A stretch of 64,000 nt of DNA from Squalus acanthias. Its lineage: Eukaryota. Below the pieces are notes generated by a model that worked only from the letters and a program-made list of their open reading frames with translations, had not been told where the DNA came from and did not search any database. Both the position numbers and the translations under genes were made by a program. Of the stretch, positions 1-64,000 are shown in pieces; position 1 is the first letter of the stretch; every line of letters starts with the position of its first letter. The stretch covers positions 147,686,001 through 147,750,000 of the forward strand of contig CM059431.1 of NCBI GenBank assembly GCA_030390025.1. The letters run 5' to 3'.

Positions 1-638
1 GAGGACCACAAGGGACTGGGGGAGTGGAGTGGGTGAACAGGCATCTAGGGGGTAAGATGGGCAGGGACGGAGGGTGAAAAGAAGTAAATACTATCAAGAA
101 TAAGTAATAATATATGAACTTTACTTTTGTAAGGAAAATATCTGCCTGTCTGTGATTTGCGTGGAGTGGAATAAAATGAATGGAAAGATCCCACAGCAGC
201 TTTTGCTCTGAAAACACGCCAAGCACATTCCCCAATAAATCCCAGTCCAAAAAAAATCAAATGGATTATTCTGAAAGTAATTTTAAAAATATATATTATA
301 TATACTTTGTTTTTACAAAAATCTTGTCTTGGGTGGGTTGGGTTGGGAATTAAAGGGAGAGTAAGATCCCACAGCAGCATATGCTCTGAAACACCTCAAA
401 ATATTCCCCGATAAAGTCCAGTCCATAAAAAACAAATGGTTTGATGTATATATGTAGCATTGATTTTTTCAAGTCTTGAAAGTAAGGCAAAGTAAGATCC
501 CTCAGCAGTGCAGTCTGGAATTAAATCAGCATGATCTACTGATGTATAATTTCTGTTTCTTCCAGACATGAGATGCAGTACCAATGCACATGTCAGATAA
601 CTTGAACACAGACATGCTCTGCATGCACACCAGCCTTT

Positions 639-672
<34 letters not shown>

Positions 673-846
673 ACTCACACACACACAGGCCAGCCTGCAA
701 AATTGTCACAAAACACTGTCAGCAGTCAAAGAAAGTTGATTTCTCTCATTGCTCTGCTGTGTTTGGCAGTTGAAAAGCAAAAAAACACTTTTCAGTATCT
801 TATCTTTCATTTTGCGGCCTTAAGAAACAGACTTTCTATTCTGCAT

Positions 847-1094
847 CAAAAGCAAAATACTGCGGATGCTGGAAATCTGAAATTAAAACAGAAACTGTTG
901 GAAATACTCAGCAGGTCAGGCAGCATCTGTGGAGAGAGAGAAAAACAGAGCTAATGTTTCAGCTCGATGACCTATTGTCAGATTCTGGCAAGGTTCTGAC
1001 GAAAGGTGATCGAGCCGAAACGTTAACTCTGTTTCTAGCTCTCTCCACAGATGCTGCCTGATCTGCTGAGTATTTCCAGCATTTTCTGTTTTTA
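847..1094. mobile_element. Penelope-like pLTR-derived palindrome (~110-bp inverted arms); further copies at ~2823-3070, ~7487-7737 and ~8198-8441
   Basis: Arms ~879-982 and ~996-1098 are reverse complements. They are flanked by the direct repeat TTTCTATTCTGCAT (833-846, 1095-1108). The same sequence forms the 3' terminus of the GIY-YIG element at 25378-25481. Confidence 0.8.
992..1028 (+). ncRNA. Minimal type I hammerhead ribozyme-like motif with degenerate stem II; second copy at ~2968-3004
   Basis: GGTT-CTGACGA-aaggtgatcgagcc-GAAA-CGTT-AACT contains the CUGANGA and GAAA cores, a palindromic AACGTT stem III and a short stem I. Confidence 0.55.
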
Positions 1095-1669
1095 TTTCTA
1101 TTCTGCATTTTGTCTTGATTTCATGTGTCTCTCTCCCTGCCTGCCTGCCTGCCTTGTCTTGATTTCAGTGTTGTGGAATAAAAAGAATGCAAAGATCCCA
1201 AAGCAGCTTTAACTGTCAGACAGTCCACAAAGACATTTTTCAGTATCTCACTGACTGACTGTCTATCTTGAAGTGAGGTGAAGTGAAATAAAGTGAAATA
1301 AAGTGATACACAACAGCATTACATGTGGACCAGGCCAGAATGAAATCAATAGAGTTTAATACAACAACAACAGGTAATAAGACAGCACACCACATGTCAC
1401 ACAAACACCAGCTTGTGTCCTCTCTCTCTCTCTCTCTCACACACACACTTACAGCCTGGCCAGCCTGCAAAGGGATGACTGCTGTGTTGGAAGATTAAAA
1501 CGAAAAAGATTCTTTTCAGTATGTTACCTTTTCACTTTGTGGCCTACAGAAACAGGCTTTCTATTCTGCAACTTGCCTTTTGTTTTCATGTCTCTCTCAC
1601 TCTCACTGTCTGTCTGCCACTCACACAGTCTCCCTCCCAAATACATTGAGCTAAAATGTACAATAACAT

Positions 1670-1930
1670 GACACACACTTACACAGACTCTGCAATTTGC
1701 AGAAACACAGCCAGCCAGGCACATTCACACAGACTCTGCAATTTGTAGAAACACAGACACCCAGGCACATACAGACACACTCACATAGACTCTGCAATAT
1801 GCAGAAACACAGACACCCAGGCACATACAGACACGCTCACCTAGACTCTGCAATTTGCAGAAACACAGACACCCATGCACATACAGACACACTCACATAG
1901 ACTGTGCAATTTGTAGAAACTCACACACAC
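1670..1930. repeat. CA-rich minisatellite (~58-bp unit containing GACTCTGCAATTTGCAGAAACACAG); repeated at ~3645-3905
   Basis: About five direct copies of the core are visible. Confidence 0.85.
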
Positions 1931-2617
1931 ATATTTATTTTGAAAGGGATTTTGCAGCCTGGGAGTGTCAATTTTTGATGAAGTCCCTTCCTGTCTGTGC
2001 GTCCATGTTTGATGAGAACAATCAAACAGGAAGAAGTGAAGCCAAGACCCCAGAAATCCGAATCCCCGGGAGGAAATGAAAGCCCGGGAGGGTGAAAAGA
2101 AATAAATACAATCAGGAATAAATAATAACATATATACTTATATATGTAATAAAATGAATGGAATGATGGCACAGCAGCTTTCACTCTGAAAACACGCCAA
2201 GCACATTCCCCAATAAAGCCCAGTCCAAAAAAAATCAAATGGATTATTCTGAAAGTAATTTTAAAAATATATATTATATATACTTTGTTTTTACAAAAAT
2301 CTTGTCTTGGGTGGGTTGGGTTGGGAATTAAAGGGAGAGTAAGATCCCACAGCAGCATATGCTCTGAAACACCTCAAAATATTCCCCGATAAAGTCCAGT
2401 CCATAAAAAACAAATGGTTTGATGTATATATGTAGCATTGATTTTTTCAAGTCTTGAAAGTAAGGCAAAGTAAGATCCCTCAGCTGTGCAGTCTGGAATT
2501 AAATCAGCACGATCTACTGATGTATAATTTCTGTTTCTTCCAGACATGAGATGCAGTACCAATGCACATGTCAGATAACTTGAACACAGACATGCTCTGC
2601 ATGCACACCAGCCTTTG

Positions 2618-2648
<31 letters not shown>

Positions 2649-4570
2649 ACTCACACACACACAGGCCAGCCTGCAAAATTGTCACAAAACACTGTCAGCA
2701 GTCAAAGAAAGTTGATTTCTCTCATTGCTCTGCTGTGTTTGGCAGTTGAAAAGCAAAAAAACACTTTTCAGTATCTTATCTTTCATTTTGCGGCCTTAAG
2801 AAACAGACTTTCTATTCTGCATAAAAAGCAAAATACTGCGGATGCTGGAAATCTGAAATTAAAACAGAAACTGTTGGAAATACTCAGCAGGTCAGGCAGC
2901 ATCTGTGGAGAGAGAGAAAAACAGAGCTAATGTTTCAGCTCGATGACCTATTGTCAGATTCTGGCAAGGTTCTGACGAAAGGTGATCGAGCTGAAACGTT
3001 AACTCTGTTTCTAGCTCTCTCCACAGATGCTGCCTGATCTGCTGAGTATTTCCAGCATTTTCTGTTTTTATTTCTATGCTGCATTTTGTCTTGATTTCAT
3101 GTGTCTCTCTCCCTGCCTGCCTGCCTGCCTTGTCTTGATTTCAGTGTTGTGGAATAAAAAGAATGCAAAGATCCCAAAGCAGCTTTAACTGTCAGACAGT
3201 CCACAAAGACATTTTTCAGTATCTCACTGACTGACTGTCTATCTTGAAGTGAGGTGAAGTGAAATAAAGTGAAATAAAGTGATACACAACAGCATTACAT
3301 GTGGACCAGGCCAGAATGAAATCAATAGAGTTTAATACAACAACAACAGGTAATAAGACAGCACACCACATGTCACACAAACACCAGCTTGTGTCCTCTC
3401 TCTCTCTCTCACACACACACACTTACAGCCTGGCCAGCCTGCAAAGGGATGACTGCTGTGTTGGAAGATTAAAACGAAAAAGATTCTTTTCAGTATGTTA
3501 CCTTTTCACTTTGTGGCCTACAGAAACAGGCTTTCTATTCTGCAACTTGCCTTTTGTTTTCATGTCTCTCTCACTCTCACTGTCTGTCTGCCACTCACAC
3601 AGTCTCCCTCCCAAATACATTGAACTAAAATGTACAATAACATGACACACACTTACACAGACTCTGCAATTTGCAGAAACACAGCCAGCCAGGCACATTC
3701 ACACAGACTCTGCAATTTGTAGAAACACAGACACCCAGGCACATACAGACACACTCACATAGACTCTGCATTTTGCAGAAACACAGACACCCAGGCACAT
3801 ACAGACACGCTCACCTAGACTCTGCAATTTGCAGAAACACAGACACCCATGCACATACAGACACACTCACATAGACTGTGCAATTTGTAGAAACTCACAC
3901 ACACATATTTATTTTGAAAGGGATTTTGCAGCCTGGGAGTGTCAATTTTTGATGAAGTCCCTTCCTGTCTGTGCGTCCATGTTTGATGAGAACAATCAAA
4001 CAGGAAGAAGTGAAGCCAAGACCCCAGAAATCCGGGTCCCCGGGAGGAAATGAAAGCCCGGGAGGGTGAAAAGAAATAAATACAATCAGGAATAAATAAT
4101 AACATATATACTTATATATGTAATAAAATGAATGGAATGATGGCACAGCAGCTTTCACTCTGAAAACATCCCAAGCACATTCCCCAATAAAGCCCAGTCC
4201 AGAAAAAAATCAAATGAATTATTCTGAAAATAATTTAAAAATATAATATATACTTTTTTTTTACAAATGTCTTGTCTTGTTTGGGTTGGGCTGAAGGGGA
4301 GAATAACGTCCCACAACAGGATGTGCCATGAAACACTCCACAAACATTCCGCTATAAAGTCCAGTACAGAAAAATATCAAATGGCTTGATGTATATATGT
4401 AGCCTTGCTTTTTACAAAATTCTTGAAAGAAAGGCAAAGTAAGATCCCACAATAGTGCAGTCTGGAATTAAATCAGTATGATCTAATGGTATATGCTTTC
4501 TGTTTTTTTCAGACATGAGATGCAGTAACAATGCACATGGCAGATAACTTGAACACAGCCAAGCCCTACA

Positions 4571-7275
4571 AAACGGAAAAGGAGGTGGGGTAGCATTGCT
4601 GGTTAAAGAGGAGATTAACACAATAGTAAAGAAGGATATTAGCTCTGATGATGTGGAATCTGTAAGGGTAGATCTGAGAAATACCAAGTGGCAGATATCG
4701 TTAGTGGGAGTTGTATACAGATCCCCAAAAAGTAATGCTGAGGTTGGGGATGGCATTTAACGGGAAATTAGCGACAAGTGCAATAAGGGCACAGCAGTTA
4801 TCATGGGTGACTTTAATCTACATATAGATTGGGCTAACCAAATTAGGAACAATACTTTGGAGGAGGAATTGCTAGAGTGTATACGGGATGGTTTCCTGGA
4901 CCAACATGTCGAGGAACCAACTAGAGATCAGGCCATTTAGACTGGGTATTATGTAATGAGAAGGGATAATTAGCAATCGGGTTGTGCGAGTCCCCTTGGG
5001 GAGCAGCGATCATAATATGATAGAATTCTTCATTAAGATGGAGAGTGAAGTAGTTGACTCAGAGATCAGTGTCCTGAAATTAAATAAAGGAAACTACGAT
5101 GGTATGAGGCGTGTGTTGGCTAGGATGGATTGGGGAGCGTTACTTAAAAGGTTGATGGTGGATAGGCAATGGCAAACATATAAAGATCGCATGGATGAAA
5201 TACAGAATTTGTTCATCCCTGTTTGGCATAAACATAAAACATAAAAGATTACGCAACCGTGGCTAACAAGGGAAATTAGGGATAGCATAAGATCCAAGGA
5301 GAGGACTTATAAATTGGCCAGAAAAAACAGCAAACCTGAGAATTGGGAGCAGTTTAGGATTCAGCAAAGGAGGACAAAGGGATTCATTAAGAGGGGGAAA
5401 ATAGAATATGAGTGTAACCTTGCAGGGAACATAAAAATTGACTGTAAAAGCTTCTATAGATATGTGAAGAGAAAAAGATTGGTGAATTCAAGCGTAGGTC
5501 CCTTGCAGTCAGAATCAGGGGAATTTATAATGGGGAACAAAGAAATGTCTGACCAATTAAATACATACTTTGGTTCTGTCTTCACAAAGAAGGACACAAA
5601 TAAACTCCCAGAGATGTTGGGGAACATAGGGTCTAATGAGAGGGAGGAATTGAATGAAATAAGTATTTGTAGGGAAATGGTGTTAGGCAAATTGACGAGT
5701 TTGAAGGCCGTTAAATCCCCAGGGCCTGATAATCTACATCCTAGGGTAATTAAGGAAGTGGCCCTAGAAATAGTAGATGCATTGCTGCTCATCTTTCAAA
5801 ATTATATAAACTCTGGAACAGTTCCCATGGATTGGAGGATAGCCAATGTAACCCCACTGTTTAAAAAAGGTGGTAGAGAAAAAACAGGGAATTATAGACC
5901 GTTAAGCCTGACATCGGTAGTGGGGAAAATGCTAGAGTCCATTATAAAAGATGTAATAGCAGAGCACTTGGAAAACAGTAACAGGATCGGACAAAGTCAA
6001 CATGGATTTACAAAAGGTAAATCATGCCTGACTAATCTACTGGAATTTTTTGAGGATGTAACTGATAGAATAGATAAGGGAGAACCAGTGGAATTGGTGT
6101 ATTTGGAATTTCAGAAGGCTTTCGATAAGGTCCCGCATAAGAGAATAGCGTGCAAAGTTAAAGCACATGGGATTGGGGGTAAGGTACTGATTTGGATAGA
6201 GAACTGGTTGGCAGACAGGAAGCAAAGAGTTGGAATAAACGGGTCTTTTTCCGAGTGACAGGCAGTGACTAGTGGGATACCGCAGGAATCGGTGCAAGGA
6301 CTCCAGCTATTCACAATATATATTAATGATCTAGATGAGGGAACTAGATGTAATATATCTAACTTTGCAGGCGACACAAAGCTGGGTGGGCGTGTGTGCT
6401 GTGAGGTGGATGCAGAGAAACTCCAGTATGATTTGGACAGGTTGGGTGATTGGGCAGATGCAGTATAATGTTGATAAATGCGAGGTTATCCACTTTGGTG
6501 TCAAAAACAGGAAGACAGATTATTATCTGAACGGCAATAGATCAGGAAAAGGGGAAGTGCAACGAGACCTGGGGGTCCTTGTGCACCAGTCGCTGAAGGT
6601 AAGCATGCAGGTGCAGCAGGTGGTTAAGAAGGCAAATGGTATGTTGGCCTGCATAGTGAGAGGATTCGAGTACAGGAGCAAGGAGGTTTTGCTGCAGTTG
6701 TACAAGGCATAGGTGAGACCACACCTTGAGTAGTGTGCGCAGTTTTGGTCACCTTATCTGAGGAAGGATGTTCTCGCCATGGAAGGAGTGCAGCGATGAT
6801 TTACCAGACTGATACCTCGGACGCCAGGAATGACGTATGAAGAGAGATTCGGGTTGATTAGGCTTATATTTGCTAGTGTTTAGAAGAATGAGAGGGGATC
6901 TCATTGAAACTTATAAAATTCTAACAGTTCTAGACAGGTTATATGCAGGAAGGATGTTCCCGATGGCGGGGGAGTCCAGAACCAGAGGTCACAGTCTAAG
7001 GATAAGGGGCAAGCCATTTAGGACTGAGATGAGGAGGAATTTCTTCACCCAGAGAGTGGTGAACCTGTGGAATTCTCTACCACAGAAGGCAGTTGAGGCC
7101 AATTCATTAAATATATTCAAGAAGGAGATAGATATATTTCTTAAGGCTAAAGGGATCAAGGGATATGGGGAGAAAGCAGGGACAGGGTACTGAGTTTGGA
7201 TGATCAGCCATGATCTCATTAAATGGCGGAGCAGGCTCGAGGGGCCGAATGGCCTACGCCTGCTCCTATCTTCTA
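4571..7275 (+). mobile_element. CR1 LINE, 5'-truncated (APE endonuclease end, RT, 3' tail), disrupted ORF2
   Basis: Fragments translate to SDHNMIEF, KSPGPDNLHPRV, NYRPLSLTSVVGK and [14 protein letters not shown]. The typical tail GGCCGAATGGCCTACGCCTGCTCCTATCTTCTAT is present. There are multiple stops and frameshifts. Confidence 0.95.
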
Positions 7276-8049
7276 TACACACCAGCTTTTGCTGTCTTTC
7301 TCTCTCTCTCACACACACACACACACAGGCCAGCCCGCAAAATTGCCTCAAATCACTGTCAGCAATGAAAGAAAGTTGATTTCTATCATTGCTCTGCTCT
7401 GTTTGGCAGTTTAAAAGCAAACAGACAGTTTTCAGTATTTTATCTTTTAATTTAGCAGCCGGCAGAAACAGGCTTTCTATTCTGCATCAAAAGCAAATGC
7501 TGTGGATGTGGGAAATCTGAATAAATACTGAAAATGCTGGAAATACTCAGCAGATAAGGCAGCATCTGTGGAGAGCGAGCGAGCGTGAAACAGAGTTAAT
7601 ATTTCAACTCGATTACCTTTTGTCAGATTCTGGCAAGTTTCTGACAAAAGATTATCGAGCTGAAACATTTACTCTGTTTCTCTGTATCTCCACTGATGCT
7701 GCCTAACATACTGAGTATTTCCAGCATTTTCTGTTTTTATTTCTATTCTGCTTGTTGTCTTGATTTCATGTGTCTCTCTCACTGCCTGGCTTGTCTTGAT
7801 TTGAGTAGAGTGGAATAAAAATAATGCAAAGATCCCAGAGCAGCTTTTATTGTCAGACAGTACACAGACATTTTTCAGTATCTCATTGACTGCCTGTCTG
7901 TCTTGAAGTGAAGTGAAATGAAATAAAGTGCAATAAAGTCATACACAACAGCATTACATGTGGACTAGGCCAGAATGAAATCAACAGGGTTTAATACAAC
8001 AACAGCAGTTAATAAGACAGCAGACCACATCTCAGACAAACACCAGCTT

Positions 8050-8088
<39 letters not shown>

Positions 8089-8342
8089 GATTTCTCTCAT
8101 TGCTCTGCTGTGTTTGGCAGTTTAAAAGCAAAAAGACACTTTTCAGTATCTTATCTTTTCATTTTGCGGCCTACAGGTACAAGCTTTCTATTCTGCATCA
8201 AAAGCAAAATACTGCTGATGCTGGAATTGGGAATAAAAACAGAAAATGCTGGAAATACTCAGCAGGTCAGGCAGCATCTGTGGAGAGAGAGAGAAAAAGA
8301 GTTAACGTTTCATCTCGATTACCTTTCGTCAGATTCTGTCAA

Positions 8343-8379
8343 GGTTCTGACGAAAGGTCATCGGCCTGAAACGTTAACT
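8343..8379 (+). ncRNA. Minimal type I hammerhead ribozyme motif (best-conserved plus-strand copy)
   Basis: GGTT-CTGACGA-A-AGGTC-atc-GGCCT-GAAA-CGTT-AACT. Stem II pairs fully with one G-U wobble. The predicted cleavage triplet is GUU. Confidence 0.7.
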
Positions 8380-8569
8380 CTGTTTCTCTCTCCACAGATG
8401 CTGCCTGACCTGCTGAGTATTTCCAGCATTTTCTCTTTTCATTTCTATTCTGCATGTTGTCTTGATTTAACGTATCTCTCTCACTGCCTGCCAGCGTGTC
8501 TTGTCTTGATTTGAGTGGAGGGGTATTAGAAGAATGCACAGATCCAACAGCAGCTTTTACTCTCAGACA

Positions 8570-8690
8570 TCCTCCAGAGGGGACCGACCGAGGCCTCGTC
8601 CAGAGGGGACCGACCTAGACCTCCTTCAGAGGAGACTGACCGAGGCCTCGTCCAGAGGGGAACGACCTCGACCTCCTCCAGAGGGGGAGA
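8570..8690. repeat. Short GC-rich tandem repeat (CCTCGTCCAGAGGGGACCGACC-like)
   Basis: About five imperfect ~24-bp copies. Confidence 0.65.
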
Positions 8691-8817
8691 AGGTGGGATG
8701 TACTTTAGAGAAACCTTCATTTAATATATTAAAACAATGAAGCCAGTTATTGAAAATGTCGAGGAGACCTGGCGTGAGCTGAAGTAAGCGGTGGAGTTGT
8801 ATTAACACAACACAGGG

Positions 8818-9122
8818 ACAACAATAACTTGCATTTATATCACGGCTTTAATGTAATGAAAGGGCACAAGGCAATTAGCAGACAAAATTTGACGCAGCCA
8901 CATAAAGAGATTTTAGGAGAGATGGCCCAAAGCTCGGTGAAACTGGTAGGTTTTAAAAAGCAGTTAAAGGAGGAGGAGAGGTAGGTAGAGCTGCGAAGAG
9001 GTTTAGGAAGGGAATTGCATGGTTTAGGGCCTTGGCAGCTGAAGTCATGACACCAATGTGGAGCAACGAAAATCGAGGATGTGCAACAGGTCAGAGGAGT
9101 GGAGAGATCTCGGAGGGTTGCA
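8818..9122 (-). mobile_element. L2-type LINE 3' relic
   Basis: Begins with an AACTTGCATTTATAT-type tail and is similar to the start of the L2 at 40897-41220 (shared GATCTCGGAGGGTTG). Confidence 0.55.
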
Positions 9123-9873
9123 GGGACACTTGTTAGAGTCCGACTCCTCACTGGGAGAGACACACACTGTACACAGGGACAATTGTTACAGAGTCCGACT
9201 CCTCACTGGGAGAGACACACACTGTACACAGGGACACTTGTTACAGAGTCTGACTCCTCACTGGGAGAGACACACACTGTACACAGGGACAATTGTTACA
9301 GAGTCTGACTCCTCACTGGGAGAGACACACACTGTACACAGGGACACTTGTTACAGAGTCCGACTCCTCACTGGGAGACACACAGACTGTACACAGGGAC
9401 ACTTGTTACAGAGTCTGACTTCTCACTGAGAGACACACACACTGTACACAGGGACACTTGTTACACAGTCCGAATCCTCACTGGGAGAGACACACTGTAC
9501 ACAGGGACACTTGTTACAGAGCCTGACTTCTCACTGGGAGAGACACACACTGTACACAGGGACACTTGTTACAGAGTCTGACTCCTCACTGGGAGAGACA
9601 CACACTGTACACAGGGACACTTGTTACAGAGTCTGACTCCCCATGGGAGAGACACACACTGTACACAGGGACACTTGTTACAGAGTCTGACTCCTCAGTG
9701 GGAGATACTCACACTGTACACATGGACACTTGTTACAGAGTCTGACTCCTCACTGGGAGAGACACACACTGTACACAGAGACACTTGTTACAGAGTCTGA
9801 CTCCTCACTGCGAGAGACACACACTGTGCACAGGGACACTTGTTACAGAGTCCGACTCCTCACTGGGAGAGAC
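9121..9873. repeat. 55-bp minisatellite, ~14 copies
   Basis: Unit CAGGGACACTTGTTACAGAGTCTGACTCCTCACTGGGAGAGACACACACTGTACA; starts at 9174 and 9229 give the period. Confidence 0.95.
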
Positions 9874-10108
9874 ACCCAGGAATACTGAGTGCAATTGTCA
9901 GTGTCCCACTGCAGCCCAGACTAAGCCCCACCCTGGGCCCTTCCTATCTGTGCATTTCCCCAGTGCCCCATTGGGGAACATTCAGCCCCGGATATCCTGC
10001 AGAAGCAGCGCTGTGGGGCCGGGCGGATGAGTCTCGGGACCCTGTGGCTGGCCCTCTGACCTCCCAATGGGGAGATGACGCTCGCTCAGCTTAAATTAAT
10101 TAAGTTAC

Positions 10109-10214
10109 TTAAATTAAATCCGTTAAATTAAAAGCCACTCTCAGTCCAGGTCTTGTTCCCTGAAGAGACTTCAGCTGTCTCTCTCCGGTTGAACTGAACT
10201 GATTCCCCAACAGC
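10109..10214 (-). pseudogene. NLR terminal exon (LLGNQFSSTGERQLKSLQGTRPGLRVAFNLTDLI*)
   Basis: Acceptor tttcag at 10215-10220; in-frame TAA at 10109-10111. Confidence 0.75.
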
Positions 10215-10386
10215 CTGAAACAGATTAAAGATTAAACAGGAAATAAACAGATTGAACAACAGTGCAAATAACAGGGAGACTGGGGCTAATATTTCAATAA
10301 TAATTACAGACAAATATTACGCATAACAGTGACTGAATCCCATTGATATTTTATTTATTACATTAAACATGAACACAGACACTCAC

Positions 10387-11492
10387 CAGATCCGCTCCAG
10401 ACTCCTGCAGGTCAGTATGAGGCGGCGGAGAGCGGGGACAGATCGGTCTGTGAAGGAGTTAAATCTCAGGTCCAGAACCGTCAGTGACCGGTTTGTACTG
10501 AGAGCGGAGGCAAGATCCTCGGCACCAGAATCTGTGAGACCGACATCACGTAGACTGGGGATCAGAGAGAGTAATAACGGGAATCAGAGTAAATCCCCAG
10601 AGTTTATTAATAACACTATTACTAATACTAGTAATAATCTTCAGTGTCAAACATCCAGTTATTATAAACACAATCTCACACAGTCTGGTACTTACTCCAG
10701 TTCCTGTATTTTACAGTCTGGGTTCCTCATAGCCGCAGACAACAGTTTCACTCCTGAATCGCCCAGTTTATTATAACCCAGGTTCAGATCCGTCAGTGAC
10801 TGGTTTGTACTGAGAGCGGAGGCGAGATCCTCGGCACAAGAATCTGTGAGACCGACACCAGCCAACCTGCGGATCAGAGAGAGATAAATAAGAGGAATCA
10901 TAGTAAATCCCCAGTGTTTAATACAAACACTATTACTGATACTAATAATAATGTACAGTGTGTCGACATCCAGTTATTATAAACACAATCGCAGAGAGTC
11001 TGGTACTTACCCCAGTCTCTGTATTTTACATTCCGGGTTCCTCAGAGGGGCTGACACTAGTTTCATTCCTCAATCTCCCAGTTTATTTTTACTCAGGGTC
11101 AGATCCGTCAGTGACCGGTTTATAATGAGAGCGGAGACGAGATCCCCGGCACAAGAATCTGTGAGACCGACAGCATACAGCCTGGGATCAGAGAGAGACA
11201 GAACAGGAATCAGAGTAAATCCCCAGTGTTTATTAATGACACTATTATATACACTAATAATAATGTGCAGTGGCAGACATTCAGTTATTATAAACACAAT
11301 TTCACAGAGTCTGGTACTTACCCCAGTCTCTGTATTTTACATTCCGTGTTCCTCAGAGGGGCTGACAATAGTTTCACTCCTGAATCTCCCAGTTTATTTT
11401 TACTCAGGTCCAGATCCGTCAGTGAGCGGTTTGTACTGAGAGCGGAGGCGAGATCCTCGGCACAAGAACCTGTGAGACCGACATCATACAGC
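10387..11492 (-). pseudogene. Four tandem LRR exons (168, 171, 171, 171 bp) in a ~311-bp exon+intron repeat
   Basis: They translate as LxxVGLTDSCAEDLASALSTNRSLTDLxLxxNKLGDSGVKLLSAxLRNPxCKIQxL, all phase 2, with gtaagt/gtgagt donors. The introns are also mutually similar. Confidence 0.92.
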
Positions 11493-11524
11493 CTGAGGAT
11501 CAGAGAGAAATAACAGGAATCAGA

Positions 11525-14500
11525 ACCTAAGTGTGGGCCCAGAACAGAGAGAAACAAAGCTGGAAGTGCAAGTTAGAAAAGTAGTCAGCAAAACCAGTAG
11601 GGAGCAGAAACAAAGGCCAACAGTAAAGATGGTCAAAGTGCAGAAAAATATTAAATAGGCAAAGTTGAAGGCACTTTATCTAAATGCACGCACCATTCGC
11701 AACAAGGTGGATGAATTAATGGGACTAGTAGAAGTAAATGGGTGTGATGTAATTGCCATTACAGAGACATGGGGCTGGATTTTCATACTGGGGCGGGTTG
11801 GGGTCGTGTTATCCACCCGGCTGCAATTGGATGTGGGAGATCGATGCAATTTTCACCTAATTGGGCAATTGAGTTCCAGCATGTGGGAACCCATGAACCA
11901 ATTAGTGGTTTCAGTCAGAAAGTCGCCTCTGATGATGTCATCATTGCTGCTGCATTGAAGCTCTTCAGAGACTGCCTGGCCTTTGCTGTGAGTGGACCTG
12001 GATGCAAAATGAGCAGGAGAGAGAGAGAAAGAGAGAGAGAGAGAGAAAATGAGAATGAGAATGAGAATCAGACTCCAGGTCCTCTCACAGCAAAAGCCAA
12101 GCAAATGCTGCAGCATGAGATGCGACTTTCAGACCTAATACTACTACTACCTTCATCACATCTCCGTTGTAATAGTGGACCTGCAGCTGATAGTCAGCTA
12201 TCCACTTGTGCTCCCGCCATCAGGCGTGCTTCACGTCGGAAAAGGGTTAAACTAGCTAAACGTTTCAAAATGTCATTATAGAGCCAATTTAGGGCTTGTT
12301 AAGGGCTTTAATGGCCTCTCCCGCCTCTTGGAGGCGGGACGGAGTCGGGAACCCCGCGACTGATTTTATCAAAATTGCGTGGAGGTGGAATGGAGGCGGG
12401 ATCAGGTCCGCCCGCCACTTTTCGCAATTTTAACCCCCCACACGCCTCCAAAGCCCTATGAAAATCCAGCCCATGGTTGCAGGGTAACCAAAGCTGGGAA
12501 CTGAATGTTCCAGGGTACTCAACATTTAGGAAGAACAGACAAAGAGGAAAAGGACGTGGCGTCGCGCTGTTAATAAGGGATGAGATTGGTACGGTCGAGA
12601 TAAAAGATCTTGGCTCGGCAGATCGTGATGTAGAACTGCAATCAGTTTGGGTGGAGCAAAGAAACAGCAAAGGGCGGAAAACATTGGTGGGAGTTGTGTA
12701 TAGGCCACCAAACAGTAATGATAATGTATGACACAGTATCAATCAAGAGATTAGAAGTGCATGTAACAAAGGCAATACGGTAATCATGGGGGACTTCAAT
12801 CTACATATTGACTGGACAAATAAAATTAGGACTAAGGGTGTGGAGGACGAATTCTTGGAATGCATGCGAGATGGATTCCTGGATCAGTATGTGGAGGAAC
12901 CAACCAGGGAACAGGCTATTCTGGATCTGGTACTGTGTAATGAGAAAGGATTAAGCAATAATCTTGTAGTAAAGGGGCCTTTAGGGACAAGTGACCATAA
13001 TATGATTGAATTTTACATTGAGAGTGATGTAGTCCAATCTGAAACTAAGGTCTTCAATCTAAACAGAGGAAACTACAAGGGTATGAGGGACAAGTTGACC
13101 ATGGTAGATTGGGAGACTACACTAAAAGGTATGAAGGTGGACATACAATGGCTAACATTCAAGGAAATAATGCATAATTTGCAACAAACATATATTCCTC
13201 TAGGGCATAAAAACGCAAAAGCAAAAGTGATCCAACCATGGCTAACAAAATAAATTATAGCGAGTATTATTTAAAGGAGGAAGCTTATAAAGTTGCCAGA
13301 AAAAGCGGTCAGCTTGAGGATTGGGATCTTTTTAGAAATCAGCAAAGGGGAACCAAGAAATTAATAAAGAAAGGGAAAATGGAATACGAACACAAACTAG
13401 CAAAAAATATAAACACGGATTGTAAAAGCTTCTTTAGGTATGTGAAAAGGAAAAGACTGGCGAAGGTAAATGTAGGTCCTTTACAGTCACAGACGGGAGA
13501 ATTTATAATGGGGAATGAGGAAATCGCTGAGAAATTAAATAAATACTTTGTTCCTGTCTTCACGGAGGAAGACACAAAAAACCTCCCAGAAATACGAGAA
13601 AACCAAGGGTGTGACAAGAATGAGGAACTTAAAGAAATTATTAGTAGTAAAAAAACTGTACTAGCAAAATTAATGGGACTAAAAGTCGATAAATCCCAAG
13701 GACCGGATGACCTACATCCTAGGGTTTTGAAAGAGGTGGCCATTGGAATGGTGGACGCATTGGTTGTCATCTTCCAAAATTCAAAAGATACTGGAACGGT
13801 TCCTGCAGATTGGAAGATAGCAAATGTAACCCCGCTATTTAAGAAAGGAGGGATAGAGTAAACGGGGAACTACAGATCTGTTAGCCTCACATCAGTAGTT
13901 GGGAAAATGCTGTAATCTATTATATTGGTTGCAATAACTGGGCACTTAGACACTAATATTAAGACTGGGCAGAGTCAACATGGATTTACGAAAGGGAAAT
14001 CCTGTTTGACAAACCTATTGGAGTTCTTTGAGGATGTAACTAGTGGAGTAGACAAAGGGGAACCGGTAGATGTGGTGTATATGGATTTTCAGAAGGCCTT
14101 CGATAAGGTCCCACACAAGAGGTTGGTGAACAAAATTAGGGCACATGGAATTGGGGGTAATATACCTAGCATGGATTGAGAATTGGTTAACAGACAGAAA
14201 ACAAAGAGTAGGGATAAACGGGTCTTTTTCAGGATGGCAGGCTGTGACTAGTGGGGTACCGCAAGGATCAGTGCTTGGGCCCCAGCTATTCACAATCTAT
14301 ATCAATGATTTGGATGAGGGTACGAAATGTAACATTTCCAAATTTGCTGATGATACAAAGCTAGGTGGCAGTGTCAGTTGCGAAGAGGATGTGAGAGGCT
14401 TCAAGGGGATCTCGACAGGCTCAGTGACTGGGAGGGAACATGGCAGATGGAATATAATGTGGATAAATGTGAAGTTATCCACTTTGGTAGAAAAAACGGA

Positions 14501-15268
14501 AAGGCAGAGTATTTCCTCAATGGTGAAAATTGGGGAATGCAGAAGCTCAAAGGGACCTGGGTGTCCTTGTACAAGAGTCACTGAAAGGGAATGTGCAGGT
14601 GCAGCAAGCCATTAGGAAGGCAAATGGTATGCTGGCCTTCATTACAAGAGGATTTGAGTACAGGAGTAAAGAAGTCTTACTCCAATTATATAGGGCCTTG
14701 GTGAGACCACACCTGGAGTACAGTGTACAATTTTGGTCTCCTTACCTAAGGAAGGATATACTTGCCATAAAGGGAGTGCAACGAAGGTTCACGAGATTGA
14801 TTTCTGGGATGGCGGGACTGTCGTATGAGAAGAGATTGAGTAAACTAGGCCTGTATTCTCTTGAATTCAGAAGAATGAGAGGGGATCTCATTGAAGCATA
14901 CAAAATTATTACAGGGCTTGATAGGATGGATGCTGGGAGAATGTTTCCCTTAGCTGGGGAGTCTAGAACCAGGGGCCACAGCCTCAAGATAAAGGGTAAG
15001 GCCATTCAAGACTGAGATGAGAAGGAATTTCTTCACAAAGAGGGTGGTGAATCTTTGGAATTCTGTACCCCAGAGGACTGTGGAGGCTCAGTCATTGGGT
15101 ATATTCAAAACAGAAGTCGATAGATTTCTGACTAGTAAGGGCATCAAGGGATATAGTGTTAGTGACGGTGAATGGAGTTGAGGCAGAAGATCAGCCATGA
15201 TCTCATTGAATGGCGGAGCAGGCTTGAAGGGCCGAATGGCCTACTCCTGCTCCTATTTCTTATGTTCT
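11525..15268 (+). mobile_element. CR1 LINE (second family), nearly complete ORF2 with APE and RT, disrupted; inserted in an NLR intron
   Basis: Translates to [41 protein letters not shown] and FADDTK. It splits the intron motif GGAATCAGA|TAAATCCCCAG that is intact in neighbouring introns. Confidence 0.93.
11772..12472. mobile_element. Non-autonomous PIF/Harbinger element (MITE-like, 701 bp) inserted in the CR1
   Basis: Perfect 16-bp TIR GGGCTGGATTTTCATA / TATGAAAATCCAGCCC. The 3-bp TSD is ATG (11769-11771, 12473-12475). Removing it restores the CR1 reading ITETW-LQG. Confidence 0.88.
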
Positions 15269-15374
15269 TAAATCCCCAGTGTTTATTAATAACACTGTTA
15301 CTGATACTAATAATAATGTTCAGTGTTAGACATCCTGTTATTATAAACACAATCTCACACAGTCTGGTACTTAC

Positions 15375-15461
15375 CACAGTTTCTGTATTTCACAGTCCGG
15401 GTTCCTCAGAGCCGCAGACACTAGTTTCACTCCTGAATCTCCCAGGTTATTCTGATTCAGT
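15375..15461 (-). pseudogene. NLR 87-bp LRR exon following the NACHT exon (LNQNNLGDSGVKLVSAALRNPDCEIQKLW)
   Basis: Acceptor tgtttag and donor gtaagt, phase 2/2. Confidence 0.88.
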
Positions 15462-15597
15462 CTAAACACAAACAGAAAGAGAAACAAACTGAATCAAAAC
15501 CCGGATCTGATTATATTTTGCTCTCTCGGATATTACAGCAATCACTGAAAGTACTTCGGGAAATTAATAACCTGGTTTCCCCCCGCGATTTCCCTCA

Positions 15598-16940
15598 CTG
15601 GGCGGGTCGGGTGCGGCCGGGGTTGGTGGCGGGTCGGGTGCGGCCGGGGGCGGGTCGGGAGCGGCCGGGGTCGGTGGCGAGTCGGGTGCGGCCGGGGGCG
15701 TGTCGGGTGCTGCCGGGGTCGGTGGCGGGTCGTGAGCGGCCGGGGTCGGTGGCGGTGGGGTCGGTGCTGGGTCGGGTGCGGCCGGGCTCGGTGGCGGGTC
15801 GGGAGGGGCCGGTGGCGGGTCGGGTGCGGCTGGGGTCGGTGCTGGCTCGGGTGCGGCCGGGGTCGGTGGCGGGTCGGGTGCGGCCGAGGTCGGGGGCGGA
15901 TCGGATGCGGTCAGTGCCGGGTCGAGTGCTGCCCGGGTCGGAGGCGGATCGGATGCGGTCAGTGCCGGGTCGGGTGCGGCCGGGGTCGGATCGGATGCGG
16001 TCAGTGCCGGGTCGGGTGCGGCCGGGGTCGGTGCCGGGTCGGGTGCGGCCGGGGTCGGTGGCGGGTCGGGTGCGGCCGGGGTCGGTGGCGGATCGGGAGC
16101 GGCCGGGGTCGGTGGCGGGTCGGGAGCTGCGGCGAGTCGGGAGCGGCCGGGGTCGGTGGCGGGTTGGGTGCAGCCAGGGTCGGTTGAGGGTCGGGTGCAG
16201 CCGGGGTCGGTGGTGGTGGGGTCGGTGCCGGTTCGGGTGCGGCCGGGCTCGGGTCGCTGGCGGGTCGGGTGCGGCCCGGGGTCGGTGGCGGGTCGGGAGG
16301 GGAAGGGGTCGGTGGCGGGTCGGGGTCGGGTCGGGTGCGGCCGGGGTCGGTGGCAGGGTCGGTTGCGGCCGGGGTCGGTGGCGGGTCGAGTACGGCCGGG
16401 GTCGGTGGCGGGTCGGGTGCGGCCGGGGTCGATGGCGGGTCGGGTGCGACCAGGGGTCGGTGGCGGTCGGGGTCGGTGGCGGGTCGGGAGCGGCCGGGGT
16501 CGGTGGAGGGTCGGGAGCGGCCGGGGTCGGTGGCGGGTCGGGTGCGGCCGGGGTAGGTTGAGGGTCGGGTGCGGCCGGGGTCGGGTGCAGCCGGGATCGG
16601 TGGCGATGGGGTCGGTGCTGGGTCGGGTGCGGCCGGGGTCGGGTCGCTGGCGGGTCGGGTGCGGCCCGGGGTCGGTGTCAGGTCGGGAGCGGCCGGGGTC
16701 GGTGGCGGGTCGGGTGCAGCCGGGGTCGGTGGCGGTGGGGTCGGTGCCGGGTCGGGTGCAGCCGGTGTCGGTGGCGATGGGGTCGGTGCCGGTTCGGGTG
16801 CGGCCGGGGCCGGGTCGCTGGCCGGGTCGGGTGCGGCCCGGGGTCGGTGGCAGGTCGGGAGCGGCCAAGGTCGGTGGCGTGTTGGGTGCGGCTGGAGTCG
16901 GTGGCGGGTCGGGCCCGGCCGGGGTCGGTGGCGGGTCGCG
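15598..16940. repeat. Extremely G/CpG-rich minisatellite (~27-bp GGGTCGGGTGCGGCCGGGGTCGGTGGC)
   Basis: Dozens of direct imperfect copies; strongly G-skewed on the + strand. Confidence 0.95.
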
Positions 16941-18593
16941 GCCTCGCTCTGGAGAATTGGAGGAAGCGGGTTTGATGACGTCATTTCATGACGCGCACAT
17001 TGAGTTTGTCCATTGTGATGTCAGTGTTCTACAGTATTGAGGTGTTGCAAACACTGACAACCTCTGCACAGAGGAGCACGGCTGAACCCAGGCTCGCCCA
17101 TAGCTCCCTCCATATGCTAATGGAGGGAGCCACAGCGCGCAGGGAGGTTCTCTTCCCTTCCAATGGGCGGAAGAGACTAACACAGCCGGTTACACATTGC
17201 ACAGTGGGGCTCAAGCAGGAATGTCGTCAGAGGGATCAGGCTGCAGTGGTGCAAACATTTCAATGATCTCAGTAGATCACGAAACATTACTGCAAAGCCA
17301 CCCTCAACCTCATCATGCTGTGCCACTCATCACATCCCCATCACTCTGCCCTCCCTACCCTACTCCTGCACATTCAAACTCACACTAACTTACCTTGCAC
17401 CTCCATCCATCCCGCTATCTATATTATCACATCCCCATCTCACTAGCCACCCCTCACACTCACTCTCATCCTAGTCCAGTCATACCAACTAACAACATAC
17501 AAGGGAAGGCAATTGTGTGTTTTAGCCAATGTTCACATGAAGGGCGAGATTTTGTCAGTGTGGGAGGGCTGAGGCGTGTCAGGTGGAAATCGTGTCAGGA
17601 CCCTGACTCCTAAGTGATGTGTTCATAAAGTGGGATTTTCCCCTAATTGGGCAATTGATTTCCTGCGTGTGGGAACCAATGGCCCAATGAGTCTTTTCAA
17701 ACAGATAGTCGCCTCCGATGACGTCATCAATGCTGTTGGATTTAAGGCCTGCAAGCAGCCTTGAGTCTTCTGGAGAATCGAAACGCTTTAGACATTGTCT
17801 GAAGGATTTAATTTGCCGACCATGTCCACCAGCAAGCAAAAGTGTGCACCTCGCTTTGATGAGCCCTCTCTCCAAGCTCTGGTGCAGGGAGCAAGATCTA
17901 ACAAGGAGGTGCTCTTCCCTTCCTCAGGGAAAAAAAAGCCACCACAACAGACTAAAGCTGTGTGACTGCAAGTGGCCCAGGAGGTCAATGCCATCTCTAT
18001 GTGCCGCTGACCTGGCTGCAGTGCAGGAAGAGGTTTCATGACCTTCTCCGCACAGGAAAAGTGAGTATGACTTTCCCGTCAGCCTCAATCTCATCCCCAT
18101 CGCCTCTCCTCACCAACACTCAGCTTTGCCAACCTCTTCCTCCATATCCCACTTGACACTGACATCCCAGCACCCTTACCCATTCCCTCTCTCTCTATGG
18201 TCACATTCACTTAACTATTCAACCATGCAGCCCTCATACTCCCTATCACTGTGACGCAATGATAACAACTTACAACACACAGGGAGGGCCCTTTGTCTTC
18301 TTCTAAGCATCTATGCTATGGATTCTCTACACTCACTCCTTGATTCTCACTCAAACTCCACTTGTGTCACTCATTGCAGGGAAAGAGAGGCCACAATAAG
18401 AGGGAAAGAGCGAGGACAGGAGGAGGACCACCCTCAGTAGCCCAGCTCACCACCTCAGAGGAGGCGGCCCTGGATATTGCCGGGATCAAGGAGGATTCCC
18501 AAGTCGGGGACGGACAGGTGGGCGCATCACAGCAAGCTGGTGACAGAATAGTTTGGCGTCTCTCTCATTGACATTGCATGAGTGACTGATAAT

Positions 18594-21500
18594 GGGCCAG
18601 AAATTGATCTGGCTCTGTTCCCGCGGGTGTAAGGAGCAGGCGCGGTAATACATACCGCGTCTGCCGTTTCGTCTTTTCCACGGAGAAAATTCATCTTCTG
18701 GCTGATTGAGTGCAGGGCACCGTATGACGTCACACTGCCCTGCAGCGCAGCGTGCGCGTTGCATCGCGTACGATGTGGAGTGAAGACACGCCCATTAAGG
18801 TCTCTTTTCCATATGCCACGCCCCCGATTTTTTTCTCCACTGAAACCATTGTACAGCTGCTGAAGACACAGTTTTCTCACTGTTTTAGGTGGAATTTGCA
18901 GTAAGTAGGATTTAAATGCATGGTTTTGTAAACTTTTAAAGATTTTTAGTATAATTTGAGTAATGTTAAACATTTGCAAAGAGATTTAAAGTAATTTAAA
19001 TAGTTTTAAAAGCACAGAAATCATTTTTTTCAGAGATTTAACTGTTTATAATCAGCAAACGAAAATGGCTGCTATCAGCACTATCCAATTTATCAAAAGA
19101 ACACAGAATTTCAGTGATGATGATCTCCGTACACTTCTTGACGAGGTAGAATCGAAACGTTCACGGATAATTGGAACTCAGAAGTCCAAGCCGCCGCGAA
19201 AAGGCCAAATGGCAGCGTGGAAAGAGGTTGCTCAAAGTGTGAGCGCAACCTCGACCATTCCACGTACAGCTGAGCAATGTCGCAAAAAATTCAGCGATTT
19301 ATATCGAACGCTGAAGGTTTGTATAGTTATAACAAAAGTCAATGTTAAAATGTCTTAACATTTAAAATGAAAAGCCTTGAAAAAGTGTTTGTTTGCTAAG
19401 CTGAGTTAACTGAAGTCACAAGATGCTCCCATAAATTTTTATGGCTTTTGTAGCCAGGCAAGTCTCATAAAATGCTAATGTCATCTTGGTTGAAATGCTT
19501 TGAGTTGCTTACTGAGTCCTCTTGAAGGACTGTTGCAGAAACCCAATGTGGAAGTGCAGCTTAGTAAAATAAATGAGTCTCTTGAAGGACTCATGCGAAT
19601 AATTTCTGCTGCAATTACTGTGACTCCATCAGAACCAACCTTACCTGCTCCCAGCGCAGAATCAGTGCAGGTCCAAGAGCCACCAACGATGATGCAATCA
19701 AGAAAGCGCAAGAGACGTTAGGGTGTTGCATATTCCACAATGCACATCCATTGACTTTCAGGAATAGTTTATTTGTGGTTAAATTTTTCAAGTGTTTAAT
19801 TTTTAGTTTTATTTAAAACTTACATGTTTACATTTTTCTTTATATATATATTTGACACTGAAACTGAAAGTTAGCTTTTCATTGAAAAAGTACAGCCTTT
19901 AGTCACATTATAAAAATTCAAATTGTTTATTTTCACAAAAAAAATTGAACATTTAAACTTGTTTACATTTAGGAAAGAGTTATTTCCCATCTTGAATGTC
20001 TTTACTGCATTAACGAAGCAAAAAAGTTACTGAGAACTGTTAACAAATTTTTTAAAAAACTATTTCTGTTTACGATTGTTTACAAAGTTGAAAAGTAGCT
20101 AGTTAACATTGAAAAGTTATAAACTATGTAAAGCAACAATGAACCTCAGAAGTCTGTAATGCTGCAATAAAAGTGCACTGTTTCACTTTAAATTGTGTTT
20201 GTACCTTTATTTGCCTTGCTGGTGGAGAGGGAGGGGGAGGGGGGAGAGGGGGAGGGGCAGAGGGAGAGGGAGGGGGAGGGGGAGAGGGAGGGGGAGGGGG
20301 AGAGGGAGAGGGAGGTGGAGAGGGAGAGGGAGAGGGAGGGGGAGAGGGAGAGGGAGAGGGAGGGGGAGGGGGAGGGGGAGATGGAGGGGGAGGGGCAGAG
20401 GGAGGGGGAGGGGGAGGGGGAGAGGGAGGGGGAGGGGGAGAGGGAGGGGAGGGGGAGAGGGAGGGGGAGAGGGAGGGGGAGAGGGAGGGGGAGAGGGAGG
20501 GGGAGGGGGAGCGGGAGGTACAAGGCGACACTACCTCGTGAAGGTCTTGGCTACCAGCTGCTCCCGAGCAGCCTTACTTTGAGCAGCAGTTGGCTCTTCC
20601 CCATCATGCCTTCCCACAGGCACATTGGCATTGTCCACGTCCTCCATTTCTGCAGGTAATTCATCTGCAGCGTTAAGGGTCAGTCCTTCCTGCAGGGCAA
20701 AGTTATGCAAAGCACAACAGGCCACCACAATCTTTGCCACTTTCTGAGGAGAATACTGCAAGGTCCCCCCTGACCTGTCCAGGCACCGGAAGCGTGATTT
20801 CAGAACACCAATTGTCCTCTCCACCACTTGCCGTGTGGACACGTGTGCCTGGTTGTATCTCTCCTGAGCCTCATTATTGGTCTTGCGGTAGGGAGTCATC
20901 AGCCATGGTCTTAGCGGGTAGCCCTTGTCGCCCAATATCCATGCGGATCCTGGAGGCAATGCGTTGAGGACGCCATATAAGTCAGAGTTACGGAGGACGA
21001 TTGCAAAAGGGCATCTTTCTCTCACACAGGCTTCCTCCTCAAACTGAAAGTTGTAATGAAAAAATGGAAATAGTTGTTAAAGTAACTTTAGTTAAGTGAG
21101 TGGCTATAAAATCAGGTCAGGCTATGGTGGGATACGTGCGCTATCAGCTTGGGAACACATCTACCCGCCACACGGCCCTAGCTGATTTTCCAAAACTGTA
21201 ACATTTTCATAAATTCATACATACATACATACATACTTACTTACTTACTCATTTTCATCTTTAAAACTTTTTGAAACGTAAACAGTTCATTTTTAAACTT
21301 TCATTTTCATAGATAGATACCTAAATATGCCTTGTACACACCCACAGTTGCTATACTACTCCAAATGGTCAAAACCCGTTTTTAAAAATTTATTTTTAAA
21401 ACTCTTAACTTATATAAGACTTCATTTAAAACTTTTGTGTCTTTCAGATTTAAAAAACTCACCTCAGTAGCCACACTCCAAAAGGATTTCTTCCTCCTAC

Positions 21501-21779
21501 TCTCTCGGTAAATGTATAAATGGCTGCTGCTCCTGGTTTTAAAATGTGTAACTGCTAGGAGCTTACACACACTACTCTCATTCACAAAAAACATGAATTT
21601 TCCGACGCACGCGCAGAATCACCAGCCCACGCGATTACTCGCATATCCATGAAACTGACCAGACATGAAGTGCCGGTTTTCAGCGCATGCGCAGTGCATG
21701 CAGAAAACCGGCAATTGCAGAGGGAATACGCGAGTGTACGCAGTGCGTACTCTCGCGCACCAGGATGAATTTTTGGGCC
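18594..21779 (+). mobile_element. Internally deleted PIF/Harbinger copy (inner layer), same family as 57180-61738
   Basis: TIRs GGGCCAGAAATT / AATTTTTGGGCC with TSD AAT (18591-18593, 21780-21782). Myb exon 1 at 19065-19316 is intact. Only the C-terminal part of the transposase remains (20531-21000, minus strand). Confidence 0.93.
20224..20517. repeat. (GGGAGA/GGGGGA)n polypurine microsatellite
   Basis: ~290 bp that is almost purely G/A; the homologous tract at ~59783-59813 is only ~30 bp. Confidence 0.95.
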
Positions 21780-24700
21780 AATGATTCTGATGCTCTAACA
21801 GATTGACTTATGATAATCTGCACAATTCTATTTGCATGCAACCTTGACCTCACATTTCTAACTCTTTCCTTCACTCCCCCACAGGACCATCGAGAGCCCC
21901 CGTCCCCACTGTCCAGGGGGAAGAGCCTGAGCTTCCAGACTCCTCAGAGGAAGCTGCAACCTCTGAGGGCGCTCCTTCAGCAGAAATAAGCGCACCCTGC
22001 ACCACCGCAGACACTCACACCTCGGTGGGACCTTCGGGACATAGAGTAGAGTTGTCACCTGGTGTATCACAGCTCACAAGTGAGCATCAGCAGATGATCG
22101 AGACAGGGACAGCAGTGGAGTCCTCATCGCAGTGGAGAGGACGCTCCCAGCTCGGCTCCGCTGCATGTCGACCCTGTGCCTCCAGGTCCATCCAGAAGAG
22201 AGCGGTGCTGGAACTCCAGGAACAGGTGCCGGAGTCTCTGGCAGGTTTTGTCTCCAGGTTCGCTGCGAGTGTGGAGCGGATGGAGGAGCCCATCGCAAAC
22301 ATGAGCAGAGCCTTTGTGGGGGCGTTGGTGCATGAACGCATCACCCCGGAAAGGATAGCAACCTCCTTGGAAAGGATGGTTACCTCCATGATAAGGCCTG
22401 GCTACGGTAGAGGAGAGGATGGCTACGTCCATGGAGGAGTTTGGTCGCCAGGGTATGGAAAACATGGAAATTGTTCAGAATAGACTGACATCTCTTGAGG
22501 AGCGATGGTCAGCTATTGAGCAAACTAACCAGACCTTCATGCAAGACCTCTAGAGTAGGACTTCCAGTGTAGAAACGGGTCCTCATGGCCCCCCTGCAGT
22601 GCAGCAAGGTGCTGTCCAGCCACTTGCTAGGTCTGAATTGGGGCTGACCCATGAGAGGGATGTTGGTGGCATACAACAAGGAAGTGGGGGCTCCTCTCCA
22701 AGCACTCACACGAGCATGCCACTGCAGAGCCCTCGGTCAGAGCCCCACCAGAGTCCCCACCCAACTGAGATCGGCGTCTCAACCCCTGCACAGCCGCAGG
22801 AGCAGCAGACTGTTGGCGAGCCCTCACAGGTTTGCAACCCCAGAGGACGCCCGCCAAAGGTGTCGAGACAGGATCAGCAAGAAAGTGAGCAAGGGGACTC
22901 CACATCTGCTGAAGCCACAGGGAAGCACAACGTAGGAGCACGCGTAAGAGGAAGATAATGCCCAAGTAGTCACAAGGGTAGTCACTTGGGTGAAATGTTG
23001 TGTTTAATTTTGAAAAGCCATCAGTTGCTTATTGTCATAAAAAGTTCTGATGGCAAACTGTTGCAGTTGTGGCGTTTGTCATTTCGCAAATGGGACTTCC
23101 ACATTGAGGGCTTAGGGCAACTTGCAATTGTCAGTATGGTGGTCAGAGTGATAGGAATTTGCAGGTTCTTGGCCATTGTCTATGGTCTGATAAGAAGGTG
23201 CGAGGCAAAAGTGTTTGATTTTGCAGGCTAAGCAAATCTGGCCAAGAGGAGTGCGTCCCTTGCATCCCAGGCAGCAATGTGGTCGCGCACTGGCGCCTTC
23301 TGGCCTGTGCAGCTTCAGCTGGGTGAGCAGCAGCCTGGCGCTCCTGTTGTTGCTGCTGCTGTTGTTCAGGGTTCTGCTGCTGCCACGGCTGTTCTTTGTC
23401 CGAATCTGATATCCAGGAGGAAAGGAAATAAATGGTTCCCATGCTTCTGGTATATGCCTCAGTTGAGGAAGCGCTCAGTCAATGTGGTGAGAGGGGTTTC
23501 CCAGGAGGTCACACTGGAGATGGGTCTCAGGCTCCAAACTTCCACAACAATGAGTATGCCTGCTAAAAGTACCCCCAGACCTGAGACAACAAAGTTCTGC
23601 CACCTGCAAATGATGATTGCTGAAAACTCCTTTTTAATGGTGGAGCTGCAGCTGTTAGTAAGCAGTCCACTTGAGTCCGCCAGGATTCACTGGCGTGTTC
23701 CAGAGGAGACGAGCAGGACATGGGACAAGTGGTAAAATCAGAAAGGCCTCTCAAAATGGGCTTCTAGAGGCACTTAAATGTTTGTTAAGGGCCTTAAGTG
23801 CCTATCCCGCCTCTTGGAGGCGGGATGGAAACGGGTCAGAAAACACGCATTTGGGAAAATTGCTCGATGGCGGGCTCGAGCCCGCCCGCCATTTTTTGCG
23901 ATTTTACCACCTCACACCCCTCCAATCCTGCCTCCTCGGGCCTGGCAAAATCGAGCCTGAAGTTTCTGTTGATGTGGTGTCAAACATTGAACTCTTTATT
24001 TTCAACACTTTCCGTTCTTCGACAGATTTGTGTGCACCTTTGGAAGTGGCTTAGTGAGTTGCAGTGAATGGTGAGATAGAACGGTACCCCCCGAAATGCT
24101 GGTGAGCGTGACAGGAATGGTTTGGGCATTGAAGGGATGCTTTATGTTGTTGGTGTGGGCTGGTGCCAACCTGGCGCATCATGTGGCATGCAGGACATGC
24201 AGCGTCCAGTGAAGAAAATCTGGCCATGGTGAGGCCATCTCTGGGGTCCCGGTCAGCAATTTGGCCGGGTGTTGATGCCCTCTGTGCTATGCAGCATCAG
24301 GAGTTGTGGAGCAGGTTGGTGCTGTTGTTGGTGCTGCTGGTGTGCCTGGTGCTGCTGGTGTTGGGGCTGATCGTGGTGGGACTCTGAGGCCCAAGGTGAG
24401 ACAGTATAAACCATACCCATGCTGATGTAATAGATGGCAGGTGAACTTGAGATGACAGAAGCAATCTGTCAATGGTGAGAGAGGTTGTTCTAATGAGGTG
24501 ACACTGGATAGAGAGTTTGCACCAAACACTTGCAACCTGCATAAAGCTCAATATGTCTTCAAAATGCAGTAAGCAACAGCTTCTGAGCTTGGAGACTGAA
24601 CAGCTTTGAGATGGGAGCTTTTATAGCACATTTCCAGCTGTTAAGTAATTAAATAATTACATGGCCATTCAACTCCCGCCCTGCTTACCTGACGTGATCC

Positions 24701-25377
24701 CCGAGCAGCGTGGACCACCTGGACGACCTGGTAAACTCTGAAGTTGAGCTAAAATAGTTGTTAATCCTCTGTTAACAAAGGTCAGAATGACCTGAATTGC
24801 CTCCCCCGCCGCTGCATGTCGGGTCTGCTCAGCACTGACAGACCCGAGATTTGGAAACGGCGCATGGGCGGGGGGTTGACAGCGGGGTCCAGACCTGCTG
24901 GGGAAAAATCCAGTTTCCCCACTCGACCTGCCACCGATCGCACTCGCTGACCCCCGTGAAATTCCCCCCTATTCCTGTCACTGGGAATGAACCTCACTCT
25001 GTCCAACACCCCATATATTCAGGGACTGTCAGTAAATGTATTTATTAAATAAAGTGCTGTGTGTGTGAAGCCTTTAAATGTCCCTCAGTCCGGTCTCATT
25101 CCCTGATGATAAGAATTACCCTCCTGGTGCTCAGTGACTGGCTTCGGCATGTTCGGAGAAACTTGCCTCATTTCTGCTGCTCCTTTAATCCCAGATTTTA
25201 TGGGAATGGGGCGATTGTCCCAGTATTAAATGATAAAGCGGTGATTCGCTGTACTTTATGCTCTGTGCATTATATTAATCTGTATAATATCTCGGGGTGA
25301 GTTATATTGTGAAACGCTAACTGCTGCTGTAAAATCCGTCCCTCAGGATTTTATATAACAAGGAGGAGAATTTATTC

Positions 25378-26680
25378 TGAAATAAAAACAGAAAATGCTG
25401 GAAATACCCAGCAGGTCAGGCAGCATCTATAAAGAGAGAAACAGAGTTATTGTTTCAGGTCGAGGACCCTTCGTCAGAACTGGAAAAAGTTACAGATGTA
25501 ACAGATTTTTAAGCAAGTGTCGGGACAGGGAAAGGTGGAGGGAGCGGAGGAAAGAACAAAAGGGAAGGTCTGTGATAGGGTGAAGACAGGAGAGATTAAA
25601 AGACAAAAGGGATGATGGTGCAAGGCAAAAGGAGATGGTAATGGGACAAGTTAAAACTCAAAAGATGAATCTAGATGAGGTGTGAATGGCAGAATCATCA
25701 ACAGCTGTCATGCGACAGGAAAACAAAGGGAACAGGAAAAACAATAATAAAAAAAATAAAATGGCTGCTGAGTTTATAGTCTGAAATTGTTGAACTCGAT
25801 GTCGAGTCCAGAAGGCTGTAAAGTGCCTAATTGAAAGATGAAGTGCTGTTCCTCGATCTTATGTTGTACTTTGTTAGAAGAGAGTAAGAGGCCGAGAATG
25901 GAGAGATCAGAGTGGGAGTGGAGCAGAGAATTAAAGTGATAGGCGACCAGAAGCTCGGGGTTACACTTACGGACTGAGCGGAGGTGTTCCGCAAAGCGGT
26001 CCCCCAATCTGCGTTTTATCTCCCCAATATAGAGGAGACCGCATCGAGAGCAGCGAATACAGTATATTAAATTGCAAGAAGTACAAGTAAATCGCTGTTT
26101 CACCTGGAAGGAGTGCTTGGGGCTCTGGACAGTGAGTAGGAAAAGGTAAAAGGGCAGGTGTTGCATCTCCTGTGCTTGCATGGGAATGTACCGTGGGAAG
26201 GGGAAGGGGTGTTGGGTGTGATTGAGGAGTGGACCAGGGTGTTGTGCAGGGAGCGGTCCCTTCAGAATGCTGAAAGGGGAGGGGAGGGGAAGTTGTGTTT
26301 GGTGGTGGGACCACGCTGGAGGTGGCGGAAATGGCGGAGGATGATCCGTTGAATGCGGAGGCTGGTGGGGTGAAAGGTTAGGACAAGTGGAACCATATCG
26401 TGGTTCCGGGAGAAATGGGAAGTGGTGAGACCAGAAGTGCGGGAAATAGAATGGACACGGTCAAGAGCCGTGTCAACCACGGTAGAGGGGAATCCTCGGT
26501 TGAGGAATAAGGAAGACATGTCGGAAGCACTAATATGGAACGTGGTATCGTCAGAGCAGATGCGGCAGAGACAGAAAAACTGGGAGAATGGACCAGCGTC
26601 CTTACAGGAAGCGAGGTGGGAGGAAGTGTATTCCAGGTAGCTGTGGGAGTCAGAGGGCTAACAGTGAATGTTTGTCAATA
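25378..26680 (-). mobile_element. Penelope-like retroelement 3' portion (RT thumb remnant, GIY-YIG endonuclease, 3' pLTR)
   Basis: ORF 25774-26181 reads FTCTSCNLIYCIRCSRCGLLYIGEIKRRLGDRFAEHLRS...LGTLQPSGLDIEF; an upstream fragment reads FLNRGFPSTVV...PLVLTFHP. Confidence 0.92.
25445..25481 (-). ncRNA. Hammerhead-like motif in the Penelope 3' pLTR (stem III mutated)
   Basis: Minus strand reads AGTT-CTGACGA-A-GGGTC-ctc-GACCT-GAAA-CAAT-AACT, on the same sense as the GIY-YIG ORF. Confidence 0.55.
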
Positions 26681-27774
26681 GCAGCAATAGAGTTTGTTCT
26701 GTCCCGTTACAAGTTTTAAATGTCCCTGTGCTCCTAGTTTATTGGAGAGGGGAGGCTCTCACTTTATTTCCATTAAACCGGCTCTACATTTATTTCAGGT
26801 GTAACTGGCCCGACAGTTTTTGTGGAATTTTCGGAAGTTCCCTCCCCGAGTGGGGCCTCACACACAGGGGACGGATTATGGGGAATACCCGGGTTCACTG
26901 CCCTCGCTTTACCCAGGAGCCGCCCGCTGTGTGCGAGGCCCCACCGCTGGCCGGTGTGTGTCTGTACTCCGGGGCTAATACCCCACAACACGTTAGATTG
27001 GCACCTTTTCACTGGCAGATTTAAGATCCTGAATAACAACCTTTACTCAATGTTCAGGACTGTGTACAGTTGTAAACATTTACAGCGGAAAGATTTCCCG
27101 ATTCCCCAATATTCCCAATCCAGGAAACTTCCCCCTGGACAAGACACAGCCTGCACGGTACTGGAGTAAATATCGAACTGTTAGTGATTTAATCTCGGGT
27201 TTCTCTCCTGTTTCCAGTTGAAATGGTGGATGTGGATAATATTTTAATTTAATTTTATCTTTACTGCTGGATTATATATGATGTTTACATTCTGTTGTCC
27301 AGCCTTATTAAATATAATTCATTGTAATTAAATTATCAGACTCTCAGTGACCAGTAGCTTCAAGGTAAGGGGCAGGAGGTTTAGAGGGGATTTGAGGAAA
27401 AACTTTTTCACCCAGAGAGTTATACAGCACAGAAAGAGGCCCTTCAGCCCATCGTGTCCGCGCCGGCCATCAAACCCTGTCTATTCTAATCCCATTTTCC
27501 AGCACTTGGTCCGTAGCCTTGTATGCTATGGCGTTTCAATTGCTCATCTAAATGCTTCTTGAATGTTGAGGGTTCCTGCCTCTACCACCCTTTCAGGCAG
27601 TGAGTTCCAGATTCCAACCACCCTCTGGGTGAAAATGTTTTTCCTCAAATCCCCTCTAAACCTCCTGCCCCTTACCTTGAAACTATGCCCCCTGGTTATT
27701 GACCCGTCTGCTAAGGGGAAAAGTTCATTTCTATCTACCCTATCTATGCCCTTCATAAACTTGTACACCGGCAG

Positions 27775-28405
27775 CAAACGAGAGCGGCCCTGGGTGGAGC
27801 CTGAGCGAGGACACCGAGGATTTAAAGAGCGGGGGAGAGAGAGAGCGGCCCAGACTCACCGGCAGCAGCAGCAGCCCTGGGTGGAGCCTGAGCGAGGACA
27901 CCGAGGATTTAAAGAGCGGGAGAGAGAGCGGCGCTGGGTGGAGCCTGAGCGAGGACACCGAGGATTTAAAGAGCGGGGGAGAGAGAGAGCGGCCCAGACT
28001 CACCCGCAGCAGCAGTGGCCCTGGGTGGAGCCTGAGCGAGGACACCAAAGATTTAAAGAGCGGGAGAGAGAGCGGCGCTGGGTGGAACCTGAGCGAGCAC
28101 ACCGAGGAATTAAAGAGCGGGGGAGAGAGAGAGCGGCCCAGACTCAACCGCAGCAGCAGCGGCCCTGGGTGGAGCCTGAGCGAGGACACGAAGGATTTAA
28201 GCAGCAGGCGAGCGAGCGAGGCCCAGACTCACTGGCAGCAGCAGCAGCCCTGGGTGGAGCCTGAGCGAGGACACCGAGGATTTAAAGAGCGGGAGAGACA
28301 GCGGCCCTGGGTGGAGCCTGAGCGAGGACACGAAGGATTTAAGCAGCAGGCGAGCGAGCGAGGCCCAGACTCACCGGCAGCAGCAGCGGCCCTGGGTGGA
28401 GCCCT
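27775..28405. repeat. Composite tandem repeat (core CTGGGTGGAGCCTGAGCGAGGACACCGAGGATTTAAAGAGCGGG) at the CR1 5' end
   Basis: About nine copies of the core with alternating long and short spacers. Confidence 0.9.
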
Positions 28406-28746
28406 GAGTACGGTTTAAACAGAGTGCTGCGAGTTGGGAATTGGTTCTTACTTTACACCAAGGAAGGAGTCCGGAACGGGAGCAGTCAAACAACAACAAA
28501 TGCGAAACCGCTAAAGTGACGTCACAACCAGGGAGGGAGCTGATTGGTAAGTAGGACCTGGTGAGTATTTCTACAGTCCAGTCGTTAAAGTAAAAGTAAT
28601 GTCTCTAGTTTAGAGTAAGTAGTGTTTAAAGGGAAGTAATGTTCACAGTGTATTTAATATTCTTTAATTTAAAGGAAGTAAAGGGAGTACATTAAGGGCA
28701 GGACATGGCAGGGCAGCTCGGCTGTGTGGAGTGCTCCTCCTGTGCT

Positions 28747-29159
28747 CGCTGGAGTTTAGAAGAATGAGAGGAGATCTCATTGAAACTTATAAAATTCTAA
28801 CAGGGCTAGACAGACTGGATGCAGGAAGGATGTTCCCGATGGCGGGTGAGTCCAGAACAGGAGGTCATAGTCTAAAGATAAGGGGTAAGCCATTTAGGAC
28901 TGAGATGAGGAGGAATTTCTTCACCCAGAGAGTGGTGAACGTGTGGAATTCTCTACCACAGAAGGCAGTTGAGACCAATTCATTAAATATATTCAAGAAG
29001 GAGTTAGATATATTTCTTAAGGCTAAAGGTATCAAGGGATATGGAGAGAAGGCAGGGACAGGGTACTGAATTTGGATGATCAGCCATGATCTCATCGAAT
29101 GGCGGAGCAGGCTCGAGGGGCCGAATGGCCTACTCCTGCTCGTATCTTCTATGTTTCTA
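28747..29159 (+). mobile_element. Short CR1 3' fragment inserted into the ORF1 Zn finger of another CR1
   Basis: Translates to LEFRRMRGDLIETYKI and ends in an ATGTTTCT tail. TSD TGTGCT at 28741-28746 and 29160-29165. Confidence 0.9.
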
Positions 29160-32100
29160 TGTGCTATGTGGGAAGTCAGGGACACTTTCAGTGTCCAGGG
29201 CGAACACATGTGCAGGAAGTGTCTCCAGCTGCAGCTACTCGAAAACCGCGTTTCAGGGCTGGAGCTGCGGCTGGAGTCACTGTGGAGCATCCGCGAAGCT
29301 GAGATCTTCGTGGATAGCACGTTTAACGAGGTGGTCACACCGCAGATAAAGAGTGCACAGGCAGACAGGGAATGGGTGATCGCCAGACAGAGTAAAAGAA
29401 CTAGGAAGGTAGTGCAGGAGACCCCTAGGTCCATCCCCCTCTCCAACAGATTTTCCATTTTGGATACTGCTGGGGGAGATGATTTCTCAGGGGAATGCAG
29501 CAAGAGCCAAGTCCGTGGCACTACGAGTGTCTCAGCTGCATAGGAGGGGAGGAAAAGAGTGGGAGAACAAGAGTGATAGGGGATTCTATCGTAAGGGGAA
29601 CAGATAGACATTTCTGTGGCCGCAGACGTGACTCCAGGATGGTATGCTGCCAGGGTCAAGGATGTCACTGAACGGCTGCAGTGGAAATCTGAAGGGTGAG
29701 GGCGAACATTTAGAGGTCGTGGTTCACAATTGTACCAAAGACATAGGTAGAAAGAGGGATGAGGTCCTGCAAAAAGAATTTAGGGAGCTAGGTAGCAGAT
29801 TAAAAAGCAGGACCTCAAAGGTTATAACCTCTGGATTACTACCGGTGCCACGTACTAGTGAGTATAGGAATAGGAGGATAGAGCAGATGAATGCGTGGCT
29901 AAAGAGTTGGTGCATGAGGGAGGGCTTTAGCTTCCTGGATCACTGGGTCTGCTTTTGGGGAAGGTGGGACCTGTACAAGTCGGACGGGTTGCACCTGAAC
30001 CGGAACGGGACCAACATCCTTGCAGGGATGTATGCTAGTGCTGCAGGCGGCCGGTTTAAACTAACTTGGCAGGGGGATGGGATACGGAGTGGAGCTATAG
30101 TAGGGGATGATGCATAGCCAAAGAGAGGGAAAAAAGCAACTCAGCCTGGAAGGTTGAGCAAATATGTAACAGCATAAGGGAGTATGGCAAGGCTGGATGA
30201 CATTTATTTTAATGCAAGGAGTCTTGCAAGTAAGGCAGATGAATTGTCGGTGTTGAACACATGGGAGTATGATATTGTTGCTATCACAGAGACATGGTTG
30301 AGGGAGGGGCAGGACTGGCAGCTCAATATTCCGGGGTATATAATCTTCAGGCGAGACAGAGGGGGGTGTAAAAGAGGAGGGGGTGTCGCAATATTAATCA
30401 AGGTGTCAATTACTGCTGTAAGGAGGGATGCTGTCTTAGTAGGTTCCTCTAATGAGGCCATATGGGTAGAACTTAAAAACAAAATGGGGGAAGCACTTTG
30501 CTGGAAGTGTGCTATAGCCCCCAAACAGTCAGGGGGAGATAGAGGAACAGATATGCAGGCAAATCTCAGAGAAGTGTGGTAATAATAGTAGGGGATTTCA
30601 ACTTTCCCAATATTAACTGGAATAATCAGAGTGTGAAAGGCTTAGAGGGTGCGGAATTCTTAAAGTGCATCCAGGTTAGCTTTTTGAGCCAGCATGTAGA
30701 AAGTCTTACAAGAGAGGGGGCGGTACTGGATCTAATTCTAGGGAAAGTAGCCGGGCAAGTGGTAGAAGTATCAGTAGGAGAGCATTTTGGTGACAGTGAC
30801 CATAATTCGGTGAGATTTAAGGTAGTCATGGAAAAGGATAAAGATGGACCGGAAATAAAGGTTCTAAATTGGGGGAATGCCGATTTCAATATGATAAGGC
30901 AGGATCTGGCCAAAGTGGACCGGGATCAGCTAATTGTAGGAAAATCCACATCAGAGCAGTGGGAGTCATTCAGAAAGTAAATAGAGAGAGTACAGCGCCA
31001 ACATGTTCTCGTAAAGGTCAGGGGTGGGACCAACAAGTCCAGGTCCCCCCTCAGCCTTCTCTGCTCGAAGGAAAACAACCCCAGCCTATCCAGTCTCTTC
31101 TCATAGCTGAAGCGCTCCAGCCCAGGTAACATCCTGGTGAATGCACTCTCTCTAATGCAATCACATCCCTCCTATAGTGTGGTGACCAGAACTGCACACA
31201 GTATTCCAGCTGTGGCCGAACTACTGTTTTGTACAGCTCCATCATAACCTCCCTGCTCTTATATTCTATGCCTAAGCTAATGAAGGCAAGTATCCCATAT
31301 GCCTTTTTAACTACCTTATCTACCTGTCCTGCTGCCTTCAGGGATCTATGCACATGCACACCAAGGTCCCACTGATCCTCTGTCCTTCCTAGGGTCCTAC
31401 CATTCATTGTGCATTCCCTTGCCTTGTTAGTCCTCCCAAAATGCAACACCTCACACTTTTCAGGGTTAAATTCCATTTGTCACTGTTCTGCCCATTTGAC
31501 CAACCCGTCTATCTCATTCCTGTAGCCTGAGGATTCCCTCCTCGCTATTTACCACCCCACCAATTTTCATGTCATCTGAGAACTTACTGATCATACCTCC
31601 TACATTCATATCTAAATCATTAATGTACACTACAAACAGCAAAGGACCCAGCACCGATCCCTGCGGTACACCACTGGACACAGGCTTACAGGCACAAAAA
31701 CAACCTTTGACCATCACCCTCTGCCTCCTGCCACTAAGCCAATTTTGGATCCAATGTGCCAAATTGCCCTGGATCCCATGGGCTCTTACCTTCTTAACTA
31801 GTCTCCCATGCGGGACTTGTCAAAAAGCCTTACTGAAGTCCAAGTAGACAGCATCAACTGCACTACCCTCATCCACACACCTAGTCACCTCCTCGAAAAA
31901 TTCAATCAAATTGTTTAGACATGATCTCCCACTGACAAAGCGAATGCTGACTATCCTTGCCTCTCCAAGTGGAGACTAATTCTGTCCCTCAGAATTTTTT
32001 CCAATAATTTCCCTACCACTGATGTTAGGCACACTGGCCTGTAATTCCCTGATTTATCCCTACTACCCTTCTTGAATAATGGTACTACGTTAGCTGTCCT

Positions 32101-34369
32101 CCAGTCTTCAGGCACCTCCCCTGTGGCCAGAGAGGAGCTGAAAATTTGTGTCAGAGCCCCTGAAATCTCCTCCATTGCCTCACACAGCAGCCTGGGATAC
32201 ATCTCGTCTGGGCCTGGGGATTTATCCACTTTTAAGCCCGCTAAAACCGCTAATACCTCCTCCCTCTCGATGCTGATTTGTTCAAGTATATCACAATCCC
32301 CCTGCCTGATTTCTATGCCGACATCATCCTTCTCCACAGTGAACACAGATGCAAAATATTCATTTAAAACGGCTCTACACACAGATTGCCACTTTGGACC
32401 CTAATGGGCCCTACTCTTTCCCAAATTATCCTCTTGCCCTTAATATACTTATAAAACACCTTGGGATTTTCCTTTATTTTGCCCGCCAGTATTTTTTCAT
32501 GCCCTCTCTTTGCTCTCCTAATTTCTTTTTTATGTAACCCCCTGCACTTTCTATACTCTTCTAGGGCTTCCACTGTTTTTAGTCCTTTGTATCTGCCAAA
32601 AGCCTCCATTTTGTTCCCTAATCCATTCTTGTATATCCCTTGACATCCAGGGTTCCCTGGACTTGTTGGTCCCACCTTTGACCTTTACGGGAACATGTTG
32701 TCACTGTACTCTCTCTATTTCCTTTCTGAATGACTCCCACTGCTCTGATGTGGATTTTCCTACAAGTAGCTGATCCCAGTCCACTTTAGCCAGATCCTGC
32801 CTTATTTAGAACCTTTATTTCCGGTCCATCTTTGTCCTTTTCCATGACTACTTTAAATCTCACCAAATTATGGTCACTGTCACCAAAATGCTCTCCTACT
32901 GACACTTCTACCACTTGCCTAGAATTAGGTCCAGTACCACCCCCTCTCTTGTAGGACATTCTGCATGCTGGCTCAAAAAGCTCTCCTGGATGCACTTTAA
33001 GAATTCCGCCCCTTCTCAGCCTTTCACACTCTGACTATCCCAGTTAATATTGGGGAAGTTGAAATCCCCTACTATTATTACCCTATTATTTCTACACTTC
33101 TGAGATTTGACTACATATCTGTTCCTCTATCTCCCCGACTGTTTGGGGGCCTATAGTACACTCCCAGCAAAGTGCTTGCCCCCTTTTTGTTTTCAAGTTC
33201 TACCCATATGGCCTCATTCGAGGAACCTGCTAAGACATCATCCCTCCTTACAGCAGTAATTGACTCCTTGATTAATATTGTGACACCCCCTCCTCTTTTA
33301 CACCCCCCTCTGTCTCGCCTGAAGATTATATACCCCGGAATATTGAGCTGCCAGTCCTGCCCCTCCCTCAACCGTGTCTCTGTGATAGCAACAATATCAT
33401 ACTCCCATGTGTTCAACACCTTTAATTCATCTGCCTTACTCGTAAGACTTCTTGCATTAAAATAAATGCCATCCAGCCTTGCCATACTCCCTTGCGCCGT
33501 TACATATTTGCTGTGCCTTCCAGACTGACTTGTTTTTTCCTCTATATTTGGCTTTGCATCACCCCCTACTATAGCTCCACTCCGTCTCCCATCCCCCTGC
33601 CAAGTTAGTTTAAACCCCCCTCAACAGCACTAGCAAACCTCCCCGCAAGGATGTTGGTCCCTTTCCGGTTCAGGTGCAACTCGTCTGATATGTACAGGTC
33701 CCACCTTCCCCAGAAACAGACCCAGTGATCCAGAAAACTAAAGCCCTCCCTCCTGCACCAACTCTTTAGCCACGCATTCATCTGCTCTATCCTCCTATTC
33801 CTATACTCACTAGCACTTGGCACCGGGAGTAATCCGGAGATTACAACCTTTGAGGTCCCGCTTTTTAATCTGCTACCTAACTCTCTAAATTCTTGTTGCA
33901 GGACCTCATCCCTCTTTCTACCTATGTCGTTCGTACTAATGTGAACCACGACCTCTGACTTTTCGCCCTCCCCCTTCAGAATGCCCTGCAGCCGTTCAGT
34001 GACATCCTTGACCCTGGCACCAGGGAGGCAACATACCATCCTGGAGTCAGGTCTGCGGCTGCAGAAAGGCCTGCCTGCACCCCTCATAATTGAGTCTCCT
34101 ACCACTATTGCCCTTCCACTCTTACTCCTCCCCACTTGTGCAGCTGAGGATAAAGACTGTAAAATCCCTACTTGTTCACAAGGATCCATTTTAGATTCTC
34201 CAGTCCATAGGGAATTTCTAACCGATCCTTTTATTATTGGTCATATTTGTGTTGAATCTTCTTCTCTCTGGTTTAACTGAACTGTTTGTTTCCCTTCATT
34301 ACGGAGCAACAACACAATCCGTGACTGTTCTACAATTCGCCCAACAGTTAGAGACAAATAAACAGTTAC

Positions 34370-36106
34370 CTCAACACCCGGCATTTGTGCAGTACGGGTC
34401 CCAGCCGCTGGAGTCCCTCACACTGAATGGAGCAGAAGTCCAGATCGAGGTGTTTTACTGTATCACAGAGTCCAATGACATGAGACAGGACCGCACAGTC
34501 AATCGGGGTCAATGCCATGTCACTAAATGTGAGTGAGTTCACAGATCCCACTGTGGTCCGAGCCAGTGCTTTATTCTGAGACTCAAACAGGTAGTGGAGT
34601 GTGTTCAGGAGGTTCCTTTTACCAGTTTCACTCTCTGTGTCTCCAATCTGTCCCTCAACCTTCTCCTTCACCCAGTCAATCACTCGGCAGGTGGTTTGAT
34701 GAAGAAATGGACCCAGAAACTCCTTCAGGGGCCGAGCTGACTGAGGAGAGGAGAGACCAGCAACAAAACGGAGAAATATCTCAAATCGCCCATCTTCCTC
34801 GCTGTGGGCTTCTCTGAGGAGTTTCCGGATGTCCCCGGGATCTGGAGTCAGGAATTGTGCGAGTGCGGCTACAAACTCTTGGATGGTGAGGTGCGGGAAT
34901 GTGTACACCACGCTCTGGGCAGAATCATTCCTCTCCAAAAGTTCCATCATGAACCCGACAGGAACTGGGAAGGTTGCAGATTGTACTTGATCAAATCTCC
35001 ATTTCTAAACACAATCTTCTTCTCGGAGACTCCTGTGAAGGCCATCTCACCAAGCTTCAGTAACACATCATGGGGGCTTTCAATCTCTCGGCCATGGTTT
35101 TTCAGAATGTTGTAGATATAGTAGGAATATAGTTGGGTGATGGTCTTGGGAACTCGCTGCTTATTCCTGTCATTTTGTGTAAAGAAGGGACCCAGTGACA
35201 GACCGAGGATGAAGCAGTAGGAAGGGTTGAAGCTCATAGTGTACAGGATCTCGTTCTCCTCCACGTGTTTGAAAACAGCTGCTGCCACCGTCTGATCTTC
35301 AAAAAACTTGTTGAAATATTCCATCCGTTCTTCACCAACAAATCCCAGGATTTCAGCCCAGACACTGATCTCAGCCTTTTCCAATAAATGTAATGCAGTG
35401 GGGCGGCTGGTCACTCGCACTGAACATCCTGGGAGCAGCCTGTGCTGTATTAAACTGTACACAATGTCAGACACTTCACACCAGTCTTCAGGATCTGTGC
35501 ACATGTGCTGAGGTTCTGTATTTCTCCGATTGTCAGCAAAATCGATACTTACCTTGAATTCATCCAAACCATCGAATATAAACAGCAATCCCTCTGGGTT
35601 CTTCCAGAGCTCTCCCAGAATATTCCCAAAGTAAGGATACAGATCCAGTATCAGATTCCTCAGGTTTATTCTACAGTTAATAGCGTTCAAATCCCGGAAT
35701 TTAAAGCTGAAAACAAATTGAAAATGTGGGTATATTTTCCCTGTGGCCCAGTCATGAACAATCTTTTGTACCTTTGTTGTTTTTCCAATCCCCGGGACTC
35801 CGCTCACTGCTCTTGAACTCCCAGAATTGGATTTTCTCCGGGAAAAACTGCTCTGGAACAATTGAACAGTTCGGATTTTTTCCAGTTCTCTCCGGAGATG
35901 TTTCTCTCTCCACTCTTCATGGTCTCGGCCTCTTGCCAGCAGTTCATGTTCTACAAGTGTCCGATCTCGAACAGTAGAAATGACCGTTAGCTCAGCGTAT
36001 CAATCAACCAGCTGGAAAATCTTAACCTTCTCCTTTATTAGGATAGTGTTCACTCTCAGTGTTTCAGTTTGTACCCGCAGTGTTTCCTTGTGTTTCTGTT
36101 GAACAT
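34370..36106 (-). pseudogene. NLR large NACHT/HD/WHD exon
   Basis: DVQQKHKETLRVQTETLRVNTILIKEKVKIFQLVD*YAELTVIS...GVPGIGKTT...LLFIFDGLDEF...VTSRP...YTFPHLTIQEFVAAL...LHKCRVLR|gtaact. Confidence 0.95.
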
Positions 36107-36139
36107 CTTCAATTAGAACAGACAGAAAGTGTTTTCAAT

Positions 36140-38908
36140 GTTAGTTGCTAACCAAATTAGTAACAATACTATGGAGGAGGAATTCCTGGAGTGTTTACGG
36201 GATGGTTCCCTGGACCAACATGTCGAGGAACCAACTAGAGATCAGGCCATCTTAGACTGGGTATTATGTAATGAGAAAGAATTAATTAGCAATCTTGTTG
36301 TACGAGGCCCCTTGGGTCGGAGCGATCATAAAATGATAGAATTCTTCATTAAAATGGAGAGTGAAGTAGTTGACTCAGAGACTAGGGTCCTGAATTTAAA
36401 TAAAGGAAACTACGATGGTATGAGGTGCGAGTTGGATAAGATTGATTGGGGAATGTCACTCAAAGGGTTGACGGTGGATAGGCAATGGCAAACATTCAAA
36501 GACCGCATGGAAGAACTACAGAATTTGTTCATCCCAGTTTGGCATAAGAATAAAATGTGCGGGTTAGGTTGATTTGGCTATGATAAATTGACCCTTAGTG
36601 TTAGGGGGGGGATTAAATATGTGGGGTTACGGGGATAGGATGGGATATGTTAGGGGGAACTAAATACGTGGGGTTACGGGGATAGGGTGGGATATGTGTC
36701 GGTGCAGGCTCGATGGGGATTCTGTGTGAGAAAGCAGGGACAGGGTACTGGATTTGGATGATCAGCCATGATCGTATTGAATGGCGGAGCAGGCTCGACG
36801 GGCCGAATGGCCTACTCCTGCTCCTAGTTTCTATGTTTCTATGTTTCTATCTAAAACAAAAAGGGTAACTCAAACATGGCTAACAAGGGAAATTAGGGAT
36901 AGCATAAGATCCAAGGAGAGGGCATATAAATTGGCCAGAAAAAGCAGTAACCCTGAGGATTGGGAGCAGTTTAAGATTCAACAAAGGAGGACAAAGGGAT
37001 TAATTAAGAAGGGGAAAATAGAATACGAGAGTAAGCTTGCAAGGAACATAAAAACTGACTGTAAAAGCTTTTATAGATATGTGAAGAGAAAAAGATTAGT
37101 GAAATCAAGCATAGGTCCCTTGCAGTCAGAATCAGGGGAACTTATAATGGGGAACAAGGAAATGTCTGACCAATTAAATACATATTTTGGTTCTGTCTTC
37201 ACAAAGGAGGACACAAATAACCTCCCAGAGATGTTAGGGAACATATGGGTCTGATGAAAGGGAGGAACTGAAAGAAATCAGTATTTGTAGGGAAATGGTG
37301 TTAGGGAAATTGGCAGGATTGAAGGCCGATAAATCCCCAGGGCCTGATAATCTACATCCTAGGGTACTTAAGGAAGTGGCCCTAGAAATAATAGATGCAT
37401 TGCTGATCATCTTCCAACATTCGATGGAATCTGGAACAGTACCCATGGATTGGAGGGTAGCTAATGTTACCCCACTATTCAAAAAGGGTGGTAGAGAGAA
37501 AACGGGGAATTACAGACCGGTAAGCCTGACATCGGTCGTGGGGAAAATGCTAGAGTCTATTATAAAAGATGTAATAGCTGAGCACTTGGAAAACAGTGAC
37601 AGGATCGGACAAAGTCAACATGGATTTACAAAAGGTAAATCGTGCTTGGCTAATCTAGTGGAATTTTTTAAGGATGTAACTAGTAAAATAGATACGTGAG
37701 AACCAGTGGCTGTGGCGTATTTGGACTTCCAAAAGGCTTTTGATAAGGTCCCGCATAAGAGATTAGCGTGTAAAGTTAAGGCACATGGGGGCAAGGTATT
37801 GACTTGGATAGAACACTGGTTGGCAGACAGAAAGCAAAAAGTTGGAATAAACGAGTCTTTTTCCGAGTGGCAGGCAGTGACTATTGGTGTACCGCAGGGA
37901 TCTGTCCTTGGACCCCAGCTATTCACAATATATATTAATGATCTGGACAAGGGAACTAGATGTAATATCTCCAAGTTTGCAGACAACACAAAGCTTGGTG
38001 GGCGTGTGTGCTGCAAGGAGGATGCCGAGAAACTCCATGATGATTTGGACAGGTTGGGTGATTGGGCAGAAGCGTGGCAGATGCACTATAACGTCGATAA
38101 ATGCGAGGTTATCCACTTTGGTGTCAAAAACAGAAAGGCAGATTATCTGAATGGCAATAGATTGGGAAAAGGGGAAGTGCAACGAGACCTGGGTGTCCTT
38201 GTGCACCTGTCGCTGAAGGGAAGCATGCAGGTGCAGCAGGAGGTTAAGAAGGGAAATGGTATGTTGGCCTTCATAGCGAGAGGGTTTGAGTACAGGAACA
38301 AGGACGTCTTGCTGCAGTTGTACAGTGCCTTGGTGAGACCACACCTTGAGTACTGTGTGCAGTTTTGGTCGCCTTCTCTGAGGAAGGATGTTCTTGCCAT
38401 GGAAGGAGTTCAGTGAAGATTCACAAGGCTGATACCTGGGATGGCAGGAATGACGTATGAAGAGAGATTGGGTCGATTGGGCTTATACTCGCTGGAGTTT
38501 AGAAGAATGAGAGGGGTTCTCATTGAAACTTATAAAATTCTGACAGGACAGGACAGGACAAACTAGATGCAGGAAGGATGTTCCCGATGGTCGGGGAGTC
38601 CAGAACCAGGGGTCACCGTCTAATGATAAGTGGTAAGCCATTTAGGACTGAGAGGAGGAGTCATTTCTTCACCCAGAGAGTGGTGAACCTGTGGAATTCT
38701 CTGCCACAGAAGGCAGTAGAGGCCAATTCATTAAATAGATTCAAGAAGCAGTTGGATATATTTCTTAAAGCTAAAGGGATCAAGGAACATGGGGAGAAAG
38801 CAGGGACAGGGTACTGAATTTAGGTGATCAGCCATAATCGAATTGAATGGCGGAGCAGGCTCGAGGGGCCGAATGCCCTACTCCTGCTCCTATCTTCTAT
38901 GATTCTAT
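36140..38908 (+). mobile_element. CR1 LINE, 5'-truncated, same family as 4571-7275
   Basis: ORF2 fragments ([38 protein letters not shown]) and the 3' tail. Confidence 0.94.
36556..36851 (+). mobile_element. Chimeric insert: 3' half of an HE1-like SINE fused to a CR1 3' tail
   Basis: 36556-~36720 matches 39068-39180. The remainder is a CR1 tail ending (ATGTTTCT)n. Flanked by TAAAA direct repeats. Confidence 0.75.
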
Positions 38909-39218
38909 GCAGCACGGTGGCATAGTGGTTAGCACTGTTGCCTCACAGCGTCAGGGACCCGGGTTCGAATCCGGCCTCGGGTGCCTGTCTGTGTGGAGTT
39001 TGCAAGTTCTCCCTGTGTCTGCGTGGGTTTCCTCCGGATGCTTCGGTTTCCTCCCACAGTCCAAAGATGTGCGGGTTAGGTTGATTTGGCTATGATAAAT
39101 TAACCCTTAGTGTTAGGGGGGATTCAATACGTGGGGTTACGGGGATAGGGTGGGATGTGTGTCGGTGCAGGCTCGATGGGCCGAAATGGCCTCTATCTGC
39201 ACTATGGGGTTTCTGTGA
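38909..39218 (+). mobile_element. tRNA-derived V-SINE (HE1-like)
   Basis: A box TGGCATAGTGG, B box GGTTCGAATCC, V-domain GTGTGGAGTTTGCA..TTCTCCCTGTGTCTGCGTGGGTTTCCTCC, and a CR1-like tail GATGGGCCGAAATGGCCT. Confidence 0.9.
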
Positions 39219-39561
39219 TACTGCTCTGCTTTTCAGTAAAATGTAACGCAAACTATTTCGAAATTTTAATCGTAGACAGTTAGAAAACCAAAACAGTTCA
39301 TGTGAAGCTTGGTTGACAGTAAATTTCTGAGAGAAGTTCCAATCTACATGGGACACCAATATTTAGTTAACTTGGCGAGCTGGGTGAAGGTGAAATGTTC
39401 CCTCTGATGGTGAATACTATCTGTCGCACAATGTACTGCAGACATCTCATTACAAATCCACAGGTGATTCTGGTTATATTGCTGTAGTGGTTATAATGGA
39501 TAAATGATTGAACCTCCCACCCAGCAGAGCTGAGCTTTTGTACAAATAGCAAAGAGAAAAT

Positions 39562-40784
39562 TGGGCATCACTGAGAGGAGGACAGGCTCACAATGCACTG
39601 ATTGGGCAGCACTGAGAGAGGGACAGGCTCACAATGTACTGATTGGGCAGCACTGAGAGAGGGACAGGCTCACAATGTACTGATTGGGCAGCACTGAGAG
39701 AGGGACAGACTCACAATGTTCTGATTCACCAGCACTGAGAGAGAGACAGGCTCACAATGTACTGATTGGGCAGCACTGTGAGAGGGACAGGCTCACAATG
39801 TACTGATTGGGCAGCACTGAGAGGGACAGGCTCACAATGTACTGATTGGGCAGCACTGAGAGAGGGACAGGCTCACAATTTACTGATTGACCAGCACTGA
39901 GAGAGGGACAGACTCACAATGTTCTGATTCACCAGCACTGAGAGAGAGACAGGCTCACAATGTACTGATTGGGCAGTACTGAGATGGGGACAGGCTCACA
40001 ATTTACTGATTGACCAGCACTGAGAGAGGGACAGACTCACAATGTTCTGATTCACCAGCACTGAGAGAGAGACAGGCTCACAATGTACTGATTGACCAGC
40101 ACTGTGAGGGGGACAGGCTCACAATGTACTGATTGGGCAGCACTGAGAGAGGGACAGACTCACAATGTACTGATTGACCAGCACTGAGAGGGGGACAGGT
40201 TCACAATGTACTGATTGACCAGCACTGAGAGAGGGACAGGCTCACAATGTACTGATTGACCAGCACTGAGAGGGGGACAGGTTCACAATGTACTGATTGA
40301 CCAGCACTGAGAGAGGGACAGGCTCACAATGTACTGATTGGACAGCACTGAGAGGGGGACAGGCTCACAATGTACTGATTGGGCAGCACTGAGAGGGGGA
40401 CAGACTCACAATGTACCGATTGGGCAGCGCTGAGAGAGGGACAGGCTCACAATGTACTGATTGGGCAGCACTGAGAGAGGGACAGGCTCACAATGTACTG
40501 ATTGGGCAGCACTGAGGGGGACAGGCTCACAATGTACTGATTGGGCAGCACTGAGAGAGGGACAGACTCACAATGTACTGATTGACCAGCACTGAGAGGG
40601 GGACAGGCTCACAATGTACTGATTGGCCAGCACTGAGAGGGGGACAGGCTCACAATGAACTGATTGACCAGCACTGAGAGAGGGACAGGCTCACAATGTA
40701 CTGATTGACCAGCACTGAGAGAGGGACAGGCTCACAATGTACTGATTGGGCAGCACTGAGAGGGACAGGCTCACAATGTACTGA
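39562..40784. repeat. 41-bp minisatellite, ~30 copies
   Basis: Unit TGGGCAGCACTGAGAGAGGGACAGGCTCACAATGTACTGAT. Confidence 0.96.
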
Positions 40785-40896
40785 TGTTCCCCAATTATTT
40801 GATCAGCTCTTGGGTGAGGTCTTGGGAAATGCTATACATTTCCGGTTAACATGTCACAGGGAAATGTTAATATTATTGTGAAGGTAAAAAGGGGAT

Positions 40897-41990
40897 TAAC
40901 AACATCAACTTGAATCGGCATAGCCCCTTTAACTTAGTAATAACGTCCCGAGAGAATCAGCAGGAGCGTAATCAGATAAAATGAAACACCGAGCCAAATA
41001 AATAGATATTAGAACGGGTGACCAAAAGCCTGGTCAAAGAGGTGGAATTTTAAGAGTGAACATGCGATAAGTAGAGGCGGATAGTGTTGGAGAGGGAATT
41101 CCAGAGTTCAGGGCCGAGGCTGCTGAGAACACAGCCGCTAATAGTGGAGAGGTGAAAATCAGAGGTGCACAAAGTTCAACATTGAGGAGTGCGGAGATCT
41201 CGGAGGGTTGTGCGCCTGGAGAAGATTGCAGAGATAGGGATGGATGATTTCATGGAGGGATTGAAAACAAGGAAAATAATTTCAAAATCAAGACTCTGCG
41301 AGACCGGGAGCCGGTGTAGGTCAGCGAGCCCATGGGTGAACGGGCCTTGGTGCGAGTTCCGATAGGAGCAGCAGAGTTTTAGATAAGCTCAAATTTACAG
41401 AGGATGGAACGTGGTTGGTTGACAAGCCTTAGCCTGTTGGAATAATTGAGACTGGAGATAACAAAGGCACAGATGAGGATTTCAGCATTAGATGGGCTGA
41501 GGCAGGGGCGCAGACAGCGAATGTTACGAAGTTGGAAGTAGGTGGTCTTGTTGATGGAGAGGAATGGGAGCGAAAGGTCAGCTCAGGATCTAATAGGATG
41601 CATTGGTTGCAAACAGTCTGGTTCAGACTCAAAAAGTTGCTGGGAGAGGGATGGAGTCCGTGGCTAGGGAATGGAGTTTGTGGCCGTGACCAAAGATAAT
41701 GGCTCTGCTCTGCCCAATATTTAATAGGAGGAAGTGTTTGCTCAGGCAATACTGGATGTCGGAGAAGCTGCGTGACGCACCAGAGACAGTGGAGGGCCTG
41801 AGAGAGATGGTGGTGCGGTAGAGCTGGTCTCTTCAGTGGAATCTGACATTGTGTTTTCGGATGATGTCACCAAGGGGTAGAATGTAGATCATAAACAGGA
41901 GGGCGTCAAGGATAGATCCTTGGGGGATACCAGAGGTAACAGTGAGGGAGCAGGTAGAGAAGACAGTGCAGGAGATTCGATTCTCTTGCT
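40897..41990 (-). mobile_element. Degenerate L2-type LINE 3' region
   Basis: The minus strand shows [12 protein letters not shown] and YADDT-like relics at ~41860-41930 and LDPELTF at ~41580. Heavily decayed. Confidence 0.65.
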
Positions 41991-42002
41991 ACGATTGGAT
42001 GA

Positions 42003-42376
42003 GTCATAGTCGTAGAGTCATAACGGCATAGTAGGAGGCCATTCGGCCCATCGAATTCGTGCCGGCTCTCTGCAGAGCAATCGAGTCAGTCCCATTCCCC
42101 CTGCTCTATCCCCGTAGCCCTGCAAGTTTATTTCCAACAAGTGCCTATCCAGTCTCCCTTTGAAAACATTGAGTGTATCTGCTTCTCCCACTTCCGTCGG
42201 CAGCGAGTTCCATGTCCTCACCACTCGCTGCGTAAAAACGTTTCTCCTCACATCCCCCCTGTATCTCTTGCCCAAAACCTTAAATCCGTGTTTCCTAGTC
42301 CTTGTACCATCAACTAGTGGGAACAGCCTTTTCCCGTCTTGCCTATCCAAACCCGTCATAATCTTGTACACCTCTA
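42003..42376 (-). mobile_element. CR1 3' end fragment
   Basis: Translates to EVYKIMTGLDR...FTQRVVRTWNSLP and has a GGGCCGAATGGCCT tail. Confidence 0.88.
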
Positions 42377-42419
42377 GAAATGGGCAGACACATGACAGAG
42401 AAGTGTGAATTGATATAAT

Positions 42420-44677
42420 AATAATAGTAGGAGATTTCAATTCCCCCAATATAAACTGGGACAGTCAGAGTGTGAAAGGCTTAGAGGGTGCAGAATTCTT
42501 AAAGTGCATCCAGGAGTGTTTTTTGAGCCAGCATGTAGAAAGTCCTACAAGAGAGGGGGCGGTATTGGGCCTAATTCTAGGGAATGTAGCCGGGCAAGTC
42601 GTAGCAGTGTCAGTAGGAGAGCATTTTAGTGACAGTGACCATAATTCGGTGAGATTTAAGGTAGTAATGGAAAAGGACAAAGATGGACCGGAAATAAAGG
42701 TTCTTAATTGGGGGAAGGCCGATTTTAATATGATAAGGCAGGATCTGGCCAAAGTGGACTCGGATCTGCTACTTGTAGGAAAAAGCACATCAGAGCAGTG
42801 GGAGTCATTCAGAAAGGAAATAGAGAGAGTACAGTGCCAACATGTTCCCGTAAAGGTCAAGCGTCGGACTAACAAGCCCAGGGAACCCTGGATGTCAAGG
42901 GATATACGAGAGGACTAAAAACAGTGGAAGCCCTAGAGGAGTATAGAAAGTGCAGGGGGGTACTTAAAAAAGAAATTAGGAGAGCAAAGAGAGGGCATGA
43001 AAAAACACTGGCGGGCAAAATAAAGGAAAATCCCATGGTGTTTTATTGTATATTAAGGGCAAGAGGATAACCAGGGAAAGAGTAGGGCCCATTAGGGACC
43101 AAAGTGACAATCTGTGTGTAGAACCGGAAGATGTAGGTGAGGTTTTAAATGAATATTTTGCATCTGTGTTCACTATGGGGAAGGACAATGTAGGCATAGA
43201 AATCAGGCAGGGGGATTGTGATATACTTGAACAAAGTAGCATCGAGGGGGAGGAGGTATTAGCGGTTTTAGCAGGCTTAAAATGGGATAAATCACCAGGC
43301 CCAGACGAGATGTATCCCAGGCTGCTGGGTGAGGCAAGGGAGGAGATTGCAGGGGTTCTGACACAAATTTTCAGATCCTCTCTATCTACAGGGGAGATGC
43401 CAGAGGACTGTAGGACAGTTAACGTAGTACCATTATTCAAGAAGGATAGTAGGGATAAACCAGGGAATTACAGGCCAGTGAGCCTAACATCAGTGGTCGG
43501 GAAATTATTGGAAAAAATTCTGAGGGACAGAATTAGTCTCCACTTGGAGAGGCAAGGATTACTCAAGGATAGTCAGCATGGCTTTGTCAGGGGGAGATCA
43601 TGTCTAACCAAGTTGATTGAATTTTGCGAGGAGGTGACTAGGTGCGTGGATGATGGTAGTGCAGTTGATGTCGTCTACATGGACTTCAGAAAAGCTATTG
43701 ACAAAGTCCCGCATGGGAGACTGGTCAAGAAGGTAAGAGCCCATAGGATCCAGGGCAATTTGGCATATTGGATCCAAAATTGGCTCAGTGGCAGAGGGTG
43801 ATGCTCGTAGGTTCTTTTTGTGACTGGAAGCCTGTGTCCAGTGGTGTACCGCAGCGATCGGTGCTGGGTCCCTTGCTGTTTGTAGTGTACATTAATGATT
43901 TAGATATGAATGTAGCAGCTATGATCAGTAAGTTCGCAGATGACACGAAAATTGGTGGGGTGGTAAATAGCGAGGAGGGAAGCCTCAGGCTACAGGACGA
44001 TATAGATGGGTTGGTCAGATGGGCAGAACAGTGGCAAATGGAATTTAACCCTGAAAAGTGTGAGGTGATGCATTTTGGGAGGACTAACAAGGCAAGGGAA
44101 TACACATTGAATGGTAGGACCCTTGGAAGGACAGAGGATCAGAGGGACCTTGGTGTGCATGCACATAGATCTCTGAAGGCAGCAGGACAGGTAGATAAGG
44201 TGGTCAAGAAGGCATATGGGATTCTTGCCTTCATTAGCCGAGGCATAGAATATAAGAGCAGGGAGGTTATGATGGAAATAACAACAGAAAACGCTGGAAA
44301 AACTCAGCAGGCCAGGCAGCATCCGTGGAGAGAGAAAGAGAGTTAACGTTTCAGGTCGATGACCTTTCATCAGGTTATGATGGAGCTGTGCAAAACGCTA
44401 GTTAGGCCACAGCTGGAATACTGTGTGCAGTTCTGGTCGCCACGCTGTAGGAAGGATGTGATTGCATTAGAGAGGGTGCAGAGGAGATTCACCAGGATGT
44501 TACTGGGCTGGAGCGTTTCAGCTATGAAGAGAGACTGGACAGCCTGGGGTTGTTTTCCTTAGAGCAGAGAAGGCTGAGGAGGGACCTGATTGAGGTGCAC
44601 AAAATTATGAGGGGCATAGATAGGGTAGATAGAAAGGAACTTTTCCCCTTAGTAGAGGGGTCAATAACCAGGGGGCA
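42420..44677 (+). mobile_element. CR1 LINE ORF2 fragment (third family)
   Basis: Translates to GDFNSPNI, KSPGPDEMYPRLL, QHGFVRGRSCLT and FADDTKIGG. Confidence 0.93.
44277..44371 (-). mobile_element. 95-bp Penelope pLTR fragment carrying a hammerhead core, inserted in the CR1 with a 13-bp TSD
   Basis: TSD AGGTTATGATGGA (44264-44276, 44372-44384). The minus strand reads CTGATGA-A-AGGTC-atc-GACCT-GAAA-CGTT-AACT. Confidence 0.85.
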
Positions 44678-45181
44678 AGTTTCAATGTATTTGGGATTAT
44701 TCTATTCGGTTAATCGGACAACCCCCCACCGGTTTTTTGGGGTTGTTTGGGTCCAATACTTGTTCACTAGTTTAGCATTTTATAAAAATATCTTTCCTTT
44801 AACCCGCAGCTGATTTTTTTAAATCATCTCATTTTCTCAATTTACTTTATATACTTTGTAGGACACTCAACTCATGACCTTCCCTGAAACTCCGGCTAGT
44901 TGTCTCTTGTCTCTCTGAGAGAACCTGCTAAAATTCTTGGTTCCCTTTGACTTCAGCCCACAAAGGATAATTTTGTACCCGTTACCCTTTCCTTTTTACA
45001 TAGACTGATGGATCCAGTGGGTATTTTCACATTTGTGTTGTTGTTTCAGATTTAAAATAACCCTTTCTTTCCTATATGGCCTGTTTTTCTTCTGTAACAT
45101 TCTATGATTCTAAGATCTGATTTCCTGTTGCTTCTGTGATATTTAAATAATCCAAACTCATTCTGTGTCCCTCCCACTCAC

Positions 45182-45348
45182 CCGATGTTCTTGTCCACTG
45201 AAATGCCACTCGTATGTTAACAATGATCTGACTCCGTCCACCCCTCCTTCAATCGCCTGTTCCAGTCTGTCCCGGTAGAATTTTGTCAACTGGAACAGCT
45301 GGTAATCGTTGCACTCTGTCAAGACATCAGTGATTGTAGAGTTCGGAT
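45182..45348 (-). pseudogene. NLR N-terminal coding exon 2 (DPNSTITDVLTECNDYQLFQLTKFYRDRLEQAIEGGVDGVRSLLTYEWHFSGQEHR)
   Basis: Acceptor ttcacag and donor gtgagt. The phase 1 start matches the exon at 48843. Confidence 0.8.
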
Positions 45349-45381
45349 CTGTGAACACAAATGGAGAACATTAAACTCATT

Positions 45382-46144
45382 GGCCCGAAAATTAAACCCA
45401 ATACGCGAGAGTACGCACTGTGTACTCTCGCGTATTAGATCCCGAATTGCCGGTTTCCTGCATGCACTGCGCATGCGCGGGAAACCGGGACTTCGTGAAA
45501 TACAAAGGGGGCGGTTCCTAAGTGAACTGCGTGCGCGCTACAGGCTGTGAGCACGCAGTGCACTTTGTTTATTTTTCAGCTTTGAACGCGCAGGTAAGTG
45601 GTGAAGATTTTACACATAAAGAAAGCAGGCGTAGGACCCCCTTTTAACAAGGTAAGTAGTTAATTAAGTGTTATTTTAATTTTTTTTCAACAGCTTTATC
45701 TTTTTTAGAGACTTTAAAGAAAGGTAAGTTTATTTTTATAACTTTTAAAAAGATTTAAAATGTTTTCAAAAATTTAATTTTTTGTTTAAAGTGGTTAATT
45801 TATTTAACTATACTTATTTTATTAATGTGATGGCTTTTTTTAAATTTAATTGAGGTTTAGCTGTTCTTTTGGAGGTTTGTAGTATTCATAGCTTTGACAG
45901 CTCTTGCTGTTAAAACTATGAATGAAAGATGGTGTGCTGCCATTGGCTCTAACTAAATCACGTGATCCCAGAGCTCGCACGAACTAATTGCGCCTCTGGG
46001 ATACCCACACACTGCACGGTTGCAACAAGAAAAGGCTCTGAAACTAAAGTTCATGTGGGCCCCAAACAAAAAGGTAGGCGCGGAGTGCGATATCGCGGGG
46101 AATCCTTACCCCCGCGGGAACCATCGATGTTTAATTTCTGGGCC
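45382..46144 (-). mobile_element. Non-autonomous PIF/Harbinger (763 bp) related to 57180-61738, in reverse orientation
   Basis: TIR GGCCCGAAAATTAA / TTAATTTCTGGGCC with TSD ATT (45379-45381, 46145-46147). It shares the subterminal palindrome ACGCGAGAGTAC..GTACTCTCGCGT. Confidence 0.88.
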
Positions 46145-46959
46145 ATTATCCACTTTATATCCAAGCTGCAACATTTCCTCTTTTTACCAAACAGCTCAAG
46201 TTTCCTGTGAGCCGCATTATCAAACACCAACTTAAACCACATATACACCGCAGATGCTGCATCCCATCGATCGATACAGTCCATTCTTTAAAAAAAACGT
46301 GCAAATTTGTCAAACACATCTTGCCGACAGCTAGTCCATTCCAGCCTTCCCTGATCATCCCCTGTATCTCAACATTCACTAATTCAACATTAAATTCCGG
46401 ACTCGATCATTCTGCCCATAACTGCCGTAGACTGTTCTAGTTACCCGGTTTATCCTCGCTCCTCCATTGTTGAACAGAGACGTTACTTGGGCCCCGTCAG
46501 TGCTCCAGTGTATTGTTTAAATCTAAAACAGATTGAACAATTGTGGAGAGTCTGTCCTCCCTCTTCTGTGATTTGATTTAACAGCCTGGAGTGTGTTATC
46601 TCTGGGCCCAGTCACTTGTCAACCTTGACTATTTTTTCAGCTCCAATCCTTCCCTACATTTAACTCCAACTATGATCCCACATCCTCCTCTAGTCCACCT
46701 TCTCGCACTACCACCATCATTTTTAGAAACTATTGGAAATGTTTGATACCTCCTCAAAACATCATCCTCCACAATTAGATTCTCCCTTCATCCCCAGTGA
46801 TAGAACCTTGAATTATTGCTTTACTTTTCATAAACTCTGACTTTTTATATTATCCGCCGGCCTTGAACCCAATTCCCTTTTAACCACCCCACCCCCACCC
46901 TACAGCCAGAGATCACCACCTTAATGCTTTGTTTTACATTCCATTGCCTGACTTTAAAT

Positions 46960-48385
46960 TCCCTCAATATAGGCCTCAAACCAGGCCAGCATCCTAGACT
47001 CAACTACTTCATCAGTGACCTTCGCTCCATCATAAGGTTAGAAGTGGGGTTGCTCGCTGATGGTTGCAGTGTGTTCGGCCCCATTCGCAATTCCTCCAAT
47101 AATGAAGCAGTCCATGCCCGCATGCAGCAATACATCGAAAACATCCAGTTTTGGCCTGATATGTGGCAAATTATATTCGAGCCAGACAAGTTTTTTTTTT
47201 AATTCGTTTTATGGTATCTGGGCGTCACTGGCAAGGCCAGCATTTATTGCCCATCCCTAGTTGCCCTTGAGAAGGTGGTGGTGAGCCGCCTTCTTGAACC
47301 GCTGCAGTCCGTGTGGTGATGGTATTTTGTTTTGTAATGGTTAGTTACAACTGAGTGACTTGCTAGGCCATTTCAGAGGGCAGTTTAGATCAACCACATT
47401 GCTGTGGGTCTGGAGTCACATATCGGCCAGAACAGGTAAGGACGGCAGATTTCCTTCCCTAAAATACATTAAAGAACCAGATGGGTTTTTAACGACAATC
47501 CGATAGCTTCATGGTTACCATTACTGATACTAGCTTTTTATTCCAGATTTATTTAAGTCCCCAGCTGCTGTGTGGTGGGATTTGAACTCACGTCTCTGAA
47601 TCATTAGTCCAGGCCTCTGGATTACTAGCTCCAGTGACATTACCACTATGCTACCGTTCCCAGGGTCAGGCAATGACCATCTCCAACGAGAGATACCATA
47701 GCCATATGCCATGACAGTCAATGCCATTATCAACAAGTCCCCCACATCAAACAAAATAGAACTGGACCAGCCACATACATCCCCCCGTGTCTACGGGAGC
47801 AGGTCAGAGGCTGGGTATTCTGTGGCGAGTGGCTCACCTCGTGACTCCCCAAATTCTCTCCCCCACCTACAACACACGTCAGGAGAGTGATGGAACACTT
47901 TCCATTTGTCTGGACAAGTGAAGTTGCAACAACACTGAAGATGCTCAACACCATCCAGGACAAAGCATTATGCTTGATCAGCACCACATCCATTGGGTTA
48001 AACATTGACTCCCTCCACCATTGGCTTACCGTGGTTGCAGATTACTGTCTACTGGATGCCCTCCAGTAAGTCAGCAAGGCATCTTCGACAGTACCTCCCA
48101 TACCCACGACATCCACCACCTAGAAGGACAAGGGCACCAGGTGCGTGGGAACACCTTCGCTTCCAAGTTCTCCTTAAAGTCACATACAACCCTAACTTGG
48201 ACATACATCACCTCTCCTTCATTGTCGCTGGATCAAAGCCTTGGAACTCCCTACCTAACAGCACTGTGGGAGCAGCTTCACCACTTGGACTGCAGCGATT
48301 CAAGAAGGTGGCCCACCATCATCTATTGAATAGCAACTTGGTGTGGGCAATAAATGAGGGCCTTGCCAGCGACACTCAAGTCCCG
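46960..48385 (+). mobile_element. Old LINE RT 3' region (CR1 clade-like), split by a SINE
   Basis: Translates to FISDLRSIIRLEVGLLADGC (FINDL...FADD-like) and FIVAGSKPWNSLPNSTV...LQRFKKVAHHHLL. Confidence 0.7.
47190..47662 (-). mobile_element. tRNA-derived SINE whose tail matches the host LINE 3' end
   Basis: The minus-strand head has A box TAGCATAGTGG and B box AGTTCAAATCC. The tail at 47190-47312 is the reverse complement of ~48287-48385 and ends in poly(A). Confidence 0.75.
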
Positions 48386-48842
48386 AAAATTATTATTTTT
48401 TTAATGTATTTCTAGTTGTGTTTTTGGTTTTGACCAGGACAATTTTCTGCTCTTCTTGCCTTCACAGAAAACGTCACAGACGGTCAAAGATGTTCTTCCC
48501 TCTGGAATCAGATATTTCTATCATTCTCCACTCACCCTCGGCTCACTCGGGGTGACCTCCTGCTCCCTGGCTTCAAACTATTGCTCAGGAAGACAATCCT
48601 CTGAGTCACTGTCTCCATCCACCTTACAGTCCCCAATACCAGGGATCTATTGGACAGTTCCAGTACTCGGGGGCTCCCTCCACCTGTGACTGTGATGCCT
48701 GTCTCGATGGTCACTCACTTCCCTCTTTCTCATCAGCCCCTGTCCTGTTTCCTCGACCTGTGTGAGCTGGAGGTTCTTGCACGAGATCTGGACCCTTTGT
48801 CAGGTCAGAAATTATATTGTAAATAATATTCTGTGTTCTTAC

Positions 48843-48938
48843 CTGTGTCCATTCTCATTCGTGTTGAAGATGTTGGATCTTCTCCCCTGGTTGGACCTTC
48901 AGCCATGGCGGTGACAGGCGTTCCCAGATTATGATGCT
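48843..48938 (-). pseudogene. NLR first coding exon (MAEGPTRGEDPTSSTRMRMDT)
   Basis: Acceptor ttacag, strong Kozak context ACCGCCATGG (ATG at 48904-48906), donor gtaaga in phase 1. Confidence 0.7.
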
Positions 48939-50104
48939 CTGTAATAACTATATTAATAGGAAGGTAAGATAGAATATTAAAATGAGAAGGAGAGCGCTGC
49001 CTTGTTAAAGATGATTTCAAGCCCCTCCTCCCCCATTAGTACACCAGCTGTTAGCTCTGGGATCGAGCATTTCCCGAGTGTTACGATCAACTCTCCACAT
49101 CAGGTGTGACACAGACAGCTGCCCAGTGAAATCCAGTGAGTCCCGCTGATCCCCACAACCGAGTTCCAGACGGGCTCCCATCGGCCGAGACTCGCACATT
49201 GGTGAGATTTACTCACACAGTGCAGGCCAAAGGCAGCCTTATTCCGGAGGTAGAGAATATTCTGCAGGAAAATATGGAGCGAGTGATCATTGATGAATTC
49301 AATGATCCACCACTCGGTTTTACACAATGTGGTGCTATTGTATTTTTTATTCGAATATTTGTATTTATTAATTTTGATTAGAGTTTTGATATTAAATTCC
49401 GATAGTTTATGAATATGATTTCTATCCATACACAATATACAGCTAGGTGTGATTACTCTGGTCTCTATGGGCTGTGACATTGTCCGTGTGTACATGGAGA
49501 TGTGTCCTGGTTGGTGCTTCTATTTGAATATATTGACCATATCTCTCCTGGTGTCAGCACCTGACTAATGAGCACTGTAGGAGGTGAGGACATTTACCGC
49601 TGTATCACTAACATTAACACTAATGTATAATGTTGTGAGTCATGTAACTTTAAACAGTGAGGTGATGCACAGCATTGATTAGTGAAACATTTTCACAGGT
49701 TTTATCAATCTCAGGAATGGCCATGAATATACAAGTGGAAGATTTGCCTGCTGTTTTACAGTGAATATTCTCCACTTGTGCGCGTGTCTCGCTGTGTGTC
49801 CTCGCACGTGCGTCCAATCAAACTCTCAGTCAGCGTCCTTTCCTTTTCCCACTGGGGAAATGTAAAAGTGATTCAGTCTCAGATCAGAAATTTCTACAAA
49901 CTATAGTTGAAGTTATTCTCCGGCATTAAATTATAACCCAGTTTGAGATCTTGTAAGATTTAGTTATCTGCTGTGTCACTCACGCTGACACTGGTACAAT
50001 AAACACACAGCAACAACAACTTGTCCATCGAAACACATCGCAAGGCGCTTCACAGAAGCCAAGTACGACAAAAGATGGGCTCAGACTAAAGGGGGTAGAA
50101 GGAG

Positions 50105-51833
50105 ACCAATTAAATACATTTTTTGGTTCTGTCTTCACAAAGGAGGACACAAATAACCTACCGGAGATGTCAGGGAACATAGGATCTAATGAGAGGGAGG
50201 AACTGAAAGAAATCAGTATTTGTAGGGAAATGGTGTTAGGGAAATTGGCGGGATTGAAGGCCGATAAATCCCCAGGGCCTGATAATCTACATCCTAGGGT
50301 ACTTAAGGAAGTGGCCCTAGAAATAGTAGATGCATTGCTGATCATCTTCCAACATTCTATAGACTCTGGAACAGTTCCCATGGATTGGAGGGTAGCTAAT
50401 GTTACCCCACTATTCAAAAAAGGTGGTAGAGAGAAAATGGGGAAACCTGACATCGGTCGTGGGGAAAATGCTAGAGTCCATTATAAAAGATGGAATAGCA
50501 GAGCACTTGGAAAACAGTGACAGGATCGGACAAAGTCAACATGGATTTACAAAAGGTAAATCGCGCTTGGCTAATCTACTGGAATTTTTTGAGGATGTAA
50601 CTGGTAGAATAGATAAGGGAGAACCAGTGGATGTGGTGTATTTGGAATTTCAAAAGGCTTTCGATAAGGTCCCGCATAAGAGATTAGCGTGTAAAGTTAA
50701 GGCACATGGGATTGTGGGCAAGGTATTGACTTGGATAGAGAACTGGTTGGCAGACAGGAAGCAAAGAGTTGGAATAAACGGGTCATTTTCTGAGTGGCAG
50801 GCAGTGACTAGTGGGGTACCGCAGGGATCGGTCCTTGGACCCCAGCTATTCACAATATATATTCATGATCAAGACAAGGGATTAGATGTAATATCTCCAA
50901 GTTTGCAGATGACACAAAGCTGGGTGGGCGTGTGTGCTGTGAGGAGGATGCCAAGAAACTCCAGGATGATTTGGACAGGTTGGGTGATTGGGCAGAAGCA
51001 TGGCAGATGCAATATAACGTGGATAAATGCGAGGTTATCCACTTTGGTGTCAAAAACAGGAAGGCAGATTATTATCTGAATGGCAATAGACTGGGAGAAT
51101 GGGGAAGTGTAACGAGACCTGGGTGTCCTTGTGCACCAGTCGCTGAAGGTAAGCATGCAGGTGCAGCAGGCGGTTAAGAAGGCAAATGGTATGTTGGCCT
51201 TCGTAGCGAGAGGGTTTGATTATAGGAACAAGGATGTCTTGCTGCAGTTCTACAGGGCCTTGGTGAGACCACACCTTGAGTATTGTGTGCAGTTTCGGTC
51301 GCCTTATCTGAGGAAGGATGTTCTTGCCATGGAAGGAGTTCAGCGAAGATTCACCAGGCTGATACCTGGGATGGCAGAAATGGCGTATGAGGAGAGATTT
51401 GGTCGATTGGGCTTATACTCGCTGGAGTTTAGAAGAGTTAGAGGGGATCTCATTGAGACTTATAAAATTCTGAAAGGACTGGACAGACTAGATGCAGGCA
51501 GGATGTTCCCGGTGGTCGGGGAGTCCAGAACCAGGGGTCACAGTCTAAGGATAAGGGGTAAGCCATTTAGGACAGAAAGGAGGAGGAATTTCTTCACCCA
51601 GAGAGTAGTGAACCTGTGGAATTCTCTGCCACAGAAGGCAGTAGAGGCCAATTCATTAAATAGATTCATGAAGGAGTTGGATATATTTCTTAAGGCTAAA
51701 GGTATCAAGGGATATGGGGAGAAAGCAGGGACAGGGTACTGAATTTGGATGATCAGCCATGATCGCATTGAATGGCGGAGCAGGCTAGAGGGGCCGAATG
51801 GCCTACTCCTGCTCCTATCTTCTATGTTTCTAT
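50105..51833 (+). mobile_element. CR1 LINE, 5'-truncated RT and tail, inserted in an L2 relic (~50010-50100 and ~51834-52160)
   Basis: RT motifs, C-terminus EKAGTGY* and an ATGTTTCT tail. Confidence 0.93.
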
Positions 51834-52271
51834 GGTCAGAATGTTGGTCACAGCAGTGAGTTTCGGAGGGTTCTAAAGGAGGAGGGAGCTGGAGAGTTTT
51901 AGGTGGGGAATTGATGAGCATTGAGCCGGGACAGCCGAAGGCACAGTCTCCATAGATGGGGGTAGGAGAGGGGGAAATGCCACAAGAGGCCAGAGTCGGA
52001 GGAAGAGAGAGATCTTGGTGATGGGGGATTTAGGGCTGGAGGAGGTTACAGAGACAGGAAGAGATTTAAACAACGATGGGACTTTTAAATTGGGGACGCT
52101 CGGGGAACCGGGAGCCAATGTAGGTTCACAAGCACAGGGATGATGAGTGAGCAGGGCTTTGAAGCTATTTCTCACCCCGCAGTCGCAGCTACATATACCA
52201 CTGGCACTGCCATGCACCAAACTGGCCCAGCCCCACAACCCACTGTCCCAGCTCCGACACCAACACTGACC

Positions 52272-52471
52272 NNNNNNNNNNNNNNNNNNNNNNNNNNNNN
52301 NNNNNNNNNNNNNNNNNNNNNNNNNNNNNNNNNNNNNNNNNNNNNNNNNNNNNNNNNNNNNNNNNNNNNNNNNNNNNNNNNNNNNNNNNNNNNNNNNNNN
52401 NNNNNNNNNNNNNNNNNNNNNNNNNNNNNNNNNNNNNNNNNNNNNNNNNNNNNNNNNNNNNNNNNNNNNNN
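52272..52471. other. Assembly gap (200 N)
   Basis: Run of n. Confidence 1.
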
Positions 52472-53394
52472 GATCCAGGAAGCTAAAGCCCTCCCTCATG
52501 CACCAACATTTCTAATTAAACATTTACAGTGTTTCCCTGAATACTCCTTTATTCTAATTCTAATTTCGCTGCCCGTGTTCCCCTGAACTCCCCTGTTCTC
52601 TAGTTTTAATATGAAGATTAGGAAGGAAGCCTGTTCCATAGATAGACAGTCGCTCATTGAAATAATGTTTCCAGAGATTAGTTTTGAATTTACTTCTTCA
52701 ATCTCAGGCCGTGTCCTCTGGTTCCCCTGTTGTGGACAAGGTGAAACAGCTCATCATGGTCCACCTTATCTTAGTGGATTAAGAACAGTGTCTCGCCTAC
52801 ATTCAGGTCCCGGATATTCCTGTAACCTTTGTATGTTTGTCATAGGATCGTTAATACGAAAAGTATAATTAAACTGTTGGTGTTGGGGTCAACTACAATT
52901 CAACAGTTTCAGTGTTTTACATTATATTTTAATTCAGAATCTAACAGCCTATGTGTTCGGCCTCTATATCATCCAAAGCAGACTTGTCCTGTTACTAAAA
53001 TTTCACGATGAAATCTCACTTACAAACATTCTACTTCACTACAAAGTCGCTAAAAAATAAACGCTGTGAGTGTCCCGCATGATCCCATTGGATTTACTGA
53101 GGTCCGAACCGCCAGTAAAGTCCGCACCTACCTGGTGCCTCCGTACCTTCGAAGACTCGCGCTCCTGGGTCTGCAGGCCTACGCCTGAGTAAAGGCACAC
53201 ATATCCCAGGAGCACATGCGGTTCATAACCGTCCCTGGGATCATGTGGGCCGGCACAACCAATCACAAAGGGGGGTCGCTATTTCTAATATCAGTTGCCA
53301 TATTCCACTGTCCTCAGAAAAAATCATTCTTTAACACAATGTTTTTAGAAAAAACACTGACTTATCTTTCTGAGGTCCAAAGTGGATGATCAGA

Positions 53395-53780
53395 AGCTTC
53401 ACCACATTGGAATCCATTATTCACAGTTTTGCCCACTCACACAATCCATCAATGTCCTTTTACAATTCACTGCTCCCACCTACACTGCTTACTGTGCTCC
53501 CAACTTAGTAACATCAGTAAACTTGGAAATCCGGTTCTCTATTCCTTCATCTAAGTCATTTATCAATATAGTGAAAATCTGAGGCCGCAGTACAGATCCC
53601 AGGGGACACCACGAGTCACATCCTGCCAATTGGAGCACATACCCATTATCCATACTCTGTGCCTCCTACCTCCTAGCCAATTCCCTACCCGTGTCAATAC
53701 GTTGCCTCAAATTCCACGCGCTTTGGTTTTTTCTAACAGTCTCCTGTGAGAAACCTTATCAAATGCCTGCTGGATGTCGT
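53395..53780 (-). mobile_element. Decayed CR1 RT fragment
   Basis: The minus strand shows relics of AFDKVSH, VTRGVP.GSVL and FTIxINDLDEG. Confidence 0.7.
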
Positions 53781-54721
53781 TATATTAAATCTAGTATATC
53801 CCTCCGGGTGTTTTAGTTTTCGTATTCTCTATGTCTCTATTAGTTTTTCCTTTCCTCTACTTTGAAGACCGATACAATGCAATTATTTAACATGTCTGCA
53901 ATTTCTTTATTTTCAACTACAAAGTCGCCTGCGTCGGTTTTTAAGCTGCCCGCATTATCCTGAGCCTCTCTGTGAGACCGTGAATAATTATGTTAATGTC
54001 CATCATTTTTTTGCAGATTGAACGAAATGCCCATATATTTGACGAGTGACAGTGAAAATGAAATAGCTTTTCTGCTCTGCATGTCCTGAACATTTAACCT
54101 TCCCGTTTTGTGCAATGTATTTTAAGAGTTTGGTTTAAAATATTCAGTGCGTATGAAACCTGGAATCTGCTGCAGCCGTTGTTAAATTTAAAAGGATTGT
54201 AGCCCCTTTCACACGAGAAGAAACGTTCATGAGCAGCAAGTTCCCACAGATTGTTTCCGCCCGGTGTTTCCCCATTGAGGCCCAAAGAAAGTTTCCCTCA
54301 CTCCGGTATCTGTAAATGCTGCTAGAAGGCTGAGTGACCCGGATATAATCGCCTCGCCTTTTCGGAAGCCTGTGCAGAGTGTACGGGGAGATTTGGCCCG
54401 GGCCGTGGCAGCTTGCATTCCAGGGATGGGCAGTAACCCGCTGATTAAGGCTGCATTCGCCGCTGTCCGCTGGTGATTGGAGAGTGCGGGACTGGAATGT
54501 TGCTGCTTGTCCCGGCCTCACTCAGTCTGGAGCGCGGGAAGAGCGAATCATTGATGGGTTTGTTCCCGGGTTTGAAATGCGACTTAGAACTGCTGTTGTT
54601 GACCGAGGCAGCGCTGCAGGATCTTTGAATCACAATTCAACTGATATCAGCCGGAATTTGCAGCTTTGAGAGCGGCTTTCTGCACCGTCTGTACTGTTGA
54701 CGGCAGCGAGTGAGAGAGCAT

Positions 54722-55292
54722 CGGAACATAGGAACAGGAGGAGGCCATTCAGCCCCTTGAGCCTGTTACGCCATTCCAAGAGATCAAAGCTGATCTGCGA
54801 CCTAACTCTATACTTCCGCCTTTCATATCTCTTCATACCTTTAGTTAACAAAAAATTATCAATCTCAGATTTAAACTTTACAATTGATCGAGCATCAATT
54901 GCCATTTCCGGAAGAGAGTTCCAAAATTCTACCACCCTTTGTGTGTAGAAGTGTGTTCTAATTTCACTCTTGAAATGTCTCTCTAATTTTTAGACTATGC
55001 CCCCTACTCCTAGAATCCCCAAATAGCAAAAATAGTTTCTCGCTATCTACGTTATCTGTTCCCCTTAATATCTTGAAAAATTCGTTCAGGTACCCCTTAA
55101 CCTTCTAATCTCCAGTGAATACAATCCTAATTTGTTTAATCTCTCCTTGTAACTTAACCCTTGAAGTCCGGGTATAATTCTGGTAACCTACGCTGCACTC
55201 CCTCCCAGGCCAATATATCCTTCCTAAGGTGTAGTGCCCAGAACTGTTCACAGTACTCCAGGTATGGTCTAACTTGGATTTCTATAGTTGCA
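54722..55292 (-). mobile_element. CR1 3' end fragment
   Basis: Translates to VVEFWNSLP and has a GGGGCTGAATGGCCTCCTCCTGTTCCTATGTT tail. Confidence 0.85.
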
Positions 55293-55462
55293 GTGACAGT
55301 GCATACAGAGATACAGAGACACTGTAGAGTTTGAATGTGTACAGAACCGAACTGAGAAACAGCAAATATAACACAGCTGAGAGATGTTGTATTTTGTTAA
55401 TATCGAAACACAAATGTGAATTATTCTATTTTCCTAATATGTCATTGAACAAATTCTCAAAA

Positions 55463-55535
55463 TATTTCTGTCCAGTTCCGAAACAGAGATATTTCCTGTG
55501 TTAAGCAAACCTGATAACCAGTGCACTACGGAAAT
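55463..55535 (-). pseudogene. tRNA-Val(AAC) pseudogene
   Basis: The 73-nt minus-strand sequence ATTTCCGTAGTGCACTGGTTATCAGGTTTGCTTAACACAGGAAATATCTCTGTTTCGGAACTGGACAGAAATA is colinear with vertebrate tRNA-Val-AAC but has many substitutions. Confidence 0.75.
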
Positions 55536-55664
55536 ACGGCAGCAAGAATGATTTTAGGAACATAACCAGCCGTGCTGCACTTCAGAAATTATTTTTGCAG
55601 AAATAGAATTTTGGTGCTCTATTGAGGAAGGCTGTAGAGAATGGCAGAAATTGATCTGTTAGTA

Positions 55665-55820
55665 GAATCATAGAATGACACAGCACAGAAGGAGGCAATT
55701 CACCCATCCTGCCTGTGCCGGCTCTTGGAAAGAGTTCTACAATTAATTCTACTCACCTGCTCTTTCCCCACAGCCCTGCACATTTAACCCTTTCAATAAT
55801 TATCCAATTCCATTTTGAAA
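55665..55820 (-). mobile_element. CR1 tail fragment
   Basis: TAGAATCATAGAATGACACAGCACAGAAGGAGGC... is the reverse complement of a CR1 3' tail. Confidence 0.7.
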
Positions 55821-56084
55821 ACTGAGAGTTTGGAAGAACAATATTCTCAGAGGTGCTGGAGCCTCTGCAGTGTCGATGCACAGTGTGTGGTGACTGACGA
55901 AGTTTCCTGATCCAATTACACTAAAACTGGATACCGGGATTGTTATACAGTTTCTTAAAAAAAATAATTTGTGGAATTGATTTCAAATCGAAATTTTTAA
56001 ACAGTTTATTCCGGTCAGACGAGTTCTTATTTGCCAAGTTGGTATATACAATGCAATCACACGAGCTGTATAATCGGTTACAGA

Positions 56085-56380
56085 GAAAGTTATACAAAGG
56101 GGCGAAAGTGTTGCTACAGCTGTACAAAGTCCTGGTTAGACCACCTCTGGAGGACTCTGTACAGTTCTGGGCACCGCACCTCAGAATGGTTTGACATTGG
56201 CCTCGGAAGCAGTGCAGCACAGATTCACCAGAATGTTTCCAGGGTCCAATGGTTAGATTATTAGGCGAGATTACATAAACTAAGCTTGTATTCCTTCGAA
56301 TATAGAAGGTTAAGCGCTGATTTCATTGAGGTTTTTAGAATTATGAACGGAATTAATAGGGTTAAACTAGAGAAACGTGT
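56085..56380 (+). mobile_element. Decayed CR1 3' ORF2 fragment
   Basis: Translates to VLLQLYKVLVRPPLEDSVQFWAPHL. Confidence 0.75.
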
Positions 56381-57651
56381 TTTTGACTTGATCAGTGTGC
56401 ACAGGACCCTTACTTAGAAAAATGATCGATAACTTTCAATGACGTTGGAGTATTTTTGTTTTCCTATTCTGCAAATTCTGTCATCAATCTACCCGCTGAA
56501 AGGGTCTGGTAGCACAGGTGTTGAACAAACTCCATGTGTCATTATACAAGTCAGTTGCTTTACACGTGGTGCGTTGTGCTCTCATCTTGAAATGCGAGTC
56601 TCTTCAATATCAAATACAAACTGAATTGCAAACTTGAAGGACAAGCATAGGAATACAAGTCACTAGTAAACACACATCACATGCTGCTCATTTTCAAAGT
56701 CATAGCAGTCAGCTTTTATATAAAGTGAAATAAATGTGCATTGATAAGATTTGTGTCGGCGTCAGCTTTAGCTCATTATATTATACAAATATGGAACTAT
56801 TAATAGGGTTTACCCAAACTGTTCAAAGCCTTCGGTTTTAAGGAGGGTCTGAAAGGAGCTGAGGGAGGGGTAAAGGTGGAAGTGTTTCGGCAGGGTGTTC
56901 CAGAGCATGACGCCTCAACAAATATTGCATCATGTTCGCATGTGCCTGCTGTCAGACCGCAGTGTTTTACAACATTTTATATTGAAAAAATACAGTTATT
57001 AGATGCAGCTAAATTATCACTAAAATGTTCCAGCGTGTTTTAAATTGTTTTCCCTAATACCAGCTGTAGAATAGCCACACATTCAATGTAGCCTCACACG
57101 GTGCGGTGGCGTGTTCCAGTTCTATATATGGAGATACAGAATCAATTTCCATCAGTTTATTTGAACCCAATAACTTAATGGGCCAGAAATTGATCTCGCT
57201 CTGTTCCCGCGGGGGTAAGGAGCAGGCGCGGTAATACATACCGCGTCTGCCGTTTCGATTTCTCCACGGAGGAACTTCATCTTGTTTGTGCTTGAGTGCA
57301 GGGCAGCGTACGACGTCACACTGCCCTGCAGCGCAGCGTGCGCGTTGCATCGCGTGCGAAGTGGAGTGAAGACACGCACATTAAGGTCTCTTTTCTATAG
57401 GCCACGCCCCCAATTTTTTTCTCAATTGAATGCATTTCTCCCAGCAGCTGAAGACACAATTCTATCAGTGTTCAACGTGGAATTTACAGTAAGTTAGATT
57501 TAAATGCATGGTTTGAAAAGTTTTAAAGATTTTTAGTTTAATTTGAGTAATTTTAAACATTTGCAAAGAGATTTAAAGTAATTTAAATATTTTTAAATGC
57601 CCAGAAATCATTTTTATCATTGATTTTACTGTTTATAATCAGCAAACGGAA

Positions 57652-59277
57652 ATGGCTGCTATCAGCAATATCCAATTTATCAAAAGAACACATAATTTCA
57701 GTGATGATGATCTCCGTTCACTTATTGACGAGGTAGAAGAGAAGCGATTACGGATAATTGGAAATGAGAAGTCCAAGCCGCCTCGAAAAGGCCAAATGGC
57801 AGCGTGGAAAGAGGTTGCTCAAAGTGTGACCGCAACCTCGACCATTCCTCGTACAGCTGAGCAATGTCGCAAAAAGTTCAGCGATTTATTTCGAACGCTC
57901 AAGGTTTGTATACTTATAACCAAAGTCAATGTTAAAATGTCTTTACATTTAAAATGAAAAACTTTGAAACAGTGTTTGTTTGCTAAGCTGAGTTAACTGA
58001 AGTCACAAGATGCTCCCATACATTTTTATGACTTTTGTAGCCAGGCAAGTCTCATAAAATGCTAAGGTCATCTTGATTGCAATGCTTTGAGTTGCTTACT
58101 GAGTTAACTGTGTGAGTGCCAATGCAGTTTTGGTGTAAAAACCCTTACATTTCAGATTTTCATTTTCAATTTTAGAGTAAAACTGCTCACAACGCCAGAG
58201 AACGTTCACTGACAGGCGGTGGTGTTGTCACGTTAAGGGCTTTAACCGAACATGAGGAAAGGCTCGAGCATATGTTTGGATATCTTCGCGGATGTCCCTT
58301 TGAATTTGAAAGAATCGACACAGGTGATGTGTGCTGAATATCAGCTTCTGTGATGTGGCACATCATGCTTTACCTTTGCTAATCTTTACTGTTTCCTTTA
58401 CATAGGTTTACAGCATACTTCTCAGTCACGGGATGAGCAGTGCGTTGAGTCTGCAGCCGAAGAGGTCATTGGTGAAGGGCATGTTGAGCCAGTGGGAGAT
58501 GCGAGTGAGTTGGTGGTGGAGGAGCAGCAAGAGGAAATTGTTGCTGAATTTAAGATGGAGGTTCTGGAATTTGGGTTGCAGGAGAGGTCCTCTCAATCTT
58601 CCTCACCAACTCCTGGCCCCTCTGGCTCTGTGCCAAACAGACAGCAGCTTGATACTACAGTGCATGTGGGAGACACAGATGTATATGCAGCAGAACAGGA
58701 GATACAGGGTCACATCCACCATCTTGAAGGCTTGAGTCAATCGAAGTCTTCTCTTACAGAGAAAGAAGTTGATTGTCTTGCCTCGGTCAAGCAGGGAGTG
58801 GAATGTCTGTGCATGTCATTTAATGAAATGAATGATCATATCATAGCTCAGAATCAGGGAATGGAGCTTAAGAAAATAAATTAGTCTCTTGTCGGACTGT
58901 TGCAGAAACCCGATTTGAGAGTGGATCTTAGGGAAATAAATGAGTCTGTTGTCGGACTGTTGCAGAAACCCGATTTGGGAGTGGATCTTAGGACAATAAA
59001 TGAGTCTCTTGTTGGACTCATTCAAATAATTTCTGCTGCCATTACTGTGACTCCCTCAGAACCAACCTTACCTGCTCCCAGCGCAGAATCAGTGCAGTTC
59101 CTAGAGCCACCTACTCCGCCTACGATGATGCAATCAAACATTGCCTTGCAGCAGCAGCAGCAGCAACAACCCTGTCAGGAGGCAATTGCTGAAGGGCAAG
59201 AGACGGCAAGCAGGGCCGTTTCAAGTCGCAGCACCGGGCAACGGTCACGGGGAGCGGGAAAGCGCAAGAGACAGTAG
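57652..59277 (+). CDS. Harbinger Myb/SANT-like DNA-binding protein; exons 57652-57903, 58176-58323, 58406-59277; one premature TAG at 58882-58884
   Basis: NFSDDDLRSLIDEV...AWKEVAQSV...RTAEQCRKKFSDL; exon 2 reads SKTAHNARERSLTGGG. GT-AG introns keep the frame. The C-terminal GKRKRQ is NLS-like. Confidence 0.82.
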
Positions 59278-59828
59278 GGTGTTGCATGTTCCACAATGCA
59301 CATCCATTGACCCTCAGGAATAGTTTATTTGTGGTTACATTTTTCAATTGTTTAATTTTTCGTTTTATTTAAAACTTACATGTTTTCAATTTTTTAAATT
59401 TATATATATATTTGACACTGAAACTGAAAGTTAGCTTTTCATTGAAAAAGTACAGCCTCTATTCTCTTTTTAAAAATTCAAATTGTTTATTTGCACAAAA
59501 AAATTGAACATTAAAACTTTTTAACATTTAGTAAAGAGTTATTTTCCATCTTGAATGTCTTTACTGCATTAACGAAGCAAAAAAGTAAGTCAGAACTGTT
59601 AACACATTTTTTTAAACCTATTTCTGTTTACGATTGTTTACAAAGTTGAAAAGTAGCTAGTTAACATTGAAAAGTTATAAACTATGTAAATCAACAATGA
59701 ACCTCAGAAGTCTATAATGCTGCAATAAACGAGCACTGTTTCACTTTAAATTGTGTCTGTACCTTTATTTGCCTTGCTGGTGGAGAGGGAGAGGGAGGGG
59801 GAGGGGGAGGGGGTGGTACAAGGCGACA

Positions 59829-64000: not shown

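Follow-up and report, generated by a model that had tools for sequence, protein, structure and literature searches.

Penelope-like element (PLE) insertions typically combine head-to-head inverted pLTRs with a one-sided tail of 30–40 bp and a target-site duplication (Arkhipova et al. 2013, PMC3846280; Craig et al. 2021, PMC8557442). Four palindromes in 64 kb of Squalus acanthias DNA, the whole stretch analysed and hereafter the window, resemble the complex insertions of EN+ PLEs described in these papers: an inverted, 5′-truncated and shorter copy stands head-to-head with its partner, a one-sided tail (32 nt), a duplication and an empty site are present, and a longer relative has the C-terminal GIY-YIG domain and CX2–5CxxC linker (here CX4CxxC) of the Neptune/Nematis type. 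Unlike the described cases, both arms are reduced to the hammerhead-bearing last ~105–135 nt, the duplication measures 14 bp rather than the 8–10 bp of the rotifer cases in those papers, and the insert was later multiplied inside a host repeat.

The motifs in the arms are like the minimal type I hammerheads described from PLEs of metazoans (Cervera and De la Pena 2014, PMC4209133), with the same core boxes, a 4-bp stem I, one unpaired base between A9 and position 10.1, a palindromic 15.2–16.2 and no loop 3. Opposite-strand motif pairs 100–700 bp apart were already noted there; those studied here lie 12 nt apart and seven of eight motifs are broken. Stem II has 5 bp, compared with 7–8 bp in Schistosoma families, and the conserved G-C pair at 10.1–11.1 is replaced by A-U in the best copy and by A-U and G-U in dispersed ones. 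Non-LTR retrozymes and newt satellite 2 (Cervera and De la Pena 2020, PMC7229834; Li et al. 2026 preprint) likewise have type I motifs in low-GC tandem repeats and PLE ancestry. By contrast, the present units span 0.7–4.7 kb of mostly host DNA, their motifs are minimal, antisense-paired and mostly broken, with no two consecutive complete ones, and they trace to one insertion event instead of a multimeric insertion. A literature search with most subscription papers outside its coverage returned no shark fold-back PLE insertion inside tandem repeats.

Four palindromes from a single insertion

The array is made up of two 1,976-bp units that are 99% identical, an older unit split by a LINE and a 711-bp unit. 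Its features, and those of its relatives in the window, are as follows; the limits of the inserts P1–P4 are set by the sequence between target-site duplications.

167–2144, plus strand: first host repeat unit, ~1,976 bp, carrying P1
833–846 (left) and 1095–1108 (right), plus strand: 14-bp target-site duplication of P1, matching flanks
847–1094, unstranded: P1, a fold-back PLE insertion with 32-nt tail, left arm, 12-nt centre and right arm
1558–1571, plus strand: empty paralogous target site in P1's unit, a single 14-mer with 1 mismatch
2823–3070, unstranded: P2, a copy of P1 (247 matches, 2 mismatches)
2809/3071, 7474/7740 and 8185/8442: 14-bp duplications at P2–P4, 0–1 mismatch
3532–3545: twin empty site, paralogous, 14-mer with at most 1 mismatch
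4560–7275, plus strand: 5′-truncated CR1-like LINE splitting the third, older unit (84–88%); RVT_1 E 2.6e-15
7488–7739, unstranded: P3, the most diverged copy, 86–87% identical to P1 and P4
8199–8441, unstranded: P4, in the 711-bp short unit
25379–26657, minus strand: 3′ remnant of a longer family member, with frameshifted ORF, 3′ UTR and hammerhead-bearing end
44275–44373, minus strand: dispersed solo end fragment that begins at hammerhead C3 and has a 10–11-bp target-site duplication of its own
63801–63865, minus strand: short dispersed fragment of the same end

The first-pass annotation had placed all four palindromes to within 1–2 nt; its term tandem repeat overstated the regularity of the units, as palindrome sites are spaced 1,976, 4,669 and 706 nt apart, and its ~250-bp palindromes were too long, as the paired part covers ~217–225 nt. 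Over 170–2140, units 1 and 2 are separated by 17 substitutions and by two microsatellite indels of 2 nt each. Host repeat makes up ~87% of the unit, and the first unit holds a 56-bp minisatellite and older sub-repeats of ~178 bp. Homology ends near 8569, and a match at 69–121 suggests that the array may extend upstream of its visible 8.5 kb. The LINE, whose clade we take to be CR1, has additional copies elsewhere in the window.

In P1 the left arm is the PLE end on the minus strand and the right arm the same end on the plus strand (879–982 and 995–1098; 104 nt, 88% complementary across a 12-nt spacer), and the tail (847–878) is unpaired and confined to the left side. Each palindrome is predicted to form 87–99 pairs on either strand. 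For the two of four palindromes compared with shuffles, fold energies were −158.4 and −158.7 kcal/mol, whereas the shuffles averaged −59.8 and −62.5 (z = −22.5; matched by 0 of 200 shuffles).

All four inserts share the 14-bp duplication. Across 64 kb, the 14-mer occurs ten times with at most one mismatch, eight times flanking the inserts and twice as an empty site; two mismatches add two unrelated matches. The sequences around the empty site at 1558–1571 are 85% (left) and 77% (right) identical to the flanks of P1. Because the duplication and the centre are shared and an empty site exists, the four inserts go back to one insertion that was copied later with host DNA, and what the array amplified was thus host DNA carrying a passenger. 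The common duplication and centre rule out independent insertions. A MITE or DNA-transposon origin is ruled out by the one-sided tail, the 14-bp duplication and the identity of the sequence as a PLE end.

That the arms are PLE end sequence is seen from the 25.4–26.7 kb remnant, which links the end repeat to an endonuclease. Its ORF carries the cysteine linker in 26136–26261 (minus strand), followed by a GIY-YIG domain, and ends at 25774; its hammerhead-bearing end (25481–25379) is 90% identical to the P4 right arm. The Pfam GIY-YIG match to 25774–26657 is weak and below cut-off (E 0.013). The same region has 11 homologues at E ≤ 1e-13, RT plus GIY-YIG proteins among them (E values 2e-31 and 1e-35; P0008 has both RVT_1 and GIY-YIG). 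An RT core is absent from the remnant, and the portion of the window that was inspected contains none of this family; against PDB sequences, the endonuclease remnant gave no matches. The palindrome arms are 89–92% identical to the three dispersed fragments in the window, and an exact-pattern scan for more family copies found none in metagenome contigs and none in viral contigs. The Penelope identity and the reading of the motif as a minimal type I hammerhead with an ACGU palindrome, both proposed from the first reading, are supported.

Hammerhead motifs and their decay

Each arm carries one motif:

949–985, minus strand: P1 left arm; G8>A, G16.2>A, stem I 2/4
992–1028, plus strand: P1 right-arm minimal hammerhead; core intact, stem II 2/5, stem I 4/4, GUU at 1022–1024
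2925–2961, minus strand: P2 left arm; identical to the P1 left-arm motif
2968–3004, plus strand: P2 right arm; stem II 3/5
8300–8336, minus strand: P4 left arm; core intact, stem II 2/5, stem I 2/4
8343–8379, plus strand: P4 right arm, the sole intact motif in the array; GUU site at 8373–8375

Both P3 motifs have G8>A, and the right one also has a broken ACGU. The right-arm arrangement CUGACGA-A-stem II-GAAA-CG-UU is present in P1, P2 and P4 and lost in P3; three of four right arms retain both core and GUU site, and their stem I is 4/4. At 8343–8379 the core is accompanied by a complete stem I (4/4), one inserted A, the ACGU palindrome and, as first noted, a fully paired stem II (5/5, one U-G), closed by A-U rather than G-C. 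The RNA 5′ ends foreseen at 1025, 3001 and 8376 are well placed because H17, the residue at the cleavage site, lies at 1024, 3000 and 8375.

We used a minimal-hammerhead descriptor comprising CUGANGA, GAAA, NUH, stems I and II, a base inserted after A9 and a palindromic 15.2–16.2. One arm of eight passed (1/4 on the plus strand, 0/4 on the minus strand), and 8343–8379 was the only strict match in the whole window; at least one match occurred in 4 of 200 dinucleotide shuffles of the background test. Rfam matched none of its hammerhead families to the window at E ≤ 1, nor to 8330–8460 at E ≤ 10. Its matches to miRNA families were dropped as generic hairpin matches far below gathering scores.

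Changes are concentrated at CpG positions (7/36, against 39/581 elsewhere; Fisher p 0.013, with the majority of eight non-independent arm rows from the same window as the reference), and methylation is their probable cause. G8, missing from four of eight arms, and the ACGU palindrome lie in CpG and were lost first. By contrast, the 10 non-CpG invariant core positions are unchanged (0/60 arm-positions, against 20/395 downstream; binomial p 0.044, Fisher p 0.09), which counts against passive decay at p of about 0.04–0.09; adding G8 gives 3/66 and p 1.0. At one stem II position and in the CT tract, the P4 right arm departs from the other seven towards the dispersed copies. Simple decay does not explain this well.

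The inserts diverge like their flanks (identities of 0.866, 0.918 and 0.861, against 0.874/0.899, 0.928/0.843 and 0.884/0.866 for the flanks in the same order). Left and right arms are 0.875 identical both within (266/304) and across (532/608) palindromes, and this lack of arm co-evolution rules out selection for hairpin pairing. None of six branches in the arm tree is well supported; shared changes conflict (left arms, two for P3 and P4 and one for P1 and P3; right arms, three columns for P1 and P3), and the flanks are uninformative.

Transcript folding and competing readings

Whichever strand is transcribed, the antisense arm precedes the motif. Stems I and II of 8343–8379 have predicted pair probabilities of 0.0000 in the full palindrome and also in a prefix ending just beyond the motif. 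Forcing the hammerhead fold of P4 would cost 2.7 kcal/mol in the isolated motif, 32 in the prefix 8198–8385 and 41 in the full palindrome. The 8330–8400 RNA once suggested for cleavage assays would be a poor construct because stem I is already disfavoured there (pair probability ~0.01). The predicted fold supports the caution that the hairpin sequesters the ribozyme. The companion proposal, that periodic ribozymes cut a read-through RNA into units, finds no support, given the broken motifs, the irregular spacing and the predicted pairing of the intact motif to its antisense arm. These folding models support sequestration and do not support unit-length self-processing; PLE hammerheads can be protein-assisted (PMC11167929), which equilibrium folding leaves out. 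A search of sequencing runs with one unit listed 24 runs, none with half of its words and no RNA run among them. Five DNA runs of one organism contained 0.20–0.41 of the words, and the rows with small shares carry no weight here.

Could the array nevertheless work like a retrozyme or satellite 2, with plus-strand read-through RNA cut by dimeric hammerheads into linear or circular unit RNAs that drive amplification or were selected with it? The four right-arm motifs lie on one strand, most with core and cleavage site, and their non-CpG core is unchanged; moreover, vertebrate non-LTR retrozymes have been proposed to derive from PLE ends, with chondrichthyan ones reported (bioRxiv 10.64898/2026.07.22.740005). 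Against this, palindrome spacing compares poorly with units of 150–450 bp (PMC7229834) or 51–972 bp (bioRxiv 10.64898/2026.07.22.740005), only the 706-nt interval falling within the latter range; the unit is largely host repeat, its own antisense copy precedes every motif, and even intact minimal hammerheads cleave poorly in vitro, dimers included (PMC4209133). Stem II is complete in a single copy, and, as far as the window covers the array, no two consecutive units have a complete hammerhead. In a hammerhead dimer each site needs the core-plus-stem II half of the partner copy, so 8376 has no competent partner in the visible array. We therefore give this reading almost no credence.

A hairpin-RNA locus, kept because its fold-backs of ~100 bp yield dsRNA for dicing, with the small RNAs directed at a highly abundant PLE family, would draw on the extensive predicted pairing, the presence of four hairpins in 7.6 kb and arms 79–88% identical to two dispersed family copies. 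It is quite improbable given the absence of excess arm identity within palindromes and the flank-like divergence; the CpG o/e of 0.18 in 170–4570, against 0.50 for the window, fits long-term methylation, though it is not proof of silence. A broader proposal holds that the locus is transcribed, either as such a hairpin-RNA source or because the 8343–8379 half, which gene conversion by a dispersed copy may have refreshed, is freed by a PLE protein or helicase and cuts the P1 and P2 GUU sites to release a 1,976-nt RNA. This has only a very slim chance of being right; if true, it would make the array a kilobase-size, antisense-gated retrozyme made of host DNA. Somewhat less remote, but still unlikely, is a false P1/P2 duplication, created when two haplotypes were assembled in tandem. 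Identity of 99% over ~1,970 bp resembles an allelic difference and the window has an assembly gap at 52272–52471, but the block limits are sharp amid older duplications of the same period (84–88%), as unequal crossing-over predicts. Even then, three old copies would remain and the origin would be unaffected.

Origin and meaning of the array

We favour, with a probability of roughly 0.86, a passively duplicated fold-back insertion of a Neptune-type PLE whose hammerheads are decaying and which is expected to make no unit RNAs. In one event, the element probably entered a single sub-repeat within an old and degenerate host tandem repeat. Only its last ~135 nt (the end repeat plus the 32-nt tail) would have been copied by target-primed reverse transcription, an inverted second copy of ~105 nt would have been placed head-to-head in front, and repair would have left the 14-bp duplication. 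Host-DNA duplications then presumably copied the insert as a passenger, in two older rounds and a third, of 1,976 bp, that is very recent, an order we infer, and the LINE would have split one unit later. The hammerheads were probably inherited from the parent's end repeat and would be decaying through recurrent deamination of the CpGs at G8 and in the ACGU palindrome. In a transcript of either strand the antisense arm would emerge first and the motif would zip into the 87–99-bp hairpin as it appears; unit-RNA self-processing is therefore not expected, and cleavage in vivo is improbable on this model.

The structure is a standard fold-back PLE insertion of an already described kind, an ordinary fossil. 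As it stands, the array is a tidy example of that structure with little significance of its own. Its value lies in teaching, as one insertion has given eight sister hammerhead copies that show motif decay without selection. Retrozyme screens for a motif inside a tandem repeat may catch such passengers, locked by their own antisense arm. Were the locus transcribed in one of the ways considered above, it would mark a way in which a PLE stump can give rise to a long RNA that processes itself or acts in silencing.

Palindromes and hammerhead motifs

Four palindromic inserts, P1 to P4 (847–1094, 2823–3070, 7488–7739 and 8199–8441), lie in the array of host repeat units at ~167–8569, and the right (R) and left (L) arm of each carries a minimal type I hammerhead motif, on the plus and minus strand, respectively. 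The first-pass annotation had placed the palindromes, the hammerhead motif and the predicted 5′ ends correctly; its ~250-bp palindrome is present, with only ~220 nt paired and the remaining 32 nt forming a one-sided tail. An inverted-repeat search returned 104-nt arms, 88% complementary around a 12-nt spacer, for P1 (879–982/995–1098) and P2 (2855–2958/2971–3074); in the copies near 7.5 and 8.2 kb the arms were split, again around a 12-nt spacer. Fold energy was ~−158 kcal/mol (z = −22.5) for P4 and P1, and 0 of 200 shuffles were equally stable.

A descriptor of the minimal hammerhead (core boxes, stem II of at least 4 bp, stem I of at least 3 bp and a U-H site) fully matched only 8347–8375 in 64 kb, with at least one match in 4/200 dinucleotide shuffles. 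Without stems it matched six sites (shuffle mean 0.73, maximum 4), of which four are array arms, one is the 44.3-kb solo copy and one is unrelated. Rfam scans of the whole window and of the P4R region named no hammerhead family. The motifs were in the following states.

P1R, plus strand: core intact, stem II 2/5
P2R, plus strand: stem II 3/5
P3R, plus strand: G8>A, ACGU broken, stem I 2/4
P4R, 8343–8379, plus strand: all intact
P1L and P2L, minus strand: G8>A, ACGU broken, stem I 2/4
P3L, minus strand: G8>A, stem II 3/5, stem III word still palindromic
P4L, minus strand: core intact, stem II 2/5, stem I 2/4

Cleavage at GUU is slower than at GUC. GUU is among the NUH sites listed as active (PMC3138052), and G8C abolished cleavage of the anole hammerhead of a Penelope-like element (PLE; PMC11167929). 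P4R has A-U at 10.1–11.1, without the G10.1–C11.1 pair described as highly conserved by Cervera and De la Pena (PMC4209133).

Changes were counted in six of the eight arms (P2 twins dropped) against the majority of all eight rows. CpG positions had changed more often than others (7/36 versus 39/581, p = 0.013). Because each shared change enters the tally repeatedly, the motif count (20/198 with four centre columns excluded, 26/222 with them) against that downstream (20/395, p = 0.025) shows no more than that conservation of the motif is not better. Ten non-CpG core positions were unchanged (0/60; binomial p = 0.044, Fisher p = 0.09), which speaks against passive decay; with G8 included, 3/66 had changed (p = 1.0).

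Seven arms share a G giving a stem II mismatch and a longer CT tract. The sole intact arm, P4R (8343–8445, plus strand), has a pairing C and a short CT tract, resembling the dispersed family fragments, a possible gene conversion; the 63.8-kb fragment also carries the mismatch-making G. P4R may have been converted by a dispersed copy or by another arm, or its state may reflect parallel change; 0/6 branches of the arm tree were supported.

Penelope-like origin of the insert

The arms are 89–92% identical to three dispersed fragments (25385–25480, 44283–44373 and 63801–63859), two of them within larger features.

25379–26657, minus strand: Neptune-type PLE remnant, 5′-truncated, with frameshifted GIY-YIG ORF, 3′ UTR and hammerhead end
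44275–44373, minus strand: solo PLE end starting exactly at hammerhead C3, with a 10–11-bp target-site duplication, within a LINE fragment

The 25385–25480 fragment is preceded by the 3′ UTR and ORF remnant, whose Pfam match to GIY-YIG was weak (E = 0.013, below cut-off). A search with the last 119 residues yielded 11 homologues out of 145 candidates, the best five from rays, a skate and a shark (60–68% identity); one homologue, P0008, has RVT_1 and GIY-YIG domains, and each of the two pieces of the remnant aligns to it (E = 2e-31 and 1e-35). Upstream of the nuclease domain lies a CX4CxxC motif, of the linker type reported by Craig et al. for the Neptune and Nematis clades (PMC8557442). Together, the dispersed copies, this remnant with its reverse transcriptase homologue and the linker point to the array arms being the end repeat (pLTR) of a Neptune-type PLE, and the host is probably a cartilaginous fish. 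The left arm also reads open for 26 codons from an ATG through the tail, a candidate ORF start that fits the report of first ORF codons held in pLTR plus tail (PMC3846280).

The hammerhead end of the 25379–26657 remnant has stem II 5/5 and ACGU broken. At its stem I 5′ side a pyrimidine run ends in CAG, much as at the intron end that was mapped to this position in D. virilis (PMC4209133), and both arms of the array insert start at about this point. The solo end starts upstream of the cleavage site, which means that the 3′ cleavage product did not serve as its template.

The array insert comprises a main 5′-truncated copy with the 32-nt tail, a shorter inverted copy head-to-head and a target-site duplication. 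This layout is called typical and ascribed to self-priming by Arkhipova et al. (PMC3846280) and drawn as the usual arrangement by Craig et al. (PMC8557442); Frangieh et al. associate the tail with reverse transcription from two start sites (PMC11167929). The insert shows the features of a PLE fold-back insertion that were tested. A 14-bp motif flanks 4/4 inserts with 0–1 mismatch (833/1095, 2809/3071, 7474/7740 and 8185/8442) and occurs singly, insert-free, at 1558 and 3532; the sequences beside these lone copies match the P1 flanks at 85% (left) and 77% (right) identity. A filled site and its paralogous empty site coexist inside one unit. The 12-nt centre is common to P1–P4, save one base in P3 and one in P4. 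We consider it highly probable (about 0.86) that a single PLE fold-back insertion was later copied as a passenger within the host repeat.

Array structure and surroundings

The insert makes up 248 of the 1,976 bp of a unit otherwise built of older ~178-bp sub-repeats (75–89% identity), a 56-bp minisatellite and microsatellites; the non-PLE part (1096–2822) had no match past 8,700 within the window. A LINE with an RVT_1 domain (~4560–7275) interrupts the third unit, the unit holding P4 is 711 bp long, and array homology stops near 8569. Homology at 69–121 suggests that the array may continue upstream. CpG observed/expected is 0.18 in the host repeat (167–4570) versus 0.50 window-wide. Several unrelated tandem arrays mark the region as prone to local duplication.

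9121–9875, 10465–11524, 15601–16938, 27780–28408 and 39560–40785: unrelated tandem arrays, periods 55, 311, 27, 57–229 and 41 bp
20531–21076, minus strand: close partial copy of the Harbinger-like ORF at 59829–61001
33605–34240, minus strand: SGNH/GDSL esterase-like ORF (Lipase_GDSL_2, E = 2.6e-14), presumably a LINE ORF1 fragment
34366–35999, minus strand: NLR-type exon (NACHT, E = 2.1e-33, and NOD2 winged helix), split across two reading frames
52272–52471: assembly gap, 200 N
59829–61001, minus strand: Harbinger-like transposase ORF, 390 aa (DDE_Tnp_4, E = 1.8e-41)
61959–62034, minus strand: tRNA-Asn(GTT) gene or pseudogene, T arm imperfect

From 170 to 2140 the first unit differs from the next by 17 substitutions and two 2-nt indels, and identity is 86–88% past ~2200; that P1 and P2 are a false duplication is unlikely, and would be compatible with passenger copying.

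Predicted folding and alternative roles

All energies and pair probabilities are equilibrium predictions, which leave protein assistance out of account; the anole ribozyme cleaved only with the PLE protein present (PMC11167929). The two motifs of each palindrome face outward, and the antisense arm is therefore made first on either strand. For P4R, imposing both stems while keeping the core open would cost 2.7 kcal/mol in isolation, 5.0 in 8330–8400, 7.1 in the right arm alone and 32 in the prefix 8198–8385. In the full palindrome the penalty reaches 41 kcal/mol, and stem probabilities are 0.0000 there and in that prefix, as the annotation foresaw in suggesting that the hairpin may sequester the ribozyme. 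Across six prefixes of increasing length, the mean probability that a motif base is paired with the left arm is 0.76–0.89.

A role as a source of functional hairpin RNA is very unlikely. Each of P1–P4 is predicted to form 87–99 pairs on either strand, but left and right arms are no more alike within a palindrome (266/304) than across palindromes (532/608), at 0.875 identity in each case, and there is therefore no arm co-evolution to keep pairing. Insert divergence (identities 0.866 for P1–P3, 0.918 for P1–P4 and 0.861 for P3–P4) falls inside the range of adjacent flanks (0.843–0.928).

The annotation had also proposed retrozyme-like cutting of read-through RNA to unit length, which we regard as extremely improbable. 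Dimeric type I hammerheads assemble each site from the core and stem II of one copy and the U-H site of the other; P4R could therefore do no more than cut P1 or P2 in trans, and its own site lacks a partner in the visible array. Cleavage sites are 1,976, 4,669 and 706 nt apart. Intact minimal hammerheads were inactive in vitro as monomers and of low activity as dimers (PMC4209133), and 8/9 Xenopus dimer elements did not cleave (bioRxiv 10.64898/2026.07.22.740005). Non-LTR retrozymes have a short unit, a complete motif in two consecutive units and an accessible hammerhead fold (bioRxiv 10.64898/2026.07.22.740005; PMC7229834), whereas the visible array has neither of the first two nor, by prediction, the third. 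On present evidence, the array would not work in the manner of satellite 2 or of a retrozyme.
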